Shown one piece after another: positions 1 to 64,000 of a DNA stretch of 64,000 bases (the first letter of the stretch is position 1; the number at the start of each line of letters is the position of its first letter). The translations under genes were made by a program, and so were the position numbers. The notes beneath the pieces were generated by a model. The model was given only the letters and a program-made list of their open reading frames with translations, did no database searches and had not been told where the DNA came from. Source of the stretch: Candidatus Anderseniibacteriota bacterium (GTDB lineage: Bacteria; Patescibacteriota; Andersenbacteria; UBA10190); contig JBBDZC010000008.1 in assembly GCA_040900375.1 (NCBI GenBank), positions 2,182 to 66,181 on the forward strand, written 5' to 3'.

Positions 1-228
1 AGATGAGAGGTCACAGGGAATGATGAGTGCCACCGGGATGCGAACCTCTGGCTCTGCCCAGCAGTCGTGCCGCCAGCCAGAGCCGAGGAGCGACAAGAGA
101 GCGTCGCCAATTTCAGGTGAATGGATCGCCGGAAGCTGATCAGGTTTGTAACCTTTCAACAGACCGGCACGCTGGATGCGGTGAAGCAGCAGCGTTTGGA
201 CTTCGTTTGGAGAAACGTGCAGGTTCAC
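1..228 (-). CDS. Hypothetical protein, N-terminal part only; the gene runs off the window edge. GTG start 8 nt downstream of a GAAGGAGG Shine-Dalgarno on the minus strand.
   Basis: Reverse-complement of 1-228 is open for 76 codons (MNLHVSPNEVQTLLLHRIQRAGLLKGYKPDQLPAIHSPEIGD...). Strong RBS ggagg at 236-240 (complement). No family recognised. Confidence 0.25.
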   Translation of the reverse strand, partial: MNLHVSPNEVQTLLLHRIQRAGLLKGYKPDQLPAIHSPEIGDALLSLLGSGWRHDCWAEPEVRIPVALIIPCDLSS

Positions 229-540
229 TTTCTGCCTCCTTCAAGAAAGGGGTTACACTGGGAAAGGACAACGAACTGTTGAGACTACATTTTTAGGATG
301 CGAGCGTCAAGCAAACAAAGCAACAGTCAATTTGGTTCCAAACCTTTTTGTAAAAATCTGAAAGCAAGTAAAAAATAGAACTAAGCTGGTTGTGGCATTA
401 GCTTAATGTCCCTCAAAAGCCTAATTTCCTCACAAATCTTATCCCAACCATTTCTGACTGCCTCTACCAAAAACCCCGTGTAAATAGCCCCGGCAAAATC
501 CTCAAATGAGTTGGGGGTGTTTTCTATCTGACCACCAGCC

Positions 541-888
541 CTAGGTTTGCGAGAGGGTCATGAGCGAGGGAAGTAGCGCCTGTAGAATGAAGTACCCAAA
601 CAGCGCCAGGAGGATGATGAAGGTAACCAATGACCAATTACGCTGGATGACGCGGAAATTGCACGTGCCATGATAATGCTTTAAGACATAATAGATGGCC
701 CCATCGAAGAACAGAAACGCGAGGGCAACGAGCCACCAGTGGTAGCGATCTTGAATTGCCGCAAAGAAGGCGGCGGCGGTGCCTAAACCTAAGAAGCCCA
801 AGACAACCGCGGAGATGCAGCACGACCACGCAATTAAAGCAGTGCCGATGCCAATCTTAACCCCCGACGAAAGCTTTCCCTGTTCCAT
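541..888 (-). CDS. Small polytopic membrane protein (about 115 aa from the internal ATG at 888), last gene of the HK/RR operon.
   Basis: ORF 541..990. The ATG at 888 lies 5 nt after the HK stop (TAA 893-895 complement). Hydrophobic helices (IGIGTALIAWSCCISAVVLGFLGLG, WWLVALAFLFF). Confidence 0.5.
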   Translation of the reverse strand: MEQGKLSSGVKIGIGTALIAWSCCISAVVLGFLGLGTAAAFFAAIQDRYHWWLVALAFLFFDGAIYYVLKHYHGTCNFRVIQRNWSLVTFIILLALFGYFILQALLPSLMTLSQT

Positions 889-892
889 AATA

Positions 893-2239
893 TTAAGTTG
901 TTGCCCTTGAAGGATGAATGCCTTTATGGTACGACAAAAGAATCTTTTTCGGCAAATGAATGGTAAAGGTTGATCCTTTCCCAGGCTCACTCGCTACCGT
1001 AATATCTCCTTCGTGGTGTCGGACAATCTCCCGAGAGAAATATAGACCAATACCAAAGCCTTCTGGTTTGGCGATGATGGCTTCATCCGTCCGATAAAAT
1101 TGAGAGAAGAGACGAGAAAAATCCTCTGGGGCAATGCCCATCCCGGTATCTTGTACAGAAAGCAGAACTTCGTCGGGTTGGACCAGCAGCGATATTGTAA
1201 CGGTGCCTCCTGCTTTGGTATATTTCGAGGCATTATCCAAGAGGTTTTTATAGGCGATCAAAATAAGATCCGGATCGATGCGCGCATATACCGCCTGACG
1301 AGGAAGATTCACGACCAGTCGCTGTTGTCGTGACGTTAGAATATCTTGGTATTCCTCAATAAGTTCCTGCAAGATACTTACCAGGTCCAGGTTCTGGGGA
1401 TGTAGCTGCCACTGCTCTGACTGGAACCGCGCCGCCGTGAGCAAGTTGCCGATCATGTGCACGAGTCGTTCATTTGAGCTGGCGGCCACCTGGAGTAACC
1501 GCAACTGTTCTGGCGCCATATTGCAGATTTTACTGTCACGCAACGCTTCAAGCGCGTATTTAATACGGGTCAGAGGTGCTTGAAACTCATGGGAAGTGAC
1601 GTGCATGATTGTTTCCCGCATGTCATCGACTGCCTTAAGGTGTTCATTCATAGTCTTAAGGTATGACGATTTTTTTTCCATTAGTGAGCGCAGTGAACGC
1701 TCGCTCAAGACCTGGGAAGCAAAATACCAAACAAAGACGGCCGTGGCGATCGTGGAGAAGGTAAAGATCGCCAGAATACTTAAGCGCACGCGAAGGGGAA
1801 ACGGCGTGCCGAGCAGGATATAGAAGAACGCCGCTTGCGTCGTGAAGAGGACAATAGCGCTATACTCCGAGATCGGATACTTGAGTCCATCCGCGATAAT
1901 AATGACGAAATAGAGGAACAGAACGAAGATTCCATATTCCCCCATGTGGCTGGCAATGTAGGTAATCAGCACCAGGTAGGCAATATCGCTGGCCATCAGT
2001 ATCGTCTCGTTCATATAAATCTTGGGCAGGAAAACGTAAAGACCAAAGAATCCTACCCCAATAATAAGGGAGAGGAGCAATCCCGTGCTGGTGATATCTA
2101 TCGAGAGTAAGTAGAGAGAAAAGACCAGGGTCACGAAAGAAAGAAGCGCCACCGTCCCTGTAATGCGCTGCACAAATTGTTTGTCAGGTAAGAGGGATGG
2201 CTTGGGTAGGATCGTGAGCATGTTGCTCCAGTGTAGCAA
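893..2239 (-). CDS. Sensor histidine kinase (polytopic N-terminal sensor, HisKA plus HATPase_c).
   Basis: H-box HEFQAPLTRI, then N/D/G boxes (LLDNASKYT, DTGMGI, GFGIGL). About 6 TM helices in the N-terminal half. Sits immediately downstream of the response regulator. Confidence 0.85.
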   Translation of the reverse strand: MLHWSNMLTILPKPSLLPDKQFVQRITGTVALLSFVTLVFSLYLLSIDITSTGLLLSLIIGVGFFGLYVFLPKIYMNETILMASDIAYLVLITYIASHMGEYGIFVLFLYFVIIIADGLKYPISEYSAIVLFTTQAAFFYILLGTPFPLRVRLSILAIFTFSTIATAVFVWYFASQVLSERSLRSLMEKKSSYLKTMNEHLKAVDDMRETIMHVTSHEFQAPLTRIKYALEALRDSKICNMAPEQLRLLQVAASSNERLVHMIGNLLTAARFQSEQWQLHPQNLDLVSILQELIEEYQDILTSRQQRLVVNLPRQAVYARIDPDLILIAYKNLLDNASKYTKAGGTVTISLLVQPDEVLLSVQDTGMGIAPEDFSRLFSQFYRTDEAIIAKPEGFGIGLYFSREIVRHHEGDITVASEPGKGSTFTIHLPKKILLSYHKGIHPSRATT

Positions 2240-2381
2240 AATTTTCTATCGATAACGAACCCATCACGATAGTTTGAGCCCTTCGGGTCTACTGCATAAT
2301 TAAAAAGACCGTAGGGGGAGAACCTACGGTCAGTCGTCTGAATACCAGGAGAGTGAAACCACCAGGTATTATTCTTTGGCG

Positions 2382-2987
2382 TCAGGCGCCATTAGGCCAT
2401 AAGGCCTCGAAACCAGCGATGATTTCCGCGGCGAGAGCGGCCACTTTGACTTGGCGCTTGCGGGCGGCCGTGTGCAGTCGTTGATAGGCCGTCGCTTCAT
2501 CGAGACCAGCCTTCTTCATGATCAAGCCCTTGGCGCGCTCGATAATTTTTCGCTCGGTGAGTGCTTGGCGCGCCTCGGCCGACTCTTGCTGGGATTGCTG
2601 CAACTGCTCAAAGCGGGCGACGGCATAAGCCATGACTGCTTGCAGCTGTTCCAGACGAATCGGCTTAACGAGATAGCCCATGGCCTGGGTGGCCACGCCT
2701 TGCTTGATCATCTCTTCGTCACCGCGGCCCGAAAGAATAATGATCGGCAGAGGTTTGTGCTCGTAAATTTGGTGCGCGGCCTCAAGGCCGTTCATGTCAG
2801 GCATCATGATATCGGTCACCACGACATCAGGGTCGGTTTCCAGGGCCTGGGCAATAAGATCGTGGCCGTTCGTGGCGGCCCCGACTACTTCATAGCCGGC
2901 GGCACGCAACAAGTGGCACAAGAGGTCGCGGATGTCCTCTTCATCATCGGCACAGACAACGCGGAGACGTCGTTTATCAGGTGGCAT
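2382..2987 (-). CDS. Response regulator with a C-terminal ANTAR RNA-binding antitermination domain (AmiR/NasT-like).
   Basis: Receiver domain (VVCADDEEDIR...DIMMPDMNGLE...K). C-terminal ANTAR signature (RKIIERAKGLIMKKAGLDEATAYQRLHTAARKRQVKV). Confidence 0.85.
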   Translation of the reverse strand: MPPDKRRLRVVCADDEEDIRDLLCHLLRAAGYEVVGAATNGHDLIAQALETDPDVVVTDIMMPDMNGLEAAHQIYEHKPLPIIILSGRGDEEMIKQGVATQAMGYLVKPIRLEQLQAVMAYAVARFEQLQQSQQESAEARQALTERKIIERAKGLIMKKAGLDEATAYQRLHTAARKRQVKVAALAAEIIAGFEALWPNGA

Positions 2988-3160
2988 ATCTTAGTTTTCC
3001 TGTTGGCAAAGGACACCCTGGGTTGTAGGGGAAGCCGCTATTAGCTAGCCCCGCTCATGTAAAATTGTAGCTCCATGATAACAATAAAGCAACGCATGTC
3101 CCGTGCGGAGCCGACGGTTTTATGCTATACTGCCAGCTAATAATCCTTATATTCCTGATC

Positions 3161-3424
3161 ATGGAAGATTCGACGCGCGGCGCCCTCGTGCTGGGTGCGA
3201 TGGGCTGGACCATTATCAGTATTGCCGTCTTCGTGCTGGTAATTTTACTCTATTTCTCGTGGATTGGTTCCCACTTAAGCGCTTCGCTTTTAGGCAGAGA
3301 TGGTAATCAGCGCGGTACCACTCCCGCGGCAGAACACTTGCAGAAAATTTGTGTTACGGCGCGCGCGCAATGTGCTCAGCGCGATCAGCAAATGTGTGAG
3401 GCATACGCCGCTCACTGTCTTTGA
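3161..3424 (+). CDS. Small membrane protein, hypothetical.
   Basis: ORF 3122..3424. TM helix ALVLGAMGWTIISIAVFVLVILLYF. TATACT -10 at about 3129. Weak RBS. Confidence 0.35.
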   Translation: MEDSTRGALVLGAMGWTIISIAVFVLVILLYFSWIGSHLSASLLGRDGNQRGTTPAAEHLQKICVTARAQCAQRDQQMCEAYAAHCL

Positions 3425-3442
3425 GCGCCCGGCCGAGTAATC

Positions 3443-5365
3443 TTAAGCAGGCGCTGGCTGGGTGGAAGGGCGGGGATGGTCAAGTGTCAAATTTTTCTCG
3501 GGGGCTGCGGCGCGCGCGGCATCATCACTCATTAACTGTTGAAATTCCACCTGTTCAATTGTTTCTTTTTCAATCAGCGTGCGGGCGATGAGTTCCAGTT
3601 TGCTGTTGTACCGCTGCAGAATTTCTCGGGCTTTTTCGCGGGCCGTGGCTAGTAGTTTTAAGATCTGCTCGTCAATTTTCGCGGCGGTTGATTCAGAATA
3701 ATTGCGCGCCTCGTGGAGTTCTTTGCCGAGAAAAATATATTCATCTTTCTGGCCAAATGTGACGGGGCCTAAATCCGACATGCCAAATTCAGTCACAATC
3801 CGGCGGGCTAAATTGGTTGCTTTCTTTAAATCGTTACTAGCGCCGGTGGTGATTTCTTGGAATTTATGGAACTCGGCCACGTAGCCGCCCATGAGGGTCG
3901 CTAACTCGCCGTAGAACTGGCTGCGGGTGTGCAGGTGCCGGTCTTCTTCGGGTAACTTGAGCGTGTAGCCGCCAGCATGGCCCCGGGCGATAATTGAGAT
4001 TTTGCGCACGGGGTCGGTGTGCGGCATATGGTAGGCCACCACTGCGTGGCCCGCTTCGTGGAATGCCGTGACAGCTTTTTCGTGGGGAGAGAGTACCTTG
4101 CTGCGCTTTTCTGGTCCTAAGAGCACTTTTTCAATGCTCTCGGCGAGGTTAACCTGGGTAACACTTTCTTGATCTCGCCGCGATGCTAAAATTGCTGCTT
4201 CATTAATGAGGTTTGCGAGATCAGCGCCCGAGAATCCGGGAGTCCGTTCAGCAATATTACGCAAATTAACTTCGGGGGAGAGTGGAACTTTACGAATATG
4301 GATCTTCAAGATCGCTTCACGCTCTTTAATGTCGGGTAGTTCCATTACCACTTGACGATCAAAACGCCCGGGGCGCAAGAGAGCGGGATCTAAGACATCA
4401 GGACGATTAGTGGCGGCTAACACAATCACATTGTCGGTCTGCTCAAAGCCATCCATCTCGACCAAAATTTGATTGAGTGTTTGCTCACGTTCATCGTGCC
4501 CGCCACCTAAGCCTGCGCCCCGCTGCCGGCCCACGGCATCCAACTCATCAATAAAAAGGATAGCGGGGGAATTACGCTTCACTTTGCGGAATAAATCTCG
4601 TACCCGGGAAGCGCCGACGCCCACAAACATTTCCACAAAATCAGAGCCGGAAATGCTAAAGAACGGTACGCTCGCCTCACCGGCAACCGCCCGGGCCATG
4701 AGCGTCTTACCGGTACCAGGAGGGCCAACCAGAAGTACGCCTTTGGGGATGCGCGCACCTAAACGTAGAAACTTCTGGGGGGTCTTTAAGAATTCCACCA
4801 CTTCCTGGAGTTCATTCTTGGCTTCCTCGTTCCCCGCCACATCGTGAAACATGGTGCGCTTTTTACCTTTTTCGGCATCAATGGGGCGAGAGGTCATCTG
4901 CCCAAAAGAAAGTGCGCGATTAGAAGCGCTCTGGGCACTGCGCATCATAAACCACAAAAAGCCGCCGAGTAGTAGGAAAGGTAGGAGCAGTGGCACTAAC
5001 GTCGAAAACCAGAAGCCTACACCGGAGGGTTTTTGGACAGTTAATTTAAGGTTACGCAGTTGCTCTTCGGTCACCCCGAGATTACGAAGAGTTTCGGTTA
5101 CCGAGACATCGCTCTCTTTCTGGGTAATGAGCTTCGTCGGCGAGTTATTGAGGGTCGCGGCTAACTCTTCTTGCTTAACTTCAATACTCTCCACATGACC
5201 AGCCTGGATTTCCTGAACAACTTTAGAGAGGCTGACCGCTTCGGTTTTTTCCAGAGGCCGGCCATAGAGCGCCACCAGGGAGGTGATGGTTAAGAGCACG
5301 AGTAAGACAATGCCAATATTTTTGAGAAAGTTATCTTTACCCATAGGGGAGAAAAAAGATGCCAT
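3443..5365 (-). CDS. ftsH: ATP-dependent zinc metalloprotease FtsH.
   Basis: Two N-terminal TM helices. AAA+ Walker [10 protein letters not shown], Walker [19 protein letters not shown] zinc-binding motif. 640 aa. Confidence 0.95.
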
Positions 5366-5545
5366 ATAATAAGGTAATCAATAGTTATAACCTTGTGGTA
5401 TGCTACCACATTCTAACCAAGATGAAAGTTTATGCGTTATCATGAGAGTGTGTCGAGGATGCCTAAAAAATAGTTAAAAATCAAGAGGTATCGAACAAGA
5501 AAATGGTTACCGCTGGTAATGAAGCGTCTATCCCTCTCGGCTTGG

Positions 5546-6166
5546 TTATTCGCCTTCGTACTCAAAATGAGCCTCAATTTTCACGGGGTGGAAGTACTGC
5601 AACTGCCCAACCGGGCCAATACCTGCCTCGTAAATAGCGGAACGATTGGTCCACTGGTCAGGAATAATGCCCTGTTCATCAGCAATACGGGCTAACTGTT
5701 TAATCCACCCAGCATGGGTAATGCAGCAGATTCTAAGCTTGGCATAGCGAAGAGCGAATTCGCGGAGCGCGTAGCGCACACGCTGGCGCACGTCCTCATC
5801 ATTCTCTCCGCCGAAGGTGCGAAAGTCAAAGGTATCCTTGCCGCGTTGCTCCTGGAAGGTGAGTGGCACTTCTGTCCAGAGCATGCCCTCGTAGTACCCC
5901 ATGGCTTTTTCCCGCAAGAGCGGTGACATGCCTTCTTTGAGTGATTCTTGCAGCAAGAAATTCTTTAAGACAGTACGCGTGGCGATCGCGCGCCCGAGAT
6001 CGGAAGAGAGTAAGACATCAATTTTTTTTTCCCGCAGCAAGGGGGTGAGCGCAGCTAGGTACCGCTCTGTTTCCGAAATTAGCAAGGTGCCTGGGCGTTG
6101 TCCCTGGATTCTGCCTTCTTTGTTTTCAAGGGTCGGTCCGTGGCGAATAAAAAACACTGTCGTCAT
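5546..6166 (-). CDS. Histidine phosphatase family protein (phosphoglycerate mutase-like).
   Basis: N-terminal FIRHGPT (RHG catalytic motif). Later ITHAGWI histidine. 206 aa. Confidence 0.8.
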   Translation of the reverse strand: MTTVFFIRHGPTLENKEGRIQGQRPGTLLISETERYLAALTPLLREKKIDVLLSSDLGRAIATRTVLKNFLLQESLKEGMSPLLREKAMGYYEGMLWTEVPLTFQEQRGKDTFDFRTFGGENDEDVRQRVRYALREFALRYAKLRICCITHAGWIKQLARIADEQGIIPDQWTNRSAIYEAGIGPVGQLQYFHPVKIEAHFEYEGE

Positions 6167-6478
6167 GGGACTATTGTACAGAGTATGCGCTACTTAACCA
6201 ATAATTAAGAGTCAAGGATTAGTCTGGCGATCTCTAAATATAAGAGATGTACGTTAGTGTAAAGAAACAGAGCAATACCGTTCTTGACTGGTTACGAACG
6301 TACATTACCCTATTTTTATGGGCGAAAAACGAATAACTGTTACTGAAAAAACCCAGATTTTTAAAGATGAGACATGAAGGTTAAAGCACCATACAACATG
6401 TGTCGCATTTGTTTAACGAAAGGCAATGATTATTTTAATCTCATTACCGCTACAATAAAATCGATCAGTAATAATTTT

Positions 6479-6553
6479 GTCCCCATAGCTCAACGGACAG
6501 AGCTACGGACTCCTAAGCCGTAGATGCAGGTTCGACTCCTGCTGGGGGCACCA
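6479..6553 (+). tRNA. tRNA-Arg (anticodon CCT), CCA encoded.
   Basis: Cloverleaf folded by hand. Acceptor GTCCCCA/TGGGGGC, D-stem GCTC/GAGC, anticodon loop CTCCTAA (U33, CCT, A37), T-arm GCAGG-TTCGACT-CCTGC, discriminator A, then CCA. Confidence 0.8.
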
Positions 6554-6568
6554 GTAGTAACTTTTTGA

Positions 6569-6787
6569 AAATCAAGAGAATGGAGCGATTTTGTCGGAAA
6601 ACTGCGGAAAGCTCGCCTTGAAGCAGGTTTGCGACAGATAGATATCGCCAAAAAGTTGAAGCGCACGCAATCGCAATCGTATGTGTCCCGTGTCGAGGTT
6701 GGTGAACAGAGGCTAGACATACTAGAATTAAAGAAATTTTCCGACTTATACAAATACAAAAAAGATTTACATTATTTTATCAAATAG
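6569..6787 (+). pseudogene. 5'-truncated XRE-family helix-turn-helix regulator remnant with no in-frame start codon.
   Basis: Frame open from the stop at 6566-6568 to TAG at 6785-6787. Encodes ...SDFVGKLRKARLEAGLRQIDIAKKLKRTQSQSYVSRVEVGEQRLDILELKKFSDLY..., a typical XRE HTH. The nearby ATG at 6580 is in another frame and hits TGA after 13 codons. Confidence 0.45.
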
Positions 6788-6846
6788 CAAAATTAAGTTG
6801 TACACTTGCTACATATTTATTAACTTAACGTGGTATAATAAAAAAT

Positions 6847-7404
6847 ATGAACGAATTTCTTAAGAAAAACTTTGCCATACTACTTGCTTTTATATTGCCG
6901 GTCGCACTAATAGCTATCATTGCTTTGAGTACTTATCTTCCGTCACTTTTTCTCTCCACCAATTATAACTTTATCTATTCATCTTGCACTGATGGTACGA
7001 ATTATTACTATTCATATCGTTGCGACAATTACCTCCAAAAACGCTACTCGGTTGTAAATAACAAATTGGTTGCCAATGCCGTTGATCCAAATCAAGATAC
7101 TGCCCGTATTTTCTTGCATGACACAAAAAAGAACGAGAGCAGAGAGATTACTTTAGAGGAAGCGCAGACACTTTCTCTCAACAGCCTCTTAACTTCTCCT
7201 GACGGAATTACAGTTTCAAGTTACTACGATAGAAATAATGACGGTGACTTCTTCTTTATTTTCGGTGGAGGTTCCTCATCTTATGGTTACTATCTTACAA
7301 AAGGAAAAAGTAGGAGCAAACTCAATCTTATAAATCGCGATGATCAGTATGATTACCGAGACAATTTCCAATTTGTTGGTTGGGTATTGCCCGGAAGAAA
7401 TTAA
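6847..7404 (+). CDS. Hypothetical N-terminally anchored/secreted protein, Tyr/Ser/Asn/Asp-rich, on low-GC island DNA.
   Basis: N-terminal TM FAILLAFILPVALIAIIAL. Strongly AT-rich codon usage, unlike the flanks. 185 aa. Confidence 0.6.
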   Translation: MNEFLKKNFAILLAFILPVALIAIIALSTYLPSLFLSTNYNFIYSSCTDGTNYYYSYRCDNYLQKRYSVVNNKLVANAVDPNQDTARIFLHDTKKNESREITLEEAQTLSLNSLLTSPDGITVSSYYDRNNDGDFFFIFGGGSSSYGYYLTKGKSRSKLNLINRDDQYDYRDNFQFVGWVLPGRN

Positions 7405-7418
7405 CCCCAAATATTTTT

Positions 7419-8399
7419 ATGAGTAAAGAAGAATTGCTACAAGAGCTTTCTACAAAAATAAGTACCGGTGAGATAAGTCGTGAAGAGGTGGTAAGTCGGC
7501 TAAGTTTGGCACCAGTAGCGCAAAGAACAGAAGTAGAGAGTGCGAATAAATCATCGCAATTTTCCGTAACAAAAATGCTATATGTTTTGGGAGCAGCTAT
7601 TGTGATTATTGGTATTGTTATTTTTGTCCATCAAATTTGGGACGACATCGGATCGTTTGGTCGCATATTAGTTACGCTTGGCCTCGGTCTTCTCATTGCA
7701 GCCATTGGATCGTTACTGCTTAAACAAAAACCAGAAGATACTATCGGAACAATTTTTCATTTCATTGGTGGCGTGTTGATTCCTGGAGGTGCCGTGGTAG
7801 CTCTTTCCGAACTTAGCACTCGTGGCGATTGGACAACCGCAATTACATTCGGTGTTATATTCGCATTTTATTTATTGCTAAACGCTATCCATAAAAATGC
7901 TGTTTTAACTTTTTTCACAATTGCAAATGGAACAGCCACTGTTTATCTCATCCTTAATGCAGTTGTTGGAGGTCCGTTCGAGGGATGGTTTGAAATAAAA
8001 GATATATATCAATATTTAACTATGGCCATGGGCGCGAGTTATCTCTTGCTCGCACATGCTTTCCGTGATGGTTGGAACAAGAAACTGATCAGAGTTCTTT
8101 ATTTCTTCGGTATCACTGGTTTTCTTGGGGCTGCGTTTTCACAAGTATTCGATTCAGTTCCTTGGCAAATGCTCTACTTTATTATTGTAATCGGTGGTCT
8201 TGCATTGTCAGTGTATATGAGAAGTCGCAGTATTTTGGTTATGAGCACTCTCTTTCTTATTGCTCATGTCTCATATATCACAAGCGAGTATTTTGCAAAT
8301 TCGCTTGGTTGGCCAATTTCTCTCGTCATTCTCGGTTTTGTATTTATTGGACTTGGATATATTTCAATCAATATTAATAAAAAATATATCGCAAATTAA
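7419..8399 (+). CDS. Hypothetical polytopic membrane protein (about 9 TM) on low-GC island DNA.
   Basis: ATG at 7419 sits 15 nt after the upstream stop. ORF in track 7380..8399. Many hydrophobic helices. AT-rich. Confidence 0.65.
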   Translation: MSKEELLQELSTKISTGEISREEVVSRLSLAPVAQRTEVESANKSSQFSVTKMLYVLGAAIVIIGIVIFVHQIWDDIGSFGRILVTLGLGLLIAAIGSLLLKQKPEDTIGTIFHFIGGVLIPGGAVVALSELSTRGDWTTAITFGVIFAFYLLLNAIHKNAVLTFFTIANGTATVYLILNAVVGGPFEGWFEIKDIYQYLTMAMGASYLLLAHAFRDGWNKKLIRVLYFFGITGFLGAAFSQVFDSVPWQMLYFIIVIGGLALSVYMRSRSILVMSTLFLIAHVSYITSEYFANSLGWPISLVILGFVFIGLGYISININKKYIAN

Positions 8400-8424
8400 A
8401 TTTGCGTGATTCTAATTGGGGAGC

Positions 8425-8466
8425 AATCCCCGCCGTTTTATGATATCGCCTAAAAACGGCGGGGAT
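8425..8466. terminator. GC-rich hairpin (aatccccgccgtttt / aaaacggcggggatt), a bidirectional terminator-like structure ending the low-GC insertion.
   Basis: Perfect 15-nt inverted repeat with a 12-nt loop, flanked by T/A runs on both strands. Confidence 0.55.
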
Positions 8467-8671
8467 TTGTGTGCGCACTGGGCGGACGGGGCAAGCACAA
8501 TACAAATTTGTACCGCGACCGAAGGGAGCGGACGGGGCCGCGCATTAGTTCTTGCCCTCGAAAAAGGTTCGAGCAAAGTGTATGATTACAGCACCACAGA
8601 TCCAAAAAGCCGGTTGGGTTAAATTATGGCTTATTTAAGGCTATTTAATAGGATTACCGTAGCCAGATATT

Positions 8672-8700
8672 GACATTTAGTAAAATATATGATAGTATAG
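8672..8700 (+). promoter_or_regulatory. Sigma70-like promoter (TTGACA, 17 nt, TGaTAGTAT extended -10).
   Basis: TTGACA at 8672-8677. TGnTAGTAT at 8692-8700. Followed by about 300 nt of hairpin-rich leader before the CDS at 9010. Confidence 0.5.
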
Positions 8701-9009
8701 CAAGTTACTAGATCGCCACTTAAAGTGGCAAGAAGCCCGGTAAAGCTAGAGCCTTGAAGCTTAAAATCACTAGATTTTTCCTTAACGCTCTGTCTTGACC
8801 CTCCTACACTGTCGGTCATTCACAACTCCATACACTAAAGACGCGGCGCACCCTACCCGGGATTAAAGACCCGTAAAGTGCGGCGCATGGTCTTACAGTG
8901 GCATGGCTAAAGTAAATCCTTTGGCCTTCCACCTATGGCGGTACACATAGTTATCTATGTGGTCGCCATTAGTGGGAGCTGCCCTAAAATTTTTACAATG
9001 GAGTAAGAC

Positions 9010-9210
9010 ATGAATGCCTACCAGTATCTGCTCGTGCTCTATCATGCTCATGAAAAAGCGTGTCGCTCCCAGCAGGACGTGGACTGGGCCAGGCTGAAGC
9101 GCGTGCTCCGGCTCAAACACAGATGTTGCCCCGGAACAAAATTGCCGGGAGTGCGCGAAATAGCGCGCGAGTGGGCCGAAAAATGTCACGCTCTGCATCG
9201 AAAAAAATGA
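9010..9210 (+). CDS. Small Cys-containing basic protein (66 aa), hypothetical.
   Basis: GGAG RBS 7 nt upstream of the ATG. Followed by a hairpin terminator. Confidence 0.4.
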   Translation: MNAYQYLLVLYHAHEKACRSQQDVDWARLKRVLRLKHRCCPGTKLPGVREIAREWAEKCHALHRKK

Positions 9211-9216
9211 CCATTA

Positions 9217-9249
9217 GGGAGACAACAACATTGTCTGTCTCCTTTCTCT
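9217..9249 (+). terminator. Rho-independent terminator (gggagacaa...ttgtctgtctcc, then T-rich tail).
   Basis: Stem-loop immediately after the TGA at 9208-9210, followed by tttctct. Confidence 0.5.
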
Positions 9250-9358
9250 ACGACTGTCGATTAAGTAAAGTCGCTAGTCGTGGGGGGATCACGGCCTAAA
9301 AGCACTACGCTTTCGCAAAGGCCAATTGGCGCATACTTTACGGCATAAGGAGTGCGAC

Positions 9359-9556
9359 ATGAATGATCCTTGGTGGAAAAAAGTATTGTCCGCCACCGCA
9401 GCGCTGGTGTTGACGTCGAGCCTCGTGCTGGGCATTAAAGCGAGCCTACTCTGGCTTGAGACCGAGTCTCTAACTATGCTACACATGGGAGGCTTACTAC
9501 TCGTCAGTGGCCTAGCTTTCCTGGTAAGCCTTTGGCACCCGGGGAGGAAAGACTAA
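9359..9556 (+). CDS. Small membrane protein (65 aa).
   Basis: AAGGAG RBS, then ATG at 9359 (MNDPWWKKVLSATAALVLTSSLVLGI...). Two predicted TM helices. Confidence 0.5.
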   Translation: MNDPWWKKVLSATAALVLTSSLVLGIKASLLWLETESLTMLHMGGLLLVSGLAFLVSLWHPGRKD

Positions 9557-9567
9557 GGAGAAGTCAC

Positions 9568-9636
9568 ATGGATACCCTTGCGTTGGTTGTGATTGCGTTT
9601 ATGCTGCTGCTGGTATCTGTCCCCATCAGGGCATGA
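9568..9636 (+). CDS. 22-aa hydrophobic micropeptide (MDTLALVVIAFMLLLVSVPIRA) with a perfect Shine-Dalgarno.
   Basis: TAAGGAG at 9554-9560, 7-nt spacer, ATG 9568, TGA 9634-9636. Not in the ORF track because it is shorter than 60 aa. Confidence 0.3.
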   Translation: MDTLALVVIAFMLLLVSVPIRA

Positions 9637-9866
9637 AAAGCTGGCTGCGGTTAAAACGATGGCGACAGCAACGACAGCGGCAGCGCCGGCAACAAGCTGG
9701 CATGCACGTGGTCGCAAATGACAGCCAGCGATCATAGTGTTCTCTGGCCAAAGTTCACCTTTGCAGCGAAGCAGTGATCTTCTTAAATCAAGAAGTCACC
9801 TCTTCGCTGTTTTTTTGTAGATGTAAAAAAGGTGACTTACTGAAAGTCACCGTACAAGCTAACCCG

Positions 9867-10145
9867 TTATTCCTTCAGCACAGTGAAATTACTGCGCAGT
9901 GACAGTACATAACTGGCGTGTTGTTGACTGAAGAGAACTACTTTTTTTCGCCATTGCCATGCTATACCTGCCTCACCTTTTTGTCGGCCAACGCTGCGCG
10001 GATCTAGCACCTCATGCTTCTGCAGCACTATCCTGGCAAGTGGCGAGTGAATATGGCACATCTGGGGAGCATCAATGTTATACAGCACGATAGGTAGTTC
10101 GGGATCAAGTCCCTCTAGCGCGAGGCGTAGTTCCTGTACAGTCAC
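9867..10145 (-). CDS. Hypothetical protein (92 aa).
   Basis: GGAG RBS 6 nt upstream of the ATG (complement of 10146-10165). Hairpin/T-run terminator at about 9786-9840 downstream. Divergent from rnhB. Confidence 0.5.
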   Translation of the reverse strand: MTVQELRLALEGLDPELPIVLYNIDAPQMCHIHSPLARIVLQKHEVLDPRSVGRQKGEAGIAWQWRKKVVLFSQQHASYVLSLRSNFTVLKE

Positions 10146-10235
10146 ATCTGGTCTCCACTAGTAAGCAGGGATAAGATCACCCAAAGAGCAATCAGCTTTT
10201 TAAGCTATCATGAGTGAAGCGATGCCTGCAACGAT

Positions 10236-10871
10236 ATGAAACACGCCCCTACCTTTGAGTATGAACACCTGTACTGGCAACAGGATATAGCGCAGATTGC
10301 CGGCATTGATGAAGCGGGCATGGGAGCCCTCGCCGGACCGGTGGTCGCGGCAGCAGTTATTCTACCCCCAGATTTCTCTGTACCTGGCGTGCGCGACAGC
10401 AAGACACTTTCTGTCCGGCAACGAGAGCTACTTGTTGTCGCTATTCAACAACAGGCCCTCGCCTGGGCAGTTGGCCAAGCGTCCGTGGCTGAAATTACCA
10501 CTCTTAATATTCGCCGGGCTGCCCATCTTGCGATGCAGCGCGCCGTTGATCAACTGCTACCTCAGCCCCTCTTATTATTAGTTGACGGCAACCCCTGCCA
10601 GCCCCATCCGACAATCCCCGCCTCGACTCTCGTTAAGGGTGATATATGTTCAACTTCGATCGCCGCGGCGAGTATTGTTGCCAAGGTTCACCGCGATCAG
10701 ATCATGGTTAAGCTGGACCAGGAATGGCCCCAGTATGGCTTTGCCCAACACAAAGGATACGGCAGTCAGGCGCACCTGGCCGCTTTAGCCACACACGGTG
10801 CCTGTTCCCATCATCGCCCGACTTATGCCCCTGTCGCCCACCTCTTGACACCAGCATCAGAAGTGTCGTAA
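10236..10871 (+). CDS. rnhB: Ribonuclease HII.
   Basis: IAGIDEAGMGALAGPVVAAAV...VDGN... catalytic DEDD-type motifs of RNase HII. 211 aa. Confidence 0.9.
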   Translation: MKHAPTFEYEHLYWQQDIAQIAGIDEAGMGALAGPVVAAAVILPPDFSVPGVRDSKTLSVRQRELLVVAIQQQALAWAVGQASVAEITTLNIRRAAHLAMQRAVDQLLPQPLLLLVDGNPCQPHPTIPASTLVKGDICSTSIAAASIVAKVHRDQIMVKLDQEWPQYGFAQHKGYGSQAHLAALATHGACSHHRPTYAPVAHLLTPASEVS

Positions 10872-10889
10872 GTTTAAATTCCTAAAACT

Positions 10890-11132
10890 ATGGCCGTACC
10901 AAAGAAGCGAACCAGTAAAGCCTCACGCAACATGCGCCGCAGCCACCACGCGAAACAGCTGGTGCGCCTGGCTACCTGCGCCCGTTGTCACCAATTAGTT
11001 CCGAGTCACATAGCTTGTCCCCAGTGCGGCACATACCAGGGCCGTGACGTTATTGATGTGTTGCGCAAATTGAGCAAAAAGGAACGTAAGGCCAGGGAGC
11101 AAGAGCAAGCTGCTCAAGATTCGTCTCGCTAG
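10890..11132 (+). CDS. rpmF: 50S ribosomal protein bL32 (zinc-ribbon form, with C-terminal extension).
   Basis: MAVPKKRTSKASRNMRRSHH N-terminus. CxxC...CxxC zinc ribbon. Confidence 0.85.
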   Translation: MAVPKKRTSKASRNMRRSHHAKQLVRLATCARCHQLVPSHIACPQCGTYQGRDVIDVLRKLSKKERKAREQEQAAQDSSR

Positions 11133-11242
11133 CCGTGGGTAAGTAAAGAGGATAGATACGATTCATTGTCAAATTCTTTTGACAAGACAGGTGTTTTTCG
11201 GTATACAGTCTACAGTCCTGAACGTTCACACTCTAGTATTTT

Positions 11243-11680
11243 ATGGCTAATCGTCATTTAAGTCGCTCCGTCGCCTTACAAAGTCTTTTTGAGTGGGACT
11301 TTAAGGGCCAACGCAAGGGCAGTCTGCAGACGATTACTCGCTACAATATTGCAGAATTTGCGCCCGGCATGGAAGATACTGATTTTATCTTTGATGTCGT
11401 CATGGGGGTACACAAGCATCTGGCCGATATTGATGCGCTCATTGTTGAATCGGCACCGGACTGGCCGCTGGAGCAAATTACTAATGTGGACCGTAATGTC
11501 CTGCGCATTGGTATTTACGAACTCAAGTTTGCGCATGCAGACGACGTACCCCCCAAAGTGGCCATCAATGAGTCAATTGAGTTGGCGAAAACGTTTGGCG
11601 GGGCGAGCTCGGGTAAGTTTGTGAACGGTGTTTTGGGCACTATTTATAAGAAAATGGGGGAGCCACGCAAGAATGAGTAA
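11243..11680 (+). CDS. nusB: Transcription antitermination factor NusB.
   Basis: [20 protein letters not shown]... NusB fold signature. 145 aa. Confidence 0.85.
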
Positions 11681-11783
11681 GTTAATTTTAACTTAAATAA
11701 TCTTTAATTCTTATTTACTAAATCACTTGTGCGATTATTCATTTTCCACCAGCGCCCTGTCCTGGCTGATGAGTAATGAGTAA

Positions 11784-12509
11784 TTGGACTACAGAACACA
11801 CGTTATGAGTCCTGCTAAAGATTTACAGCCATTGGAAAAAAAATTAGGCGCGATATTTACGAACAAGGACATCTTGCGTCAGGCCTTGGTGCATCGCTCG
11901 TATTTAAACGAGAATCCCCGTTTCCCCCTAGGGCACAATGAGCGCCTTGAATTCCTGGGTGACGCAGTCCTAGAGCTGGTGGTGACTGATCATCTTTATC
12001 AGCACTACGACCTATCGGAAGGAGAATTAACTAACCTGCGGGCGGCGATTGTCCGCGGGGAAATGCTCTCGAAAATTGCGGAGGAGTTAGCGCTTGACCT
12101 TTATTTACTCCTCTCACGCGGTGAACGAAAGGATACCGGTAAGGCCCGTCAATATATCCTGGCCAATGCGGTTGAAGCCGTCATTGGTGCACTCTATGTC
12201 GATCAAGGCTACGCTGCGGCGCAAACCCTCATCGATCGGGTGATTATTGCCAAGCTGCCCGAGGTGATTGCACAAGGGCTGCACATCGATACTAAAAGCC
12301 GATTCCAGGAATTAGCCCAGGAAAAATTCCGCATTACGCCAACCTATGAAGTCATGCGTGAGGAAGGCTTGGATCATGCTAAACATTTTGTGGTAGGGGT
12401 ATTCTTAGGTGATAAAAAAATGGGTGAGGGGGCAGGCAGCAGTAAACAGGAAGCGCAACAGCAAGCAGCTAAACAAGCGCTGATACAACTCGAGGAAGCT
12501 GCACTATAG
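11784..12509 (+). CDS. rnc: Ribonuclease III. Alternative start at 11805 (MSPAKD).
   Basis: RNase III signature ERLEFLGDAVLELVV. C-terminal dsRBD (KQEAQQQAAKQAL). Confidence 0.9.
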   Translation: MDYRTHVMSPAKDLQPLEKKLGAIFTNKDILRQALVHRSYLNENPRFPLGHNERLEFLGDAVLELVVTDHLYQHYDLSEGELTNLRAAIVRGEMLSKIAEELALDLYLLLSRGERKDTGKARQYILANAVEAVIGALYVDQGYAAAQTLIDRVIIAKLPEVIAQGLHIDTKSRFQELAQEKFRITPTYEVMREEGLDHAKHFVVGVFLGDKKMGEGAGSSKQEAQQQAAKQALIQLEEAAL

Positions 12510-12620
12510 TTATTTCCCTGTACCTCCGAGCGTGCCTGGCTGAAGTCGAAGTCTTGGTGTTGTATGCTGGGAGATTGGCGAGCTTGACGCTTAGGATAAG
12601 CTCTCTTACTATCACTCCAC

Positions 12621-12953
12621 ATGTTAAAGATGCGTTTACAACGCCGAGGGAAGAACAAGTACGCTACGTACCGCGTCGTCGTGGCCCAGCACCATGCTCC
12701 CATTAAAGGCCGCTTTATTGCTGATGTGGGTTTCTATAATCCCCACACCGATGCGTTTCGGGTTGACGCCACGAAGGTGGCAACGTGGCTCAAACAAGGA
12801 GTACAGCCTTCGGCCACCGTGCACAATTTATTGGTTACCCACGGCTTACTGAAAGCAGAAAAAGTGAAAATTTGGCAACCACCAGCAGTAACTCCACCGC
12901 TAACGGCAGCGGCAGCACCAGTAGCCGACAAACGGAGCGAAACAGGAGTATAA
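12621..12953 (+). CDS. rpsP: 30S ribosomal protein bS16.
   Basis: MLKMRLQRRGKNKYATYRVVVAQHHAPIKGRFIADVGFYNP aligns to the canonical S16 N-terminus. C-terminal Ala/Pro-rich tail. Confidence 0.9.
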   Translation: MLKMRLQRRGKNKYATYRVVVAQHHAPIKGRFIADVGFYNPHTDAFRVDATKVATWLKQGVQPSATVHNLLVTHGLLKAEKVKIWQPPAVTPPLTAAAAPVADKRSETGV

Positions 12954-13148
12954 AGGCTTTTTCGGCGCCAGGTGGGGAAATACCACCGGTGCAGCGCGGC
13001 ATTGATTTCTGGGGAAAACTTTGCTATAGTGATTTTATCCGATCGCAACGTTGACTAAAATCGCTTCGGTCGAACGATTCAGTACTCTTGCAGTACCGGC
13101 GGTTGCATCGGTTGTACACATGTTAATCAGTAACGAAGCTTACGCGAT

Positions 13149-13511
13149 ATGGCAGATGAACGACCAAGCCATGATCAGGAGTTCGTCGAATATGTGGTCA
13201 AATCCATTGTCGACCATCCTGATGATGTCAAAGTTGATCGCACGGTTGATGAGATGGGAGTACTCATTACCCTCTCGGTGAATCCGGAGGACATGGGGCA
13301 AGTTATTGGCCGCCAGGGCGCTACCGCCAAATCAGTGCGCACGCTCCTGCGAGTGATTGGCGCCAAGAATAACGCCCGCGTCAACCTCAAGATTAGTGAG
13401 CCAGAAGGTTCCGAACGCCGCAGTGAAATGCCGAGCGAACCCCCCGCGACACCAAGCGAGGAACAACCTCGCCAATCGGTGGAAGAGGCGATTGATGATC
13501 TTAAGCTGTAG
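13149..13511 (+). CDS. KH-domain RNA-binding protein (YlqC/UPF0109-like, often located between rpsP and trmD) with an acidic C-terminal tail.
   Basis: KH core VIGRQGATAKSVRTLLRVIGAKNNARVNLKI. Confidence 0.8.
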   Translation: MADERPSHDQEFVEYVVKSIVDHPDDVKVDRTVDEMGVLITLSVNPEDMGQVIGRQGATAKSVRTLLRVIGAKNNARVNLKISEPEGSERRSEMPSEPPATPSEEQPRQSVEEAIDDLKL

Positions 13512-13538
13512 CCTGCAACTATACGTTAATAGAGAACA

Positions 13539-13565
13539 ACACCCGCCCCTAGTGGCGGGTGTTTG
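13539..13565 (+). terminator. Rho-independent terminator (acacccgcc-cctagt-ggcgggtgt, then short T-run).
   Basis: 9-bp GC-rich stem right after the KH gene stop. Confidence 0.45.
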
Positions 13566-13592
13566 GTAGGAAGAAATAAGTTTTCCTAAGAT

Positions 13593-13621
13593 TTGGACAA
13601 AGTATACATTCGCTCTATACT
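13593..13621 (+). promoter_or_regulatory. Sigma70-like promoter (TTGGAC, 17 nt, TATACT) upstream of the large surface-protein gene.
   Basis: Hexamers at 13593-13598 and 13616-13621. Confidence 0.45.
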
Positions 13622-13684
13622 TAAAGTCGTAGTCTTAACTTCCTTCAGCCGCAGGGGATATTCTATTATTCTTATTACACTGTC

Positions 13685-15919
13685 ATGCTGACAAATTCTC
13701 CACGCTCTACGCCAAGCTCTTTCTCGCCGCCACCGGCGCAGTCGCGGTCCTTACTGAAGCTCGTTTTAGTGGTGGTGGGCCTGCTGGTGATTGGAGCGGC
13801 AGTATATATTGCTACGACCGCTTTACCCGATGATTCGTCAGTATCGCCTAATCGGGCAACTGAACCGCAGATTCCGCCGCTGGCAACCATGGGAAGTAAT
13901 AACCCCGCTGATTCTGCCGCCATTGCCGCTCACAATGTTTCTTTTGCTGACCTGACTCATGATTTATCACCGGAGCAGGTAATCCAAACCATCAATGAGC
14001 GCTTAGGGTTGAGTACGGCGGATGCAGATAACGACGGATTGTCGAATGCGGCAGAAGTTCTAATTTATGGCACTAACCCGCGCTATTTTGATACTGATGT
14101 TGATGGGGCCACTGACGGCAGCGAAGTCGAAGGCAATACTAATCCACTACTCGCTGCCAATACCTGGACAGACGAAGAAAGAGAAGTAATCAAATCCCGC
14201 ATCGCGTACTGGGGCACTGATTTTTCTCTTTCTCCCATCCAGCGCGCGCAATCAAGTCGCGATATTAATCGTTTAGCTCATGCTGGCCAAATTCGAGTGT
14301 TGCTCGCCCTCTACTACGAGGAACATGCTGCCTACCCCCGCGCTCCTTCCTGGGAACAAGCCTGGGAAATACTCAAGACGAACGATGCCGGCGGAATGTT
14401 CTCGCACGGACACATTAATAGTAAGTGGAAAGAGGGCATGTTTGATCCGCTCAATTTGGCGCCTTTTGTTTACACGTATACCACTGATGCCCAAGGCTCG
14501 GCCTTTACATTTACCTATGCTGTCGAAGGCGAGCAAGTGCTCTACACCTTCACTGACGCGCGCGGAGAGCCGGGGGAAGTGAGTAAGCAGCTGTTGTCCA
14601 ATGTATCTGCACCTGCAGCAGTTAGTCGTATATTGCCACTGCGTCAGGTTAAGCAGATTTTACACGCCCTGGTACCGACAGCGTTAGCGTTACATGTTCC
14701 CGTCACGGATCTCTACGTAGACTCTGTCTATACTACCGATGGGGTACGCGTCGAAGTATACCAATGGGAAGGCAACACCTTCTGGCGCGACTATGCTATG
14801 ACCCACACGGTGGCGCAACTGAAAAATCATTTTCTGATTGCGGCTTCGGTTTACCAACCGCCTGGTTATTGTGATCAGATTGGCTGCTTCTGCAACAATG
14901 GCTCGACGCTCATTTTTGCCCGTAACAATTCCCAGTGCCAGGGCGGCGTCGCGGTTCCCCGCGAGAATACGGTCAAGGCTGGTCAGCCATTTGCGGCAGT
15001 CGTTAACCTCGTGAATACCGGTACCAGTACCTGGCGGACAGATGCTACGCCGCACCGCTTGGGCTCATCTTCGCCTCGCGATAACAATCTCTTCTGGGGC
15101 GTGGATCGTATCAGCTTAGGCAGCCGGGAAATTCATCCACAGGGATCAGTGGACTTCAACTTCACCGCTGTGGCCCCGACCAAACCTGGCACCTACAATT
15201 TTGACTGGGAAATGCTCGAAGAAGGCATCGAGTGGTTTGGCCAAGTCTGTAAAAAGCCATTAACAGTTGTTGCAGCCCAGTGCGCTGACACAGTAGATAA
15301 CGACGGTGATGGAGTCATTGATGCGGCTGATCCTGGTTGTCACACCGATGGCAACGCCAATAATGCTGCTTCGTATGATCCCCTTGATGATGATGAATTT
15401 AACCCTCTACCCTCATCACCGAGTCCTAGTGCTTCACCCAGTGTCAGCCCAAGTTCCTCGCCTTTAAGTGCGAGACCCGGGGTGGACTTAAAGGCAAAGG
15501 CTAAGGACGGAGACGTACCCAGCGACGCACTCACTGTCACCCGCAATAGCCGCGCCACGCTTAGCTGGACAACAACAAATGATGCGACCACGTGTAATGC
15601 CTCGGGAGCTTGGACTGGTAGTAAACTGCCCACAGGCTCGGAACAAACACCGCCGCTGACTGGCACGGTTACCTATACCTTACGCTGCGAAGGATCAGGC
15701 GGTATAAGTGACCCTGATAGCGTAACGGTTACGGTAGTGTCTGCTACATCAACACAATGTAGTGATAGCAAAGATAATGACGGTGACGGCAAGATTGATT
15801 GCGCTGATCCGGGTTGTCGCACCCGACCGGCTGACCCGGCCACGTGTGACCCAACTAAGAATAGTGAAGTAGACCCCGTGTTAAGCCCCGGTCCCATTCA
15901 GGAAACGGACGCGCCGTAG
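13685..15919 (+). CDS. Large (744 aa) cell-surface protein. It has an N-terminal TM anchor, a TSP3-like Ca-binding D-x-D-x-DG repeat module, an Ig-like domain flanked by two Cys-rich C-x-DNDGDG-x-ID-x-DPGC motifs, and Pro/Ser-rich linkers.
   Basis: DADNDGLSNAAEVLIYGTNPRYFDTDVDGATDGSEVEGNTNP. CADTVDNDGDGVIDAADPGC and CSDSKDNDGDGKIDCADPGC. PLPSSPSPSASPSVSPSSSP linker. Confidence 0.7.
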   Translation: MLTNSPRSTPSSFSPPPAQSRSLLKLVLVVVGLLVIGAAVYIATTALPDDSSVSPNRATEPQIPPLATMGSNNPADSAAIAAHNVSFADLTHDLSPEQVIQTINERLGLSTADADNDGLSNAAEVLIYGTNPRYFDTDVDGATDGSEVEGNTNPLLAANTWTDEEREVIKSRIAYWGTDFSLSPIQRAQSSRDINRLAHAGQIRVLLALYYEEHAAYPRAPSWEQAWEILKTNDAGGMFSHGHINSKWKEGMFDPLNLAPFVYTYTTDAQGSAFTFTYAVEGEQVLYTFTDARGEPGEVSKQLLSNVSAPAAVSRILPLRQVKQILHALVPTALALHVPVTDLYVDSVYTTDGVRVEVYQWEGNTFWRDYAMTHTVAQLKNHFLIAASVYQPPGYCDQIGCFCNNGSTLIFARNNSQCQGGVAVPRENTVKAGQPFAAVVNLVNTGTSTWRTDATPHRLGSSSPRDNNLFWGVDRISLGSREIHPQGSVDFNFTAVAPTKPGTYNFDWEMLEEGIEWFGQVCKKPLTVVAAQCADTVDNDGDGVIDAADPGCHTDGNANNAASYDPLDDDEFNPLPSSPSPSASPSVSPSSSPLSARPGVDLKAKAKDGDVPSDALTVTRNSRATLSWTTTNDATTCNASGAWTGSKLPTGSEQTPPLTGTVTYTLRCEGSGGISDPDSVTVTVVSATSTQCSDSKDNDGDGKIDCADPGCRTRPADPATCDPTKNSEVDPVLSPGPIQETDAP

Positions 15920-15967
15920 CAGGCTCGTTGGTTAATCAAAAAACGCATGCTACGCTACGGGAGCATG

Positions 15968-16663
15968 CGTTTTGATATTTTAACCTTATTCCCGGAGAGC
16001 ATTGCTCCCTATACTCGCGCGAGCATTATGGGACGGGCGGTCAGTAGTGGCCACATTGATGTTCGTCTGCACAACATTCGCGACTATGCGCTGGACAAGC
16101 ACCGCACCACTGACGATACACCGTACGGCGGCGGGGCTGGCATGGTGATGAAAGTGGAACCAATTTACGAGGCCTTAGCCCATATTTTGCCTGACCCCGT
16201 CGCGCGCACGAACGAGCAGCACGTTGTATTGCTCTCGGCGCGCGGGCGCCAATTTACGCAGTCGCGCGCCCAGGCATTCGCACAGCAGTTTCGTCACCTT
16301 GTGCTCATCTGCGGGCGGTACGAAGGGGTGGACCAGCGCGTGGCTGATCACCTGGCGGATGAAGAGTTATCGATCGGCCCCTATGTTCTGGCGGGAGGAG
16401 AACTCGCGGCACTCGTCGTGGTAGAAACAGCGGTTCGTCTTATCCCCGGTGTTCTCGGTAATCCTGACTCTCTGGTGGAAGAATCATTCAACCTGCCGGC
16501 GGACAAAGTGTCCCTACCCACGGGGCCGATAGGTGAGTATCCCCAGTACACCAAACCAGAAGAGTATCGCGGTTGGAAAGTGCCGCCGGTGTTGCTCTCG
16601 GGCAATCATGAGAAGATTCAACAGTGGCGCAGAGCGCAGCGTACGGCCACTCCGGAAGCCTAA
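15968..16663 (+). CDS. trmD: tRNA (guanine37-N1)-methyltransferase TrmD.
   Basis: MRFDILTLFPE...GGGAGMVMK..., SPOUT-fold TrmD signature. Track ORF 15947..16663. Confidence 0.9.
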   Translation, partial: RFDILTLFPESIAPYTRASIMGRAVSSGHIDVRLHNIRDYALDKHRTTDDTPYGGGAGMVMKVEPIYEALAHILPDPVARTNEQHVVLLSARGRQFTQSRAQAFAQQFRHLVLICGRYEGVDQRVADHLADEELSIGPYVLAGGELAALVVVETAVRLIPGVLGNPDSLVEESFNLPADKVSLPTGPIGEYPQYTKPEEYRGWKVPPVLLSGNHEKIQQWRRAQRTATPEA

Positions 16664-16723
16664 CTTTTCCCGTATCTCGGCAGCGGCTTTGCACTTTTCA
16701 CGTTACGCTTTACTCTAAAGGCC

Positions 16724-17164
16724 ATGTCCATACCCCTCTTCGTTATTCCAATTATCTGCGGTCTGCTCGCCCAAGCGCTCAAGCCTTTCATCAATCAACA
16801 GTGGTATGCGACAATGTCGCCGGATGGCAAAAAACTACCGCGCTATGGCGGTATGCCGAGCGCCCATTCCGCTTTTGCTTTTTCGATTGCGACGATTATC
16901 GGGGTGACCGATGGTATTTTTTCTACGACCTTTATTATTGCTATGGCGTTGCTCGTGCTGATTCTCGATGATGCCCTGCGCATGCGCATTTTCTTGAGCC
17001 GCCATGGGCAAGCGCTGCGCCGGCTCATCCAAAAACTGCCAGCGGAGGAACGCCGCTCGTATCCCTACTTAGAATCTCGCTTAGGCCATAAACCGCTGGA
17101 AGTTGCCGCTGGTGGGGCCTTAGGCGTTATTGTCTCGCTGCTATTACTCTTCTTCATCCCCTAA
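16724..17164 (+). CDS. Divergent PAP2-like membrane protein (DUF212/YuiD family).
   Basis: GGMPSAHSAFAF motif, characteristic of the DUF212 acid-phosphatase-related family. 3-4 TM. Confidence 0.65.
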   Translation: MSIPLFVIPIICGLLAQALKPFINQQWYATMSPDGKKLPRYGGMPSAHSAFAFSIATIIGVTDGIFSTTFIIAMALLVLILDDALRMRIFLSRHGQALRRLIQKLPAEERRSYPYLESRLGHKPLEVAAGGALGVIVSLLLLFFIP

Positions 17165-17377
17165 GCCTTAACCTTTCGACAAGCTCAAGGTCAATCCGCC
17201 GCTCGACCCCGAGCTCACGGTCGAGGGGAAGTTTATCGAGGATTGACCCATTCGACTTACGCTTCAGGGTCAAGCTACCATTCGACCCTTAAGCGTAACG
17301 GTCGAGGGGGGCCATATCGAAGCTGCATTGTCCCTGCACAATATACATGCTAGACTTTCAGTAAATCTTTCCTTACG

Positions 17378-17938
17378 ATGTCTATGAAGCGCTCCCGCAT
17401 TATCCTCCTCCTGATTGGCTTAAGTGTGCTTATCGCGGTAAGCCTGTTGATTGCTTTCAGCACCGACTCGGACAGTATCCCACGACAACTATCAGCCTTA
17501 ATTTCCTACCCGAACTATTCACCAGCGCCAGTAGTGGGGGCGTGCTACTATTTATCAGTAGGGGTAACCAGCTCTTGCGATGCCCCGCTTACTCAAGCCA
17601 TGTGTGAATCATTAGGTCAATCTAACGGTGGAATATTTCAATGGCATCCAGGAGGAACATGCCCACCTGATCCACTAACCACGACTAACACGTGTGCCCA
17701 AGGTGGTTACGAGCTTTTCCATGATTTCGGAAGTGTCCATTGTACCGATGCGTCGTCTGGCATGACACTTGCAGCAAGCAACTGTCTAAACGATCTTGAC
17801 GCCGAGCTTCAACAAACTGCTTGTCCGGCTGGATGTACCGCTACCTACCTTATAGGACCTGTTATCACCGATGGATATATTTATCACACCACTTCTGAAT
17901 GTACTGTTAGTTGTCAGGCGGTTATTGGGTGTCGATAA
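17378..17938 (+). CDS. Secreted Cys-rich hypothetical protein (N-terminal signal anchor).
   Basis: MSMKRSRIILLLIGLSVLIAVSLLIAF, then a Cys-rich ectodomain with 14 Cys. Confidence 0.55.
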   Translation: MSMKRSRIILLLIGLSVLIAVSLLIAFSTDSDSIPRQLSALISYPNYSPAPVVGACYYLSVGVTSSCDAPLTQAMCESLGQSNGGIFQWHPGGTCPPDPLTTTNTCAQGGYELFHDFGSVHCTDASSGMTLAASNCLNDLDAELQQTACPAGCTATYLIGPVITDGYIYHTTSECTVSCQAVIGCR

Positions 17939-18149
17939 GACGAGTACAAGCACCCACTACTAACCACCGTACACCAAGTGGCATACTGCAGGCCAACGAC
18001 GCTGGTAGCAACGAGAACGTAGCGGTGAAGGAGGAGGCGGAGATAGAAGAAGGGACTAGGTCCATTATATCTCATTAAGTAGGGCTAAATATTGTGAGGG
18101 CGCAAAAAGTCTTTGGGATTAGCTAATAAATTCCGATGCTTAGGCGTGC

Positions 18150-18177
18150 TTGACAGCCAATACTCTATCAGTACAAT
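18150..18177 (+). promoter_or_regulatory. rRNA operon promoter (TTGACA, 16 nt, TACAAT).
   Basis: Consensus hexamers about 330 nt upstream of the mature 16S 5' end. Confidence 0.55.
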
Positions 18178-18506
18178 AATGAAAGTAATCCTTAAGGATT
18201 CGTGATAACTGAAGAAATCCATCAATCCCTAAACGTTGCGAGCAGAAAAGAGAGAGGTGAACGTTTACTTCCCTCTTTTTTGATCGCGAAAGACTGTAAC
18301 TTTACAATTGATGACGCTACAAAAAATCGTTCCTTAAAAGAAGATGCTGGCTGCTTAGCGCAGCACTTCCCAAGGAGCGTTGCAACTGCATCATTCTGCG
18401 CGGTTGCAAACAGACTTACTGTTGTCCCCCGATGACAGTAAGTATGCCCGCCATCTTGCATATTGCGAGATGGCTGAACCATGAACCCGCCAGGGTTTAT
18501 GGTTCT

Positions 18507-19993
<1,487 letters not shown>

Positions 19994-20338
19994 CTAGGGA
20001 TACTGTCCTTGTGGTGTGGTATACCTGCCGCAAGGATCCTAGAAGGTCGAAAATCATTCTTTAAAGAATGATTGCTAGTAGTATGGATAGCACGTCATCC
20101 ATCTTCAAACATGTGATGTGCGCAAGCGGCAGTGTTTTGCAACCGCGCAGAGAAATGCAGTAGTGTCAGTTAAACCTAGCAGCCCGCGTGGGCTGTTTTT
20201 GGTTTACTACACGAAATTCACGAGAAAATTCCTTACCTACCTGCGAACGTCATAATGACTGTTTCCACTTGCTTTACATCACTCGTTTTCTTGCAAAAAG
20301 CTCCAAAAGACGTTTTAATATGCCATACTAGTTATCGA

Positions 20339-20412
20339 GGGTGCGTAGCTCAGTTGGTTAGAGCACTACACTGATAATGTAGAGGTCCCAAGTTCGACTC
20401 TTGGCGCACCCA
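20339..20412 (+). tRNA. tRNA-Ile (anticodon GAT) in the rRNA spacer. CCA not encoded.
   Basis: GGGTGCG acceptor. Anticodon arm CTACA-CTGATAA-TGTAG. T-arm CCAAG-TTCGACT-CTTGG. Confidence 0.85.
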
Positions 20413-20501
20413 CCCTACTACTCAACTGGCCTTTTTCCAGGAAACCCTGTTGTCTACCTTCTGGCAGTTTACTGGTGAGGCAAGTGCGCGGTGGGTAACT
20501 A

Positions 20502-21956
20502 ATGCGTTACCATACAGTCTGTATGCATTTACCGGCGGAAGTCCAATCAATCATTACGACGCTGCACCAGGCGGGGTTTGAGGCCTACGCTGTCGGCGGC
20601 TGCGTGCGTGATCTCTTGCTGCATCGAGAACCGAAAGACTGGGACGTGACGACCAAGGCTCGGCCGGAAGAGATTCAAAAATTATTTCCGCAACATTTCT
20701 ACACCAATCGTTTTGGAACAGTAACGGTGTTGACGGCGAGTAAACACGCCGCTTTGGCCCAGGTGGAAGTGACCACCTACCGTATTGACGGCAACTACAG
20801 TGACCAGCGGCATCCCGACGAAGTACGGTTTTCCACGACGTTAGAAGAGGACTTGGCGCGGCGGGATTTTACCATTAACGCAATTGCCCTCGATGAAAAT
20901 ACGGTGATTGATCCGTTTCAAGGGCAAGCTGACTTGGAACAAGGCATCATCCGCGCGGTCGGAGAGGCAAGCGAGCGCTTCCAGGAAGATGCGCTGCGCA
21001 TGCTGCGGGCAATACGGCTAGCGAGCCAGCTTGATTACACTATTGCGGCGGATACTCTACAGGCAATTGCGGCTGGAGCAGCTACGATTGCCGCTGTCTC
21101 CCCCGAGCGGGTCCGCGATGAATTCCTTAAGATTGTCATGAGTGATTATCCCGAGAAAGGATTTAACTTGTTGCAGGCAACTGGTCTCCTGCCCCTGATT
21201 CTACCCGAGTTAGCGGAAGGCGTTGGGGTCAAACAAAACAAGCACCATATCTATACCGTCTTTGAGCACAACATTAAATCACTGCAATTTGCTGCCCAGT
21301 ACAATTATTCTTTGTCCGTGCGCCTGGCGGCTTTACTCCACGATGTTGGTAAACCTCGGACTCGCCGCCGCCGGGGCAACGACTATACTTTTTACGCCCA
21401 CGAAATTGTTGGTGCCCGGATGGCAGAAAAATTACTACAGCGGCTGCGGTTGCCCCGCGAGGTTGTACAGCAGGTGACCCATCTCGTGCGCCACCACATG
21501 TTTTACTACGACGTCGGCAGGGTGACCGAAGCGGGGATGCGGCGGTTGCTGCACCGGGTGGGCCGGGAGAACTTTGCTGACCTGATTAAAGTTCGCATTG
21601 CCGAGCGTAAAGGTTCAGGTGTCCCCAAAGCCGAGCCGTACCGTCTGCGCCACTTGCAGTTTATGGCCGAAAAAGTATCCCGCCAGGCAGTGACGGTAGC
21701 CCAACTCGCTGTTAATGGCACCGATTTAATTCAAGAACTGCACCTAAAACCCGGTCCGCAAATTGGTGGCATTTTAAATGCGCTGCTGGCAGAGGTTCTA
21801 GACAACCCAGTTAAGAATGAGCGGTCGTACTTGCTCCAGCGAGCCCGTGAGCTCATTACGGCTGATCCGGAAACGCTCAAGGCGCTAGGCGAGAAAGCTC
21901 GCGACGAAGAGGAAACTAAGCGCGACGAAACTATCCGGCGAAAATACCACGTGTAG
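20502..21956 (+). CDS. cca: CCA-adding enzyme / tRNA nucleotidyltransferase (pol-beta head plus HD domain), located inside the 16S-23S spacer. Alternative start at 20523.
   Basis: GGCVRDLLLHREPKDWDVTT nucleotidyltransferase head. HD motif LLHDVGKP. 484 aa. Confidence 0.85.
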   Translation: MRYHTVCMHLPAEVQSIITTLHQAGFEAYAVGGCVRDLLLHREPKDWDVTTKARPEEIQKLFPQHFYTNRFGTVTVLTASKHAALAQVEVTTYRIDGNYSDQRHPDEVRFSTTLEEDLARRDFTINAIALDENTVIDPFQGQADLEQGIIRAVGEASERFQEDALRMLRAIRLASQLDYTIAADTLQAIAAGAATIAAVSPERVRDEFLKIVMSDYPEKGFNLLQATGLLPLILPELAEGVGVKQNKHHIYTVFEHNIKSLQFAAQYNYSLSVRLAALLHDVGKPRTRRRRGNDYTFYAHEIVGARMAEKLLQRLRLPREVVQQVTHLVRHHMFYYDVGRVTEAGMRRLLHRVGRENFADLIKVRIAERKGSGVPKAEPYRLRHLQFMAEKVSRQAVTVAQLAVNGTDLIQELHLKPGPQIGGILNALLAEVLDNPVKNERSYLLQRARELITADPETLKALGEKARDEEETKRDETIRRKYHV

Positions 21957-21999
21957 GGCGTACTTTCCACTTTGTATTTTTGCTTCTAAAATGAGGCGT

Positions 22000-22248
22000 A
22001 TGACACTTGGTAGTTTCTTCCTGGGGCTCGCCTTGATGATTATTGGCTTCTTGTGCGTTCGCAAAACTGATGCTCTCTTACGCTATTTCGGGGATATTAG
22101 CGAAGTATTTGGGCTCATCAATGCCCAGTGGATCAGTTGGAAGGTTTTTGGGGTGGCCTTAATGATTGTCGGTTTCATGGTCGCCTTTGGTCTCCTGCAG
22201 GCCTTCTTGATACTTACCATTGGTCGCCTCTTTAACTTCAGCGTCTAG
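22000..22248 (+). CDS. Small 2-TM membrane protein.
   Basis: GAGG RBS 5 nt upstream of the ATG at 22000. Track ORF 21991..22248. Confidence 0.45.
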   Translation: MTLGSFFLGLALMIIGFLCVRKTDALLRYFGDISEVFGLINAQWISWKVFGVALMIVGFMVAFGLLQAFLILTIGRLFNFSV

Positions 22249-22302
22249 TATACTGACCTTGCCAAGCAGCCGGAAAGAAGCTTCAATAGCAACGACTGCG
22301 AA

Positions 22303-22373
22303 GGGCCTGTAGCTTAGTGGTAGAGCAGCCGGTTTGCATCCGGCAGATAGCGGTTCGATTCCGCTCAGGTCCA
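22303..22373 (+). tRNA. tRNA-Ala (anticodon TGC). CCA not encoded.
   Basis: GGGCCTG acceptor with G3-U70 wobble (the alanine identity element). Anticodon arm GCCGG-TTTGCAT-CCGGC. T-loop TTCGATT. Confidence 0.85.
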
Positions 22374-22478
22374 CACTTCACTCGCCAATCTAGTGTGGCG
22401 CTCATGCGACTTCCAATAATTTACATTAAGGTCCACAACATCAGTCATTTGCGCTATACTATAGGGGAAGAAATTACT

Positions 22479-22733
22479 ATGGTCAGTTTCTTACGAAGTA
22501 ACCGTAGGCGTCGCTGGAAGATGGAGCGGGCGAGTGTGCACCGGCGGCACGTACGCCGTCCTCGCAGTAATAAGTTCTCGGGTGGTGATCATGAGGCACT
22601 CCCGCAACAACATGCCCGGCAGCAAGTATGGGTGGGAGGCTACTGGCGAAGCGACGGGGTATATGTTAAGGGTCACTATCGCCATAATGCCCAGTGGTGG
22701 CCACAGAAGCGGGCAGTAAGGAAAACGTCCTAA
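22479..22733 (+). CDS. Small, highly basic Arg/His/Trp-rich protein (about 85 aa), hypothetical.
   Basis: Internal ATG of ORF 22317..22733, which otherwise starts inside tRNA-Ala. Hairpin plus T-run terminator at about 22734-22760. Confidence 0.3.
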   Translation: MVSFLRSNRRRRWKMERASVHRRHVRRPRSNKFSGGDHEALPQQHARQQVWVGGYWRSDGVYVKGHYRHNAQWWPQKRAVRKTS

Positions 22734-22836
22734 AGGGGCGTTTTTTTGACAACGGGGTGCTTTTTCGCTACACTATAAGGTATTGCTGCAAGAATCTTTC
22801 TGTAATCCTTTCGAGAGGAGGTGACCGACCTACGAT

Positions 22837-23592
22837 ATGCCCTCACATTTCTTAGATGGAGTTGATGCTGGTCCTGTAAACGGAGGTGCTTCTAATCCTC
22901 TCACGTCTTGGAGTGACGCGATTGTTAGCTCACTGCAAGATTTATGGTTCCAGTTTATTAGCTTCATCCCCAACTTAGTGGCAGCACTCGTTGTCTTCTT
23001 TATTGGGTGGGCAATTGCAATCGCTATCGGTCGCCTAGTAGAAAAACTATTGGTAATTCTCCGTATCAACCAAGCTTTTGAGAACGTCAAAGGCTTGCGC
23101 GACGCGGCAGAGCGCGCCAATCTTAAGATTAACATTCCTCGTCTTTTCGGCGAGATTGTGAAATGGTTCTTAATTCTTGTTACTCTCTTGGCCACAACCG
23201 ACATCTTGGGCTTAAACGACGTGGCAGAGTTCTTACGCCAAGTCCTTGAGTATATCCCGAATGTTGTCGTGGCGGCTTTGATCTTGGTGATTGCTGTAGT
23301 CCTCGCTAACTTTGTGTATCGCACGGTAGCCGCTAGCGTCAGCGCGGCGGGCTTTACCAGTGCATCTGCAGTCGCAGCGGTGAGCAAATGGTCTATTCTG
23401 ATCTTTGCTATTCTCGCGGCGTTATTGCAGCTCAACGTGGCAGTTTCACTCATCCAAACAATTCTTACGGCCTTCTTCGCGATGGTCGCGTTAGCCGGTG
23501 GTTTAGCGTTTGGCTTAGGTGGTAAAGATCTTGCCACCAAGTGGCTGCGAAAGATCGAATCTGATCTTTCTGGCAGAAACAAATTGTCCTAA
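22837..23592 (+). CDS. Polytopic membrane protein with repeated conserved TM-helix modules (MscS-associated TM_helix-like).
   Basis: Strong AGGAGG RBS. Repeats of the pattern LxxFxxxIPNxVxAxLxxxIG. 251 aa. The mirror ORF on the minus strand is judged spurious. Confidence 0.65.
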   Translation: MPSHFLDGVDAGPVNGGASNPLTSWSDAIVSSLQDLWFQFISFIPNLVAALVVFFIGWAIAIAIGRLVEKLLVILRINQAFENVKGLRDAAERANLKINIPRLFGEIVKWFLILVTLLATTDILGLNDVAEFLRQVLEYIPNVVVAALILVIAVVLANFVYRTVAASVSAAGFTSASAVAAVSKWSILIFAILAALLQLNVAVSLIQTILTAFFAMVALAGGLAFGLGGKDLATKWLRKIESDLSGRNKLS

Positions 23593-23718
23593 ATTCTCCG
23601 ACATGAGATTCCGCCACGCGCGGGACACAAAAGCAAAAGCAAAAAACGGTTACTAGTAGTAGGGCCGTTTTTTGTTGTATGATAGGGAGGATCTTTTATC
23701 CTTCATGTGCACCTTTAT

Positions 23719-24057
23719 ATGCCGCGTAAAAAGAGAGCTCGTTCTCAAAAATCGAGTAAGTACCAAGAATTACCCCTCTTAGCCGTCAGTGTGGGTGTGA
23801 TATTTTTTATTCTACAGCTGCTGTTCTTGTTGTTTGTCTATAATCCGGCGGGGCCGCTCTTGGGGATTATTACAGCCCTGTGGGTCGGCGGCGGCATTGT
23901 TTTTGCTACCGGAGTCGTCGGCGCTATCCGGGAATCACGCTGGTCGCTCCTCCTGCTCTCGGCGCCAGCCTTTGCTTTCGGCGCCTTTTGCGTGCTCTCT
24001 TTCCTGTCTGGCTTTGGACAGCTGGTGGCCCAGTGGCTGACAACAGTAAATCTATAA
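23719..24057 (+). CDS. Small membrane protein (3-4 TM), hypothetical.
   Basis: GGGAGG RBS region at 23685-23690. Hydrophobic helices. Confidence 0.45.
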   Translation: MPRKKRARSQKSSKYQELPLLAVSVGVIFFILQLLFLLFVYNPAGPLLGIITALWVGGGIVFATGVVGAIRESRWSLLLLSAPAFAFGAFCVLSFLSGFGQLVAQWLTTVNL

Positions 24058-24749
24058 GGCACCGGCACTGATCGACTTGACACCTTTTCGGGGCTTTCGT
24101 ATATTACATTATACAAATATGCAGATTATTTCTAACTGCAAGATCCCACGAAGCGGCTAAAGACTTTTCTTTATTTGCTGGTTTACAGCCGCCGCTTCCT
24201 CTGGAGCGGCTTTCTGTTTTTCCCCCAGAAAAACAGCCCTGGAGAGCCTCGCAAGAGGTACTAGGAGCCCCTCCTTCCCGTTGGGTTTCTTACCCGCCGG
24301 GACACTCGGACACGAACGAGTGCAAGCTACAGCAGAGTAATTATTACACTGGTGGATCTCTCGTCTCTTTCTTCGCCCGCAATGATCGCTTTGCTGTGGT
24401 TTGCCTGATTGCCCTTTTGGCAACTAAATAGTGTCCTGTATCTTAAAAGAAATTAAGCTACGAGGATACATCAAGTGTAAATCAATTACACATTGCAAGT
24501 CCCGTACCAAACAGTGGTACTGGGCACATATCATGCTCTTTAAAATTAGAGCATGATGAACCGTAAACCGCCTGTCTTGCCGACAGGTTACTAATTGGTT
24601 TGCGGGCCGTCCGACGGTAAGGCGCACCGATCTTCAATAATAAGATCAGTCAACGCTAAGCTGGAGGCGGCACGATCACTGAAAGTAAAAATCAACATAC
24701 GACTAGCGATCAGATATCGCTAGCCAAAAACTCAAATGCATCATACACC

Positions 24750-28268
<3,519 letters not shown>

Positions 28269-28480
28269 TCTGAATTTTGGCTAGTGATATCTTGATTACT
28301 AGTTGATCGTGAACGCAGTGTGTGATTGATTTATGGTAGACCATCAAAGCTCTGAAGATTAACCGCTAATCTTCAGTCTTCGGTGGTTTTAGCGGTGGGG
28401 AAATCCCCGTAGTACATGCTTCGCATGACTACGGGACTTCCGCACCCGATCCTCGTACTTTTTCATTTCAGCTCATTATT

Positions 28481-28596
28481 CGCGGTGTCTTTAGCGAGAG
28501 GGAAACACCCGTTCCCATTCCGACCACGGAAGTTAAGCCTCTCAGCGCCGATGGTAGTTAGGATTATTACCCTAGCGAGAGTAGGTCGGTGCCGCG
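28481..28596 (+). rRNA. rrf: 5S ribosomal RNA.
   Basis: CCCGTTCCCATTCCGACCACGGAAGTTAAGC...AGCGCCGATGGTAGT...GCGAGAGTAGGTCGGTGCCGCG. Helix I closes CGCGGTG/GGTGCCGCG. Confidence 0.85.
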
Positions 28597-28654
28597 TATA
28601 ATGCGTTGAAAAGTACAAGGAAATCACGGAAGCATGCCCTGTATAGTGAATCCG

Positions 28655-28790
28655 TAGAATTCTACTGCGGGGTTAAGCCCACCAGCGCCGATGGTGTCCG
28701 CCGAAGCTTTAGCGTAGGTGGATGGTAGCCAACAAAGGCGAGAGCCAACCTTCGCACAAGGCTACGGCGGGGGTGCTAGGTCGGTGCCGG
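28655..28790 (+). repeat. Degenerate partial 5S-like copy (matches the 3' half of the 5S, with an internal insertion) between the 5S gene and the operon terminator.
   Basis: GTTAAGCCCACCAGCGCCGATGGT and TAGGTCGGTGCCGG match 5S positions GTTAAGCCTCTCAGCGCCGATGGT and TAGGTCGGTGCCGCG. Confidence 0.45.
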
Positions 28791-28795
28791 TTTAA

Positions 28796-28826
28796 AGAAA
28801 ATCCGTCCCTAAAGGACGGATTTTTT
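28796..28826 (+). terminator. Rho-independent terminator of the rRNA operon (ccgtcc-ctaaa-ggacgg, then TTTTTT).
   Basis: Perfect 6-bp GC stem followed by a 6-T run. Confidence 0.7.
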
Positions 28827-29089
28827 GTATATCACAGCGTAGTTCTGGTACTAGCCTGAAAAATAAAAGTCACCATGGGCTTATGCCCGTGGTATCGGGG
28901 GACTTTTGTCTGTGGCGTGCCGGCTCCGCCGGGACAGTGACAAAGCCCTTCATCCTCGGGCTTACGCCCGAGGTCTTACGGGCTCCAGATAAAGTGCGGC
29001 GGCTGTCACAGTGTTGTACCTGACCGACAAAATCATAATCTTTTTCTAGTGCGCATTCCCGCAGACATTGGTACGTTAACTATTGAAAA

Positions 29090-29383
29090 ATGATGAGCGA
29101 TACTTACACACAGCAATCAGAAATTTTTTCCCTGTCGCGCTTGGAGAAAACTCTTGAAGTTCTACTCGGTTTTCTCGGGCCATTGTTGCTCTTTGCCCTC
29201 TTTGTATTTTTTGACGCATTAGGCTTTGTAGTCTTGCGAGTCATTTTTATAATGGCAGTGGGTACTCTCGCTTTGTATTCTTACCTTTTAGCGCGGCGGG
29301 CTTACCCTTACTTTGCCGCCACGAATTTGTTAGCCCTGGTCAGTTTTATTGGCGTAACGCTCTATCTCTTCGCAGCTCGTTAA
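29090..29383 (+). CDS. Small membrane protein (3 TM), hypothetical.
   Basis: Hydrophobic helices. 97 aa. Confidence 0.45.
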   Translation: MMSDTYTQQSEIFSLSRLEKTLEVLLGFLGPLLLFALFVFFDALGFVVLRVIFIMAVGTLALYSYLLARRAYPYFAATNLLALVSFIGVTLYLFAAR

Positions 29384-29393
29384 AACGATAACT

Positions 29394-30809
29394 TTACGAA
29401 GCGGCATCGAGGCGGCGAATCATGGTTGTCAGAATAATTGGTGTCAGCAACGTGGTAATAATGACCATGATGACAATGACCGAGTAGACTGCATCCGAGA
29501 TGACGCCCAGTGTACTGCCCATCGCCGCAAAAATTAAGCCGACTTCACCGCGAGGGACCATGCCCCAGCCCACAATTGACTTCCTAACCTTGCCACCCGC
29601 GACTAGACCAGCGGCTAGTTTACCAATAAAGGCGGCGACGGTGATGCCTAAAGCTACGAAGAGGATAGTAGGGTTTAGCAGCGTGTCTAGCTTTACGGCC
29701 ATCCCCGTGACGACGAAGAAAATGGGTACGAGGAAGTGGCCGAGGGGCTCAATTAATTCATCAATGTGCCGATGGGCATGTGATTCTACGACCTGCAGAA
29801 TATTTTGCTTGTTGTCGAGGGTAATACCATCCATAGTTTGCCGAACCTCGTCAATAATGCGCGGACCCTTAAAGTGCCGAAAGTGTAATGGGTCGAGCAC
29901 TAAACCGGCGGCAAAGGCACCAACAATTGGCGCTAAACCAATGACACCGGCCAACCAGGCAAAAATTAAGCCGAAGCTAATAGCGAGGGTAAACTTCATC
30001 CCGGCACCGGTGTGAATCCGCGAAAAGAGCCGGCCGAGCCGAGGGGCTAGTAGCTGCCCCACGACAATGGCACCAACCAAAAAGAGGATGGCTTTGCCTG
30101 CGATCAGACTGATGGTGCCAAGACTCACTGCCCCTAGGGTTACGATTGCCGAGACAACAGCCAAGATAATGAGTCCCATAACGTCATCAATCACGGCTGC
30201 GCCTAGGACAATCTGCGCCTCGGGTGTCTGTAACTTACCGAGATCACGAAAGACCCGCGCTGTAATACCTACCGAGGTCGCCGTCAACGCTGCCCCTAAA
30301 AAGAGATAAGTATTCGCCGAGAGTCCTGGCAGTAGCCAGGGACCCACGAGATAGGTACCAAGGATAAAGGGACCGATGACCCCCACCATGGCTACCAAGA
30401 AAGCGCGCCAGCCGACCGATCGCAAAGTTTTAATATTCGACTCCAAGCCAATCTGGAAGAGTAGGATCACGACACCAAGTTCTGCTAAAAAGACGATGAT
30501 GGAGTCATGCCTAATCGGCTCGAACATTGTTAACCCCACTAGTGCCAGATTACCCAAGACGACTCCGGCAAGTAGCTCGCCTAAGACAGCGGGTTGCCCG
30601 AAACGTTCAATTAAACTGGAGAACTTAGCTACCAAAAGGATGATCGCAATCCACAGAAACGTGACTGCGGTATGGTGTCCTTGATCAGGACTGTGACTCG
30701 CGGCATAGGCTGCCGCGAGAGTTAAAACGATACAGATGAGACCGAGATAGGTGAGGGCGCCGACTCGGGACATCGTTCGGCGACGGAGACGGTCAGTAAG
30801 ATACATCAT
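29394..30809 (-). CDS. Monovalent cation:proton antiporter (CPA2 / Na+/H+ exchanger family). Alternative start at 30773.
   Basis: 12-13 TM. Motifs typical of Kef/NhaP-type exchangers (GELLAGVVLGN, GLE...). Confidence 0.8.
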   Translation of the reverse strand: MMYLTDRLRRRTMSRVGALTYLGLICIVLTLAAAYAASHSPDQGHHTAVTFLWIAIILLVAKFSSLIERFGQPAVLGELLAGVVLGNLALVGLTMFEPIRHDSIIVFLAELGVVILLFQIGLESNIKTLRSVGWRAFLVAMVGVIGPFILGTYLVGPWLLPGLSANTYLFLGAALTATSVGITARVFRDLGKLQTPEAQIVLGAAVIDDVMGLIILAVVSAIVTLGAVSLGTISLIAGKAILFLVGAIVVGQLLAPRLGRLFSRIHTGAGMKFTLAISFGLIFAWLAGVIGLAPIVGAFAAGLVLDPLHFRHFKGPRIIDEVRQTMDGITLDNKQNILQVVESHAHRHIDELIEPLGHFLVPIFFVVTGMAVKLDTLLNPTILFVALGITVAAFIGKLAAGLVAGGKVRKSIVGWGMVPRGEVGLIFAAMGSTLGVISDAVYSVIVIMVIITTLLTPIILTTMIRRLDAAS

Positions 30810-30970
30810 AACTTTACGTTCAGGTTATTTATAGAGATCTAAGAATAAATTACATGATGCACGAATGGAGTAACTATGCAAGATGGGCCATTTTTATTTT
30901 TAAGAGCGCTGACAAGATTGCCTTACTCTATTCAAAATAGGCATAGTTGCAGTACGCTGGGGGAACTACA

Positions 30971-31060
30971 GGAGACGTGACAGAGTGGCCGAATGTGCCG
31001 CACTCGAAATGCGGTAAGCCTTTACGGGCTTCGGAGGTTCGAATCCTCCCGTCTCCGCCA
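30971..31060 (+). tRNA. tRNA-Ser (anticodon CGA) with long variable arm, CCA encoded.
   Basis: GGAGACG acceptor. Anticodon arm with CUCGAAA loop (CGA). Long variable stem-loop GTAAGCCTTTACGGGCTTCG. T-loop TTCGAAT. CCA. Confidence 0.85.
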
Positions 31061-31144
31061 GGAATACTTTTTATCGGCAGACCTGGGTGCCTACAAATCC
31101 AAAGCTTTAGGCATTTCAACTGAGTAATTGTTAAAATAGAAACT

Positions 31145-31747
31145 ATGAGAAAACTTATCGTCCTAGAGTTTATCACCCTTGACGGCGTTATGCAGGCGCC
31201 GGGCGGGCCGGAGGAAGACACATCCGGCGGCTTTAAATATGGCGGTTGGACCGTTCCATATTTTGACGAAAAGACGGGTGAGATTATGGGTAAGCAAATG
31301 AGTAAACCGTTTGATCTATTGCTCGGAAGCAAAACATACGATATTTTCGCTTCATATTGGCCAAAACACGAAGATTCATGGCCCGGGGTTAATGCGGTGA
31401 CGAAATATGTGGTGTCACATGAAGAAAAAGAGTTACGGTGGGGACCTGCCGAACTCATCACTGGCGATGTGGTCGCGAAGCTGCAAGAGCTTAAAGAGGG
31501 TGACGGCCCAGACCTGCAAGTGTACGGCAGCGGCAACTTAATACAGACACTCTTGAAGCACGACTTGGTTGATGAATTGTGGCTTAAAATTTTCCCTATA
31601 ACGCTCGGCCCAGGTAAACGTCTATTTGCCGAGGGTACGATTCCTGCAGCTTTCAAACTGACTGACAGCAAAGTTTCGCCTAGTGGTGTCATTTTTGCCA
31701 ATTACGAACGTGCTGGTGAAGTTAAAACTGGTTCTTTTGGGGAATAG
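31145..31747 (+). CDS. Dihydrofolate-reductase-family protein (RibD C-terminal-like, YwjB type).
   Basis: MRKLIVLEFITLDGVMQAPGGPEED...YGSGNLIQTLLKHDLVDELWLKIFPITLG. The overlapping 257-aa minus-strand ORF is Ser/Pro-rich, overlaps the tRNA, and is judged spurious. Confidence 0.8.
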   Translation: MRKLIVLEFITLDGVMQAPGGPEEDTSGGFKYGGWTVPYFDEKTGEIMGKQMSKPFDLLLGSKTYDIFASYWPKHEDSWPGVNAVTKYVVSHEEKELRWGPAELITGDVVAKLQELKEGDGPDLQVYGSGNLIQTLLKHDLVDELWLKIFPITLGPGKRLFAEGTIPAAFKLTDSKVSPSGVIFANYERAGEVKTGSFGE

Positions 31748-31797
31748 AAAAATTATGTGAATCTGCCGCCAAAGAAAATTAAACTAAAATCACTAAT

Positions 31798-32091
31798 ATG
31801 ATAAGAGAATATATCCAATACTTAAAAGACAACCCCGAAGGCTATTGGTTTAAAGCCAAACTCTTTGGCTGGGGCTGGGTGCCGGTGAAATGGCAGGGCT
31901 GGCTTGTCGTGGCCATCGGCATTGCTATTGGTAGTGCTGGTATCTACATCGGTGACATCGATGACGCTCCTGGCGCAGCGCTCATGGGCATCTTTCTCGC
32001 AATTACACTTATATTCATATTCGGGTACTGGAAGGGTGAGAAACCACGCTGGCAGTGGGGAGTGCCTAAAAAATACAAGTCGCAAAAGTAA
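31798..32091 (+). CDS. Small 2-TM membrane protein, hypothetical.
   Basis: 97 aa with hydrophobic helices. Confidence 0.4.
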   Translation: MIREYIQYLKDNPEGYWFKAKLFGWGWVPVKWQGWLVVAIGIAIGSAGIYIGDIDDAPGAALMGIFLAITLIFIFGYWKGEKPRWQWGVPKKYKSQK

Positions 32092-32115
32092 TTTACAATT
32101 AACTACAAGAACAGT

Positions 32116-32547
32116 ATGAACAAACCAAATCCAGTTATACACTTTGAAATGCCGTACGAGGATAGGGATCGCATGGCATCATTTTACGAACATGTGTTTG
32201 GTTGGCAGACAAATAAGCTGGGCTCCGAGATGGGAAACTATGTTGTCGCCATGACCTCCGAACGTGAGGATATGACTAAGTTTCCTGATAAGCCCGGAAT
32301 GATAGACGGCGGTTTTTTCAAGCGCGCGGAGGAGAACCAGCATCCGTCCGTCGTCATTTCCGTTCCCGACATTAAAGTAGCAATGGAAAAGGTAAAAAGT
32401 GCGGGTGGCACAGTCGTTGAAAGCTCGCTTCAAAACGGCGAGCCGATGGATATCCCCGGCATCGGCCGCTATGCCGGCTTCACCGACACCGAAGGCAACC
32501 GCGTGTCGCTGTTGCAGCCGGCGGAGATGGAGCAAGAAGAAACGTGA
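32116..32547 (+). CDS. VOC-family (glyoxalase/bleomycin-resistance-like) protein.
   Basis: PVIHFEMPYEDRDRMASFYEHVFGW...GGTVVES...G..FTDTEGNRVSLLQ. Paired beta-alpha-beta-beta-beta modules. Confidence 0.75.
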   Translation: MNKPNPVIHFEMPYEDRDRMASFYEHVFGWQTNKLGSEMGNYVVAMTSEREDMTKFPDKPGMIDGGFFKRAEENQHPSVVISVPDIKVAMEKVKSAGGTVVESSLQNGEPMDIPGIGRYAGFTDTEGNRVSLLQPAEMEQEET

Positions 32548-32864
32548 TACGCGGACTGTATATGGAAAACAAGCGGCTTGCTCGTATTGCACTCGTGGTA
32601 GGGTTGCTGTTGCTACTACCGTTGTTCGGGAACATCTTTATCGACGGATGGAACTGGAGCTTCGGTGATTTTCTTGTCATGGGTTCACTGCTCTTTGGCA
32701 CGGGATTTGCTATTGACCTCGCAGTGAGAAAAATTGCCAACTCTGTCCATCGGTTCATCGTCATCATTGCTATCCTGCTCGCGTTTCTCCTCATTTGGGC
32801 GGGAATGGTTGCTAATGTGGGTGAAAGACTACTTGAACAGGTACTGTGCGGCGGCGTTTGCTAA
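32544..32864 (+). CDS. Small 3-TM membrane protein, hypothetical.
   Basis: 106 aa, hydrophobic. Confidence 0.4.
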   Translation: MIRGLYMENKRLARIALVVGLLLLLPLFGNIFIDGWNWSFGDFLVMGSLLFGTGFAIDLAVRKIANSVHRFIVIIAILLAFLLIWAGMVANVGERLLEQVLCGGVC

Positions 32865-32865
32865 T

Positions 32866-33105
32866 ATGATTAAAAGAGGAGCGGTGCACAACCTACCAAC
32901 TGATTTGCGAAAAGCCATCGCTTCTATACCGGCGGTACAGGCGGCCTGGGATGATATTACGCCGCTGGCTCGCAATGAGTGGGTATGCTGGGTTACGTCC
33001 GGCAAGAAGGCGGGGACGCGCACAATCCGCATTAAGAAGGCTGTCTCAAAGCTTAAGGGCGGAATGCGCCGGCCCTGTTGTTGGGCTGGGTGCCCGCATC
33101 GTTGA
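32866..33105 (+). CDS. YdeI/OmpD-associated-like small protein (uncertain).
   Basis: Internal ATG of ORF 32734..33105, directly after the upstream stop. WVCWVTSGKKAGTRTIRIKKAVSKL resembles the YdeI family C-terminal motif. Confidence 0.4.
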   Translation: MIKRGAVHNLPTDLRKAIASIPAVQAAWDDITPLARNEWVCWVTSGKKAGTRTIRIKKAVSKLKGGMRRPCCWAGCPHR

Positions 33106-33124
33106 AAGAGTGTAATCACAAGGT

Positions 33125-33391
33125 ATGACGCTCAAAGCATTTTTCAAGCGAGAGAAATACGTTGCTTTGCACGCGCAATCGTTCAGATTCCGCATCGTCA
33201 AATATCTGGTGATTTTCGGCATCGCGTATGCGGTATATGCCTGGAAAGGGCTCGAAAGCTTGGGGCTACTGTTTCTTTTTTTGACGGTCGTAGCTCTCGG
33301 TATCCATTTCCTTTTCCGCTGGAAGACGCAGGCATGGACAAAATCGTGGGGACCGTATACGTACATTCCTCTGCCTCCTGATGAGCAGTAG
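33125..33391 (+). CDS. Small 2-TM membrane protein, hypothetical.
   Basis: 88 aa. Confidence 0.4.
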   Translation: MTLKAFFKREKYVALHAQSFRFRIVKYLVIFGIAYAVYAWKGLESLGLLFLFLTVVALGIHFLFRWKTQAWTKSWGPYTYIPLPPDEQ

Positions 33392-33636
33392 AAAAGGGTG
33401 GCTGCAATAAATAATTGAGGGGCAGACCCATAGTCATAGGGCGAATAGGCGACCTGGACGGGCTCGAGTCCCGGAGCCCCCGCCCTAAATATTAAGTATC
33501 GGATGACCCATGTGGGCTAAAGTCAAAAGAATATTCAGCGGCAAAAATAATGGCGGCTCAGCCGCGATAGAGAACCTGGGCGGCCCGCTCTTGCCCTTCT
33601 GGACAAAAAGGGGTTTTATAGGTACGTTTAAGCCTT

Positions 33637-35598
33637 ATGAAACGTAATTTGCGGACCAGAAATACCCTCAAGATAGTCGATCTCCAGCGGGAACTGGGGC
33701 TATCTGACCAGCGCCTGCAGAGCACCCTGCGGGTAATCGGGATACGCCTCGAAGAGGGTCAAAAGAACCTCGATCAGAATGAGGCTGGCCGCATTCGCCA
33801 ATACTTGAACGAGCAACGCCGCCGCGAAGAGCTCAAGTCACAGAAAATTACGTTACCCTCGATCGTCAAAGTCCAAGATTTTGCCAAGGCGCTGGAGCTC
33901 TCGGTGGGTGATGTTTTAGGGGTGCTGCTGAAGAATGGCGTCATGGCTAACTTGAATGATGACATTGACTACGATACGGCAGCTATTATTGCGGAAGATT
34001 TAGGCTACCGCACCGAAGAGAGTGTGGAGGCCCTTGAGAAAGATATTTTAACTCCAGAAAAATTGGAGGAAATATTAAAAAAAGAAGACCCACAACACCA
34101 AGTGGCACGCCCCCCGGTGGTGACCATTATGGGTCACGTGGACCACGGCAAAACAACGCTGCTCGATACTATCCGCTCGGCTAACGTCGCGGCTAAAGAA
34201 GCAGGTGGGATTACGCAAGCCATTAGTGGCTACCAAGTCGAGCATCACGGCCGGGTCATTACCTTTATCGACACGCCGGGTCATGAAACCTTTGAGTTTA
34301 TGCGGCAGCGCGGCGCTTCCCTCGCCGATATTGCGATTTTGGTAGTGGCGGCTGACGACGGCGTCAAACCGCAAACGGTGGAAGCCATCCGCCACGCGCG
34401 CACCGCCGGAGTACCAATTATTGTGGCAATTAATAAGATTGATAAAGAAGCGGCGAATATTGATAAAGTTAAAAAAGAATTGGCGAGCCACGAGCTCATG
34501 CCAGAAGAGTGGGGTGGAAAAACAGTGATGGTGCCCATCTCTGCTTTGCAAAATCAAGGGATTGCGGAACTCCTTGAGATGATCATCCTCACGGCTGATA
34601 TTCTCAAACCGCAAGCTAATCCGATCCGGGGGGCCCTGGGAAGTGTCGTCGAAAGTCGCTTAGATAAAAACTTAGGCCCCCTGGCGACAATTTTAATTCA
34701 TACGGGCACACTTAAAACCGGCGACGAAGTAGTGGTAGGACGCACTACCGGCCGTGTCCGACGAATGATGGACTTTCGGGGCAAAGCCACAAACCAGGCT
34801 ACCCCGTCAATGCCGGTAGCGATTGTCGGCTTAGAAAATGTCCCGAATGCAGGTGACATCTTACAGGCGGTGGAAGAACGAGGCGAGGCGAAACAAAAAG
34901 CGTCGCAGCGCCGGGCACCGGTCAAATCAATGAGCAAGAGCGACGAAGGGGACACTCGGCAAACATTGGCCTTAGTGATTAAAGCTGATTCCCATGGCTC
35001 TCTGGAAGCCCTCCAGCAAACGATCAAAGCGATGGTACCTGCTGATGTCCGTCTCTCGATCATTCGGGCGGAAGTAGGCGCCGTGTCTGACTCTGATGTT
35101 CTGACCGCCTACGCCGCGCAAGCAATTATCTATGCCTTCAATACTAAAATCGGTGGCATGGCGCAGAAACTAGCAGATAAAGAGCATGTGTCGGTGAAGA
35201 GCTTTGACGTCATCTATCAATTATCAGAAGACGTGCGCCAAGAGATTGAACAACGCCTACCAGTTGATATTGTGCGCACTGACCTAGGAAATCTGAAAGT
35301 CCTCAAAGTTTTCTTCTCGATTCAGAAACGGAAAATTATTGGCGCCGAGGTTGCTTCCGGCACGGTGGAAAAAGAGGCAAAGGCAATTCTATGGCGCAAG
35401 GAAAACAAAGATAAGGTTCAGATCGGACAAGGTATCATTACAGAGATGCAACGGGAGAAGCGCGCGATCACGAAAGCCCAGCAGGGCGATCAAATTGGTT
35501 TAACCTATGAAGGTAAGGGGAAAATTAAGGCAGGCGATATTCTTGAAGTGTACCGGGAAGAGAAAATCCGGCGTGATCCCAACGCCGCCGCACTGTAA
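33637..35598 (+). CDS. infB: Translation initiation factor IF-2.
   Basis: G-domain GHVDHGKTTLLD, DTPGHE, NKID. C-terminal beta-barrels. Confidence 0.95.
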   Translation: MKRNLRTRNTLKIVDLQRELGLSDQRLQSTLRVIGIRLEEGQKNLDQNEAGRIRQYLNEQRRREELKSQKITLPSIVKVQDFAKALELSVGDVLGVLLKNGVMANLNDDIDYDTAAIIAEDLGYRTEESVEALEKDILTPEKLEEILKKEDPQHQVARPPVVTIMGHVDHGKTTLLDTIRSANVAAKEAGGITQAISGYQVEHHGRVITFIDTPGHETFEFMRQRGASLADIAILVVAADDGVKPQTVEAIRHARTAGVPIIVAINKIDKEAANIDKVKKELASHELMPEEWGGKTVMVPISALQNQGIAELLEMIILTADILKPQANPIRGALGSVVESRLDKNLGPLATILIHTGTLKTGDEVVVGRTTGRVRRMMDFRGKATNQATPSMPVAIVGLENVPNAGDILQAVEERGEAKQKASQRRAPVKSMSKSDEGDTRQTLALVIKADSHGSLEALQQTIKAMVPADVRLSIIRAEVGAVSDSDVLTAYAAQAIIYAFNTKIGGMAQKLADKEHVSVKSFDVIYQLSEDVRQEIEQRLPVDIVRTDLGNLKVLKVFFSIQKRKIIGAEVASGTVEKEAKAILWRKENKDKVQIGQGIITEMQREKRAITKAQQGDQIGLTYEGKGKIKAGDILEVYREEKIRRDPNAAAL

Positions 35599-35643
35599 TC
35601 AATCGCCGGACAGTGACTAAATTTTCTGGGAAATTTTCTTACG

Positions 35644-36018
35644 ATGTCTCGTCGTCTTCAAAAAGTTAATAAACATCTCCAGCGAACGTTTGGCGAGATT
35701 TTGCAGCGGGAGGCAGAGCTGCCACCCAATGTACTGGTGACAATTGCCCGCGTGGATACCAGCTACAACCTCAAATCAGCGACAGTGTGGTTGTATGTGT
35801 ATCCCCTTGAACAAGCCGAGGCCACCTTAGCCCAACTCACCCATCAACTCTATGAACTCCAGGGTATTCTCAACCGCACCCTTGACTTTCGGCCACTGCC
35901 TCGCCTATTGTTACGGATTGATTATGGCGCCCAACATGCCGAAAATATCGAGTGCAAGCTGGCCGAAATTAAAAAAGCCGACCACGAGCCTCCAGGCACA
36001 CCACCAGCCAATCGTTAA
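35644..36018 (+). CDS. rbfA: Ribosome-binding factor A.
   Basis: MSRRLQKVNKHLQRTFGEILQRE... canonical RbfA N-terminus. Confidence 0.85.
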   Translation: MSRRLQKVNKHLQRTFGEILQREAELPPNVLVTIARVDTSYNLKSATVWLYVYPLEQAEATLAQLTHQLYELQGILNRTLDFRPLPRLLLRIDYGAQHAENIECKLAEIKKADHEPPGTPPANR

Positions 36019-36979
36019 GGCTATAGTTGAGCGCCTACGGCAAGCCAGGCGAGTGTTAATTGGCACGCATGAACACCCCGATGGCGACGCTGTGGGCGCC
36101 TCGTTAGCGCTGCTGCACGCACTGCGCCTGCAGGGGAAACATGTAACGGCATATATCCCTGACCCGGCGCCAGAGTTTCTCCAATTTCTTCCTGGCTTTG
36201 AAGAGTTGACCACTCAACCACCCGTTGTTGCTGACTATGATCTGATTGTCGTGCTCGATTACACCCAGCTGTACCGGACGCATTTAGAAGACGCGGTGTT
36301 ACAGCATCCCAACACTATCTGTATTGACCACCACTACGACAACAAAGGCCAAGCCACAATCAATCTCATTGTCCCTGAAGCAGCCGCCACGGCCCAGATA
36401 CTCACTGAATTTTTCCAAATCACTGGAGTACCGATTACCAAAGATATGGCAACTTGCCTCCTCACGGGTATCTTCACTGATACTGGTTCATTCATGCATG
36501 ACTCGACGACCCCAGAAATTTTAGAACTTGCCTCCTACCTGATGAGTAAAGGGGCGCGGCTGTCACATATCGCTCACGAGACGTACCAAAAAAAAGACCT
36601 GCCGAGCTTGCGGATCTGGGGGCGCGCGCTCTCCCGTGTGATTGTTAATGAAACGACCGGGGCAGCGGTCTCCATTATTACTGTCCGCGACTTGCAAGAA
36701 TGCGGGGCCACACTTGATGACCTCTCGGGGGTTGTTAATCTCCTCAACACCCTCCCGCAGAGTAAATTTGCGATGCTGCTGGCCGAATATGAGCCAGGAA
36801 AGATAAAGGGGAGCTTGCGTAGTGAACCCCATAAGAAAGTTGATGTGAGTGCCATTGCTGCCCGCTTGGGTGGCGGGGGGCATAAATTAGCCAGTGGTTT
36901 TGAAGTGGAAGGGCATATTGTGCAGCGGCAGGGACAATGGCGTATTGTGGCCACGAACGGGTTAGACAGTAAGCAATAA
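35924..36979 (+). CDS. nrnA: DHH/DHHA1 phosphoesterase NrnA (nanoRNase / pAp phosphatase). Start uncertain; the ORF overlaps the rbfA 3' end in another frame.
   Basis: IGTHEHPDGDAVGAS, DHH motif IDHHYD, DHHA1 GGGH. Track ORF 35852..36979. The first ATG at 35924 is 95 nt inside rbfA. Confidence 0.75.
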   Translation: MAPNMPKISSASWPKLKKPTTSLQAHHQPIVKAIVERLRQARRVLIGTHEHPDGDAVGASLALLHALRLQGKHVTAYIPDPAPEFLQFLPGFEELTTQPPVVADYDLIVVLDYTQLYRTHLEDAVLQHPNTICIDHHYDNKGQATINLIVPEAAATAQILTEFFQITGVPITKDMATCLLTGIFTDTGSFMHDSTTPEILELASYLMSKGARLSHIAHETYQKKDLPSLRIWGRALSRVIVNETTGAAVSIITVRDLQECGATLDDLSGVVNLLNTLPQSKFAMLLAEYEPGKIKGSLRSEPHKKVDVSAIAARLGGGGHKLASGFEVEGHIVQRQGQWRIVATNGLDSKQ

Positions 36980-37030
36980 TTGGCAGTCAACAAGGTTACG
37001 AATTATGAGTTACCGATTACTATTGTAGGT

Positions 37031-37825
37031 ATGAGATTTCTCATTTTTGGTGACGTCGTGGGTCGGCCAGGCCGGGCGGCGGTTAGTAAAGTCTTGCCCG
37101 AGCTACAAGCAGAGTATCGGCCCGACAGCGTTATTATTAATATTGAGAATATTGCGCACGGCACAGGTGTCTCACCGGCCACAATGACTGAAGCGCTGTC
37201 GTGGGGCGCCGATGTGTACACGACGGGCGACCATGCTTGGGATAATAAAGCGGGCCTCGGCGTACTGGAGGATAAAAAAATGCCGCTGGTGCGGCCTGCC
37301 AACTATCCGCCGGGTGTCCCGGGGCGAGGCTACCACCTCTTTACCAAAGGAGCGGTGACGGTAGCCGTAATTAATCTCCAGGGCCAGGTCTTCTTTAAGA
37401 ATCATCCGCTCAATCCTTTTCACTACTTGGATAGTCTCTTGCAACAGGCAGATATCCAGCAAGCGGCCATTACCCTGGTAGACTTTCACGCCGAGGCCAC
37501 GAGTGAGAAGCGCGCACTCGCCTGGCACGTTGACGGACGCTTGAGTGCGCTGTGGGGCACGCACACCCATGTGCCCACTGCTGATGCCCAGATATTGCCG
37601 CAGGGGACAGGGTACATCTCGGACGTAGGCATGAATGGGAACCATCATTCCATCTTAGGAGTGGATACGCCCGGGCCACTGCGGCGCTTCCTTCTCCAAA
37701 CGCCCGTTAGTTTCTCCTATGAGCAGGGAGGGGCCGTCGAAGTGGGCGCGGTGGTCCTGGACGTTGATCCGCGCGAGGGGCACGCGACAAACATTGCACA
37801 TATTCGAAAAATCATGAATGCTTAA
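37031..37825 (+). CDS. ymdB: YmdB-family metallophosphoesterase (2',3'-cyclic-nucleotide phosphodiesterase, TIGR00282-like).
   Basis: MRFLIFGDVVGRPGR...INIENIAHGTG...GDHAWD...GTHTHV. Confidence 0.85.
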   Translation: MRFLIFGDVVGRPGRAAVSKVLPELQAEYRPDSVIINIENIAHGTGVSPATMTEALSWGADVYTTGDHAWDNKAGLGVLEDKKMPLVRPANYPPGVPGRGYHLFTKGAVTVAVINLQGQVFFKNHPLNPFHYLDSLLQQADIQQAAITLVDFHAEATSEKRALAWHVDGRLSALWGTHTHVPTADAQILPQGTGYISDVGMNGNHHSILGVDTPGPLRRFLLQTPVSFSYEQGGAVEVGAVVLDVDPREGHATNIAHIRKIMNA

Positions 37826-37867
37826 GGTAGACATTTATCCTTAACGGAGCCAAAAAGGAAGCGACCT

Positions 37868-38146
37868 ATGATTAATAAACAAGATCTTATTGATAAAGTA
37901 ACAGACGCTACGCGACTGGCTCGCAAGGACGTCGAAGAAGTCATCAATACCTTCCTCGATCTCATGATTGAAAAGCTATCAATGAATGAGAAAATTAACC
38001 TGACCGGTTTCGGCGCCTTTGAAGTCAAAGAGCGCAAGGGGCGACCAGGAGTTAATCCACGCAATCCTAATGAACGTATTGCTATCCCTTCCGTACGAGT
38101 AGCAAAATTTCGCCCGGGTAAAACTCTCAAAGAAAACGTCAAGTAG
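37868..38146 (+). CDS. hup: HU-family DNA-binding protein.
   Basis: MINKQDLIDKVTD...GFGAFEVKERKGRPGVNPRNPNERIAIPSVRVAKFRPGK. Confidence 0.9.
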   Translation: MINKQDLIDKVTDATRLARKDVEEVINTFLDLMIEKLSMNEKINLTGFGAFEVKERKGRPGVNPRNPNERIAIPSVRVAKFRPGKTLKENVK

Positions 38147-38206
38147 GCAGTTGCCAGGAGTTGCCAAACAGGCACGGAAACGATATACAAAGAAGCACCG
38201 ATTAAA

Positions 38207-38277
38207 CGGGGTGTCGTATACCGGTAGTACGCATGCTTTGGGAGCATGTAGACTGGGTTCAATTCCCAGCACCCCGA
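38207..38277 (+). tRNA. tRNA-Pro (anticodon TGG). CCA not encoded.
   Basis: C1-G72 acceptor CGGGGTG/CACCCCG, U8, anticodon arm CATGC-TTTGGGA-GCATG (G37), T-arm CTGGG-TTCAATT-CCCAG. Confidence 0.75.
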
Positions 38278-38291
38278 CACTGCATTCCTCT

Positions 38292-38378
38292 CTTTATTTT
38301 TAGTGCTGTGTGATATGCAAGTTTTTACACTAGGGAGTCCCGCGGCCCGCTAGACACTAAAAATAAAGAAACTCATGT
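38292..38378. repeat. Long imperfect inverted repeat (ctctttatttttagtg ... cactaaaaataaagaaac) separated by about 50 nt, directly 3' of tRNA-Pro.
   Basis: 14-15-nt arms read directly from the sequence. Confidence 0.4.
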
Positions 38379-38548
38379 CATGTAAATAAAAGGCGCTATG
38401 ATTGATTCCCGCCTTCGCGTGGCCTAAGCTCGCTTCGGCGAGGCGACGGCCCGCGGCGCGGCTGTCGAAAAGATAAGCTCACAGGAATGAAAGAAGAATG
38501 TTCTTGATCTCCTGACACTATCAGGTTTGGGAGCGTAGGGGTAAACTG

Positions 38549-38941
38549 ATGGTAGTTATGATCTCTGGTTCTCTCATTAATCTCATTATCTTAGCCGTTC
38601 TCATCGTCTCTTTGCTCTATATTCTCCAGGCTGAAGGCGGCGTCGCGGCTGTGCCTAAAATTCTGCAACGCCTTAACCTTGATCCGCAGTGGTGGGAGTG
38701 GTTGAAGGTGCCTACCCGTATGAGCGCGCCGGCATCATCCCAGCCGCGGTCGTATACTTCGGGGGAATCTCGCTTTAGTTGGGGCAACTGCACGCAAGAT
38801 AGCGACTGTCGCATTACGGGTTGTTCGGGTGAGGTGTGTAGTGTTACTCCCAAAGTTACCACCTGTGAGTTTGATGATAGTTTCCCCAATGTCCAGGGAT
38901 TACATTGTGGGTGTGTCAAAGACAAGTGCGGCTGGCAGTAG
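38549..38941 (+). CDS. Small secreted Cys-rich protein (N-terminal anchor/signal, 8-Cys C-terminal domain).
   Basis: MVVMISGSLINLIILAVLIVSLLYIL..., then GNCTQDSDCRITGCSGEVCSV...CEF...HCGCVKDKCGWQ. Confidence 0.5.
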   Translation: MVVMISGSLINLIILAVLIVSLLYILQAEGGVAAVPKILQRLNLDPQWWEWLKVPTRMSAPASSQPRSYTSGESRFSWGNCTQDSDCRITGCSGEVCSVTPKVTTCEFDDSFPNVQGLHCGCVKDKCGWQ

Positions 38942-38996
38942 AGGAGAGCCTTAAGATTGACGGGAGTAATAATTTTGCGTACATAAAGACAGGTAC

Positions 38997-39067
38997 GCGG
39001 GTATCGTATAATGGCATTACCACAGGTTTCCAACCTGTTGACAGGGGTTCGATTCCCCTTACCCGCT
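38997..39067 (+). tRNA. tRNA-Gly (anticodon TCC). CCA not encoded.
   Basis: GCGGGTA/TACCCGC acceptor. Anticodon arm ACAGG-TTTCCAA-CCTGT. T-arm GGGG-TTCGATT-CCCC. Confidence 0.8.
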
Positions 39068-39212
39068 CCCTTCTCTTCACCTTTCGCTGCCATTTCAGAC
39101 GACGAAGGACAAATACTTATTTATAGAATATATTTTTCACCGCTCATTACAGAGAAGTGAAAATGAGAGCTGCTGACTAGTTCCGGAGAAGTGATTACTC
39201 TATACTATCCCC

Positions 39213-39626
39213 ATGCGCCACGGCCGCTACGGTACATCACACTTACTACTACGCTTGGGTCTCGGGCTGACCTTCCTTTGGATTGGAATCGACATGTGGC
39301 GCCATCCTGATATGTGGATTGGCTACTTGCCGACGAGTCTGCCGCTCGGCATGAGTCGGGAAGACGGATTAAAACTCACGGCTCTGTTGGATGTTGCCAT
39401 TGGCATCCTCTTGATCGTCAATAAATTTCCCCGCGCCACGGCTCTTCTTGCCTCACTCCACTTAGCAGGCATTTTAATCATCCACGGGATTGATGCGGTC
39501 ACCATTCGCGACGTGGGACTGTTTGGGTTAAGCCTCGCTCTCTTGTTTTGGCCGCAGCACGGATACCGCAAACACTGGTGGCAACGGCTATTCAAGCGCC
39601 GACGGCGCGGGGAATTTGAGGAGTAA
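39213..39626 (+). CDS. DoxX-like 4-TM membrane protein (tentative).
   Basis: RLGLGLTFLWIGIDMW... and three further helices. Basic C-terminal tail. Confidence 0.45.
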   Translation: MRHGRYGTSHLLLRLGLGLTFLWIGIDMWRHPDMWIGYLPTSLPLGMSREDGLKLTALLDVAIGILLIVNKFPRATALLASLHLAGILIIHGIDAVTIRDVGLFGLSLALLFWPQHGYRKHWWQRLFKRRRRGEFEE

Positions 39627-39667
39627 AATTACTTTTTTTGCAGCCGTGGCGCGGGGGCGCCGCATTG

Positions 39668-41077
39668 TTAATACAGGCCGAGCGGATTGACAGGGCGACC
39701 ACCTTTGCGGACTTCGAAGTGCAAGTGGGGGCCACTGGAACGGCCGGTGGAACCCATCTGCCCAATGGCCGCGCCCTTGGCTAGCTGCGCGCCCTTGCTA
39801 ACATAAAATTTATCGAGATGCGCGTAGTAGGTTTGGGTCCCGCCACCGTGGTTCATGATGATCAGGTTACCATAGCCTCCCATCCAACCAGCAAACTCAA
39901 TCGTCCCGGGGAGGGCCGCATAGATGGCAGGGCGGGAGCGGCTATCAATATCAATACCCGTATGGCCCCAACGGAAGTACTGGGAAATATGCTTCGTTGT
40001 GGTCGGCCACAGTAAACCTTCGCCAATGCCCTGGGCAGGTTCGGGAGTAGGGCCATCATCGGCATCGCGAGAAGCTACGCGCGTTGTCTGGGAGACAATT
40101 TGCGGGGCATTGACGGGAGCAATGTACCCGTCAGGCACAATCAACTTTTGGCCAATGCTTAACTTAGCCCCTTCGCCCAGGCTATTGTAACTTAAGATTT
40201 CGCCTGCTTGGGTATCATACTTTTCGGCAATCGCGGAGACTGTGTCACCGGAGCGGACTGTATGTAAGACACCGGTCGTGGGTAAAATAGTGAGGTAATC
40301 ACCCACTTTAAGAACCGCACGGCTATTTAATCCATTCGCCCAGAGAATAGTATTGGCACTGATGTCAAACTTGGCCGCGATAGTGGCAATAGTATCGTCC
40401 TCCACCACTGTATAAACTTGGGAACTTTTGCCGACCCGCCGGGGAGGAAGTTCTTCACTGCCCGGTTCGGGGACAAGCGGATTCAGCGGGCCCACCACCG
40501 CATTCCCACCTAAGGCACCAGCAAAATCTACTTCAGGATCGTCAAACGTAATAATATCAACACCCTCATCGGACGCCACGGCCGCCAGACGCGCCCCGCC
40601 GACTCCAGGCGTGTCGGTCTGAGCATAGGCAGAAGGATCAAGAGGGCCTTCGATCACTTCCTCACCCGACACCAGGGTATAGAGCAGGGAGCTACGATCA
40701 GCCCCAGTTGTTAGTTGACTGTGTCCGGCGATGCCTAAAACGAGCGATAAAAAAATTCCGTGCACGATGACACGTTTTGTTACTAGATTCGGCCACTGGC
40801 GAGGCGTAACACGAGGCAGCCGCTTTATCAGATGTTGCTCAACTACGATGTAGAAGTAGTAAGCAGCACGATAGACACGGTAGCCGCTTTTCCTGATACG
40901 GTGATACAGTATGCGGACAGACAGCCAGGCAGTAAGGGAGGAGATCCCTCGCCGTGATGACACAACTGTGTTCAGGTGATGAGCCGAAGTTTTACCCTCG
41001 ATCTCTGATGATTGAGTATGAATACCTAAAGCCTTTCTTATGGGATGTGGCCCCTCACCAGACTCTTTCAACCACAA
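39668..41077 (-). CDS. Membrane-anchored M23-family peptidoglycan endopeptidase with two LysM domains. N-terminal start uncertain.
   Basis: LysM repeats YTVVEDDTIATIAAKFDISANTILWANGL and HTVRSGDTVSAIAEKYDTQAGEILSYNSL. M23 motifs HTGIDID...YAHL...GSTGRSSGPHLHFEV. Confidence 0.85.
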   Translation of the reverse strand: MWLKESGEGPHPIRKALGIHTQSSEIEGKTSAHHLNTVVSSRRGISSLTAWLSVRILYHRIRKSGYRVYRAAYYFYIVVEQHLIKRLPRVTPRQWPNLVTKRVIVHGIFLSLVLGIAGHSQLTTGADRSSLLYTLVSGEEVIEGPLDPSAYAQTDTPGVGGARLAAVASDEGVDIITFDDPEVDFAGALGGNAVVGPLNPLVPEPGSEELPPRRVGKSSQVYTVVEDDTIATIAAKFDISANTILWANGLNSRAVLKVGDYLTILPTTGVLHTVRSGDTVSAIAEKYDTQAGEILSYNSLGEGAKLSIGQKLIVPDGYIAPVNAPQIVSQTTRVASRDADDGPTPEPAQGIGEGLLWPTTTKHISQYFRWGHTGIDIDSRSRPAIYAALPGTIEFAGWMGGYGNLIIMNHGGGTQTYYAHLDKFYVSKGAQLAKGAAIGQMGSTGRSSGPHLHFEVRKGGRPVNPLGLY

Positions 41078-41458
41078 ACATCCACGTGAAGCTTAAAGAA
41101 AGGTTTGTTTTACGATGTTGGTTTCGGACTCTGCCTTTTCTGTAGTGTCAACTAGGGCTGGCAGTTAACAAGAGGGAATTGTACGCGAGAAGCCCGACCA
41201 GTCAACATTGACTACCGTTGCACTATGTTGTCCTTTAGGCTCCTCAAGAATATTTTTCCTGCTCTCCTTCCTTAACTTGGGTCATTTTTGGCTATTCCTC
41301 TACTTTCCACAATGTGGATAAATAGTCGTCAAGGGGTATCCTTTATTGATCGATTTAGATAATTATTCATCTGACGGTCAGATTCTGTACATTCGCACCA
41401 ACAGTTTCCCAGCCCCCACGACAACTGGGGAAGAAGAAAACAATCAAGAGGGTAAAGC

Positions 41459-43576
41459 TTGCGCTACACTAGAGCGATGCCAGAAGATTTGCTCGCCTCT
41501 CTCAATGACAAGCAGCAACAAGTAGTCCAGGCAACTAATGGGCCGGTCTTAGTTTTGGCGGGAGCAGGCTCGGGCAAGACACGGGCGTTAACGCACCGGA
41601 TTGCTTATCTACTAGCCCAACGTCTGGCTCAAGCCGAAGAAATTATGGCTGTCACGTTTACTAATAAAGCAGCCCGGGAGATGCGCGAGCGCGTGGCGCA
41701 GTTGGTGGGCCAACCTCACGTCCCGCCAGCGATTGGTACGTTTCATAGCCTCGGCGCTCGACTCCTGCGAACCCACTACCGCGCTACAAATCGCTCGGCT
41801 AGCTTTACGATCTGTGATACGAATGACAGTGAACAACTGATTAAAAAAGCTCTGCATGAGCAGGGTTTGAGTTCTAAAGAATGGCAACCGCGCACTATCC
41901 GACAAGAGATTTCTCGTGCTAAAAATACACTGCTCACCCCGGCAGAGATGAGTGATAAGAGCGCGAGCCCACTGGAGGAGGTGGTGGCGATCATCTACAC
42001 CCGCTACCAAGCTCTCTTGCAGCGCAATGATGCGTATGATTTTGATGATCTCATTGGAGAAGCAATTCGGCTCTTGGCGGGGCATGACCAGATTCGCCAG
42101 TTATACCGGCAGCGCTGGCGCTATCTCTCGGTTGATGAGTACCAAGATACCAATGCTTCACAAGAACATCTTTTGCAACTACTAACAGGTCCAGAAAAAA
42201 ATCTCTGCGTGGTGGGCGATGACTACCAAGCGATCTATTCCTGGCGGGGCGCCCAGGTCGATCATATCCTACGCTTTGCGGAAACATGGGCACCCTGTAC
42301 GACAATTTACCTTACCCAGAATTATCGTTCGACACCCTCGATTTTGCAGGCCGCCAATCACATTATTGCGGAAAATACGGCGCAGAAACACAAAAAATTA
42401 TGGACGGCGCAGCGAGCGGGGCCGCCCGTGGTTGTGCTAGCGCTCTCGTCAGACCAGGCCGAAGCTATCTGGGTTCGGCAGCAAATTGAGCAACACATAG
42501 CTGCCGGCAAGCGGGCAGCAGAGTGGGTGATTTTGTATCGTACCAATGCCCAGTCACGCTTACTTGAAGAACAGTTCATCAGACACCGCCTGGCTTACAC
42601 TATTATCGGTGGCTTTCGCTTCTATGATCGCCGGGAAGTTAAAGATGCCATGGCTTTGCTCCAGCTCTGGGTCAACCCGGCCGCCAGTTTGGCGCTCCAA
42701 CGACTGATACGCTCTCTTGGACCGGGCATTGGGCCAAAGACGCTGCAACGCTTGGAACTTCAGGCCGAGAGGCTCCGCCTGCCCCTCCTTGATACAGTTG
42801 CTCAACCTGGTGTCGCCACGAAGCGCCAACAAACCGTCTTAGCCGTATTGCGCACTGCTTTCCAGCGAGCACGAGACCAGCAGTTTGCCACGGTCGCTGA
42901 TCTCCTACAGTATCTCGTCCAGACCTCGGGATATCGCACCTGGCTCCAACAGCAGAGTGATGGTCAAGAACGCTGGGAAAACATCGAAGAGCTTTTTAAT
43001 GTGGCTGCACTCTCCACCGACGTCCGCCAATTCGTCGAGGAGATTGCCTTGATGAGTGATCTCGATGAAGCGGCCACCGACGACCGTGTCACCTGCATGA
43101 CTTTGCATGCCGCAAAGGGTCTGGAGTTTAACCATGTCTGTATCGTCGGGTGCGAAGAAGGTCTCTTGCCCCATAACAATAGCTTCGGTACACTCACAGC
43201 CTTAGAAGAAGAGCGGCGGCTGCTCTATGTTGGCATGACCCGTGCCAAAGCTTCTCTGACATTAACCCATGCCGCGACGCGAGCCGTGCGCGGTGAAGTT
43301 CTCCCCCAGGCACCGTCGCGATTCTTACAAGCGTTACCGGCAGCGGTCCAGTGGCATGACACGGCTGACACCCCAACTCAACACGATGATTTTGGCCTTC
43401 AGTATGGCGGCACTAGTGAGCCAGTCAGTATCGGACTGGACGTGGGCGATTTTGTTACCCATCCGGTATTTGGGCGAGGCGTAGTAATTCAAACGGCGGG
43501 GACGTTGCTGACGTGCGTGTTTCAAGGATATGGTGTGAAAACAATCGACAGTGGGATTATACCTTTACTTAAGTGA
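41459..43576 (+). CDS. pcrA: UvrD/PcrA-family ATP-dependent DNA helicase.
   Basis: LNDKQQQVVQATNGPVLVLAGAGSGKTRALTHRIAYLL (motif I), DEYQDTN (motif II), C-terminal GDFVTHPVFGRGVV. Confidence 0.9.
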   Translation: MRYTRAMPEDLLASLNDKQQQVVQATNGPVLVLAGAGSGKTRALTHRIAYLLAQRLAQAEEIMAVTFTNKAAREMRERVAQLVGQPHVPPAIGTFHSLGARLLRTHYRATNRSASFTICDTNDSEQLIKKALHEQGLSSKEWQPRTIRQEISRAKNTLLTPAEMSDKSASPLEEVVAIIYTRYQALLQRNDAYDFDDLIGEAIRLLAGHDQIRQLYRQRWRYLSVDEYQDTNASQEHLLQLLTGPEKNLCVVGDDYQAIYSWRGAQVDHILRFAETWAPCTTIYLTQNYRSTPSILQAANHIIAENTAQKHKKLWTAQRAGPPVVVLALSSDQAEAIWVRQQIEQHIAAGKRAAEWVILYRTNAQSRLLEEQFIRHRLAYTIIGGFRFYDRREVKDAMALLQLWVNPAASLALQRLIRSLGPGIGPKTLQRLELQAERLRLPLLDTVAQPGVATKRQQTVLAVLRTAFQRARDQQFATVADLLQYLVQTSGYRTWLQQQSDGQERWENIEELFNVAALSTDVRQFVEEIALMSDLDEAATDDRVTCMTLHAAKGLEFNHVCIVGCEEGLLPHNNSFGTLTALEEERRLLYVGMTRAKASLTLTHAATRAVRGEVLPQAPSRFLQALPAAVQWHDTADTPTQHDDFGLQYGGTSEPVSIGLDVGDFVTHPVFGRGVVIQTAGTLLTCVFQGYGVKTIDSGIIPLLK

Positions 43577-43596
43577 CCTCGCGTTTCACCTGATGT

Positions 43597-44430
43597 ATGT
43601 TGAGAACCTCTCTTACTGATATAGCGTATCTCAAGCGTGTTTTGCACCAGGCGGACTTTACCCCGGCCCGCAGTGCCGGCCAAAATTTTCTTATCTGCGC
43701 CGAGGTCACTGAAGCAGTGCTGGCAGCGACCGCCGCGGGGCCATCGCGCCTGACTGAACTCGGTGCGGGCATAGGTCCCCTCACGCAAGCTTTGAGCGAA
43801 GCTGGTAAATGGGTGCGGGCGATTGAACGTGATCCCCGCTTAAGCACTATTCTGAAAGACCATCTGCCGAAGAAGCGCTACCCTCATCTGCAGGTGATTG
43901 TGGAAGACCTGCGCACCACCACCTGGACGTGGGCCAAGCCGTACCAACTAGTGGGTAACATTCCGTATAATCTCTCGGGCTTCATTCTCCGCCGTATAAC
44001 CCAACTGGAGCCTGCCCCCTCGCAGGTTGTCTTGCTCTTGCAGCAAGAAGTGGGGGAGCGCCTGCTCGCCACACCACCCCACATGCAGCTCTTGAGTGTC
44101 GCGGTGCAACTCTGGGGAACCGTGCAACTGCTGCTCAATGTTCCCAAATCGTGCTTCTGGCCCGCGCCGCTCGTTAACTCCCAGCTTCTTCTGCTCATGC
44201 CGCACGCAACACCTCTTGTGCCGTCGGCAGAGCGAGAAGCAGTGGTCGGCCTAGCGAAACAGTTTTTCCAGCAGCGACGCAAACAGATTGGTGGCACCCT
44301 GGCCCACATTACCGGGCAAACAAAAATGGCTACCGGCGCGGCGCTCAAGCGGCTGGGCATAGCACCCACGCAGCGCCCCCAGGAACTTTCGCTCGCGCAG
44401 TGGGAAAAGCTCTACCGCTACTTAAAGTAG
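43597..44430 (+). CDS. rsmA: 16S rRNA (adenine1518/1519-N6)-dimethyltransferase RsmA/KsgA.
   Basis: SAGQNFLICAEV...ELGAGIGPLTQAL...NIPYNLSG. Confidence 0.9.
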   Translation: MLRTSLTDIAYLKRVLHQADFTPARSAGQNFLICAEVTEAVLAATAAGPSRLTELGAGIGPLTQALSEAGKWVRAIERDPRLSTILKDHLPKKRYPHLQVIVEDLRTTTWTWAKPYQLVGNIPYNLSGFILRRITQLEPAPSQVVLLLQQEVGERLLATPPHMQLLSVAVQLWGTVQLLLNVPKSCFWPAPLVNSQLLLLMPHATPLVPSAEREAVVGLAKQFFQQRRKQIGGTLAHITGQTKMATGAALKRLGIAPTQRPQELSLAQWEKLYRYLK

Positions 44431-44486
44431 GGAAAGCCCTGCATAGATTTGTCACTCTGCGGGTGATATACTCGGCATAAGGTCAT

Positions 44487-45449
44487 ATGCCCAGACGTCT
44501 TATCATTGGCATTTTAGTGGTGTTGATCCTTGGTATTATTGGCGGTACCGTGGTTTTAATTGTGCAACGCTTTCGGGGAGAAGAGGACGGGGAATTGGCG
44601 ACTCTCCCGGACACCCTGCCGACCGCGGAGCAAGGTCAGCAACAGATCGTTAATCCGAATGGGGATGATGACAATGATGGCCTGACGAACGCCCAAGAAG
44701 TAGTATGGGGGACTGACCCCCGCAACCCCGATACGGATGGCGATGGTTATACAGATGGCGAGGAAGTCGCGGCGAACCATAACCCCACCATTCCGGCGCC
44801 AAATGATTTACTGCCGGCGGGTTTTACACCGGGGCAAGATTTACGTCCTCTCGACGAAGCTCCCTTGCAAGTTGACCAATTTTTCGTCGAGAACCTTAAT
44901 GTTCAGCCCGACCCCCGCAACCTGACCGAAGAATACAACCGGCAATTTTCCCAGGCCGAGCGGACGCAAGAGACGCTGGTAACCTTTGCCCAGCAGCAGC
45001 CGATTATTACTAATTTACCGGCGCCGCGCCCGGGCGTGATTATTACCACGCAACGTGATTCACAATTAACGCTGGGGCACTACCTCGATACCGCCGGTGA
45101 CCTTGATATTCTCATTAATCGAACAGTCATCAGTGAAGTATTTAAAGATTTATTCGAAAACGACAACCCCGCGACTGCCTTAGGCCTCTCATCAGTAGTC
45201 CGCTCCCACCAGCAAGCCTTGCTGGATCTCCCCGTGCCCCCGGCAGCGGTGGAACTACATAAACTCTTACTCGGCTTTACCGAGCTTCTAGCAGCAACCT
45301 ACGAACAAATGGGTAGCTGGAATGAAGATCCTGTCAAAGCCATGGTAGCAATTAACCAACTCGATACCATTGATCGTAAATATACTCCCTTGATTCGGAC
45401 AGAGATTGATCGCTTAGGACAACTTGCCGACTCACTTGCGCCTAACTAA
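44487..45449 (+). CDS. N-terminally anchored protein with TSP3-like Ca-binding repeat module. Paralog of 47479..48366. First gene of the T4SS-like operon.
   Basis: TM LIIGILVVLILGIIGGTVVLIV. NPNGDDDNDGLTNAQEVVWGTDPRNPDTDGDGYTDGEEVAANHNP. Confidence 0.65.
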   Translation: MPRRLIIGILVVLILGIIGGTVVLIVQRFRGEEDGELATLPDTLPTAEQGQQQIVNPNGDDDNDGLTNAQEVVWGTDPRNPDTDGDGYTDGEEVAANHNPTIPAPNDLLPAGFTPGQDLRPLDEAPLQVDQFFVENLNVQPDPRNLTEEYNRQFSQAERTQETLVTFAQQQPIITNLPAPRPGVIITTQRDSQLTLGHYLDTAGDLDILINRTVISEVFKDLFENDNPATALGLSSVVRSHQQALLDLPVPPAAVELHKLLLGFTELLAATYEQMGSWNEDPVKAMVAINQLDTIDRKYTPLIRTEIDRLGQLADSLAPN

Positions 45450-45458
45450 GCGGCACCT

Positions 45459-47456
45459 ATGATGTCAGCATTGTGGGGCGTGTGGAGCATACTAACCACC
45501 ACGTTTGTGATGCCCTTCGCGCTTTCTCTTGAGCCACTCGCCTTAAGCCTGGCACACGACGTCAACTTTCCCCAGTACATTGCGGCCCAATTGCTCTCCG
45601 CCCCCTTTTCTACCGACCCGCGAGCGGCAGCCGGTCACGTGGCGGCGGTGACCACGGGGAGACCTGACCCCCAGGTTTTTATTGTTAACAACTCCCTGTG
45701 CACCGCCGTCGATGACAATTTGTCCTACCAAGTTATTGTCCGCAACTACGGCGATGTATCGGCCGAGAATGTAACGGTTCAATTTCAACACCCCCAGGGA
45801 ACCAACTTCCGCGACGCTGACCCTAAGCCCAGCCGTGAGTTGGCCGTGGAGCGGTTGGTAGAATGGTTTACGCCAGTGCTGCTGCCCGGCGGCTCACTGC
45901 CCGCCCCCGGCGCTTACTTCTCCAACGCTGTTATTATTACGGTTGATACGCCGTCGTCGAGCGTCACGGTTCGGGTAACTGTCTTCTATAATGGGGGGAT
46001 TGTCCTCAGTGACCATACTATTAACGGCACGTGCGGCGTGCCGTTAGTTGCCCCCGAAGCCTTACCGGCTTCACCCCAGCCGGCCATTGTGTGTGATCCG
46101 GGAGAAATTGGCTGTCGCAGTACGGTGCAGGATCTCCGCCTGAAGCTAGGGGAAAACTACTCGCGCGCGCTGACTGATGCCACCAAGGGTTTTGTGAATT
46201 GTTCAGGTGCGGGCTGCAGCCAACCAGATTTAGGGCCTCGCTTCCAGGAGGCTGTCGCAGATATTATCCCCGGTGATTGCCGGGTGATTGAAGACAATGT
46301 TATCAGCACTCCGCAATTTCAAGATGCGTTAAACCGCCGGGCTGATCCCGCGGCGGCCTACCTGTTCCCTCTGTACGAGAGTGGTCAAGATTTTCAAGAA
46401 CTGACAGCAGCGAATGAGCTACTCGGGATTACTCACTTCCAACGTGTCCGCAATCAGTTGGAAGATACCCATAAGGCTAATTGGCGCGAGTTCTTTGAAA
46501 TTATCAACGACGTTTTTACCCAAAAAATTACGCCTGATGAAGCGTTGGGTAAATACAATGCGGCTGTGCCACAGTGGCAGCAACGCGTCGCCAATTTACA
46601 TGGAGGTTTTTTAAGTGATTACCACAGTACGCGCGACCAAAAAAAGGCAAAATTTCAACCGGTGGCTGACACGGCGACTGCGAATGCTAAAGAATCGCTC
46701 CTACTTGCCTGCGGCCCGCCAGAAAATGACGGTGGTTTGGTGGCCTCGCTGCCCGCCGTGCAACTGGCGTACACCACGGCTCTCGACAACCGAGCGGCGG
46801 CGTATCCGGCGACACAAAGTGATAGCTTGGCAAGCTACGGTAATTATCTAGGAGCAGTCGGCGTCAAGTTCGGGCAGGCACTTAACGATTACAAAAATGG
46901 CAATGAAAGCTCTTTACGGGATTTTCCTGATCGTATTCCGCAATTACCCACCACTGCGTACCAGGCTCTGGGGGCGCCTTACGACAACCATGGGAAACTC
47001 GATGAAGAGAGCGATCAAGCGATTCGACTGCAGCAGTGGGAAGTGGCGCTCGATACGCCAAAGGCCCTGGCGACAACGTGCGAGAGAGAAAATGTTTTTG
47101 CCCCGCCCATAGCGACAACCTGGTGTGAGTCGGGTAGTAAACCCGAGTTTATTATCCAAGAAGCGCCACCGCCAGTACGCCGCGATGTTAGGCCGCCGGT
47201 GCCGATCAACGGGGGAATCACAGCAATTAACCCCAGTAGTGTCAGTGGGATAGCCTGCGGCGGGCAAGCGGGGGACCCGTACTGGGAAGCCAGCTGCCTC
47301 TGTCACTGCGGCCAGTCAGTCCAGTGCGGCAATAGCGTTACGTTGTGCGAACTCTGCTATCCTATCACCCGTCATGATATTTTTGTGACTTCGAACCTCG
47401 AGTGTCTCTGGGATGGCCCGCCTGATGGTTTCCGCCACAAAGATCCTTACTTTTAA
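45459..47456 (+). CDS. Large secreted protein (665 aa) with a DUF11/CARDB-like beta domain and a Cys-rich C-terminus, hypothetical.
   Basis: Signal/anchor. YQVIVRNYGDVSAENVTVQFQHPQGTNF (DUF11-like pattern). C-terminal CGGQAGDPYWEASCLCHCGQSVQCGNSVTLCELC. Confidence 0.6.
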   Translation: MMSALWGVWSILTTTFVMPFALSLEPLALSLAHDVNFPQYIAAQLLSAPFSTDPRAAAGHVAAVTTGRPDPQVFIVNNSLCTAVDDNLSYQVIVRNYGDVSAENVTVQFQHPQGTNFRDADPKPSRELAVERLVEWFTPVLLPGGSLPAPGAYFSNAVIITVDTPSSSVTVRVTVFYNGGIVLSDHTINGTCGVPLVAPEALPASPQPAIVCDPGEIGCRSTVQDLRLKLGENYSRALTDATKGFVNCSGAGCSQPDLGPRFQEAVADIIPGDCRVIEDNVISTPQFQDALNRRADPAAAYLFPLYESGQDFQELTAANELLGITHFQRVRNQLEDTHKANWREFFEIINDVFTQKITPDEALGKYNAAVPQWQQRVANLHGGFLSDYHSTRDQKKAKFQPVADTATANAKESLLLACGPPENDGGLVASLPAVQLAYTTALDNRAAAYPATQSDSLASYGNYLGAVGVKFGQALNDYKNGNESSLRDFPDRIPQLPTTAYQALGAPYDNHGKLDEESDQAIRLQQWEVALDTPKALATTCERENVFAPPIATTWCESGSKPEFIIQEAPPPVRRDVRPPVPINGGITAINPSSVSGIACGGQAGDPYWEASCLCHCGQSVQCGNSVTLCELCYPITRHDIFVTSNLECLWDGPPDGFRHKDPYF

Positions 47457-47478
47457 GGTGTGATACACTTATAGGAGT

Positions 47479-48366
47479 ATGAATGCCACGAATGCCCTTG
47501 GTTTAAAGATGGTCGGGTTAACTAGCGCCATACTTCTTTTATTAGGAGGTTTATGGTGGGGCGGCCGCTACCTGCTGCGACCCGATACCACACCCGCGGC
47601 CACGCCGCTGGCGCAAGGAAGCTTACCTAACGAACGCACTGATAGTGACGGCGATGGGTTGCCCGACAAATTCGAGAGCATCTATCGCACTGATCCTCAT
47701 AACCCCGATACAGATGGCGATGGTGTTAGTGACTATGACGAAATTGCCCAGGGGCGGGACCCAGCCGTGGCGGGTACCCAGGACGAGGTTAAACCGGCGA
47801 CTGGCGAGAACATAACAGCGCTCACGACCTTCACCGAGCGCTACCTCGCGCAACTGCCGACTGCAATCACGCGAGATGACATAATGCAACAAGACCGACT
47901 CGAAGCTTTTGTGAGCCTCAACAAAGGACCGCTCCTCTCCACGCGACCCTCCACGGCAGTGCACACTAGCCCGGCCACCGGTCAAGAAGCTGTTGAGAGC
48001 TATCTTAATAGTATTTCGGCTGTGCACAATGCCCAGTTGCAACCAGTAACCAACGCCGACATTCAACAGGCCGTCACCCTCCAGCTCCAAGGTCAGCCTG
48101 ACACTATTGTGGGAATGACCCATAAGCTCGAGAAAAATTTACAAATTCTCCAAGGGGTAGCGGCGCCCACCGAAGTCGTGGCCCTTCACACCAAGCTCCT
48201 GGCAGCTACGGAATCGCTTCTGGGTAATACCCGCCTGCTCGCCGATATGAAAAATGATTTTGTGGGCGGCTTGATCGGGTCAAAGAATATTGAGGAATTA
48301 GGTCCGGTTTTTCAGCAAATTACCCAGGAAGTACAGGCGCTCGAGACCAAGTACGGCCTGGAATAG
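47479..48366 (+). CDS. N-terminally anchored TSP3-like Ca-binding repeat protein. Paralog of 44487..45449.
   Basis: DSDGDGLPDKFESIYRTDPHNPDTDGDGVSDYDEIAQGRDP. C-terminal region alignable to the 44487 protein (VALHTKLLAATESLL vs VELHKLLLGFTELLA). Confidence 0.65.
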   Translation: MNATNALGLKMVGLTSAILLLLGGLWWGGRYLLRPDTTPAATPLAQGSLPNERTDSDGDGLPDKFESIYRTDPHNPDTDGDGVSDYDEIAQGRDPAVAGTQDEVKPATGENITALTTFTERYLAQLPTAITRDDIMQQDRLEAFVSLNKGPLLSTRPSTAVHTSPATGQEAVESYLNSISAVHNAQLQPVTNADIQQAVTLQLQGQPDTIVGMTHKLEKNLQILQGVAAPTEVVALHTKLLAATESLLGNTRLLADMKNDFVGGLIGSKNIEELGPVFQQITQEVQALETKYGLE

Positions 48367-48397
48367 CTTAACGAAATAGTGGGGGCGTGACTACACC

Positions 48398-49963
48398 TTG
48401 TTTCCTAAAAGTTGTAAACTGAAGCCTATGATCCCTCCTTCACGAGTGGCTAGGTTGAGGTACCGCCAACTATACCGCACCGCCAGCATCAGCCTGCTGG
48501 GCGCCGTGGTGGCTTTACTGGTACTCCTTACGTCGCCGGTAGCCCGCGCTGACCCACATGCCCTCTTCTACACCACGGTTGGCCAACAACAGCTCTTCTT
48601 TAATACACTCGCCGCACTCGATCAGGCGGATTACGTAGAGACCGAGCAGTTGCGGCAGCAGCTCGTGGACGCACGCCAAGCAGCAGCTGAAGCTAACCGG
48701 GCGGGAGAAACTTTCACCGGCATTACGGAAGACCCGGTGATTAGTGAAACACGCACGAACCAGCCAGCAATTTTAACGCGTCCCCTGACGCTTGAAGGAG
48801 ACGATGCGTATACCGCCCAACAAGCTTATAACCACGCCATTGAAGTGGCGCGGCGCACTGCTGTTACTGATCTTGTCACCCGCGTTTTCTGCCAACGAGC
48901 ACTCGGCCGCGAAAAATGTAGTGAGCTGGCAGGCGCTGTGGGCAAGCGCAGTTTCGGTTTCGTGCCAGATCCTCTGAAATGGAAAGCCAATGCTTTTATC
49001 CATGGGACGTTGGGGGCACTGCTATCGGGTACGCCGGAAGATGACCAGATACGAGAAGACTTGGTGAAAAATAAAGATAACTATGAAATTGGCCGCATCT
49101 ATGATCCGGCAATTGCCAGCCTCCGCAGTAAAGTCAGTGGTGATGCCGAAAAGGAAAAAATGCTCGAGGCTGCTTTAGAACAAACGGCGCTTTCTTTTTT
49201 ACCCCCGCCCGTGAATGGCAATGTCTACGACGGCTTAGAGATTGATGCCGATGGCACTGTTAACCTAGCGGTGGCACCGGGCGGGAATGGTAATTTGGCG
49301 CTGGCGGCACTTGAGCCCACTGACGCTGGCTACTCGGCGGTCTGGGAGAAAAAAATGTACGAGCTGATAGAATTCCCCTGGATTCTTAAGGTAACTGGCG
49401 AGGCTGCCGCTAAGAACATCGAAACGATTGCGGCCACCCTAGAAGAGCAGGGTGAGGTAGCCGACATCAGAAAACTTGTCGATGGGCAAAAAGTCTGTAC
49501 TGGTGAGACTTGCAAAATCAGTAAGGGTGATATTTTACCCACGATTGAGGTACCGGCAGCGGCCAAGATCGCTCAAGTATACGCCTTAGCTAACGTACTC
49601 GGCACACTCGACAGCACGATCGTGCACGCCGTGCCGGATACTATTGCCTCGCCCGCCGGGCAGAACCGCCTGGTCAAACAAACCGGTTTAGTGGAGGGTA
49701 TTCAAACCTCGGTGGAAGCAGGAGATAGTACTGGCCAAGTCGCCGGCGAGATAACCTTTGACTCGACTGACTATAGCCGCGCGCCGAGCCTGGGGGTGAA
49801 CCCCGTCATTCCGCACCGCGAGAGCGAACTAGCGCATGCGATTGAGGCGCTCTTTCCTGGGTTTGCCAGCGGTACAAATGCCTGCGGCTGCGGGTTGGCT
49901 GAAACAACAAATGATTTTGGCGCGGCCATTTTAGCAAAAATTAACCGCTTTACGCCGCTATGA
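48398..49963 (+). CDS. Large secreted hypothetical protein (521 aa) with N-terminal signal anchor.
   Basis: LLGAVVALLVLLTSPVARA signal. No recognised domain. Stop overlaps the start of the VirB6-like gene. Confidence 0.55.
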   Translation: MFPKSCKLKPMIPPSRVARLRYRQLYRTASISLLGAVVALLVLLTSPVARADPHALFYTTVGQQQLFFNTLAALDQADYVETEQLRQQLVDARQAAAEANRAGETFTGITEDPVISETRTNQPAILTRPLTLEGDDAYTAQQAYNHAIEVARRTAVTDLVTRVFCQRALGREKCSELAGAVGKRSFGFVPDPLKWKANAFIHGTLGALLSGTPEDDQIREDLVKNKDNYEIGRIYDPAIASLRSKVSGDAEKEKMLEAALEQTALSFLPPPVNGNVYDGLEIDADGTVNLAVAPGGNGNLALAALEPTDAGYSAVWEKKMYELIEFPWILKVTGEAAAKNIETIAATLEEQGEVADIRKLVDGQKVCTGETCKISKGDILPTIEVPAAAKIAQVYALANVLGTLDSTIVHAVPDTIASPAGQNRLVKQTGLVEGIQTSVEAGDSTGQVAGEITFDSTDYSRAPSLGVNPVIPHRESELAHAIEALFPGFASGTNACGCGLAETTNDFGAAILAKINRFTPL

Positions 49964-51894
49964 GGAGAGCTGGGTTACGAAAGCGAGTGCTGGGTACAGC
50001 TTGGCTCGTTGCTACAACCTTATATTTACTGACTCCGCCAGCCCAGGCCGTGCAAGTCCCGCCCGACTCGCTGCCACCAGCTCGAGTGGTCGCCGAAGAC
50101 CGCAGCACATTAACGCAGCAAGGCTGTATTGAACAGGTAGTTACCGAGAATATGGTTGATGTGCCGCCGGGCAAACCATATCGCGTGGCGGCGGCCGATC
50201 GTCTGCCGGGCACTCTCTTTTTCTGTGATCCCCAGGTGACCGCTCAACTTACTATCACACAAGGGCAGGTCGAAGGTGCTTTACTAAATGCATTTTGTGC
50301 GAGCTTGGGAGGCATTGTCGGAGGACCCTTGGGAGCCGGTTTAGGATTTTTAGGCTGTCAGGTGGGGGAAGTTGTAGTTAATAAAGTAGGAGCAGCAGTG
50401 GGCGAGACTGTTGCTGGGTGGGCGATTGATGCAATTCAAACACTGCTAAATTTTATTGCGGGTCTTGGTTTGTGGGTGCTAGCTCGAGCTTTAGAACTTG
50501 TTCAGTGGACTTTAGGTGCTAATCAGTTTATTACTAATCCCCTGGTTATCGCCGGCTGGCCGTTTATTCAAGGCCTCGCCAACATGGGTTTTATCCTAGC
50601 ACTCCTCTTTATCGCTTTCTCCACCACGCTCGGGATAGAAAACATGGGCGCGCGGCGGATGTTGCCACGGCTGCTCTTAGCCGCAATTTTGATCAACTTC
50701 AGCCTCATTATTAGCGGCGTCATTATTGATCTCACCAAAGTACTCATGGCAATTATGGCTACCACGTTGAGCCTCGGTGGTTTTTCATTGAACACCGTGA
50801 TGGCTTTCCTACAGCAAAATTCGCGCCTTTTGGAAATTACTGCCCTGCCTTTCGATACAGAAGGACTTAGTGCTGCCACATTGGCATTAGTTCAGATAGC
50901 CACTACAGCGTTGTTGATTTGGATTCTGGCAATTGCAGTAATCTGGCTCGCGATTGGTTTAATTATTCGCTATGTCATACTGGTATTTCTCCTCATTATT
51001 TCTCCGCTAGCATACTTGGCTTTTGCGTTCCCCAATGCGGGTGGTTTGGCTTCCCGATGGTGGCGAGAATTTTTCAAGTATGTCTTCTATGGACCAGTCG
51101 CTTTATTCTTCTTACTCATTGCTGCCCAAATTAATAGCCTCGGCAGTATCGCGTTATTCGGTGGTAGCAGTAGCATACTTCAGGACCTTCTTCTCTGGGC
51201 TCTCATGGTAGCCATGATCTTTGCGGCGGCAATTTTCAGCAAACAAGTGGGCGGCACAGTTGGTGTTATGGCCGTTAATTTTGTGAATAACAGAACAAAG
51301 CAGTTAGGACGAGGTGGTAGATGGGTAGGTCAAAAAGCAGCGGGTGCAGCCTATAAACGTAGTGGCATCAAAGACTTTGTGGATGAACGAAAAAAGTATA
51401 ATGAAAAACAGGAGCAGAAAAGAAGCAAAACATCGCTGGGGAGGCGCGTGGGTCAAGATTTCTATGCTTCACCAAAAAAGCGAGCAGAGACAGCCCAGGC
51501 AAGACAGGCAGCAGAGGATGTTAAAAAGGCTGGCGGTGGAGCTCCAGCTAATCACCCGGTCTTTACACCGCGTAATTTACGAAGTGAAGAAGTTGGTCGC
51601 GCTCTATCCTCACAACAAATTAGCACCATTATTGCTCAACCACCTTCAGCTGATAAATATAAACAAGTTTCCGCTATGGTGCAAAACATTGAAATCGTCA
51701 ATAATATGACAGCTGCGCATAAAGATGACATTATTGACGAGCTTCAAGATTTGTTAATGACTCCTCATGTTCCTGGGGCAGGACCGGCTGCTGTTGCTGA
51801 TCACGAGCAGGCTAAAAAAACAGCGCAACAAATACTAAATGAGTTCCATGCTACCAGGCGCCGTGCAGGTGAGCAGGGTTCTGAGAAAAAATGA
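49960..51894 (+). CDS. VirB6/TrbL-like polytopic membrane protein (putative T4SS inner-membrane channel component) with a long hydrophilic Lys-rich C-terminal tail.
   Basis: Signal plus about 8 TM helices with Trp/Pro-rich loops (GWPFIQGLANMGFILALLFIAF..., LLIWILAIAVIWLAIGLIIRYVILVFLLIISPLAYLAFAF). Position immediately upstream of PrgI/VirB4, as in Gram-positive T4SS loci. Confidence 0.5.
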   Translation: MRRAGLRKRVLGTAWLVATTLYLLTPPAQAVQVPPDSLPPARVVAEDRSTLTQQGCIEQVVTENMVDVPPGKPYRVAAADRLPGTLFFCDPQVTAQLTITQGQVEGALLNAFCASLGGIVGGPLGAGLGFLGCQVGEVVVNKVGAAVGETVAGWAIDAIQTLLNFIAGLGLWVLARALELVQWTLGANQFITNPLVIAGWPFIQGLANMGFILALLFIAFSTTLGIENMGARRMLPRLLLAAILINFSLIISGVIIDLTKVLMAIMATTLSLGGFSLNTVMAFLQQNSRLLEITALPFDTEGLSAATLALVQIATTALLIWILAIAVIWLAIGLIIRYVILVFLLIISPLAYLAFAFPNAGGLASRWWREFFKYVFYGPVALFFLLIAAQINSLGSIALFGGSSSILQDLLLWALMVAMIFAAAIFSKQVGGTVGVMAVNFVNNRTKQLGRGGRWVGQKAAGAAYKRSGIKDFVDERKKYNEKQEQKRSKTSLGRRVGQDFYASPKKRAETAQARQAAEDVKKAGGGAPANHPVFTPRNLRSEEVGRALSSQQISTIIAQPPSADKYKQVSAMVQNIEIVNNMTAAHKDDIIDELQDLLMTPHVPGAGPAAVADHEQAKKTAQQILNEFHATRRRAGEQGSEKK

Positions 51895-52397
51895 TGCAAG
51901 ACGATACATACAAAAGTAGGCCAGTGGGATCACTATTAACACGCGAGCGCAGTGAAGAAGAGCGCTACTTGAATGAGTTGCCTGATTTGCCACCAAGTTT
52001 GATATCTCTACTGATGTCAGCTAAAACAGGAGCTTTTATCCGTGGCTTGGTAAGAAATTATGACCTAGCCCTCGAAAAAGCGGCTATGATTGCTTTTATG
52101 GTTTTACAAATCAGCTTTGGTGAAAAAACATTACTACAATTATCTACCATGCTGGCATCTGATCTACAGCTGCCACTTGAAAAAGCACAGTCCATGGCCC
52201 AAGAAATTGAACGTGAACTCTTTGCGCCCATTATGCTGGAACTCAATGCGTATCTCACCCAGAAAAGAAAAATTACAGGCGGTAGCACCAGTACGCCAGT
52301 CTCGTCATCCCCGAGTGCTGCCGGCGGCGCGCGCAATGTGCTGGACCTCAAAAGTCAGCCGCGGCCACCACAGCCACCGGCAATCCCTCAACGATAA
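51891..52397 (+). CDS. Hypothetical protein with Ser/Thr/Pro-rich C-terminal tail, within the T4SS-like operon.
   Basis: 168 aa. Overlaps the upstream stop (ATGA). Confidence 0.45.
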   Translation: MMQDDTYKSRPVGSLLTRERSEEERYLNELPDLPPSLISLLMSAKTGAFIRGLVRNYDLALEKAAMIAFMVLQISFGEKTLLQLSTMLASDLQLPLEKAQSMAQEIERELFAPIMLELNAYLTQKRKITGGSTSTPVSSSPSAAGGARNVLDLKSQPRPPQPPAIPQR

Positions 52398-52416
52398 TTG
52401 GTAATCTGTACTACGT

Positions 52417-52875
52417 ATGCGCTTCCAAGTTCCCCAATTCGTGGACATCGAGGATAAAATCATCGGGCCGTTTACCCTGAAGCAGTTTTTGATTTATTTG
52501 AGCGGCGTGCTGGGGCTGATCCCGCTGTACCTGATTTTTGATCTCTCGCTGTTTATCACCGTGGCTATTCCCATCATGGGCATCGCCGTACTGTTTGCTC
52601 ACCTGCGTTTCCACGGCAAGAGCCTGTTCGCCGTCATCGCTAACGCCCTGCGGTTTTTCCTGCGCGGCCAAGTATTCGTCTGGCAGCGGACTGATCAACC
52701 CAAGCTCTTGCGGATTGCCGGAGAAGAATACGGAGATTTTTCGCCTGACGCTATGCTCACTATCCCCGAAGATAGCGTTTCGTCGCTCTCCCGCCGCGCC
52801 CGCGCCCTGGAAACCGAAGGCAAGCTTATCAAAGAGGACGCGCCTGACCCGTTGGCGGATGAAGCGGAAGAATAA
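52417..52875 (+). CDS. PrgI/VirB3-like small 2-TM protein, directly upstream of VirB4.
   Basis: MRFQVPQFVDIEDKIIGPFTLKQFLIYLSGVLGLIPLYLIF...ITVAIPIMGIAVLFAHL. Matches PrgI-family architecture and gene position. Confidence 0.55.
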   Translation: MRFQVPQFVDIEDKIIGPFTLKQFLIYLSGVLGLIPLYLIFDLSLFITVAIPIMGIAVLFAHLRFHGKSLFAVIANALRFFLRGQVFVWQRTDQPKLLRIAGEEYGDFSPDAMLTIPEDSVSSLSRRARALETEGKLIKEDAPDPLADEAEE

Positions 52876-52953
52876 TTGACAACATGATTCGTTCTATTGA
52901 AAAGCAAAATAATTACAGGTTACAAGTTATCCGTTACCAGTTACCATTTTATT

Positions 52954-53640
52954 ATGTTTGAAATGCAACAGCGTAAAAAGAATAAGCCGTCGCAGCAGTT
53001 AATCCGCATCGCCCACATTCGCGATGGCGTAGCGATTTTAAACGACGGGACGATGCGGGCAACACTGATGGTCTCCTCGGTCAACTTTGCCTTGAAATCA
53101 GAGGATGAACAAAATGCCATTGTTTATGCCTACCAAGATTTTCTCAATGCTCTCGATTTTCCGCTGCAGGTCACCGTCTCCTCGCGCAAAATGGATATCA
53201 CACCGTACCTGGAAGAAGTGAAAGAGCGGCGCAATAAACAGCAAAACGAGCTACTGCGGCTGCAGATGGATGAGTATATTAACTTCGTGGGTGAATTAGT
53301 GAAGAGCGCGGATATTATGACGAAGACGTTCTTTATCACCGTTCCTTTCTCGGTCCAGCAAAACAAAAGAGAAGGATTCTTGGACCGCTTCTTTAAAAGC
53401 GCCAAGGGGGTAGCGGGTAAGCTCACACTCACTGATCAAGAGTTTGAGCACAATCGGGCCCAGCTGCTCCAGCGAGTGGAGCAGGTGGCGGTGGGGCTGC
53501 GGGCCATAGGCTTACGTCTAATTCCGCTGCAAACCCAGGAATTACTTGAACTCTTTTATACCATGTACAATCCGGCCACGTCGCGCAACCAGCGCCTACA
53601 CAACGCCGCCCAGTTGAAAGTTCAAGAAACTGAAGTCTAG
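52954..53640 (+). CDS. virB4: VirB4 N-terminal domain, encoded as a separate ORF (track ORF starts at TTG 52897).
   Basis: IRIAHIRDGVAILNDGTMRATLMVSSVNFALKSEDEQNAIVYAYQDFLNALDFPLQVTVSSRKMDITPYLE... matches the N-terminal membrane-associated domain of Gram-positive-type VirB4/TraE ATPases. Confidence 0.6.
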   Translation: MFEMQQRKKNKPSQQLIRIAHIRDGVAILNDGTMRATLMVSSVNFALKSEDEQNAIVYAYQDFLNALDFPLQVTVSSRKMDITPYLEEVKERRNKQQNELLRLQMDEYINFVGELVKSADIMTKTFFITVPFSVQQNKREGFLDRFFKSAKGVAGKLTLTDQEFEHNRAQLLQRVEQVAVGLRAIGLRLIPLQTQELLELFYTMYNPATSRNQRLHNAAQLKVQETEV

Positions 53641-53732
53641 AAGGCTGTCTAGTACGCAATCGCGGGTCAATGGTATGATGAAGTTATGCGGTCTCAAGCA
53701 TGGTTTTTTGTTGTTGATCCTTCATCCTTTCT

Positions 53733-55580
53733 ATGAGTGTTTTTAGTGATGTTGTGGGTGTGCTCAAAGGAAAGCAGTCTGCCTCATCGGATGAGGCCGA
53801 GCGAGCGGCCCAGGCAACACTCAAGCAGTTTAACCAGGGGATTTCCTCTCTGAAGGATATTATTGCCCCGGCGGGCTTTCGGGTCACGCCCCAGTACATT
53901 GAAATTGATGGGAAATTTGCTACAACGCTCTTTGTGACGACCTATCCGCGCTTTTTAGACACTAATTGGTTTGCCCCAATCGTTAATTTCGACGTGGAGT
54001 TCGATGTTGCCATGTTTATTTACCCGCAAGACTCCGCTGCGATTTTAAAACAGCTCCGTAAGCGAGTGACGCAAGTTTCAGCGTCGATTGCCATGCAGTC
54101 AGAAGCGGGCAAAGTCCGCGATCCCCAGTTAGAGACGGCGTATCAAGACATTGAGGAGCTCCGTGATCGCTTAGTGCAGGGGACCGAGCGCTTCTTTCAA
54201 TTCGGGCTGTATCTCACGATTTACGGCAAAACCCAAGAAGAACTCGATGATATTTTGTCGCAAATAGAGGTGTTGCTCGAGGGCCGCCTTGTGTACGCCA
54301 AGCCCGCCCTATTTCAAATGGAGCAAGGCTTTACGTCTACTCTGCCGCTCGGCCGCGACGAGCTTGGAGTGACGACTAATATGAATTCTTCACCACTCTC
54401 CACGAGTTTTCCCTTTGTTAGTTCTGACCTTACTAGTAATTCTGGCGTGCTCTACGGGATTAACTTGCACAACAACAGCCTCGTGCTCTTCGACCGCTTT
54501 AGTTTAGAAAATGCCAATATGGTTATTTTGGCTAAGTCTGGCGCGGGCAAGAGCTACACGGTCAAACTAGAGATCCTCCGCAGCCTCATGTTTGGCACCG
54601 AGGTGATTGTAATTGATCCCGAGCAAGAATACCGCTACCTCTCGGATGCGGTCGGCGGCAGCTACTTGCGAATTGCGATTGCCTCTGATCATCGGATTAA
54701 TCCCTTCGATTTGCCCGCCTTAGCTGAAGACGACAATCCTGAATCAATTTTGCGCGAGAATATCACGCGGCTTACCGGACTGATCTCGCTCATGATTAAC
54801 GGCATGTCGCCCGAGGAGCAATCGCTGGTTGACCGGGGCTTATGGGAAACCTACGCCATTAAAGATATTACCCGCGGCACGCGCTGGACTAAGCCAGATG
54901 TGCCTACCCTGCAAGATTTCTACCAGATTATCCACGACATGGCGGGGGGCAACAGCATTGCGGTGCGCCTCGAACGCTATGTCGAAGGTACTTTTGCTGG
55001 CGTCTTTAACCGGCCGACAAATATTGATCTCAACCAGCAGCTGATTGTTTTTAATGTGCGCGACATGGAAGAGGAGTTGCGGCCGATTGCGATGTACGTG
55101 ATCTTGGGCTTCATCTGGAATCGCGTCCGCAGCCAGCTCAAGAAGCGCTTGCTCGTCGTGGATGAGGCCTGGATCATGATGCAGCACGAGGAATCAGCCC
55201 AATTCTTATTCTCAATGGCGAAACGAGCCCGCAAATACTTCCTCGGTGTAACCACAATTACGCAGGACATTTCTGATTTCTTACAATCCAAGTACGGTAA
55301 ACCCATTATTACTAACTCTTCCTTGCAACTGCTCTTGCGGCAATCGCCAGCCGCGATTGATCTGCTCGCCCAAGTTTTCTATCTCACCGACCATGAGAAA
55401 TTCCGGCTTCTGGAAAGCGACGTGGGCGAGGGCATCTTTTTTGCCGGCTTAAAACACGTAGCGATCAAAGTGGTCGCCAGCTATGCCGAGGACCAAGTGA
55501 TTACTTCTGATCCCCAGCAGGTGTTAGCGATTGAAGCGGCTAAGCGCGAGATGGCGCAAAATCAACGAACCGCCCGCTAG
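53733..55580 (+). CDS. virB4: VirB4/TrbE/CagE-family T4SS ATPase (middle and C-terminal ATPase domains).
   Basis: Walker A ILAKSGAGKSYT. Walker B LLVVDEAW. Middle-domain match IIAPAGFRVTPQYIEIDGKFATTLFVTTYPRF. 615 aa. Confidence 0.85.
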   Translation: MSVFSDVVGVLKGKQSASSDEAERAAQATLKQFNQGISSLKDIIAPAGFRVTPQYIEIDGKFATTLFVTTYPRFLDTNWFAPIVNFDVEFDVAMFIYPQDSAAILKQLRKRVTQVSASIAMQSEAGKVRDPQLETAYQDIEELRDRLVQGTERFFQFGLYLTIYGKTQEELDDILSQIEVLLEGRLVYAKPALFQMEQGFTSTLPLGRDELGVTTNMNSSPLSTSFPFVSSDLTSNSGVLYGINLHNNSLVLFDRFSLENANMVILAKSGAGKSYTVKLEILRSLMFGTEVIVIDPEQEYRYLSDAVGGSYLRIAIASDHRINPFDLPALAEDDNPESILRENITRLTGLISLMINGMSPEEQSLVDRGLWETYAIKDITRGTRWTKPDVPTLQDFYQIIHDMAGGNSIAVRLERYVEGTFAGVFNRPTNIDLNQQLIVFNVRDMEEELRPIAMYVILGFIWNRVRSQLKKRLLVVDEAWIMMQHEESAQFLFSMAKRARKYFLGVTTITQDISDFLQSKYGKPIITNSSLQLLLRQSPAAIDLLAQVFYLTDHEKFRLLESDVGEGIFFAGLKHVAIKVVASYAEDQVITSDPQQVLAIEAAKREMAQNQRTAR

Positions 55581-56258
55581 GTGGCGGCTGACACCCCTAT
55601 GGCTGATGCAGTTGCCCAAGCCCAGCAACGAGAAGAGAGAGCTCGCGCCGCACTAGAGGCGCGAAAAAATCAAGCTCGCAGGGCGGGCGGCAGAGCTGGA
55701 GCCAGGGGCGGAGAGGCGGCGGGAGCCGCGGCTGGGCAGGCTGGCGGCATGGCGGCGGGAGGAGCGGCCGGGGCTGGGGTCGGGACAGTGGTGGGAGGTA
55801 TACGGGGAGCAATTGCCGGCGCACCGGCGGGCGGGGTAGGGGCCATTCCCGGAGCTTTTGCCGGCGCGGCCGAGGGCGCGGCCGAATTTGGTGCCCAGGG
55901 GGCGCGCATGGGCGGCAGTGTCGGCAGAAAAGTCGGGCGATATACCGGTAAATACGCGGGGAGAAAAGCAGGGGAAGCAGCGGCCAGTACGGCGGCCAGT
56001 GCCGCTAGTGTGGATAAAAAGATACAAATTAGGATGGCGCAAGCGCAAGCGGCGCGGGCTCAACAAGAAGCGATGGCGGAGCAAGACGTGGGTGATGTCC
56101 TCGAGCGAAAGATTAAAAAAACGATCAGTTATCCCATTAAAAAAGTTTTCTCATTCGCCCTGCCCTTTCTCGTGCTCGGTTTATTACTTCTGATGTTCTT
56201 CTTTATTATTCTGATGGTCGTACGCCAAGCGACAAATTCGGGAGGTAACCTCTCATGA
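55581..56258 (+). CDS. Gly/Ala-rich low-complexity protein with a C-terminal TM anchor (GTG start), in the T4SS-like operon.
   Basis: AAGAAAGQAGGMAAGGAAGAGVG... repeats. C-terminal FALPFLVLGLLLLMFFFIILMVV. Long antisense ORFs here are artefacts of the GC-rich repeats. Confidence 0.45.
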   Translation: MAADTPMADAVAQAQQREERARAALEARKNQARRAGGRAGARGGEAAGAAAGQAGGMAAGGAAGAGVGTVVGGIRGAIAGAPAGGVGAIPGAFAGAAEGAAEFGAQGARMGGSVGRKVGRYTGKYAGRKAGEAAASTAASAASVDKKIQIRMAQAQAARAQQEAMAEQDVGDVLERKIKKTISYPIKKVFSFALPFLVLGLLLLMFFFIILMVVRQATNSGGNLS

Positions 56259-56779
56259 TCAACCAACATTTCTTTGCCATACTTTTCACCACTCTCCTGC
56301 TTACGAGTAGTATGATGCTAGCTTTACCCGATGCTTTCGCTCAAGGCGCAAGTGGTGCTAGTTGTAGTGATAACAATCCGTGTCCTGAATATTACATTTG
56401 CCAGAAGTCTCAAGGGAGCACCACGGGAACTTGCGTGTGTCCATTTGGCGAATTTGAAGCGCCAATTAACGAGAAGGTTTCCGGCGATATTTGTGCGTAC
56501 CTGGCCAATAATCAAAGCACACCTTTTCTCTCAACGGTAAAAGTAATTGTTAATTTTTTGACAGCGATCGTGGTCGCCATCGGGCTCATTATGGTCGTCG
56601 CGGCCGGCTACGTGTATATGACGGCGGGTGGGGATGCGAGCAAAGTGGGAAAGGCTAAGACAATGATCCAAGCCGCCCTATTCGGCATTGCGCTGGCGCT
56701 GACGGCCTTCCTGGTTCTCAATACTATTAGCCCACAATTTGCTTCGGAGGTTAAAGAGCCAGAGTTTAATACGCCGTAG
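56255..56779 (+). CDS. VirB2/TrbC-like pilin candidate. Signal peptide, Cys-rich N-domain, then two hydrophobic helices separated by a short charged loop.
   Basis: MINQHFFAILFTTLLLTSSMMLALPDAFA signal. VKVIVNFLTAIVVAIGLIMVVAAGYVYMTAGGDASKVGKAKTMIQAALFGIALALTAFLVL resembles the T4SS pilin core. Confidence 0.45.
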   Translation: MINQHFFAILFTTLLLTSSMMLALPDAFAQGASGASCSDNNPCPEYYICQKSQGSTTGTCVCPFGEFEAPINEKVSGDICAYLANNQSTPFLSTVKVIVNFLTAIVVAIGLIMVVAAGYVYMTAGGDASKVGKAKTMIQAALFGIALALTAFLVLNTISPQFASEVKEPEFNTP

Positions 56780-58019
56780 TGTCAGCGAGGGTGAGGGCGA
56801 GCAAAACAAAGTGAAGCGCGGCCAAATCGTTTTTCCAAAAAATGGTATCAACGAGACCGAAAAGCAGGAGAGAGAGCAGCGATAACAAGAGCGCTTGAGT
56901 ATGAGGCTTACGCCACTTAGCGCGCCAGAAGATAGCGACATGGAGACCAATAAAGGAGAAAAGTCCGAGTAAACCGGTATTGAGCCATAGGGATAAAAGC
57001 CAGTTATGCGGGTCACGCACGACAAACTCTGGCAGGGGTTGGGGGCCTGTGGATAAAGACGCGGCATAATCTTGAAAACGTTCATGGAGCACCTGTTGAT
57101 AGGCTGGTTCAAATTGTCCTAAGCCAATACCGAGGAGAGGATGGTGCTGCAGTAGCTCAATACTGACACTCCACAACTGTTGACGGACGGATAGGGAATT
57201 AGCCTGGCCACTCGTCCAGGGATTAACTAAATACGCCAGCCGGCCCGAGTAAACCAGGCTACCAGCCGCCAGGACTATAAAGATCATGAGATACCATTTG
57301 GCGCGGCGCGGCGGGGGGAGCCACGCCGTAATGCCAACTAGGAGTGTGGCCACGACCGCAACGAGAGCGGCCGCTGATTGGGTCGCCAAGAGAGCCACGC
57401 TCATGGTGAGGATGCCGAGACGTGTTGCCCACGAGTGATCGCCGGCTGCCAGGGAGCGCCACAGCGCCAACACTAAGAGCGGGGCCAGCCAGAGAGCGAG
57501 GGAGTTAGGCACATCATAGACACTCGTAATGCGTTCGTCGCGGCCAATCTGGGTTAACCCCCACAGAGCCGTAGCGGTGCCCGACCAAACGAGTCCCCGG
57601 ATGAGCCGGTGGGCGATTAATTGGTTCTGCGCCGCGCTGAAGATAAGCCAGCTGAAGAGAAGAGGAATAAAAATCCAACTTTTTAAAATACCGAGGCTCA
57701 CCCGTGTCTGCGGTGAAATAATGGTGGCGATAATACTGGCGCCTAAGAAACAGAGCCCAAAGATAAGGACAGATCGCGGCATTTTCTGGGCGGCTATCAG
57801 CCAGGAGTGGCGCACGGCTCTTTGGCAAAGACCAAGAATAGCGACGACGATCACGCTGATCTCAAAAACATTTGTAGGCAGCCCGAAGAGGGAGAGACGC
57901 AGAAGATACGCTGGCAGTAAGAAGATGGTGATGACAAGAGCCGTATGGTAGTGCCACAGACCCAAGGGCACCAGGGACAGCATGGCGAACCCGATTAAGG
58001 TGTCAGAGAGAAGATTCAT
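56766..58019 (-). CDS. O-antigen-ligase-like (Wzy_C domain) polytopic membrane protein. Candidate oligosaccharyltransferase/ligase.
   Basis: HHPLLGIGLGQF...PHNWLLSLWLNTGLLGL matches the Wzy_C signature. About 10 TM. 3' end overlaps the pilin gene by 14 nt (convergent). Confidence 0.7.
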   Translation of the reverse strand: MNLLSDTLIGFAMLSLVPLGLWHYHTALVITIFLLPAYLLRLSLFGLPTNVFEISVIVVAILGLCQRAVRHSWLIAAQKMPRSVLIFGLCFLGASIIATIISPQTRVSLGILKSWIFIPLLFSWLIFSAAQNQLIAHRLIRGLVWSGTATALWGLTQIGRDERITSVYDVPNSLALWLAPLLVLALWRSLAAGDHSWATRLGILTMSVALLATQSAAALVAVVATLLVGITAWLPPPRRAKWYLMIFIVLAAGSLVYSGRLAYLVNPWTSGQANSLSVRQQLWSVSIELLQHHPLLGIGLGQFEPAYQQVLHERFQDYAASLSTGPQPLPEFVVRDPHNWLLSLWLNTGLLGLFSFIGLHVAIFWRAKWRKPHTQALLLSLLSLLLFGLVDTIFWKNDLAALHFVLLALTLADTTAY

Positions 58020-59391
58020 GGGAAGGATCGGTCGTAAGTTCTAGAGCGATGAGCACAATGATTACAATCAGGAGGTGAGCATATAACAAACCATTAATGA
58101 ATTGAGCCTGCACCATCCACGCGAGCAAGCTGGCCGCGACCGCCAGGCTGCCAGGCTGCCGATAGAGCAACCACCGGCGGACAAAGATTAAGCCTATGGC
58201 TACCCAGGGCAGTATAAACAACGCGGCGCCGATGATGCCGGTAGTCACCCATAGGGTAAGGAGACTGTTATCAGCTCCGGCCCGAGAATGAATGGTGAAA
58301 TTATCTAGTAAACCCGCGGCGGCGGCCGCAAATTGGTAGGCATTATAGCCTACGCCAGTGCCTGCGTGTGCGACCGCCAAAGGCCAAACAGCCGCCACGG
58401 ATTCTAGCCGCAGCGTCACAGTGGGATCATACGTAACAAGTCCCCACACACGATCGCGGAGTAACCATAGGCTGGTAGTCGCCAGTGCTAAACATATACC
58501 GAGAATACTTAGCAGGCGCATGGTGGCAGGCACTCTGTTCTTTGGTCGCGATCGCCCGATCACCCACAAGGGTGAAATCAGAGTCCCGGCAATTAGCAGG
58601 GCACTAACGGCGCTACGGGATTGGGTGAGGAGAAGAGCAACGAGGAGGGCACCAGTGACTCCGAGGAGTAGTAATAGGTTATAGGGCACAGAGTCTTGCG
58701 GGGCGGGCCGCGCCAGTAAACTAATAACCCAGGGAAGTGCCAGCACGAGCAGACCGCCAAAAAAATTGGGATCGAGCCACGTGGAGACTAAACGATTTTG
58801 ATGCGGGTCCCACCCAGAACCAAAACCAATGAGATTGGGCACCAAGAAGAGCTGCAATGCGCCGAGTCCAACTAGCAATGATAGCGTGATTAAGAGACCG
58901 GTGCGCAAGCAAGAGCGATAGAAAGAAAATTGCGCCAGAAAAAGCAGCGTCGGTAGCAGCGCGAGGTAAGTAACCAAGCGTACCCAGTAGGCCCCCGCAA
59001 TTAGGGTGGCCGAGGAGCCCAGATCAGGGGCATGAATGATGAGAGTCCATAAACTCCAGGCAAGAAAAGGTAGGAATAAGAGGTATGAGATGAGCGGCAG
59101 AGAATGCGAAGGTGACACTGCCTGGTTGCCGTGAAGGGGTAATTTTCTGGGACGGAGCCACCGCAGGAGCAGCGCCGAGGCTAGGACAAGGACAACGGCA
59201 ACATCACTGACGAGTAATCCCCCTCCCTGACCCGGCAAGGGGAGCCGCACCAGTTGGCCCGCTACCAGCGAACCCATAAGGACACCGAGGGCAATGGCGG
59301 GAAAACGCACTACTCCCAAACTTGCCACGCTCAATGCACCGAGGGCGAAAAAAGCCGGTAGAGGCGCCGCCAGAATCGTTGCAGTAAGCAT
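58003..59391 (-). CDS. Second O-antigen-ligase-like (Wzy_C domain) membrane protein.
   Basis: AHAGTGVGYNAY...HSRAGADNSLLTLWVTTGIIG. About 11 TM. Confidence 0.65.
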   Translation of the reverse strand: MLTATILAAPLPAFFALGALSVASLGVVRFPAIALGVLMGSLVAGQLVRLPLPGQGGGLLVSDVAVVLVLASALLLRWLRPRKLPLHGNQAVSPSHSLPLISYLLFLPFLAWSLWTLIIHAPDLGSSATLIAGAYWVRLVTYLALLPTLLFLAQFSFYRSCLRTGLLITLSLLVGLGALQLFLVPNLIGFGSGWDPHQNRLVSTWLDPNFFGGLLVLALPWVISLLARPAPQDSVPYNLLLLLGVTGALLVALLLTQSRSAVSALLIAGTLISPLWVIGRSRPKNRVPATMRLLSILGICLALATTSLWLLRDRVWGLVTYDPTVTLRLESVAAVWPLAVAHAGTGVGYNAYQFAAAAAGLLDNFTIHSRAGADNSLLTLWVTTGIIGAALFILPWVAIGLIFVRRWLLYRQPGSLAVAASLLAWMVQAQFINGLLYAHLLIVIIVLIALELTTDPSHESSL

Positions 59392-60104
59392 ATCGTTCCA
59401 GCATAGTGCTTTCGAAAATACCTGTCAGCTGATTCGTCATAGAGGCGTGTCTTGAGCGCCAGGGAGGGCTGACTGGCGCCGCGCTGGTGATAGGCGCGAG
59501 CTTGCGGCACGAGCACAACCCGCCAACCGGCTTGACGCAGGCGCCGGCCGAAATCCACATCCTCCCAGTAGAGAAAGAATTGGGGATCAAAGCCACCCAC
59601 AGCATCAAAGGCATGGCGCCGAACCAGGCAGGCGCCGGCCGAAACCCATCCGCACGATATGGGTTGAGCCGGAACAGGAGGCGGCTTTATAAGCCTACGC
59701 CAGAGTAGTGATAATAGAGTAACATCCGATCCAAAACTCGCCTCTTCCACGCGACCAGAATCAGTCACGAGCAGCAACCCGGCCACACCGACTTTCGGAT
59801 GATCAACTAAATACTTTTCGGCAACGGCAAGAGCACCAGGAAAAATTGCGGCGTCAGGATTAAGGAAGAGAATGTAGTCACTCATTGTGGATTGGGCGCC
59901 ACGGTTGCACGCGGTGGCAAAACCAACATTGTGTGACTGGGGGAAATAGTGCATTCCCAACTTATGCACTAGATTGGTAGTGGCATCGGTCGAAGCATTA
60001 TCAACAACCACCACTTCTGCAATCCCGTTCTGGCGTAAGCTGGCTAGGCAGGCGGTGAGCGTGGCGGCAGAGTTGTACGTTACCACAACAGCACTCGTGG
60101 TCAT
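59331..60104 (-). CDS. Family-2 glycosyltransferase.
   Basis: TSAVVVTYNSAATLTACLASL...VVVVDNASTD. Confidence 0.8.
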   Translation of the reverse strand: MTTSAVVVTYNSAATLTACLASLRQNGIAEVVVVDNASTDATTNLVHKLGMHYFPQSHNVGFATACNRGAQSTMSDYILFLNPDAAIFPGALAVAEKYLVDHPKVGVAGLLLVTDSGRVEEASFGSDVTLLSLLWRRLIKPPPVPAQPISCGWVSAGACLVRRHAFDAVGGFDPQFFLYWEDVDFGRRLRQAGWRVVLVPQARAYHQRGASQPSLALKTRLYDESADRYFRKHYAGTICLLQRFWRRLYRLFSPSVH

Positions 60105-60994
60105 GGGGTGCGACGCTTACCGGTGATACCGCGACGTGCATCCTGGAGGCCTTGAGCGACCACGCTACTATGCTTACTAGGCCAGACCCGATGCCGCAAC
60201 CCCCGCAGACGATTAACAAGCCGCCACCATAATGAGAGTGGCCAAGGAGTTTCGTGTTCCATGTAGAGGGCGCCATTGCGGACTAAGTAATAGAGTTTTT
60301 CTGCGGAACGAGCGGCGGATGTCTCCTTGTGGCGCACCCGGACAGTGGAGGCGACTTGCAGAAGCACGCCTCGACGGCGCAACCGTGAACCCAAGAGAAC
60401 ATCTTCCCAGTATAAAAAATAGTGCTCGGGCAAGCCTTGGACCGAGAGCAACAACGTTAAGGGGGCAGTCATAAAAGCACCGTGAATATAATCTAAGTTA
60501 CGAGCCGTATACTTGTCGGCTGATCGCACAAGGTGGGCCCGTCCCGTCCACATATTCACCCGCCCGCCGCCGTGAATTGCACTGTGGCCCTCTTCAATGA
60601 CTGCTCCCGCCAACGTTGGTTGGAGATGTGCTGCCCACCAGGTGTGCAGCTTCGCTACCGTATCAGGGTACACGTGCACATCATTATTCATAATAACGAC
60701 TATATCTGATCCCTGGGCGCCAGTAGAGACAAGCGCCCCGAGACCAAGATTAACTCCCGCGCCGTATCCAGCATTATTTTCTGGCGTCAGAATTTGATAG
60801 TGAGGCGAGGGGGGCAGTGTCAGCGGCGTGGGGCCATGATCAACAATGATAATTTTTGCCGGTGGGGCCGAGCTGCGTTCCAAAGCACGAATAGCATTTT
60901 GGGTAACGTGGGCCGCACCATAATGGACAAGTATGACAAAGCATTGTCGTTTTTGTGGATTGGCTGTGGATAATACTGGGGAAAACCCTATCAT
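60101..60994 (-). CDS. Family-2 glycosyltransferase.
   Basis: CFVILVHYGAAHVTQNAIRAL...IIIVDHG. DxD region IVVIMNNDV. Confidence 0.8.
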   Translation of the reverse strand: MIGFSPVLSTANPQKRQCFVILVHYGAAHVTQNAIRALERSSAPPAKIIIVDHGPTPLTLPPSPHYQILTPENNAGYGAGVNLGLGALVSTGAQGSDIVVIMNNDVHVYPDTVAKLHTWWAAHLQPTLAGAVIEEGHSAIHGGGRVNMWTGRAHLVRSADKYTARNLDYIHGAFMTAPLTLLLSVQGLPEHYFLYWEDVLLGSRLRRRGVLLQVASTVRVRHKETSAARSAEKLYYLVRNGALYMEHETPWPLSLWWRLVNRLRGLRHRVWPSKHSSVVAQGLQDARRGITGKRRTP

Positions 60995-61050
60995 TATAGT
61001 GGAAAGAATGTGTGAAAATTAATTTTATTTGTCTTAATTAAGCCTTTTTA

Positions 61051-61965
61051 TTATTTATCGGTATGGAGGCCGTGCCAAAAGTAGAGTGCGGTCAGATTTT
61101 GAAAGAGGCGGGGAAACGTCAGCTTTTCTCCCAGTATACTCGTCAGCAACCAGAGTAAGAGTGGGCCACCGAGATATATGGCTATTTTCTGTTTATAGAA
61201 GCGGCGGCGAGAAAGGGAGGGAAGTAAAGCTACCGCCGGGTGCAATTTTTGGTAGATAGCCAAACTCTGGCCGGTGAGAACCTGGCGATGGCAAATTGCC
61301 CTAACGCTATAGCGGTGATGATGGAGGGCACGGGCCTGATGCAGGACATGCAACTGCAACCCGCGTGCGCCCAGGCGCCGCCCCAGTTCTAAATCCTCCC
61401 AGCCATACGCGGTAAATTGAGGAGCAAAATGATTGTTATGTACCATCTCGCGCTTGAGTGAAAGGTGAGCACCATAGAAGAAGTGTCGTGGATCGGCGGA
61501 GCGGCGACCTAGGAGAGCATCATAATTATTCTGCTGGCCACCATGCGTCATCCACATCATGAGCGGCGAAGGATTAATCCGTGGATCCCAGGTAACAAAA
61601 CCGAGGGCGGCCTGGTGAGGATCAGGATACTGCTGGTGAAATTCTAGATGAGCCAGCAGCGCGCCGGGTCGCAGTATAATATCCGCTCCTAGGAACAAAA
61701 TAATATCCCCAGTGGCCGCCTGGAGGCCGCGATTACGAGCCTGGGCAGAGCCGGCGTGCGGGCCTTTCACTACTAGATAGGACCCAGGCGAGGGCGGTGA
61801 AGACCGTTCGACTACAGGGACAACATCAGCTGCGGAGCCATCATCACTAATGATTAAGCGTAAAACCCAGCCTGGCGGCAAGCGCTGCTGCCACAACGCG
61901 GTGAGCGTGGCGGGCAAGACTGGTTCACTATTATACGTCGGGATAATAACATCACACTGCGGCAT
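61051..61965 (-). CDS. Family-2 glycosyltransferase.
   Basis: CDVIIPTYNSEPVLPATLTAL...LIISDDGS...FLGADI. Confidence 0.8.
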   Translation of the reverse strand: MPQCDVIIPTYNSEPVLPATLTALWQQRLPPGWVLRLIISDDGSAADVVPVVERSSPPSPGSYLVVKGPHAGSAQARNRGLQAATGDIILFLGADIILRPGALLAHLEFHQQYPDPHQAALGFVTWDPRINPSPLMMWMTHGGQQNNYDALLGRRSADPRHFFYGAHLSLKREMVHNNHFAPQFTAYGWEDLELGRRLGARGLQLHVLHQARALHHHRYSVRAICHRQVLTGQSLAIYQKLHPAVALLPSLSRRRFYKQKIAIYLGGPLLLWLLTSILGEKLTFPRLFQNLTALYFWHGLHTDK

Positions 61966-61977
61966 ACAGATTGACTC

Positions 61978-63399
61978 TTAGGAAGAGGCGGGAGTAAGTA
62001 GTAAGGTTAACTGTTGCCGCGTCAGACTCCGCAAAATAATATTACAGGCAACATAGAATACGCTGGCCATCATAAGTTGCAGCCATACGGGGACCGTCGG
62101 TGGAAAAATCAGGAGCAGACAGATTGTCGCCAGTGCCGCGCCGGCAATACGCACAAGTAGGCGCAGATTATAGTGATAGCCGATGCTTCGATAAACCCAG
62201 GCCCCAGCCGTAACCGTCGCAATAATTTCTGTCGCCACAGTGGTCCAGGCTGCGGCCAAGGCTCCCCACAGGGGAATCGTGGCGAGATTAGCGAGAACGT
62301 TGCCTACGACGAGCATGGCGTACAGTATCAGGAGCATCTTTTGTTTGTCCAGGGCCACCAAGGTAAACCCAAAAATATTACCAAAGAACATACTGGCCAG
62401 CGCGAGGCTGACCACGCGGAGGAGTGGGCCAGCAGCTTCGTAGCCTGGACCAGCAATGAGTAAGACGAGTTGTTCAGTTGTCATTTGTAAGAAAATTAAT
62501 ACTAACACCACCGCGATTGTGATCACGTGCAGACTTTCCGAGAGCAGCCGACGACAGTGCGCAATCTTGCCTGCCTGCCATGCTGCTGTTAGTCGCGGTA
62601 AGAGCAGTCCCCCAAACATAGCGGGGAAGAAGAGGCCGCTTTCAATGAGGCGGTACGCAAAGCCGTAGTGACCAACTTCGGCCGGGGTGCGAAAGAATGA
62701 AAGTATGAGGGTATCGACCCGAAAGTAAATTGCATTCAAGACAAGCATTGCTCCTAAGGGCCAGGATACCCGCAGCAACTGGTGCCAGGTAGGGCGGTTA
62801 AACTTAAAGCGGTAGGGAAAGTAAATAGGCAATAAGCGTTGGTGCAGCAAGAAAGCACTCGCGGCCCCGAAGGTAAACATACTCACCATACCCACGAGTC
62901 CAACGGCAAGCGGCCAGAGCAGGACAATACCCACAATTTGGACGAGGCGACCCACTAGATCGCCAACAGTGACACGCCAGACAACGCTGTATTTTTGGTA
63001 CACCCCCATTAATAATTGACTTAATGATTGGAAGCTAAGGCCGAGAGCAACAATAAAGAAAGCGAGCGCAACCTCGCGCCAGGATGGAATGAGCAGTAAG
63101 ACTGCGCCACCGATAATAAAGACGAGGAGGAGTAAGGCTAAGCGCAGGGATATGATATGCGAAAGAATATGAGTTTCCTGCTGGGGATTTTTAGCAATTT
63201 CCCGCGTTAATGTTAAGTAGAGGCCAAAATCAGCCGCAAGGAGGAGGAGAGCGCCATAAGCTAAAAGCAGGCTATAAAAGCCAAAACCAGCCGCGCCGAG
63301 GTAGCGAGTTAAAAGAGCAGTGGCCACTATTCCCAGCGCCGCGCTGGAGAGGCGGCCAAGGGAGGCGAAGGCTGTGTTTAAGAGAATTGAGTGCGCCAT
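61978..63399 (-). CDS. wzx: Wzx-type oligosaccharide flippase (MOP superfamily polysaccharide biosynthesis protein).
   Basis: 14 TM. LGIVATALLTRYLGAAGFGFYSLLLAYGALLLLAADFGL typical of the Wzx/RfbX N-terminus. Confidence 0.8.
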   Translation of the reverse strand: MAHSILLNTAFASLGRLSSAALGIVATALLTRYLGAAGFGFYSLLLAYGALLLLAADFGLYLTLTREIAKNPQQETHILSHIISLRLALLLLVFIIGGAVLLLIPSWREVALAFFIVALGLSFQSLSQLLMGVYQKYSVVWRVTVGDLVGRLVQIVGIVLLWPLAVGLVGMVSMFTFGAASAFLLHQRLLPIYFPYRFKFNRPTWHQLLRVSWPLGAMLVLNAIYFRVDTLILSFFRTPAEVGHYGFAYRLIESGLFFPAMFGGLLLPRLTAAWQAGKIAHCRRLLSESLHVITIAVVLVLIFLQMTTEQLVLLIAGPGYEAAGPLLRVVSLALASMFFGNIFGFTLVALDKQKMLLILYAMLVVGNVLANLATIPLWGALAAAWTTVATEIIATVTAGAWVYRSIGYHYNLRLLVRIAGAALATICLLLIFPPTVPVWLQLMMASVFYVACNIILRSLTRQQLTLLLTPASS

Positions 63400-63479
63400 G
63401 AATGACCTCTTTTAAAAATTGAGCATAGCACGAAAGGGGTACTCTAGAAGTACCTAAGAATGTGCCGGGAGGTATGAGT

Positions 63480-63839
63480 TTAACTAAAACGGGGACGGAC
63501 GACCACGCGGCGATTTGGCTCCTGCCCGGTGCTCTCGGTGCTCACTTCTGGATGAGTAGCTAAAGCCGTATGGAGCACACGCCGGTCGGCGGCCCCCATG
63601 GGTTCGAGGGTGACAGTACGCCCAGTCTGGCGGGCACGTCGGGCTGCTGCTTCCGCTAATTGAGTCAGTGTTCGTTCCCGCCGAGCGCGGTAGCCATTAA
63701 CATCGACGATAACGTACAGAGGGCTACCTAACTGGCGGCGGAGAATAGAGCGGATGATATGTTGCAGGGCTTCGAGGTGAGTCCCATGAGTACCGATAAG
63801 TAGTTTACCAGTTTCACCCGCTTCAATGCTCAATTGCAA
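63480..63839 (-). CDS. Jag/KhpB-like RNA-binding protein (KH plus R3H domains). May extend upstream of 63839.
   Basis: KH-like GKLLIGTHGTHLEALQHI. R3H LEPMGAADRRVLHTALATHPEVSTESTGQEPNRRVVV. Confidence 0.65.
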   Translation of the reverse strand: MQLSIEAGETGKLLIGTHGTHLEALQHIIRSILRRQLGSPLYVIVDVNGYRARRERTLTQLAEAAARRARQTGRTVTLEPMGAADRRVLHTALATHPEVSTESTGQEPNRRVVVRPRFS

Positions 63840-64000
63840 TTGAGCTTCGGCAGCGTGAGGCCTCGTGGTGACTTTGGCAGGCTCACTACTTAAAGCGGCA
63901 TTTTTCAGAAGTTCATCGTCGGCTTCTTCTGGAGAAGAGGTGGCGAGTGTCGCCGGCGGCAGGGAGAGGCGGCGGCAATGGACACGGATCTCAATAAAAC

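Follow-up and report, generated by a model that had tools for sequence, protein, structure and literature searches.

Two genes predicted to encode membrane proteins, ORF A and ORF B, lie between a tRNA-Arg(CCT) gene and rnhB in the stretch of Candidatus Andersenbacteria DNA analysed here (64 kb in length, hereafter the window). A dead reading frame of the XRE family and a predicted promoter precede the pair, and a hairpin follows it. The features of the locus are:

5546–6166, minus strand: His_Phos_1 phosphatase gene (Pfam His_Phos_1, E=1.6e-23), the conserved left flank
6275–6478, plus strand: remnants of an ORF of the HTH + LAGLIDADG-like type that has lost about 470 nt from its middle
6479–6553, plus strand: tRNA-Arg(CCT), intact, CCA encoded (ARAGORN; Rfam 61.7 bits)
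6554–6579, plus strand: left junction of the insertion, holding TTTTTGAAAATC at 6562–6573
6580–6787, plus strand: XRE-family (HTH_3) pseudogene with an apparent frameshift (extra T in the run at 6589–6592)
6830–6838, plus strand: predicted extended −10 promoter element (TGgTATAAT), read from the sequence
6847–7404, plus strand: ORF A, 185 aa, N-terminal transmembrane (TM) anchor, no Pfam family
7419–8399, plus strand: ORF B, 326 aa, polytopic membrane protein, DUF2157
8416–8511, plus strand: conserved 3′ element, a 15-bp hairpin with a conserved tail of about 45 nt
8512–10235, no strand assigned: lineage-specific DNA of host-like composition (49% GC, about 1.7 kb)
10236–10871, plus strand: rnhB (RNase HII; Pfam RNase_HII), the conserved right flank

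Below, WIN denotes the copy of the cassette in the window, and L-numbers denote the other loci or contigs that were compared.

The site was compared with that in five Andersenbacteria relatives (L023–L027). The tRNA-Arg(CCT) gene is resident and not part of the insert; it lies between His_Phos_1 and rnhB in 5/5 relatives, and the His_Phos_1 orthologues that adjoin tRNA-Arg and rnhB there show 65–74% identity. From the 3′ end of tRNA-Arg to the ATG of rnhB, the gap is 0–1 nt in L025, L026 and L027, 216 nt in L023 and 573 nt in L024, against 3,682 nt in the window. Because the gap is far smaller in all five relatives, the insertion at the tRNA-Arg 3′ end is real. An earlier, sequence-only reading of this DNA had proposed an insertion at the 3′ end of a tRNA, to be checked by comparison of strains, and had placed tRNA-Arg(CCT) beside an AT-rich block; the comparison bears out the first claim, and ARAGORN and Rfam, which both find the tRNA at 6479–6553, bear out the second. 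Homology to the relatives ends on the left side at the end of tRNA-Arg, is absent from 6554–10247 by both blastn and tblastx, and is back (tblastx) at 10248, within rnhB. The relatives with the smaller gap are distant (RNase HII 55–60% identity, His_Phos_1 65–72%), so the timing of the insertion is loose. The Logan assembly of SRR27977660, which possibly derives from the same reads and is not fully independent, equals window positions 4445–18399 with 0 mismatches, across both junctions and the XRE frameshift; with this separate assembly identical, an assembly chimera is unlikely. Rfam at a relaxed threshold returned tRNA-Arg as the sole match in 6100–10300, with no other non-coding RNA.

Foreign composition is confined to the stretch from 6554 to about 8511. 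GC content there is 37.8% (6554–8470), compared with 51.2% for the whole window. The sequence-only reading had the direction of this difference right and overstated its size (about 35% versus about 55%); similarly, its foreign block stands but not the limits of 6479–8470, as the tRNA is resident and the cassette extends from 6554 to about 8511. The dip in GC starts upstream of tRNA-Arg, with 34% at 6167–6478. GC at third codon positions (GC3) is 0.362 in ORF A and 0.307–0.310 in ORF B; the host mean is 0.553–0.558 (s.d. 0.058–0.060, minimum 0.419), and the deviations (z = −3.4 and −4.3, respectively) agree with the foreign codon usage claimed earlier for both genes. With the codon usage of the host, A and B would be predicted to have 43–47% GC, so about half of the deficit is due to amino-acid composition and about half to codon choice. 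In every locus the GC content of the cassette is 2–7 points under that of the host; part of the dip is therefore intrinsic to the A and B proteins. The persistently low GC3 of A–B could partly reflect selection rather than recency.

The HTH reading frame is open from 6569 to a stop at 6785–6787, with no in-frame ATG, GTG or TTG before 6629. It had been described as start-less and 5′-truncated; the frame is indeed dead, but the truncation is not borne out, as translation from an ATG at 6580 begins with MERF and lies in the +1 frame with respect to the HTH domain. Removal of one T from the TTTT run at 6589–6592 gives a complete 68-aa XRE protein that matches Pfam HTH_3 (PF01381; E=6.5e-9, 36.1 bits versus a cutoff of 23). 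The gene appears to be frameshifted rather than 5′-truncated, and a sequencing error is possible. XRE remnants also occur upstream of A in L003, L019, L028, L029, L043–46 and L047. The lesion differs lineage by lineage, and the gene is decayed in every related cassette examined. Matches to PHROGs are of the generic HTH kind, the best being phage transcriptional repressors and regulators. Like the Cro/CI-type XRE repressors of phages and prophages, the protein encoded here is a 68-aa single HTH_3 domain; unlike in those systems, the gene is frameshifted and has neither a partner Cro or antirepressor nor a phage context.

On the left, the 12-mer TTTTTGAAAATC also abuts the 3′ end of the tRNA-Ser gene upstream of the cassette in L029; it was considered as a common cassette end in WIN and L029 and dropped, the left-junction alignment being too poor. 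The TGgTATAAT element, 8 nt before the start of ORF A, is conserved in L019, L022, L003 and L029. On the right, the perfect GC-rich 15-bp hairpin reported earlier at 8425–8466 was found as a perfect 15-nt inverted repeat (8425–8439 / 8453–8467). Its RNA fold has −39.2 kcal/mol (z = −2.7), and in the alignment 95.5% of cells are paired, with compensatory changes in two pairs. The 3′ element is conserved in L003, L004, L018 and L028/L044, and L030 has a second copy elsewhere. After the stem there is only TTT, then GTGTG, and a terminator scan caught sub-stems only. The element at 8416–8511 is probably a terminator and marks the right end of the cassette. Nucleotide homology with other cassettes covers 6647–8511 and stops at 8511; for most of them it begins at 6816–6833. 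Further right, 8512–10235 has small ORFs only (60–101 aa) and a promoter-like site at 8670–8698 (promoter scan). This DNA shows no homology to L023–L027 or to other cassette loci, and Pfam, PHROGs and PADLOC were blank in every frame.

The gene products agree with the anchored protein and 9-TM membrane protein described earlier. ORF A has an N-terminal helix at residues 9–36 and is predicted to be bitopic, with an extracytoplasmic, beta-rich domain that contains two invariant Cys; the AF2 model of ORF B has 10 TM-length helices, which corresponds to 9–10 TM segments. Both AF2 models are of medium confidence (pLDDT about 66–67). Residues 22–142 of ORF B match DUF2157 (PF09925; E=3e-12, 46.9 bits versus a gathering cutoff of 32.4); the protein has 598 homologues, and PF09925 is assigned (precomputed) to all homologues listed. 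The ORF A family comprises 1013 representatives at the 50% cluster level (E≤1e-3). Purifying selection on A and B is strong (dN/dS 0.05–0.16; 0.05–0.12 for ORF A and 0.07–0.16 for ORF B).

DUF4401 and GDYXXLXY proteins are the usual neighbours of DUF2157, and both are absent here. ORF A was considered as the GDYXXLXY (PF14345) partner of DUF2157 and dropped after profile searches came back empty (0/24 family members at E≤10; 0/10 distant representatives at E≤1). Foldseek searches of PDB with the ORF A and ORF B models gave nothing at E≤0.001, and a sequence-profile search of PDB with ORF A gave noise only. The top-ranking match of ORF B, to chain X of 7b9f (mycobacterial ESX-5 pore complex), was discarded (E=0.21, TM 0.44). 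DUF2157 has been classed with the LiaI/LiaF-TM envelope-stress domains (PMC11237479). ORF B is like these proteins in its PF09925 domain; it differs in adding about six TM helices and in having no Toastrack/DUF2154 domain, and the PspA/LiaH and LiaRS partners are absent from its vicinity.

A–B is a widespread gene pair of Patescibacteria. The same genes do occur in a conserved context without a tRNA, a finding that the sequence-only reading had said would tell against an integrated element. In at least 15 distinct loci the order is ychF, a SAM methyltransferase gene, A, B, leuS, a TPR gene and murJ; in the window's own lineage, by contrast, the site is empty. None of these resident-context loci has a tRNA within 3 kb, and their A–B copies fit the GC3 of their hosts (z from −0.1 to −1.7). 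In a tree of A+B, a second, wandering clade (WIN, L003, L004, L019/22, L020, L028/43, L029, L030, L047 and L013) is monophyletic and nested in the copies from the ychF–methyltransferase | leuS context. Cassettes of this clade have a GC3 of 0.24–0.39 (0.46 in the basal L013), with hosts spanning 0.29–0.61. Relative to their hosts, A and B have z values of −5.8 and −5.2 in L022, −3.2 and −4.0 in L029, and −4.5 and −4.0 in L047. In three independent contexts A is preceded, at a distance of 66–618 nt, by a tRNA on the same strand, namely tRNA-Arg-CCT in WIN, tRNA-Leu-GAG in L019/L022 and tRNA-Ser-GGA in L029, and a tRNA lies 2–8 kb upstream in three further contexts (L020, L043 and L004).

The A and B of the window are 84–86% identical to copies in the unrelated contigs L003, L004, L019 and L022; for the flanking His_Phos_1, the closest match among 5.8 billion proteins is 72–74%. 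Composition and context, rather than a tree of the hosts, are our grounds for inferring horizontal transfer within the wandering clade; for the other cassette contigs, host taxonomy consists of MAG labels only. The window shares no housekeeping gene with the loci of the other cassettes, so the hosts are not directly comparable. The dS from WIN to the nearest cassette copies is already 0.8–1.0, and the transfer is therefore not demonstrably recent. A literature search found no paper on this cassette or on tRNA-flank islands in Patescibacteria.

Could the pair have arrived without transfer, as an ancestral A–B relocated by rearrangement, its low GC the result of membrane-protein composition or of selection on expression? 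The widespread and mostly resident distribution among housekeeping genes, the dS values, the GC deficit common to all loci and the share of that deficit explained by amino-acid composition all point this way. We nevertheless consider it highly improbable: the gap at the site is far smaller in five relatives, GC3 is 3.4–4.3 s.d. under that of the host whereas resident copies fit theirs, A and B are 84–86% identical to copies in contigs of very different GC3 and context, compared with no more than 74% identity for the host gene in the flank, and the wandering clade is nested rather than basal.

We conclude, with a probability of roughly 70%, that the stretch from 6554 to about 8511 was acquired horizontally and is a self-contained cassette of the wandering A–B subclade, lodged between the resident tRNA-Arg and rnhB. 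The insertion, its foreign composition, the nested tree with its several contexts and the purifying selection on A and B are shown directly. The cassette would consist of the dead XRE gene, an extended −10 promoter of its own, A, B and the terminator-like hairpin, and would have landed exactly between the tRNA-Arg(CCT) 3′ end and rnhB in this Candidatus Andersenbacteria lineage. A–B would be a Patescibacteria-wide envelope pair, resident between ychF/methyltransferase and leuS in most Paceibacteria-type genomes; its wandering subclade would pass from host to host, retain a low, donor-like GC3 and often settle just downstream of tRNAs. XRE may once have travelled with A–B, decaying independently after each arrival. 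With XRE dead, A and B would be expressed from the cassette promoter, probably constitutively, and they may act together in the cell envelope. The tRNA flank may have served as a recombination hot spot for entry, by means of a tRNA-targeting integrase acting in trans or since lost, or through repair or illegitimate recombination of imported DNA.

A different account, which we regard as somewhat unlikely, takes all of 6554–10235 to be a decayed prophage, ICE or IME that integrated site-specifically into tRNA-Arg and has lost its integrase and attR, with XRE as its repressor and A–B as moron cargo. The insertion does begin exactly at the tRNA 3′ end, its composition is foreign, its regulator is of the XRE type with phage repressors and regulators as best PHROGs matches, and the independent decay of XRE suggests sources in which XRE was still needed. 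Integration directed at tRNAs also seems to be active in related genomes, as L043 carries an att-like direct repeat of the tRNA-Val 3′ end (23 nt, 1 mismatch) and L020 one of the tRNA-Ser 3′ end (16 nt, 1 mismatch), each about 135 nt downstream of its tRNA. However, both of these repeats are upstream of the cassette and enclose about 135 nt without bracketing it. No integrase or recombinase was found by Pfam in any frame of the inserted DNA (all ORFs, stop-to-stop frames of ≥45 aa in 8400–10300, XRE, A and B), nor is there a target-site duplication or a copy of the 25-nt tRNA 3′ end when as many as 3 mismatches are allowed. The direct repeat that the sequence-only reading had proposed to look for downstream of 8400 did not materialize: the best local match to the tRNA 3′ end is 11 nt inside ORF B, which is at chance level (2–13% of shuffles equal or beat it), and such repeats are not above chance in L019, L022, L029, L004, L023 or L024. 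The insert contains no phage structural or replication genes and no conjugation genes, XRE alone matching PHROGs; A, B and XRE are encoded on zero IMG/VR contigs; the gene tables of about ten other cassette contexts show no adjacent integrase; and the GC content of 8512–10235 is host-like. Of the remnant of a phage, ICE or genomic island suggested earlier, the foreign insertion at a tRNA flank stands, and the decayed phage or ICE is an unsupported guess.

The cassette can be compared with two kinds of known element. It resembles tRNA-associated islands in that foreign DNA starts at a tRNA 3′ end, the site is empty or smaller in relatives, and cargo genes are accompanied by a regulator; it differs in having no integrase, direct repeats or partial tRNA at the far end, and in the small size of the foreign unit (about 2 kb). 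CIMEs are integrase-less, cis-mobilizable derivatives of integrative elements (Streptococcus thermophilus), defined by the att sites kept on both sides. The cassette is similarly a small block of cargo that lacks genes for recombination and conjugation and occupies the type of site that integrative elements use, and mobilization in trans is conceivable here too, but att sites are not detectable on either side.

Whatever its route of arrival, A–B might be an anti-phage or superinfection-exclusion membrane module, as had also been suggested from the sequence. Its membrane proteins, its mobile distribution, the XRE-type regulator alongside and the grouping of DUF2157 with envelope-stress domains would suit such a role. 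Against it, A and B have no match in PHROGs or PADLOC and are absent from viral contigs, no structural analogue was found, and most members of the family lie among housekeeping genes and resemble core genes of the envelope. We consider a defence function improbable, and the superinfection-exclusion or defence cargo of the earlier suggestion is likewise an unsupported guess.

The DNA directly upstream of tRNA-Arg may bear on the mechanism of entry. The C-terminal piece of the HTH + LAGLIDADG-like remnant extends into tRNA-Arg, to 6523. Against the ORF that is intact in L024 (blastn/tblastx), 6275–6386 is 71% and 6398–6551 is 86% identical, and WIN and L024 have one tRNA-Arg sequence type, distinct from that of L023 and L025–27. 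In L019, a LAGLIDADG_3 ORF (E=1.3e-8) lies directly upstream of the tRNA-Leu that precedes the cassette; the sibling L022 is without this ORF. These observations would favour a route in which the cassette came to tRNA flanks by way of double-strand breaks made by tRNA-associated LAGLIDADG homing endonucleases, with foreign DNA captured or co-converted beside the tRNA during repair. We nonetheless judge this mechanism very unlikely: the match of the L024 ORF to LAGLIDADG_3 is weak and falls below the cutoff (E=0.0048), its protein is not detectably homologous to that of L019, L024 carries the endonuclease-like ORF yet has no cassette, and L022 and L029 carry the cassette yet have no such ORF.

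The Candidate Phyla Radiation has been little explored for mobile DNA and gene flow. The locus is a clean insertion, resolved to the base pair and probably horizontal, at a tRNA flank of an Andersenbacteria genome; taken singly, it is a tidy and fairly ordinary genomic islet. A–B is uncharacterised, very widespread and strongly conserved (the ORF A family alone runs to over 1000 clusters at 50% identity), and has two evolutionary modes, resident beside leuS and wandering beside tRNAs. If A–B forms a complex in the envelope, its horizontal spread might be relevant to the surface biology of episymbionts. A bolder proposal, which we consider unlikely, is that XRE–A–B, together with the hairpin, is a recombinase-less, Patescibacteria-specific cassette derived from a core envelope pair, which time and again colonises the 3′ flanks of different tRNAs (Arg-CCT, Leu-GAG and Ser-GGA) in unrelated hosts through borrowed integrases or tRNA-directed endonuclease breaks and alters the interaction of the episymbiont with its host or phages; the decay of XRE in all lineages would then mark it as a one-way ‘delivery’ regulator.

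ORF A in the window is without a 12–13-aa acidic loop that is found in all aligned homologues and, given this missing conserved loop, may be impaired.

We conclude that the locus following tRNA-Arg(CCT) is a genuine, horizontally inserted islet at the 3′ flank of a tRNA gene, with a dead regulator and a cargo that is a mobile offshoot of an envelope gene pair common in Patescibacteria. The features that the sequence-only reading had listed here were all found where it had placed them, and the main ones are as follows.

Features of the tRNA-Arg locus (window positions)
6479-6553, + strand: intact tRNA-Arg(CCT); ARAGORN and Rfam agree
6830-6838: extended -10 element TGgTATAAT, read from sequence
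6847-7404: ORF A, 185 aa, N-terminal transmembrane (TM) helix; no Pfam or NCBIfam family
7419-8399: ORF B, 326 aa; AF2 model with about ten TM helices
8425-8439 / 8453-8467: perfect 15-bp inverted repeat (hairpin)

Residues 22-142 of ORF B match DUF2157 (46.9 bits against a cutoff of 32.4). The XRE remnant, promoter, ORFs A and B (the pair A–B) and hairpin, from 6554 to about 8511, are referred to as the cassette; contigs compared with the window have L-numbers. A chimeric join at the locus is unlikely, because the Logan assembly of SRR27977660 reproduces 4445-18399 with zero differences (the two assemblies may share reads). Proteins identical to A and B are on record in an NCBI MAG labelled Candidatus Andersenbacteria, on a contig of 142,148 bp (locus tag WEA04_01430 for ORF A).

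The left-flank gene, a His_Phos_1 phosphatase (5546-6166, − strand), has best relatives that are only 72-74% identical, and the named ones are all Andersenbacteria. In all five Andersenbacteria relatives compared (L023-L027), His_Phos_1 and rnhB (RNase HII) flank tRNA-Arg(CCT), and the three genes are oriented relative to one another as they are in the window. The tRNA 3′ end is separated from the rnhB ATG by 0-1 nt in L025, L026 and L027, by 216 nt in L023 and by 573 nt in L024, where the gap holds one 74-aa ORF; in the window the gap is 3,682 nt (6554-10235). Searches of 6554-10247 against the five relatives with blastn and tblastx found no similarity, and the flanks align. As the relatives keep the tRNA and rnhB and only the flanks align, tRNA-Arg is a resident gene outside the insert, with the insertion starting exactly at its 3′ end. 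The small gaps in the relatives are the strongest support for the central idea of the sequence-only reading, that of insertion at the tRNA. The proposed bounds (6479-8470) need revision: the insert starts after the tRNA and reaches 10235, with foreign composition only from 6554 to about 8511. The relatives are not close (55-60% identity for RNase HII, 65-72% for His_Phos_1) and therefore bound the date of insertion only loosely.

The GC content of the window is 51.2% on average and drops to 35-40% across about 6200-8400. Our host codon table, built from the 36 ORFs of the window that reach 150 aa, gives a GC3 of 0.553 ± 0.060 (minimum 0.419), against 0.362 for ORF A and 0.307 for ORF B; relative to the 42 ORFs that reach 120 aa (mean 0.558, s.d. 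0.058), the z scores are −3.4 and −4.3, respectively. If encoded with host codons, the two genes would have 43% and 47% GC, so the deficit splits about equally between amino-acid composition and foreign codon choice. The lowest GC3 values among host genes (0.42-0.43) belong to mildly atypical ORFs at 49960-52397 and 17378-17938.

Composition is host-like 3′ of the hairpin (49% GC across 8470-10235), and 8512-10235 holds only small ORFs, none with a family match. The sole similarity of this latter segment to the fetched loci is a 36-nt stretch (8558-8593), 89% identical, in opposite orientation, to sequence upstream of a homoserine-dehydrogenase gene in L028 and L044-46. A near-consensus promoter-like site (TTGACA-17-TAGTAT, 8670-8698) follows about 80 nt later, and no gene is obvious in the next 300 nt or so.

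Homologues of the cargo are numerous. A word-indexed protein search returned 598 for ORF B and 562 for ORF A; the best 120 per protein share 55-100% identity with the query (at least 70% for most), and the named sources (Sungbacteria, Paceibacterota, Nomurabacteria, Taylorbacteria and Pacebacteria) span many Patescibacteria groups. A profile of ORF A recovered 1013 representatives at 50% cluster identity (E ≤ 1e-3), nearly all of 170-200 aa; a Pfam family was found in none of the 10 representatives scanned. In the 42 loci compared, which come from genomes and metagenomes, the B homologue has an A homologue directly upstream wherever that side of the locus is present. One housekeeping gene order recurs in about twenty of them, including some duplicates of a single contig: ychF GTPase, then a SAM methyltransferase, A and B, followed by leuS, a TPR protein, murJ and an ABC transporter. 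No tRNA occurs there in the 3 kb upstream of A or in the 1.5 kb downstream of B. Given this shared housekeeping context without a nearby tRNA, A–B is an ordinary, probably vertically inherited envelope locus in most Paceibacteria-type genomes. A conserved tRNA-free setting of the same genes elsewhere had been named in the sequence-only reading as one observation that would count against it, and these twenty or so loci provide such a setting. In five resident-context contigs (L014, L015, L016, L017 and L040), B homologues are about 120 aa longer (439-449 aa); tblastn aligns query residues ~112-245 to them two times over, pointing to TM helices duplicated within the protein.

In a neighbour-joining tree of concatenated A and B, the window copy is monophyletic with L003, L004, L019/L022, L020/L021, L028/L043-46, L029, L030 and L047/L048, with L013 basal, and this ‘wandering’ group is nested inside the resident-context copies. 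L019/L022 correspond to assemblies GCA_039739195/235 and L047 to GCA_043740975. The B proteins of the group are 72-86% identical to window B and occur in at least eight different genomic contexts, and the GC3 of its cassettes does not follow that of the hosts.

GC3 of hosts and cassettes (z scores relative to host genes)
Wandering clade overall: host 0.29-0.61; cassette 0.24-0.39, 0.46 in basal L013
Window: host 0.56; cassette 0.31 / 0.36; z −4.3 / −3.4
L022: host 0.60; cassette 0.34 / 0.37; z −5.8 / −5.2
L029: host 0.61; cassette 0.39 / 0.33; z −3.2 / −4.0
L047: host 0.48; cassette 0.32 / 0.33; z −4.5 / −4.0
L028/L043 and L020: host about 0.30; cassette matches host; z about −1.2 to +0.3
Resident copies: host 0.31-0.42; cassette matches host; z −0.1 to −1.7

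Departure from host GC3, together with a site that is empty in relatives, is good evidence that the wandering subclade spreads horizontally out of low-GC donors. Other members align with the window at the nucleotide level from 6647 (inside XRE, with L003) or from 6816-6833 (in the promoter) up to 8478-8511 and no further; the transferable unit is thus about 2 kb long and comprises XRE, promoter, A, B and the hairpin element. In L019, a 121-aa ORF (8870-9235) lies between tRNA-Leu and the cassette and shares 74% nucleotide identity over 116 nt with an ORF downstream of B in L022 (7535-7852), so related sequences may flank the cassette in this lineage.

The XRE gene had been described as a start-less, 5′-truncated remnant. 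Its helix–turn–helix (HTH) frame, open from 6569 to a stop at 6785-6787, indeed lacks a start near its beginning (the first in-frame one is TTG at 6629), but the gene is not truncated: ATG 6580 reads MERF in the +1 frame, and removal of one T from the TTTT run at 6589-6592 joins it to the HTH frame, giving a complete 68-aa protein that matches Pfam HTH_3 (E = 6.5e-9). The gene is thus full length and frameshifted, unless the extra T is a homopolymer sequencing error. XRE sequence lies upstream of A at most wandering-clade loci, with a different lesion at each, and no intact copy was found among those examined.

State of the XRE gene at wandering-clade loci
Window: +1 frameshift
L003: first ~19 codons gone; in-frame stop upstream
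L019: ~45 nt left
L022: no trace remaining
L028 and L043-46: 29-53 codons recognisable, 40-45% identity
L047: 14 codons
L029: C-terminal remnant only

Such independent decay implies that XRE was better preserved when it reached each lineage and was of no use there afterwards, which fits a regulator needed only in the donor or vehicle.

A same-strand tRNA lies close upstream of A in three independent wandering-clade contexts.

Same-strand tRNAs close upstream of ORF A
Window: tRNA-Arg(CCT), 294 nt
L022 and its sibling L019: tRNA-Leu(GAG), 66 nt and 618 nt, respectively
L029: tRNA-Ser(GGA), 232 nt

Three more contexts have one 2-8 kb upstream (Ser-GGA in L020 and L004, Val-TAC in L043-46). By our own rough estimate, a genome of ~0.8 Mb with ~45 tRNAs gives any gene only a few per cent chance of a same-strand tRNA within ~700 nt upstream; three such neighbours in roughly six to eight independent contexts are therefore unlikely to have arisen by chance. 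A genomic islet at a tRNA flank is of a known kind; the recurrent tRNA association of an integrase-less cassette might prove more unusual.

In two loci an att-like direct repeat of a tRNA 3′ end lies about 135 nt downstream of the gene: for tRNA-Val in L043 (3446-3468; 23 nt, 1 mismatch), and for tRNA-Ser in L020 (7277-7292; 16 nt, 1 mismatch). From these repeats, tRNA-directed integration seems to operate in such genomes. Both lie upstream of the cassette rather than bracketing it, and may be scars of integrase activity at those tRNAs. The sequence-only reading had proposed looking for such a repeat; none was found in the window, nor in L022, L019, L029, L004, L023 or L024. The 12-mer TTTTTGAAAATC is present 3′ of the tRNA in the window (6562-6573) and in L029 (2828-2839), and a near variant occurs in L003 (17-30) after CTCCGCCA at the contig start, itself perhaps a tRNA 3′ end. 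The left junctions align too poorly for TTTTTGAAAATC to be called a cassette terminus.

No integrase, recombinase, transposase, phage or conjugation family was detected in any ORF or reading frame of the inserted DNA; no IMG/VR contig encodes A, B or XRE; Rfam found only the tRNA across 6100-10300; and the gene tables of the other cassette contexts list no adjoining integrase. With no mobility genes, viral copies or adjacent integrases found, position and the XRE gene are the only grounds for the label ‘decayed phage or ICE’. What stands of that proposal is the horizontal insertion of an islet, regulator remnant included, next to the tRNA 3′ end; positive evidence of a phage or ICE was not found.

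Unlike XRE, ORFs A and B are under strong purifying selection (dN/dS 0.05-0.16 at dS 0.8-1.9, against nine other members). Window B keeps every invariant alignment column. Window ORF A lacks a 12-13-residue acidic loop (near residue 83, window 7084-7098) that is present in 23 of 23 other aligned sequences, with the calcium-binding-like consensus SDxDKIPDINENY; its loss may or may not impair the protein. Confidence in the AF2 models is medium (pLDDT 66 and 67), and Foldseek found no PDB match for either at E ≤ 0.001. The suggestion that the cargo is a superinfection-exclusion or defence module found no positive backing: neither protein is recognised by PADLOC or PHROGs, and IMG/VR was likewise negative. 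The sole functional lead is a published scheme that groups DUF2157 with the N-terminal 4-TM domain of LiaI/LiaF, from envelope-stress systems (PMC11237479); the window locus has no PspA/LiaH, Toastrack or LiaRS partner. Strict adjacency, co-conservation and membrane topology make an envelope complex the best inference, with A as a bitopic protein whose extracytoplasmic domain would be stabilised by disulfides, and B as its polytopic partner. The extended -10 promoter of the cassette would drive transcription of the pair, which would stop at the conserved hairpin; the 15-bp stem of the hairpin has 95.5% of cells paired across six sequences and two compensatory pairs, and its fold z is −2.7. A second copy of the hairpin element (8416-8511) follows an unrelated PsbP_2-like gene in L030 (1194-1282, 87-93% identity), and the element may be a shared or mobile terminator-like one.

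Upstream of tRNA-Arg, the AT-rich segment 6275-6478 is no promoter desert and contains N- and C-terminal remnants of an HTH+LAGLIDADG-like ORF, which span 6275-6523 and run into the 5′ half of the tRNA; the ORF is intact in L024 (9160-9800, − strand). In L019, a LAGLIDADG_3 ORF (8039-8689, E = 1.3e-8) adjoins tRNA-Leu on the upstream side; it is missing from the sibling L022. This coming and going of LAGLIDADG-like ORFs beside tRNAs suggests that tRNA flanks are generally unstable in these genomes. Entry of the cassette by an endonuclease-based route at the tRNA flank is a speculative alternative that we rate low; the L024 and L019 proteins have no detectable relationship to each other. The tRNA-Arg(CCT) genes of the window and L024 form one sequence type, which co-occurs with the LAGLIDADG-like ORF, and those of L023, L025, L026 and L027 another (differing in the D-arm and anticodon stem); the L024 gene has a mismatch on the acceptor 3′ strand. 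Elsewhere in the window, the rRNA operon (18505-28597) has unusually long spacers (1.9 kb from tRNA-Ile to tRNA-Ala and 2.3 kb from tRNA-Ala to 23S), and its 23S gene spans 3,525 nt with a group I intron at 27552-27862.

What the first reader, a model, noticed from the sequence alone, without database searches (positions are those of the whole stretch)
52897..55580. VirB4 ATPase encoded as two separate ORFs (N-terminal domain and ATPase body) in different frames with a 92-nt spacer
52954..53640 encodes the characteristic VirB4 N-terminal domain (IRDGVAILNDGTMRATLMVSSVNF...LDFPLQVTVSSRKMDITPYLE). 53733..55580 encodes the middle plus Walker A/B ATPase domains. The 92-nt gap has stops in all frames and the second ORF has its own ATG. 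This is either a naturally split VirB4 (two-polypeptide ATPase), a recent inactivating frameshift or indel (the system decaying), or an assembly error. Each interpretation changes whether the locus is functional.
Basis: seen in the sequence. Interest (0 to 1): 0.55.

Follow-up and report, generated by a model that had tools for sequence, protein, structure and literature searches.

The report
Naturally two-gene VirB4 (TrsD-like plus ATPase)
The secretion-system motor protein VirB4 really is encoded here as two adjacent genes, but this is the normal, conserved and already published arrangement in this bacterial group (and in some Gram-positive plasmids), not a broken gene or an assembly error.

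Summary
ORF1 (52954-53640, 228 aa) and ORF2 (53733-55580, 615 aa) lie in different frames, 92 nt apart. Together they cover a full-length VirB4 without overlap. One detail is wrong: a third frame is open across the spacer.

- All 73 measurable junctions in independent assemblies are split. The gaps run from -32 to +636 nt and use all three relative frames.
- More than 1000 ORF1 homologues were found, and the 120 listed are all stand-alone proteins of about 230 aa.
- Non-synonymous divergence is low although synonymous sites are saturated.
- Walker A and Walker B motifs are intact.
- Complete plasmids of cultured Bacillota carry the same PrgI, TrsD-like, VirB4 order.
- pSK41 TrsD/TrsE is split at the same position.
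- Rare fused relatives align end to end with ORF1 followed by ORF2.

The window comes from a Candidatus Andersenbacteria (Patescibacteria) genome assembled from a metagenome. Quinonero-Coronel et al. 2025 already report TrsD, a remote homologue of the VirB4 N-terminus. It was the most abundant type IV secretion component they retrieved in Patescibacteria, usually lies beside virB4, and is essential in Southlakia.

Verdict: ordinary and already known, so interest is low. The one small extra is an extended -10-like motif conserved in the spacer of close relatives, which suggests an internal promoter.

The parts
52417..52875 (+). PrgI-family (VirB3-like) small membrane protein, 152 aa, encoded immediately upstream of the split VirB4
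   Evidence: Pfam PF12666 PrgI at 32.1 bits, above the cut-off of 27. The same gene sits directly upstream of the TraC-like gene in the relatives examined and in Geobacillus plasmid pGspE55-1.
52954..53640 (+). ORF1: TrsD-like / TraC-like protein, 228 aa. It is the first half of the VirB4 N-terminal domain, encoded as a separate polypeptide. An in-frame TTG at 52897 is a possible but less likely start.
   Evidence: NCBIfam CD1110 VirB4 positions 2-119 and TrsD/TraD model positions 21-152 of 201. It is 100% identical to an annotated 228-aa protein, and all listed homologues carry a precomputed PF26593 hit. It aligns to residues 8-211 of the fused relative P0249. The AlphaFold2 model has pLDDT 85, and its top 14 PDB fold matches are all R388 TrwK/VirB4. 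It aligns end to end with pSK41 TrsD.
53641..53732 (.). 92-nt intergenic spacer. Its length varies among relatives and it is not part of the conserved split.
   Evidence: Stops are present in the ORF1 frame and the ORF2 frame, and the third frame is open. No RNA structure is predicted beyond chance, z-score +0.80. Gaps in close relatives are 22, 64, 108, 272 and 376 nt. Other relatives have a 4-nt overlap or a 1-nt gap.
53671..53679 (+). TGGTATGAT, an extended -10-like motif. It is a candidate internal promoter for virB4 (inferred).
   Evidence: TG-n-TAT-n-AT occurs in all 6 Andersenbacteria-clade spacers of at least 18 nt and in none of 24 spacers from more distant relatives. The background rate is 0.31 per kb, and these 6 spacers total 934 nt. 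The motif is not enriched across the window as a whole: 8 found against 5.95 expected.
53733..55580 (+). ORF2: VirB4 body, 615 aa. It holds the second half of the N-terminal domain and the RecA-like ATPase domain.
   Evidence: NCBIfam CD1110 family at 376.4 bits, above the cut-off of 325, covering positions 172-733 of 752. Pfam P-loop_TraG, AAA_10 and DUF87. PDB 4AG5 VirB4 C-terminal domain at E 3e-44, and TrwK residues 306-736. It aligns to residues 213-791 of the fused relative P0249 at 52% identity.
54531..54554 (+). Walker A motif AKSGAGKS (ORF2 residues 267-274)
   Evidence: Read directly from the translation. Conserved in the fused relatives.
55149..55166 (+). Walker B motif LLVVDE (ORF2 residues 473-478)
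   Evidence: Read directly from the translation. Conserved in the fused relatives.
49960..52397 (+). Two conserved upstream genes of the cluster. The first is a 644-aa hydrophobic protein (a VirB6-like role is inferred only). The second is a 168-aa protein.
   Evidence: Neither has a Pfam hit. Genes of similar size occupy the same positions in relatives.
55581..56779 (+). Downstream cluster genes. The first is a Gly/Ala-rich 225-aa protein with a hydrophobic C-terminus. The second is a 174-aa VirB2/T4SS-pilin-like protein.
   Evidence: Weak Pfam hits below the cut-off: T4SS_pilin at 21.4 bits and TrbC at 21.1 bits. T4SS_pilin genes occupy the same position in relatives.

Best explanation
This is a functional, anciently split VirB4. 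It belongs to the chromosomal type IV secretion system of a Candidatus Andersenbacteria (Patescibacteria) bacterium, a system related to those of monoderm (single-membrane) bacteria.

ORF1 is a TrsD-like (Pfam TraC-like) protein that carries roughly the first 210 residues of a canonical VirB4, which is the first half of its N-terminal domain. ORF2 carries the second half of that domain and the RecA-like ATPase domain.

The likely mechanism is as follows. The two genes are translated as separate polypeptides. These associate non-covalently to rebuild a VirB4-like protomer. The ORF1 module most likely docks the motor onto the PrgI/VirB3 membrane protein encoded just upstream. The assembled ATPase then energises assembly of, or transport through, the secretion channel.

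What is shown: the homology, the non-overlapping collinear coverage, conservation of the split, purifying selection and intact ATPase motifs. What is inferred: the physical association of the two polypeptides and the docking role on PrgI. That inference rests on analogy with fused relatives and with the R388 structure of the VirB3-VirB4 complex.

The 92-nt spacer is lineage-specific intergenic DNA. It probably carries an internal promoter for virB4.
For: Coverage is complementary and collinear.
- ORF1 covers CD1110 model positions 2-119 and ORF2 covers positions 172-733.
- ORF1 residues 13-209 align to P0249 residues 8-211 at 40% identity. ORF2 residues 23-600 align to P0249 residues 213-791 at 52% identity. 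P0249 is a fused 797-aa relative in the same PrgI context.
- P0249 itself aligns to TIGR00929 VirB4_CagE positions 18-725.

The split is conserved.
- ORF1 has 1026 homologues, and the 120 listed are all 225-249 aa.
- A search of one representative per 50%-identity protein cluster found 2224 hits. Of the top 150, 148 are stand-alone and only 2 are fused.
- All 73 measurable junctions are split, none fused. The median gap is 9 nt, the range is -32 to +636 nt, and all three relative frames occur.

The genes are under selection. dN is 0.07-0.26 while dS is saturated, for both ORFs.

The fold agrees. The AlphaFold2 model of ORF1 has pLDDT 85, and its top 14 PDB matches are R388 TrwK/VirB4.

The same architecture occurs in cultured organisms.
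- Pontibacillus and Geobacillus plasmids carry it.
- pSK41 has TrsC, TrsD (227 aa) and TrsE (672 aa) in the same order. TrsE starts at CD1110 position 183, against 172 for ORF2.

The literature agrees. [quoted passage not shown] Of 2272 homologues, 1664 lie next to virB4, and the gene is essential in Ca. Southlakia epibionticum ML1 (PMC12102498).
Against: No direct evidence shows that the two polypeptides bind each other or PrgI. No proteomic data exist for this organism. In 7 Gracilibacteria, Peregrinibacteria, Peribacteria or unassigned Patescibacteria loci, the ORF1 homologue has no VirB4 within about 4 kb downstream. This agrees with the exception noted in PMC12102498 and shows that tight linkage is not obligatory. 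The fold match to TrwK is modest, with query-normalised TM-score about 0.45 and E about 2e-3. ORF1 scores far below the NCBIfam TrsD cut-off, 23 bits against 200.
Confidence: 0.85

Rival explanations
1. The TrsD-like protein is an independent accessory factor. On this view it is a diverged paralogue of the VirB4 N-terminal module with its own role, such as regulator, assembly chaperone or substrate adaptor, and it is not a structural half of VirB4. ORF2 would then be a self-sufficient ATPase that is naturally short at its N-terminus.
For: [quoted passage not shown] In 7 Gracilibacteria, Peregrinibacteria, Peribacteria or unassigned Patescibacteria loci the homologue is not followed by virB4 within 4 kb. 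Many stand-alone homologues carry extra C-terminal extensions and reach 300-440 aa.
Against: ORF1 and ORF2 cover a full-length VirB4 without overlap or duplication. Fused relatives with 40% and 52% identity to the two parts exist in the same gene context. ORF2 lacks the segment that ORF1 supplies. The adjacent gene order is kept from Patescibacteria to Bacillota plasmids.
Confidence: 0.1
2. A recent frameshift or indel inactivated a formerly single virB4 gene, so the system is decaying.
For: Only the raw appearance supports this: two ORFs in different frames with a non-coding gap.
Against: The split is present in 73 of 73 related loci. Both halves have full-length homologues, with dN 0.07-0.26 and saturated dS. 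The ORF1 C-terminus and the ORF2 N-terminus and start codon align with those of relatives. The neighbouring T4SS genes are intact open reading frames in conserved order, and the ATPase motifs are intact. Stops in both coding frames mean that no single indel separates the current state from a fused one.
Confidence: 0.01
3. An assembly or sequencing error created an artificial break in a single gene.
For: The window comes from a metagenome-assembled genome.
Against: The same two-gene arrangement appears in dozens of independent assemblies from different projects and assemblers. It also appears in complete plasmid sequences of cultured isolates. Close relatives have a partly alignable spacer of 64-376 nt.
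Confidence: 0.01
4. Programmed recoding, by ribosomal frameshifting or bypassing across the spacer, produces a single fused VirB4 polypeptide.
For: Nothing specific supports this. In some relatives the two ORFs overlap by 4 nt, which is more typical of translational coupling than of recoding.
Against: Gap length ranges from -32 to +636 nt and the relative frame takes all three values (0, 1 and 2), so no conserved recoding geometry exists. The spacer has no predicted structure beyond chance. Both coding frames contain several stops in the spacer.
Confidence: 0.01

Closest known systems
TrsD-like plus VirB4 gene pair of the Patescibacteria (CPR) type IV secretion system (Quinonero-Coronel et al. 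2025, Microb Genom, PMC12102498; essentiality from Wang et al. 2023 as cited there)
   Same: Same phylum and same gene order: PrgI/VirB3, then the TrsD homologue, then VirB4, then VirB2-like pilins. The paper retrieved TrsD as the most abundant T4SS component and describes it as a remote homologue of the VirB4 N-terminal portion. Of 2272 homologues, 1664 lie next to virB4. The window locus is one of these systems.
   Different: There is no substantive difference. The paper treats TrsD as a separate component of unknown function. As far as I read, it does not spell out that TrsD and the short VirB4 are complementary, collinear halves of a full-length VirB4, or that rare fused forms exist. This window and its closest relatives also have an unusually long spacer.
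TrsD / TrsE of staphylococcal conjugative plasmids pSK41 and pGO1 (MPF_FATA, pGO1 subclass), and TraD / TraE of pIP501 by the NCBIfam family name
   Same: The order is the same: small membrane protein TrsC, then TrsD (227 aa), then the VirB4-like ATPase TrsE (672 aa), with a 14-nt gap. The split point is the same. TrsE begins at CD1110 model position 183 and window ORF2 at 172. ORF1 aligns end to end with TrsD, and ORF2 aligns with TrsE at 24% identity, E 8e-43.
   Different: The relationship is very distant. ORF1 and TrsD share 20% identity, and ORF1 scores 23 bits against the NCBIfam cut-off of 200. The plasmid system is conjugative. The window system is chromosomal, and no relaxase or coupling protein was found among the flanking ORFs from 39668 to 59391 that I scanned.
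Split CD1110-family VirB4 on Bacillota plasmids (Pontibacillus sp. ALD_SL1 NZ_CP062975; Geobacillus subterraneus pGspE55-1)
   Same: In Geobacillus an annotated PrgI-family gene is followed by a hypothetical protein homologous to ORF1 (318 aa) and then the ATPase. In Pontibacillus a small unannotated protein sits in the PrgI position, ahead of a 274-aa ORF1 homologue and a CD1110-family VirB4 ATPase. The ATPases are 621-636 aa, and the two genes overlap by 11-14 nt.
   Different: ORF1 shares only 29% identity. The N-terminal-module proteins are longer. The hosts are plasmids of cultured Firmicutes.
Canonical single-chain VirB4 (R388 TrwK, PDB 7O41/8RTB; fused Patescibacteria-type relatives P0249 and P0239; Myxococcus pYRE 858-aa protein)
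   Same: All sequence segments are present in the same order, the ATPase motifs are the same, and the upstream VirB3/PrgI partner is the same in P0249 and P0239.
   Different: These are one polypeptide. The window has two, broken at about residue 212 inside the N-terminal domain.
SCO6880-family proteins of Actinobacteria (NCBIfam NF042935)
   Same: Weak hits suggest another way of dividing the same modules. The window's PrgI protein matches model positions 13-80, ORF1 matches 131-297, and ORF2 residues 92-207 match 363-476. That pattern implies a VirB3-like part fused to a whole VirB4 N-terminal domain without the ATPase.
   Different: All three scores, at 16-24 bits, are far below the cut-off of 60, so this is only a hint. 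The break point differs, falling after the N-terminal domain rather than inside it.

Membership tests
VirB4-like conjugal transfer ATPase, CD1110 family (NCBIfam NF045971) - ORF2 | Whole-protein score above the curated cut-off of 325 bits | tested here: met
   376.4 bits, E 2.8e-112, model positions 172-733 of 752.
VirB4-like conjugal transfer ATPase, CD1110 family (NCBIfam NF045971) - ORF2 | Full-length coverage of the model, including the N-terminal ~170 positions | tested here: not met
   ORF2 starts at model position 172. Positions 2-119 are supplied by ORF1. The two genes together cover the model, but neither does alone.
VirB4 / AAA+ secretion ATPase (general) | Intact Walker A (GxxGxGK[ST]) and Walker B (hhhhDE) motifs | tested here: met
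   AKSGAGKS at ORF2 residues 267-274 and LLVVDE at 473-478. Sequence match to the VirB4 C-terminal domain structure 4AG5 at E 3e-44.
VirB4 / AAA+ secretion ATPase (general) | ATP hydrolysis and hexamer formation | not testable with these tools
   Requires biochemistry.
TrsD/TraD family conjugative transfer protein (NCBIfam NF041427) - ORF1 | Score above the curated cut-off of 200 bits | tested here: not met
   23.3 bits, E 4.5e-5, model positions 21-152 of 201. The positive control, pSK41 TrsD, scores 227.6 bits. ORF1 is a remote homologue, not a member of this narrow subfamily.
TrsD/TraD family conjugative transfer protein (NCBIfam NF041427) - ORF1 | About 200-230 aa, encoded directly upstream of a VirB4-like ATPase that lacks its N-terminal ~180 residues, and downstream of a VirB3-like gene | tested here: met
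   The window has PrgI, then a 228-aa protein, then a 615-aa ATPase. pSK41 has TrsC, then TrsD (227 aa), then TrsE (672 aa), and TrsE starts at CD1110 position 183.
Pfam PF26593 TraC-like - ORF1 | Hit to the Pfam model | tested here: inconclusive
   A precomputed PF26593 hit is recorded for the identical protein P0001 and for all 120 listed homologues. It is named TraC-like. The local Pfam scan returned no family for ORF1, so I could not reproduce the score; I presume, without having checked, that the local copy lacks this model.
VirB4 N-terminal domain (structural) - ORF1 | Fold similarity to the N-terminal region of a solved VirB4 | tested here: met
   The AlphaFold2 model has pLDDT 85.2. 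The top 14 Foldseek PDB matches are all R388 TrwK/VirB4 chains, with probability 0.85-1.00, E 2e-3 to 6e-2 and query-normalised TM-score 0.31-0.45. The match is modest but exclusive. The tool does not report which TrwK residues were aligned.
Patescibacteria T4SS (MPF_FATA-related) locus | Co-located VirB3/PrgI, TrsD, VirB4 and VirB2-like pilin genes on the chromosome | tested here: met
   PrgI at 52417-52875, TrsD-like at 52954-53640, VirB4 at 53733-55580, and a weak pilin-like protein at 56255-56779. The order is syntenic in relatives. The description is in PMC12102498.

The most novel reading that the evidence does not exclude
The break inside the VirB4 N-terminal domain could be a regulated feature, not a neutral gene fission. 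The TrsD-like module would be a separately expressed, dissociable adaptor that controls when and in what ratio the ATPase motor engages the PrgI/VirB3 membrane platform. Three observations leave room for this. A conserved extended -10-like element in the Andersenbacteria spacer suggests separate transcription of virB4. One contig has the prgI-trsD block inverted relative to virB4. In 7 loci, some labelled Gracilibacteria, Peregrinibacteria or Peribacteria, the two genes are unlinked.
Probability: 0.12. Interest if true: 0.4.

Novelty: already known. Interest (0 to 1): 0.12.

Why it matters
For annotating this genome, the locus should be read as an intact and probably functional type IV secretion system. 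It should not be flagged as a pseudogene, and ORF1 should be named as a TrsD-like VirB4 N-terminal module instead of a hypothetical protein. In a cultivated relative, according to the literature, this system and its TrsD homologue are essential for growth attached to a host cell. More generally, the conserved break point shows that the first ~210 residues of VirB4 form an autonomous module that works when supplied as a separate chain. That is mildly useful for structural and engineering work on T4SS ATPases, but the gene pair itself is already published.

Tried and rejected
- Pseudogene or frameshift: rejected by the 73 of 73 split junctions and by purifying selection.
- Assembly error: rejected by independent assemblies and by plasmids of cultured isolates.
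- Programmed recoding: rejected because gap length and relative frame vary freely and the spacer has no predicted structure beyond chance, z +0.80.
- Known RNA element in the spacer: the Rfam gathering-threshold scan of the whole window found only rRNA, tRNA and a group I intron, with nothing near 53641-53732.
- Terminator or sigma-70 consensus promoter in the spacer on the + strand: the simple scan found none. The TG-n-TAT-n-AT motif was found only by aligning relatives, and it is not enriched across the window.
- A 16-codon upstream ORF (MRSQAWFFVVDPSSFL) whose TGA overlaps the ORF2 ATG: considered as a translational-coupling device. By eye, the short reading frames upstream of virB4 in the close relatives' spacers differ in sequence and end at different distances from the ATG, so I did not pursue it and ran no dedicated comparison.
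- dN/dS ratio: it could not be computed because synonymous sites are saturated under the NG86 method, so only dN is reported.
- Sequence-profile search of ORF1 against PDB sequences: only a chance hit, so the fold search was needed.
- pGO1 accession FM207042: not in the plasmid collection, so pSK41 was used instead.
- Guglielmini et al. 2014 main text: it does not mention TrsD by name. The homology statement is therefore cited from PMC12102498.
Full report
**1. What is in the sequence**

On the + strand there is an ORF from 52897 (TTG) or 52954 (ATG) to the TAG at 53638-53640. A second ORF runs from the ATG at 53733 to 55580. They are 92 nt apart and in different frames.

The 228-aa version of ORF1, starting at 52954, is identical over its whole length to a protein annotated in a Candidatus Andersenbacteria metagenome-assembled genome. 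The rest of the window fits a Patescibacteria (CPR) origin (my reading). The rRNA operon is interrupted by protein-coding genes, and the 23S gene contains a group I intron.

The ORF1 frame stops at 53638 and 53650. The ORF2 frame has stops up to five codons before its ATG. The third frame is open across the gap. Because both coding frames are blocked, no single indel could join the ORFs.

**2. What the two ORFs are**

ORF2 passes the curated cut-off of the NCBIfam CD1110 family of VirB4-like conjugal transfer ATPases, with 376 bits against 325. It covers only model positions 172-733 of 752. It has P-loop_TraG, AAA_10 and DUF87 domains. It matches the solved VirB4 C-terminal domain 4AG5 at E 3e-44 and R388 TrwK residues 306-736. 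Its Walker A and Walker B motifs are intact.

ORF1 matches positions 2-119 of the same CD1110 model. It also matches the N-terminus of other VirB4 models and, weakly, the TrsD/TraD family. An AlphaFold2 model built from 52 homologues is confident, with pLDDT 85. Its 14 best matches in the PDB are all chains of R388 TrwK/VirB4.

So the two ORFs cover a VirB4 without overlap. The break lies inside the N-terminal domain, not between that domain and the ATPase domain.

**3. The split is real and old**
- A search of 5.8 billion proteins gave 1026 homologues of ORF1. The best 120, at 66-100% identity, are all 225-249 aa.
- A search of 1.84 billion cluster representatives gave 2224 hits. Of the top 150, 148 are stand-alone proteins of 157-443 aa and two are fused to the ATPase.
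- I fetched 80 loci from GTDB species representatives and 10 more around close homologues, and measured the junction in each.
- All 73 measurable junctions, the window's included, are split with the ATPase gene immediately downstream, and none is fused. The median gap is 9 nt and the range is -32 to +636 nt. Ten junctions overlap, and the relative frame takes all three values.
- Three further loci end before the junction.
- Seven loci have the ORF1 homologue without an ATPase within about 4 kb. They are labelled Gracilibacteria, Peregrinibacteria, Peribacteria or simply Patescibacteria group. The literature notes the Gracilibacteria exception.
- Between the window and four relatives, non-synonymous divergence is 0.12-0.26 for ORF1 and 0.07-0.15 for ORF2. 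Synonymous sites are saturated. Both halves are therefore under purifying selection.

This rules out a recent frameshift, an assembly error and programmed recoding.

**4. The two halves equal one VirB4**

Rare fused relatives exist in the same gene context, directly after a PrgI gene. P0249 (797 aa) lies near dnaA. P0239 (898 aa) was seen on 5 contigs, including two different sequencing runs.

ORF1 residues 13-209 align with P0249 residues 8-211 at 40% identity. ORF2 residues 23-600 align with P0249 residues 213-791 at 52% identity. P0249 aligns with the general VirB4_CagE model from position 18 to 725.

ORF1 is therefore the missing N-terminal piece of ORF2, not an extra paralogous copy.

**5. 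The same arrangement occurs outside this phylum**

A tblastn search of ORF1 against 72,556 plasmids found 88 records, mostly from Bacillota.
- In Geobacillus subterraneus pGspE55-1 an annotated PrgI-family gene precedes a separate hypothetical protein homologous to ORF1 (318 aa) and a 636-aa DUF87 ATPase, with the last two genes overlapping by 14 nt.
- In Pontibacillus sp. ALD_SL1 a small unannotated protein occupies the PrgI position, ahead of a 274-aa ORF1 homologue and a 621-aa CD1110-family VirB4 ATPase, which overlap by 11 nt.
- In Myxococcus pYRE the hit lies inside one 858-aa protein.
- In the well-studied staphylococcal plasmid pSK41 the order is TrsC, TrsD (227 aa), TrsE (672 aa).
- TrsE begins at CD1110 position 183, essentially where ORF2 begins at 172.
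- ORF1 aligns end to end with TrsD at 20% identity, and ORF2 aligns with TrsE at 24% identity, E 8e-43.

**6. Comparison with what is known**

Quinonero-Coronel et al. 2025 (PMC12102498) surveyed type IV secretion genes across Patescibacteria. They report that TrsD was the most abundant component retrieved. They describe it as a protein with remote homology to the N-terminal portion of VirB4 and with no assigned function. They found 2272 homologues, of which 1664 lie next to virB4. One is essential in Ca. Southlakia epibionticum ML1.

Pfam also has a family, PF26593 TraC-like, that covers all homologues found here. The gene pair in this window is an ordinary example of that published arrangement.

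What my analysis adds is small. It demonstrates explicitly that the pair is a complementary, collinear split at the same position as TrsD/TrsE. It also shows that fused forms exist among close relatives.

**7. How it most likely works**

What is shown: two separately encoded parts under selection, always adjacent to a VirB3-like PrgI gene, and together equivalent to one VirB4.

What is inferred: the two polypeptides assemble non-covalently into a VirB4-like protomer. The ORF1 module contributes the surface that docks on PrgI/VirB3 at the membrane. This follows the R388 complex, where VirB3 contacts the VirB4 N-terminal domain (my own knowledge of that structure; entries 7O41 and 8RTB appear). 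The ATPase then powers the secretion machine.

The main rival is that TrsD-like proteins act as independent accessory factors. The unlinked genes in seven loci keep it alive at about 10%.

**8. The spacer**

The 92-nt gap is not a conserved part of the split. Andersenbacteria relatives have gaps of -4, 1, 14, 22, 64, 108, 272 and 376 nt. The spacer RNA has no predicted structure beyond chance, z +0.80, and no Rfam match.

Aligning the spacers shows one conserved element, TG-n-TAT-n-AT, at window 53671-53679 as TGGTATGAT. It is present in all 6 Andersenbacteria spacers of 18 nt or more and in none of 24 spacers from more distant relatives. The background rate is 0.31 per kb, and these 6 spacers total 934 nt. 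It resembles an extended -10 promoter element, so virB4 may have its own promoter in this clade.

One short contig, L087, has the prgI-trsD block inverted relative to virB4. The 3' part of the spacer stays with virB4 there. If the contig is real, this fits independent transcription. A single short contig assembled from public reads could also be chimeric.

**9. Verdict**

The pseudogene and assembly-error interpretations are refuted. The feature is already known and ordinary for this phylum, so interest is low.

Noticed in passing
window 18505-28597: The rRNA operon is interrupted by protein-coding genes. The order is 16S (18505-19993), tRNA-Ile, a CCA-adding/poly(A)-polymerase-family ORF (20502-21956), tRNA-Ala, an ORF with the mechanosensitive-channel conserved TM helix domain (22837-23592), 23S (24741-28265) and 5S. 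The 23S gene spans 3525 nt against a 2925-nt model and contains a group I intron at 27552-27862. About 300 further inserted bases are unexplained.
   Followed up: partly
window 53671-53679; L005 6744; L007 4683; L088 3366; L089 2745; L090 1147: An extended -10-like motif, TG-n-TAT-n-AT, is conserved in the trsD-virB4 spacer of all six Andersenbacteria relatives whose spacer is at least 18 nt. It is absent from 24 spacers of more distant relatives. It may be an internal promoter for virB4. In L007 it lies only 6 nt before the ATG, which would imply a leaderless transcript.
   Followed up: partly
L087 1-3346 (Logan contig SRR22388280_1825035): In the closest relative found (ORF1 86% identical), the prgI-trsD block is inverted relative to virB4, so the genes diverge from a 146-nt region. 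The 3' part of the spacer, which resembles the window's, remains upstream of virB4. This could be a real inversion or an assembly chimera.
   Followed up: partly
window 53686-53736: A 16-codon upstream ORF (MRSQAWFFVVDPSSFL) in the ORF1 frame ends with a TGA that overlaps the ORF2 ATG, in the sequence ATGA. By eye, the short reading frames upstream of virB4 in the close relatives' spacers differ in sequence and spacing, so this is probably chance; I ran no dedicated comparison.
   Followed up: partly
window 52876-52966: The PrgI stop and the ORF1 ATG at 52954 are 78 nt apart, whereas close relatives have 9-24 nt. An in-frame TTG at 52897 would give 21 nt. A TATTAT hexamer overlaps the ATG at 52954 and lies 7 nt before a second in-frame ATG at 52966. 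The true start of ORF1 is therefore not fully certain.
   Followed up: no
L057, L060, L073, L081, L083, L084, L086: In seven loci the TrsD-like gene has no VirB4 ATPase within about 4 kb downstream. Their records are labelled Gracilibacteria, Peregrinibacteria, Peribacteria or simply Patescibacteria group. This matches the Gracilibacteria exception mentioned in PMC12102498.
   Followed up: no
window 39668-41077 (-), 44487-45449, 47479-48366, 56766-59391 (-): Several genes flank the T4SS core. They are an M23 peptidase with LysM domains (a possible VirB1-like cell-wall hydrolase), two proteins with bacterial TSP3 repeats, and two Wzy_C (O-antigen-ligase-like) membrane proteins. The TSP3 and Wzy_C genes are syntenic with the T4SS in relatives.
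   Followed up: no
window 52417-55580, compared with NCBIfam NF042935: The window's PrgI protein, ORF1 and the N-terminal part of ORF2 give weak hits in consecutive order along the actinobacterial SCO6880 family model (positions 13-80, 131-297 and 363-476). This hints that SCO6880 proteins are a VirB3 part fused to a VirB4 N-terminal domain, which would be another way of dividing the same modules. All scores are far below the cut-off.
   Followed up: no
window 52954-53640 versus 53733-54140: There is weak similarity, with pairwise E of about 2-7, between the start of the ORF1 module (IRDGVAILNDG...) and the start of the ORF2 module (SLKDIIAPAG...YIEIDGKF...). It shows up in the alignments to the fused proteins. 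It could reflect an ancient internal duplication in the VirB4 N-terminal domain, which would make the break fall between two repeats. The similarity is not significant as it stands.
   Followed up: no

Follow-up and report, generated by a model that had tools for sequence, protein, structure and literature searches.

A deeply conserved Wzx/Wzy-type glycan-assembly operon, tail-to-tail with secretion pilus genes in Candidatus Andersenbacteria, may glycosylate exported proteins

Among the described enzymes of the Wzy_C family, WaaL carries two critical residues, R288 and H338, that it has in common with PglL (Schulz et al.), and a further residue, R215, is conserved in both. PglL and PglS, known from Neisseria and Acinetobacter, move undecaprenyl-diphosphate (Und-PP)-linked glycans en bloc onto Ser within low-complexity stretches of numerous exported proteins, and their genes are often located near pilin genes. 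CPR genomes have been reported to be without the lipid A genes lpxC and kdsA and are predicted to be Gram-positive-like, and PMC12102498 describes CPR genes for type IV secretion systems (T4SS) as commonly placed near dnaA, rnpA and rpmH, that is, near oriC.

The window, by which we mean the entire 64-kb stretch of DNA analysed, encodes proteins whose 100%-identical database counterparts bear the name Candidatus Andersenbacteria, and its rRNA operon is CPR-style, with a group I intron. An earlier note on this DNA had described one minus-strand operon of two Wzy_C genes, three GT2 glycosyltransferases and a Wzx flippase, and all six genes were recovered in place (56766-63399) with Pfam backing, one of the GT2 enzymes being divergent (Table 1). 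Neighbouring genes overlap by 17, 61 and 4 nt or are separated by 56 and 12 nt, a spacing that fits a single operon. The final 61 nt of GT2_1 run out of frame into the start of WzyB, an overlap of exactly this length in all 13 distinct loci measured. Judged by its relatives, GT2_2 is a real GT2 enzyme despite its sub-threshold Pfam score; 9 of 13 orthologs match PF00535, and the ortholog profile (A3) matches the galactofuranosyltransferases 9dtp/9oa3 (E 1.5e-7). Neither the operon nor the rest of the 64-kb window holds an initiating phosphoglycosyl transferase, sugar-nucleotide genes, a chain-length regulator or an LCP ligase.

Table 1. Coordinates of the glycan-assembly operon and of the convergent secretion genes within the window.
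Feature	Position	Strand	Support or remark
R3H/KH (Jag/KhpB-like) gene	63480..63839	-	Pfam R3H E 1e-19; precedes the glycan operon
Wzx-type (MOP/Polysacc_synt) flippase	61978..63399	-	Operon gene 1; Pfam PF01943 E 4.8e-21
GT2_3, EpsD-like GT2 glycosyltransferase, one C-terminal TM segment	61051..61965	-	Pfam PF00535 E 1.3e-19
GT2_2, divergent GT2/GT-A glycosyltransferase	60101..60994	-	Pfam GT2 E 1e-4, below cut-off
GT2_1, GT2 glycosyltransferase	59331..60104	-	Pfam PF00535 E 2.8e-22
WzyB, divergent Wzy_C membrane protein, 462 aa	58003..59391	-	Pfam Wzy_C E 2e-12
WzyA, WaaL-like Wzy_C protein, 417 aa	56766..58019	-	Pfam Wzy_C E 8e-21
VirB2/TrbC-like T4SS pilin	56255..56779	+	Pfam T4SS_pilin/TrbC E 3e-4
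Convergent T4SS-like operon	44487..56258	+	Pfam matches; orthologs in L001-L005 and L118
Ortholog of the TrbL/VirB6-like gene of L118	49960-51894	+	
PrgI/VirB3	52417-52875	+	
TraC-like gene	52897-53640	+	
VirB4 ATPase	53733-55580	+	
Gly/Ala-rich TM protein	55581-56258	+	

Both Wzy_C proteins are predicted to be WaaL-like in fold, and no PDB fold other than that of WaaL matches either of them significantly. The AF2 model of WzyA (pLDDT 94.2) matches WaaL (7tpg_B) in Foldseek at E 8e-9 with TM 0.63/0.65, and its profile matches the C. metallidurans WaaL 7TPG at E 1.2e-7. R279 and H338, invariant in WzyA, occupy the aligned positions of R288 and H338 in E. coli WaaL, and the profile alignments gave no equivalent of WaaL R215; the RfaL equivalog model reaches 25.7 bits against a cut-off of 277 bits. 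WzyB (pLDDT 87.6), distantly paralogous to WzyA (hhalign 98%), finds 7tpg_B first (E 1e-5, TM 0.52/0.58) and SEDS proteins thereafter, and its invariant residues are R259 (within TQSR), R328 and H368. Neither protein contains a PglL_A (PF15864) or Wzy_C_2 domain according to Pfam, nor a TPR or extra C-terminal domain. GT2_1 and WzyB form a single ORF in loci L035, L118 and L119, and WzyB is fused to WzyA in L126 and L127; these fusions physically couple WzyB to both partners in some lineages.

The earlier note had also reported that the last gene of the operon overlaps the 3' end of a pilin-like gene by 14 nt, which is exact (56766-56779); of 41 distinct loci, 29 have such overlapping 3' ends (median -20 nt). 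The neighbour is indeed a pilin, but not of the type IV kind from which that note drew its precedents. Its T4SS_pilin/TrbC match is sub-threshold, relatives score above threshold (PF18895), and VirB4, PrgI/VirB3 and TraC-like genes adjoin it; on these grounds, a type IV pilin was rejected in favour of a VirB2/TrbC-type secretion pilin. The protein comprises a signal peptide, a Cys-rich N-terminal segment, a two-TM hairpin (GYVYMTAGG) and a short C-terminal tail. The T4SS-like operon, which also holds TSP3-repeat proteins and large proteins of unknown function, resembles the Patescibacterial MPF-FATA-like systems, as described in PMC12102498, in its VirB4, PrgI/VirB3, VirB6-like and VirB2-like pilin components and in its siting near dnaA, rnpA and ksgA; the text searched in that source is silent on Wzy_C, Wzx or GT2 genes beside the T4SS.

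Of about 60 distinct loci, all that are long enough show the order yidC-jag-Wzx-GT2s-WzyB-WzyA running towards the T4SS operon. The order from jag to WzyA, convergent on the pilin and T4SS genes, likewise holds wherever length allows among 37 genome or assembly loci and about 15 metagenome loci, and persists in lineages whose VirB4 is only 57-67% identical. In every related locus Wzx comes after the R3H/jag gene, and jag is the last gene of an upstream block, rpmH-rnpA-yidD-yidC-jag, seen in L001, L003, L005, L118 and L125; in L003, the start of Wzx directly adjoins the stop of jag. Throughout this class-level clade the gene set does not vary, in contrast to strain-variable capsule or O-antigen loci. 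An independently rearranged cluster in L107 and L059, shared by genomes with GC contents of 44% and 58%, places Wzx, a WzyA-like gene, a TM protein, a sugar nucleotidyltransferase and an SBP on one strand with five T4SS_pilin genes, Wzx-WzyA lying upstream of the latter. In L120 and L121, yidC-jag-Wzx-Wzy_C-WzyA leads on to DUF4446 and infB, and a pilin is missing; L126 has its fusion gene next to a T4SS operon, but no recognisable pilin there. At about 38 further pilin-like loci, no Wzy_C gene occurs within 10 kb. Since T4SS genes lie near dnaA, rnpA and rpmH across CPR, the adjacency of glycan and T4SS genes may be inherited synteny.

The best reading of these findings is a housekeeping Wzx/Wzy-type glycan-assembly pathway, which a monoderm CPR bacterium carries as an extension of its origin-proximal yidC-jag operon. 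A phosphoglycosyl transferase encoded outside the window would start an oligosaccharide on a presumed polyprenyl-diphosphate carrier, the three GT2 enzymes would lengthen it on the cytoplasmic face, and Wzx would flip it. On the outer face, WzyB would handle the glycan, most likely as a repeat-unit polymerase or as a partner subunit of WzyA, and WzyA, a candidate terminal ligase or oligosaccharyltransferase, would move it en bloc onto a putative non-LPS acceptor. We infer this order of steps from the gene set. This deeply conserved operon should build, flip and attach a surface glycan, tail-to-tail with secretion pilus genes.

That the pathway is lipid-linked, flipping and en bloc, and is not aimed at LPS, appears highly likely. 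The exclusion of LPS, already argued in the earlier note, fits the taxon, for which the absence of lpxC and kdsA is a group-level report; given a host group reported to lack LPS, the low RfaL score and the missing R215 equivalent in WzyA, lipid A-core should not be presumed to be the acceptor. The proposal of that note that a glycan is built, flipped and transferred to pilin or surface proteins is upheld by the gene set and the WaaL-like folds as regards assembly, and such proteins stand as candidate acceptors only. Tentatively, we favour exported proteins over other acceptors, which would make this a general O-glycosylation system and not a pilin-dedicated one; the convergent VirB2-type pilin is doubtful, though possible, as one of the substrates.

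In favour of a protein or pilin acceptor are the adjacency of glycan and T4SS genes down to 57% VirB4 identity, the L107/L059 cluster and the composition of the pilin termini, which are often rich in Ser, Thr, Pro, Ala and Gly. The mature N-terminus has an 'AQxPTP' consensus, 13 of 28 pilins carry at least three Ser/Thr in the C-terminal tail, and both termini should face outward. Against the pilin stand the missing PglL_A domain, the lack of TfpO/TfpM hallmarks and the 28 pilins compared, which have no Ser/Thr acceptor residue in common and several of which have tails of only 4-6 residues; so do L120 and L126, which keep the Wzy_C pair without an adjacent pilin. We know of no VirB2-type pilin that is O-glycosylated. 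The Ser/Thr/Pro-rich linkers that had been proposed as O-glycan acceptors in the products of the genes at 13685 and 51891 are present, but the product of the latter, because it has no signal peptide or TM segment, is unlikely to be an extracytoplasmic acceptor.

The alternative that survives best, although we consider it rather unlikely, is a TacL- or ECA-type glycopolymer, anchored to lipid or associated with the wall, in which the pilin is a mere neighbour and proteins are no acceptor: WzyB would polymerise, and WzyA would ligate the polymer to a membrane glycolipid, or the polymer would pass to peptidoglycan. TacL, the pneumococcal lipoteichoic-acid ligase and a 397-aa Wzy_C protein of a monoderm, puts an Und-PP-linked chain flipped by a Wzx-type protein on a glycolipid (PMC5727136), and WzyA is of WaaL/TacL size, with no extra acceptor-binding domain. 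The operon is contiguous with yidC-jag, a membrane and envelope housekeeping block, its gene content is invariant over a deep clade, which would suit a core envelope component, and L120 keeps the Wzx-Wzy_C-WzyA trio without a pilin; the absence of a conserved acceptor site in the pilins also suits this alternative. However, genes of the glycolipid-anchor, teichoic-acid (phosphotransferase, LicD-type) or LCP kind are missing from the window, most of the non-LPS Wzy_C ligases that have been characterised are protein O-oligosaccharyltransferases, and the L107/L059 operon links Wzx-WzyA with five pilin genes. A dedicated glycolipid anchor is not assured either, as CPR bacteria are thought to scavenge lipids.

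It is improbable that the locus makes a secreted or loosely attached exopolysaccharide or capsule, both Wzy_C proteins being polymerases or polymerase subunits and the glycan staying covalently unattached to protein and lipid alike. In NCBIfam, Wzx (a weak Wzx_EPS match) and GT2_3 (EPS_EpsD, 119 bits) do come closest to models of such systems, all far under the cut-offs; Wzy polymerases belong to the same superfamily, WzyB is very divergent, and a polymerase of two subunits would be consistent with the WzyB::WzyA fusions. Nevertheless, WzyA keeps the exact equivalents of WaaL His338 and Arg288 and detectably resembles a true ligase in sequence, Pfam revealed no PCP/Wzz, tyrosine kinase or export component among the window genes, and capsule or exopolysaccharide loci usually differ in gene content among relatives, unlike the present one.

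A pilin-specific O-oligosaccharyltransferase, formed by WzyA or WzyB-WzyA and dedicated to a host-contact VirB2-type pilus, the strongest version of what the earlier note suggested, is very improbable: the convergent, overlapping 3' ends, the far-reaching adjacency, the five same-strand pilin genes of L107/L059 and the low-complexity, Ser/Thr-rich termini are outweighed by pilins that are sometimes almost tail-less and share no acceptor, by L120 and L126, in which no pilin is adjacent, by the co-orientation of the operon with yidC-jag and opposite to the T4SS genes, by the missing TfpO/TfpM and PglL family features, and by near-origin T4SS siting that is general in CPR, according to PMC12102498.

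Of the known systems, WaaL belongs to the same Wzy_C family as the window proteins, with a GT-C_B fold, and WzyA is similar to it in size (about 400-420 aa), keeping the R288 and H338 equivalents but not that of R215; the host group, without LPS, differs. PglL and PglS share with the window proteins the Wzy_C core and the catalytic set of Arg and His, but they are longer (520-600 aa versus 417 and 462 aa), have a large C-terminal periplasmic or TPR domain missing here, and occur in hosts unlike this monoderm CPR bacterium; PglL and PilO/TfpO act on type IV pilins, whereas the neighbour here is VirB2-type. TfpO (PilO) and TfpM resemble the window proteins in length (420-470 aa), in their Wzy_C core with a catalytic His and in a gene beside a pilin. 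Their genes, however, directly follow that of a type IV pilin on the same strand, whereas those of the window are convergent, and the enzymes modify the C-terminal Ser/Thr of the pilin, a last residue found in only 1 of the 28 T4SS pilins. WsaB and WsfB of Geobacillus and Paenibacillus are Wzy_C enzymes that glycosylate monoderm surface proteins and are clustered with glycosyltransferases; their clusters export the glycan by an ABC transporter (Wzm/Wzt) where the window has Wzx, WsfB has a TPR motif that the window proteins lack, and their acceptor is an S-layer protein, none being identified for the window. The TacL pathway has phosphotransferases, choline genes and glycolipid-anchor genes not seen in the window, but, likened by description, it agrees with the pathway proposed here in its monoderm host, Und-PP repeat units, polymerase, Wzx-type flippase (TacF), Wzy_C ligase of about 400 aa and non-LPS acceptor (PMC5727136).

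In Andersenbacteria, the minus-strand operon that converges on the pilin gene very probably encodes a housekeeping pathway of the Wzx/Wzy type. In this scheme, the three GT2 enzymes (GT2_1 to GT2_3) would extend a lipid-linked oligosaccharide, the flippase Wzx would flip it, and of the two Wzy_C proteins, WzyB would process the flipped glycan and WzyA would transfer it en bloc to an acceptor other than LPS. ORF calling and Pfam recovered all six genes where the earlier note had placed them, as well as the convergent overlap of exactly 14 nt between the 3' end of WzyA and the plus-strand pilin gene (56255-56779). Wzx and the glycosyltransferases share one operon, the arrangement that marks a Wzx/Wzy pathway, and successive genes overlap by 17, 61 and 4 nt or are separated by 56 and 12 nt, a spacing that fits a single transcription unit. 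A promoter and terminator scan of 55500-64000 gave no excess over the shuffled expectation. GT2_2 is a genuine GT2 enzyme despite its sub-cut-off Pfam score: a profile of 13 orthologs matches galactofuranosyltransferase structures (E 1.5e-7), and 9 of the 13 match PF00535. A role for Wzx as a MurJ-type lipid II flippase was set aside, given that its best family is Polysacc_synt and that GT2 and Wzy_C genes always follow it. No initiating phosphoglycosyl transferase of the WecA/WbaP type was found among window ORFs of at least 150 aa or in the flanks of related loci (the L001-L005 type, L118 and L125), and this enzyme may be encoded outside the window.

Genes of the glycan operon, with their Pfam matches
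Gene	Product length	Coordinates	Strand	Pfam match
WzyA	417 aa	56766-58019	-	Wzy_C, E 8e-21
WzyB	462 aa	58003-59391	-	Wzy_C, E 2e-12
GT2_1		59331-60104	-	GT2, E 3e-22
GT2_2		60101-60994	-	GT2, E 1e-4, slightly under cut-off
GT2_3		61051-61965	-	GT2, E 1e-19
Wzx		61978-63399	-	Polysacc_synt/Wzx, E 5e-21

Both Wzy_C proteins score above the PF04932 gathering cut-off of 31.7 bits (WzyA 74.8, WzyB 47.6), and orthologs of each number more than 100 (37-51% identity). The two are distant paralogs: BLAST between them is insignificant, while profile-profile comparison relates them with 98% probability (E 6e-14). Their AF2/AlphaFold models are confident (pLDDT 94.2 for WzyA, 87.6 for WzyB) and adopt the polytopic GT-C_B fold of WaaL and SEDS proteins, with WaaL (7tpg_B) as the top PDB match, followed by FtsW/RodA. 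For WzyA, the WaaL ligase 7TPG is the sole significant structural match (E 8e-9, TM 0.63/0.65), and its profile also matches 7TPG by sequence (E 1.2e-7) over the motif SVRLQLW...HPxLGIGLGQFE. PDB sequence matches were obtained by profile searches only; single-sequence searches with WzyA, WzyB, Wzx and GT2_2 gave none. Three residues, R215, R288 and H338, are critical in WaaL and conserved in PglL (Schulz et al., PMC3643930). In an hhalign comparison with E. coli WaaL that reaches only 22% probability, the invariant WzyA residues R279 and H338 align to R288 and H338. The position of R215 is occupied in WzyA by a residue other than Arg. WzyB matches 7TPG less closely (E 1e-5, TM 0.52/0.58), ahead of the SEDS proteins FtsW and RodA, and its profile matches no PDB sequence. 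It keeps the Arg of a TQSR motif (R259) and R328, and its invariant His (H368) lies six residues off the aligned WaaL His position. As terminal ligase or transferase, WzyA is therefore the stronger candidate. WzyB, the more divergent paralog, always paired with WzyA but missing from the L107/L059 cluster described below, may be a polymerase or a partner subunit.

Gene fusions bear on how these proteins work. WzyB::WzyA fusions with a WzyB-like N-terminal half and a WzyA-like C-terminal half occur in two different lineages (L127 2085-4655, P0270, 856 aa; L126 705-3302, P0325, 865 aa); P0270 is present on two contigs, though these fusions may yet be assembly errors. Their sequences suggest that the two Wzy_C paralogs work as a pair, and together with the GT2::WzyB fusions they indicate that GT2_1, WzyB and WzyA act as one unit. 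GT2_1 and WzyB form a single ORF in L035, L118 (7803-10004) and L119 (7721-9991). In 13/13 distinct Andersenbacteria loci measured, the two genes overlap out of frame by exactly 61 nt (59331-59391 in the window; also L001, L003, L007, L009, L012, L020, L021, L023, L024 and L027, and further L033, L040, L044, L047 and L048), with both frames conserved, though the proteins are only ~40-50% identical. This overlap may be a fixed dual-coding remnant of an earlier gene fusion; possibly it is a frameshift site instead.

Proteins listed in databases with sequences identical to WzyA and WzyB carry the name Candidatus Andersenbacteria, and the window shows hallmarks of CPR genomes, namely protein genes lying within the rRNA operon and a group I intron in a 23S rRNA of 3.5 kb. 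This operon (18505-28597) comprises 16S, tRNA-Ile, a CCA-adding enzyme gene (20502-21956), tRNA-Ala, a gene for an MscS-like membrane protein (22837-23592), a 3,525-nt 23S and 5S; the Rfam match to the intron (27552-27862) covers only about half of the surplus 23S length. Elsewhere, a stretch of low GC (6001-8000, 0.39 against ~0.51 window-wide) contains a tRNA-Arg (6479-6553), a 185-aa ORF without annotation and a DUF2157 membrane protein, and may be an insertion beside a tRNA. Group-level literature reports lpxC/kdsA and lipid A/LPS genes as missing from CPR, which are predicted to be Gram-positive-like, and the cell-envelope make-up of CPR/Patescibacteria has been called unclear (PMC5220378). 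No lpx, kds or waa genes occur in the 64-kb window. The proposal that the glycan is not destined for LPS fits this affiliation and draws on such group-level reports; we reject an LPS role on taxonomic grounds only.

The arrangement jag-Wzx-GT2-GT2-GT2-WzyB-WzyA, convergent on pilin-...-VirB4-TraC-like-PrgI-...-TSP3, recurs in every locus long enough to show it, across 37 genome or assembly loci and all Andersenbacteria-type metagenome loci. Within the core clade, VirB4 identity is 75-89%, compared with 30-50% for the glycan enzymes. Among 41 distinct loci, 29 show an overlap between WzyA and the pilin gene at their 3' ends. Beyond the core clade, L118 (VirB4 67%) and L119 keep this arrangement with GT2_1 and WzyB fused, and L125 (VirB4 57%) keeps it except that one further gene separates WzyA from the pilin. 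The WzyB::WzyA fusion of L126 (VirB4 59%) converges on a T4SS operon in which no pilin is recognisable, and that of L127 (VirB4 85%) is of the Andersenbacteria type. In L120/L121, yidC-jag-Wzx-Wzy_C-WzyA is followed by DUF4446 and infB, with no adjacent VirB4 and no pilin. The convergent T4SS operon is thus retained in most, not all, lineages of the wider family, and the deepest conserved unit is Wzx with the WzyB-WzyA pair downstream of yidC-jag.

A Jag-like R3H/KH gene, identified by Pfam, lies upstream of the glycan operon; in relatives, jag ends an rpmH-rnpA-yidD-yidC-jag block that adjoins dnaA-dnaN. T4SS genes of CPR lie near dnaA, rnpA, rpmH and ksgA in most classes (PMC12102498), and ksgA precedes the T4SS operon in the window as well. 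Any operon added behind jag would therefore come to face the T4SS operon as a matter of course, which makes adjacency of WzyA and pilin weak evidence by itself. The only link between WzyA and pilin that common descent of the convergent arrangement leaves unexplained came from a pilin-based metagenome scan. It consists of two diverged contigs, L107 and L059 (GC 44% and 58%, proteins 39-75% identical), which carry on one strand Wzx, a WzyA-like gene, a membrane-anchored protein, a sugar-1-phosphate nucleotidyltransferase, a solute-binding protein and five T4SS_pilin genes, with no WzyB, GT2 or VirB4 in the vicinity. Its weight is limited because it represents a single lineage, because compact CPR genomes string unrelated genes together, and because no Wzy_C occurs within 10 kb of ~38 further long pilin-like loci, although roughly 30 of these encode giant fusion proteins rather than pilin arrays. 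We had also considered this co-localisation striking on the assumption that the WzyA family is rare, a view withdrawn once an exhaustive HMMER search extended the family beyond the core clade to 1,212 clusters at E<=1e-30.

The neighbouring plus-strand operon encodes PrgI/VirB3, a TraC-like protein, a VirB4 ATPase, a VirB6/TrbL-like protein and TSP3-repeat proteins, and its last gene is indeed a pilin, as the earlier note proposed, with T4SS_pilin and TrbC/VirB2 profiles but outside the type IV pilin class. The window protein itself falls below threshold (E 3e-4, 21.4 bits vs 26.6), while relatives reach PF18895 at up to E 9e-15; its small size, signal peptide, two-TM hairpin and position beside VirB4, PrgI and TraC-like genes are features of VirB2/TrbC. 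A homolog search returned only 27 close relatives. The pilins share a signal peptide, a short mature N-terminal segment, G-x-FEVGLPG, a two-TM hairpin (GGYxYMTAGG ... LNTIxP) and a variable C-tail. The public annotation of the pilin, P0241, is 114 aa long and begins ~60 codons inside the ORF as read here, omitting the signal peptide and Cys-rich N-terminal segment, both shared by orthologs; the 174-aa reading is better supported. Across Andersenbacteria pilins (L001-L037), G-x-F-E-V/A-G/P-L-P-G is strongly conserved between signal peptide and first TM helix (window residues ~63-70, FGEFEAPI), often after one or two Cys, and could serve in processing, in a disulfide or in recognition.

Two tandem pilin genes are fragmented in L003 (11196-12307, GCA_021414205.1), where one fragment lacks the GGYMYMTAAG loop segment, and both are intact in the closely related L005 (11195-12517); the breakage may stem from recombination between the tandem paralogs or from faulty assembly. 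Between VirB4 and the pilin there is always a Gly/Ala-rich, Lys/Arg-rich protein with a C-terminal TM segment (55581-56258), whose orthologs (113-261 aa) are highly variable and match no family. TSP3 (calcium-binding) repeats and Cys-rich DNDGDG modules occur in large exported proteins (13685-15919, 44487-45449 and 47479-48366), two of which open the T4SS operon, and these are candidate adhesins and candidate glycoproteins. About 30 metagenome loci (L063 9848-20199, L071 7609-20248, L067, L075, L082, L095, L100 and ~25 more), taken at first for pilin arrays, instead carry the GGYxYMTAGG hairpin N-terminally in paired huge ORFs, one of ~650-1000 aa and the next of >2500-3400 aa, with no VirB4, Wzx or Wzy_C within 10 kb; judged by sequence, they look like surface proteins anchored through a pilin-like hairpin.

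As for the acceptor, exported proteins, pilins among them, are the favoured but still tentative choice. With the signal peptide removed and two TM helices in place, the pilin would be expected to expose both termini to the outside. The N-terminal segment is often Ser/Thr/Pro-rich (consensus AQxPTP), and 13 of 28 C-tails have at least three Ser/Thr, some extending over 100-240 residues of Ser/Thr/Gly/Pro. Related pilins share no conserved Ser/Thr position, several have tails of 4-6 residues, and some lack Ser/Thr in the N-terminal segment. This pattern is compatible with a PglL-like low-complexity acceptor mode, but it is not that of an obligate substrate for an operon conserved universally. 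Both Ser/Thr/Pro-rich linkers put forward as acceptor sites exist, one of them, PLPSSPSPSASPS, in an exported protein other than the pilin, but the 51891 product has neither a signal peptide nor a membrane segment and is therefore a poor candidate for extracytoplasmic modification.

A lipid- or wall-anchored polymer, TacL- or ECA-like, is a somewhat doubtful alternative. Its precedent is S. pneumoniae TacL, a ~400-aa Wzy_C ligase of a monoderm that uses a glycolipid acceptor and acts after a Wzx-type flippase and a repeat-unit polymerase (PMC5727136). WzyA shows no more than a resemblance to it, in size, family, monoderm setting and position after a Wzx-type flippase. No glycolipid-acceptor or teichoic-acid repeat-unit genes lie in the 64-kb window. 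Less likely is a more specific form of protein transfer, in which an obligate WzyA-WzyB pair would serve Andersenbacteria-related CPR as the O-oligosaccharyltransferase for VirB2-type T4SS pilins and other T4SS-associated surface proteins; it draws on the fusion of WzyA and WzyB in some lineages and on the loss, in each, of a different one of the three WaaL-critical positions. An unattached exopolysaccharide is improbable, and gene content invariant over a deep clade speaks against a variable capsule. Transfer to exported proteins in a strictly pilus-dedicated system is the least probable of these options.

This conserved, origin-proximal flippase-to-ligase operon, whose gene content is invariant across a class-level clade, is a testable candidate for the main surface glycoconjugate of these CPR bacteria, and it adjoins, and may decorate, host-contact machinery. 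CPR bacteria are believed to scavenge lipids, and if a lipid is the acceptor, the locus would define a lipoglycan in such a group. If a VirB2-type pilin is the acceptor, O-linked pilin glycosylation would extend from type IV to conjugative-type pili. Were the paired transferase real, it would be a Wzy_C transferase of two subunits, and the VirB2 pilus would be the first of conjugative type to be glycosylated, placing glycosylation on a machine thought to mediate epibiotic host interaction. According to work cited in PMC12102498, a T4SS-like system with VirB2-like pilins is among the few shown to be essential for the epibiotic lifestyle. Full-text literature searches returned no account of Wzy_C, Wzx or glycosylation genes linked to a patescibacterial T4SS, nor of protein glycosylation machinery in CPR.

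Compared with known Wzy_C systems, the window proteins differ from WaaL proper in their scores against the NCBIfam RfaL equivalog (25.7 bits for WzyA against a cut-off of 277; no match for WzyB), in the critical Arg missing from WzyA, and in belonging to a taxon reported to lack LPS. PglL is separated from WaaL by the PglL_A motif (PF15864; PMC3643930); neither this motif nor Wzy_C_2 was found, and a Pfam scan at E<=0.01 gave PF04932 only for both proteins. PglL-type enzymes have 520-600 aa with a C-terminal periplasmic or TPR region, whereas the shorter WzyA and WzyB are modelled as all-membrane with short loops, without TPR or added C-terminal domain. TfpO/TfpM are comparable in size, but their genes directly follow a type IV pilin gene and share its orientation, in contrast to the convergent VirB2/TrbC-type pilin here; their cognate pilins end in Ser/Thr, whereas the window pilin ends in ...EFNTP, and a terminal Ser/Thr is found in only 1 of 28 related pilin ORFs. 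The Paenibacillus alvei S-layer locus was dropped as a parallel combining Wzx, Wzy and an OTase, since a review shows an ABC transporter there. To our knowledge, two Wzy_C paralogs working as one unit are undescribed for WaaL, Wzy or OTase enzymes. The Wzx/Wzy pathway type is already known, and what is new here is its monoderm CPR setting, its origin-proximal position, its paired or fused Wzy_C paralogs and its neighbouring VirB2-type pilus.
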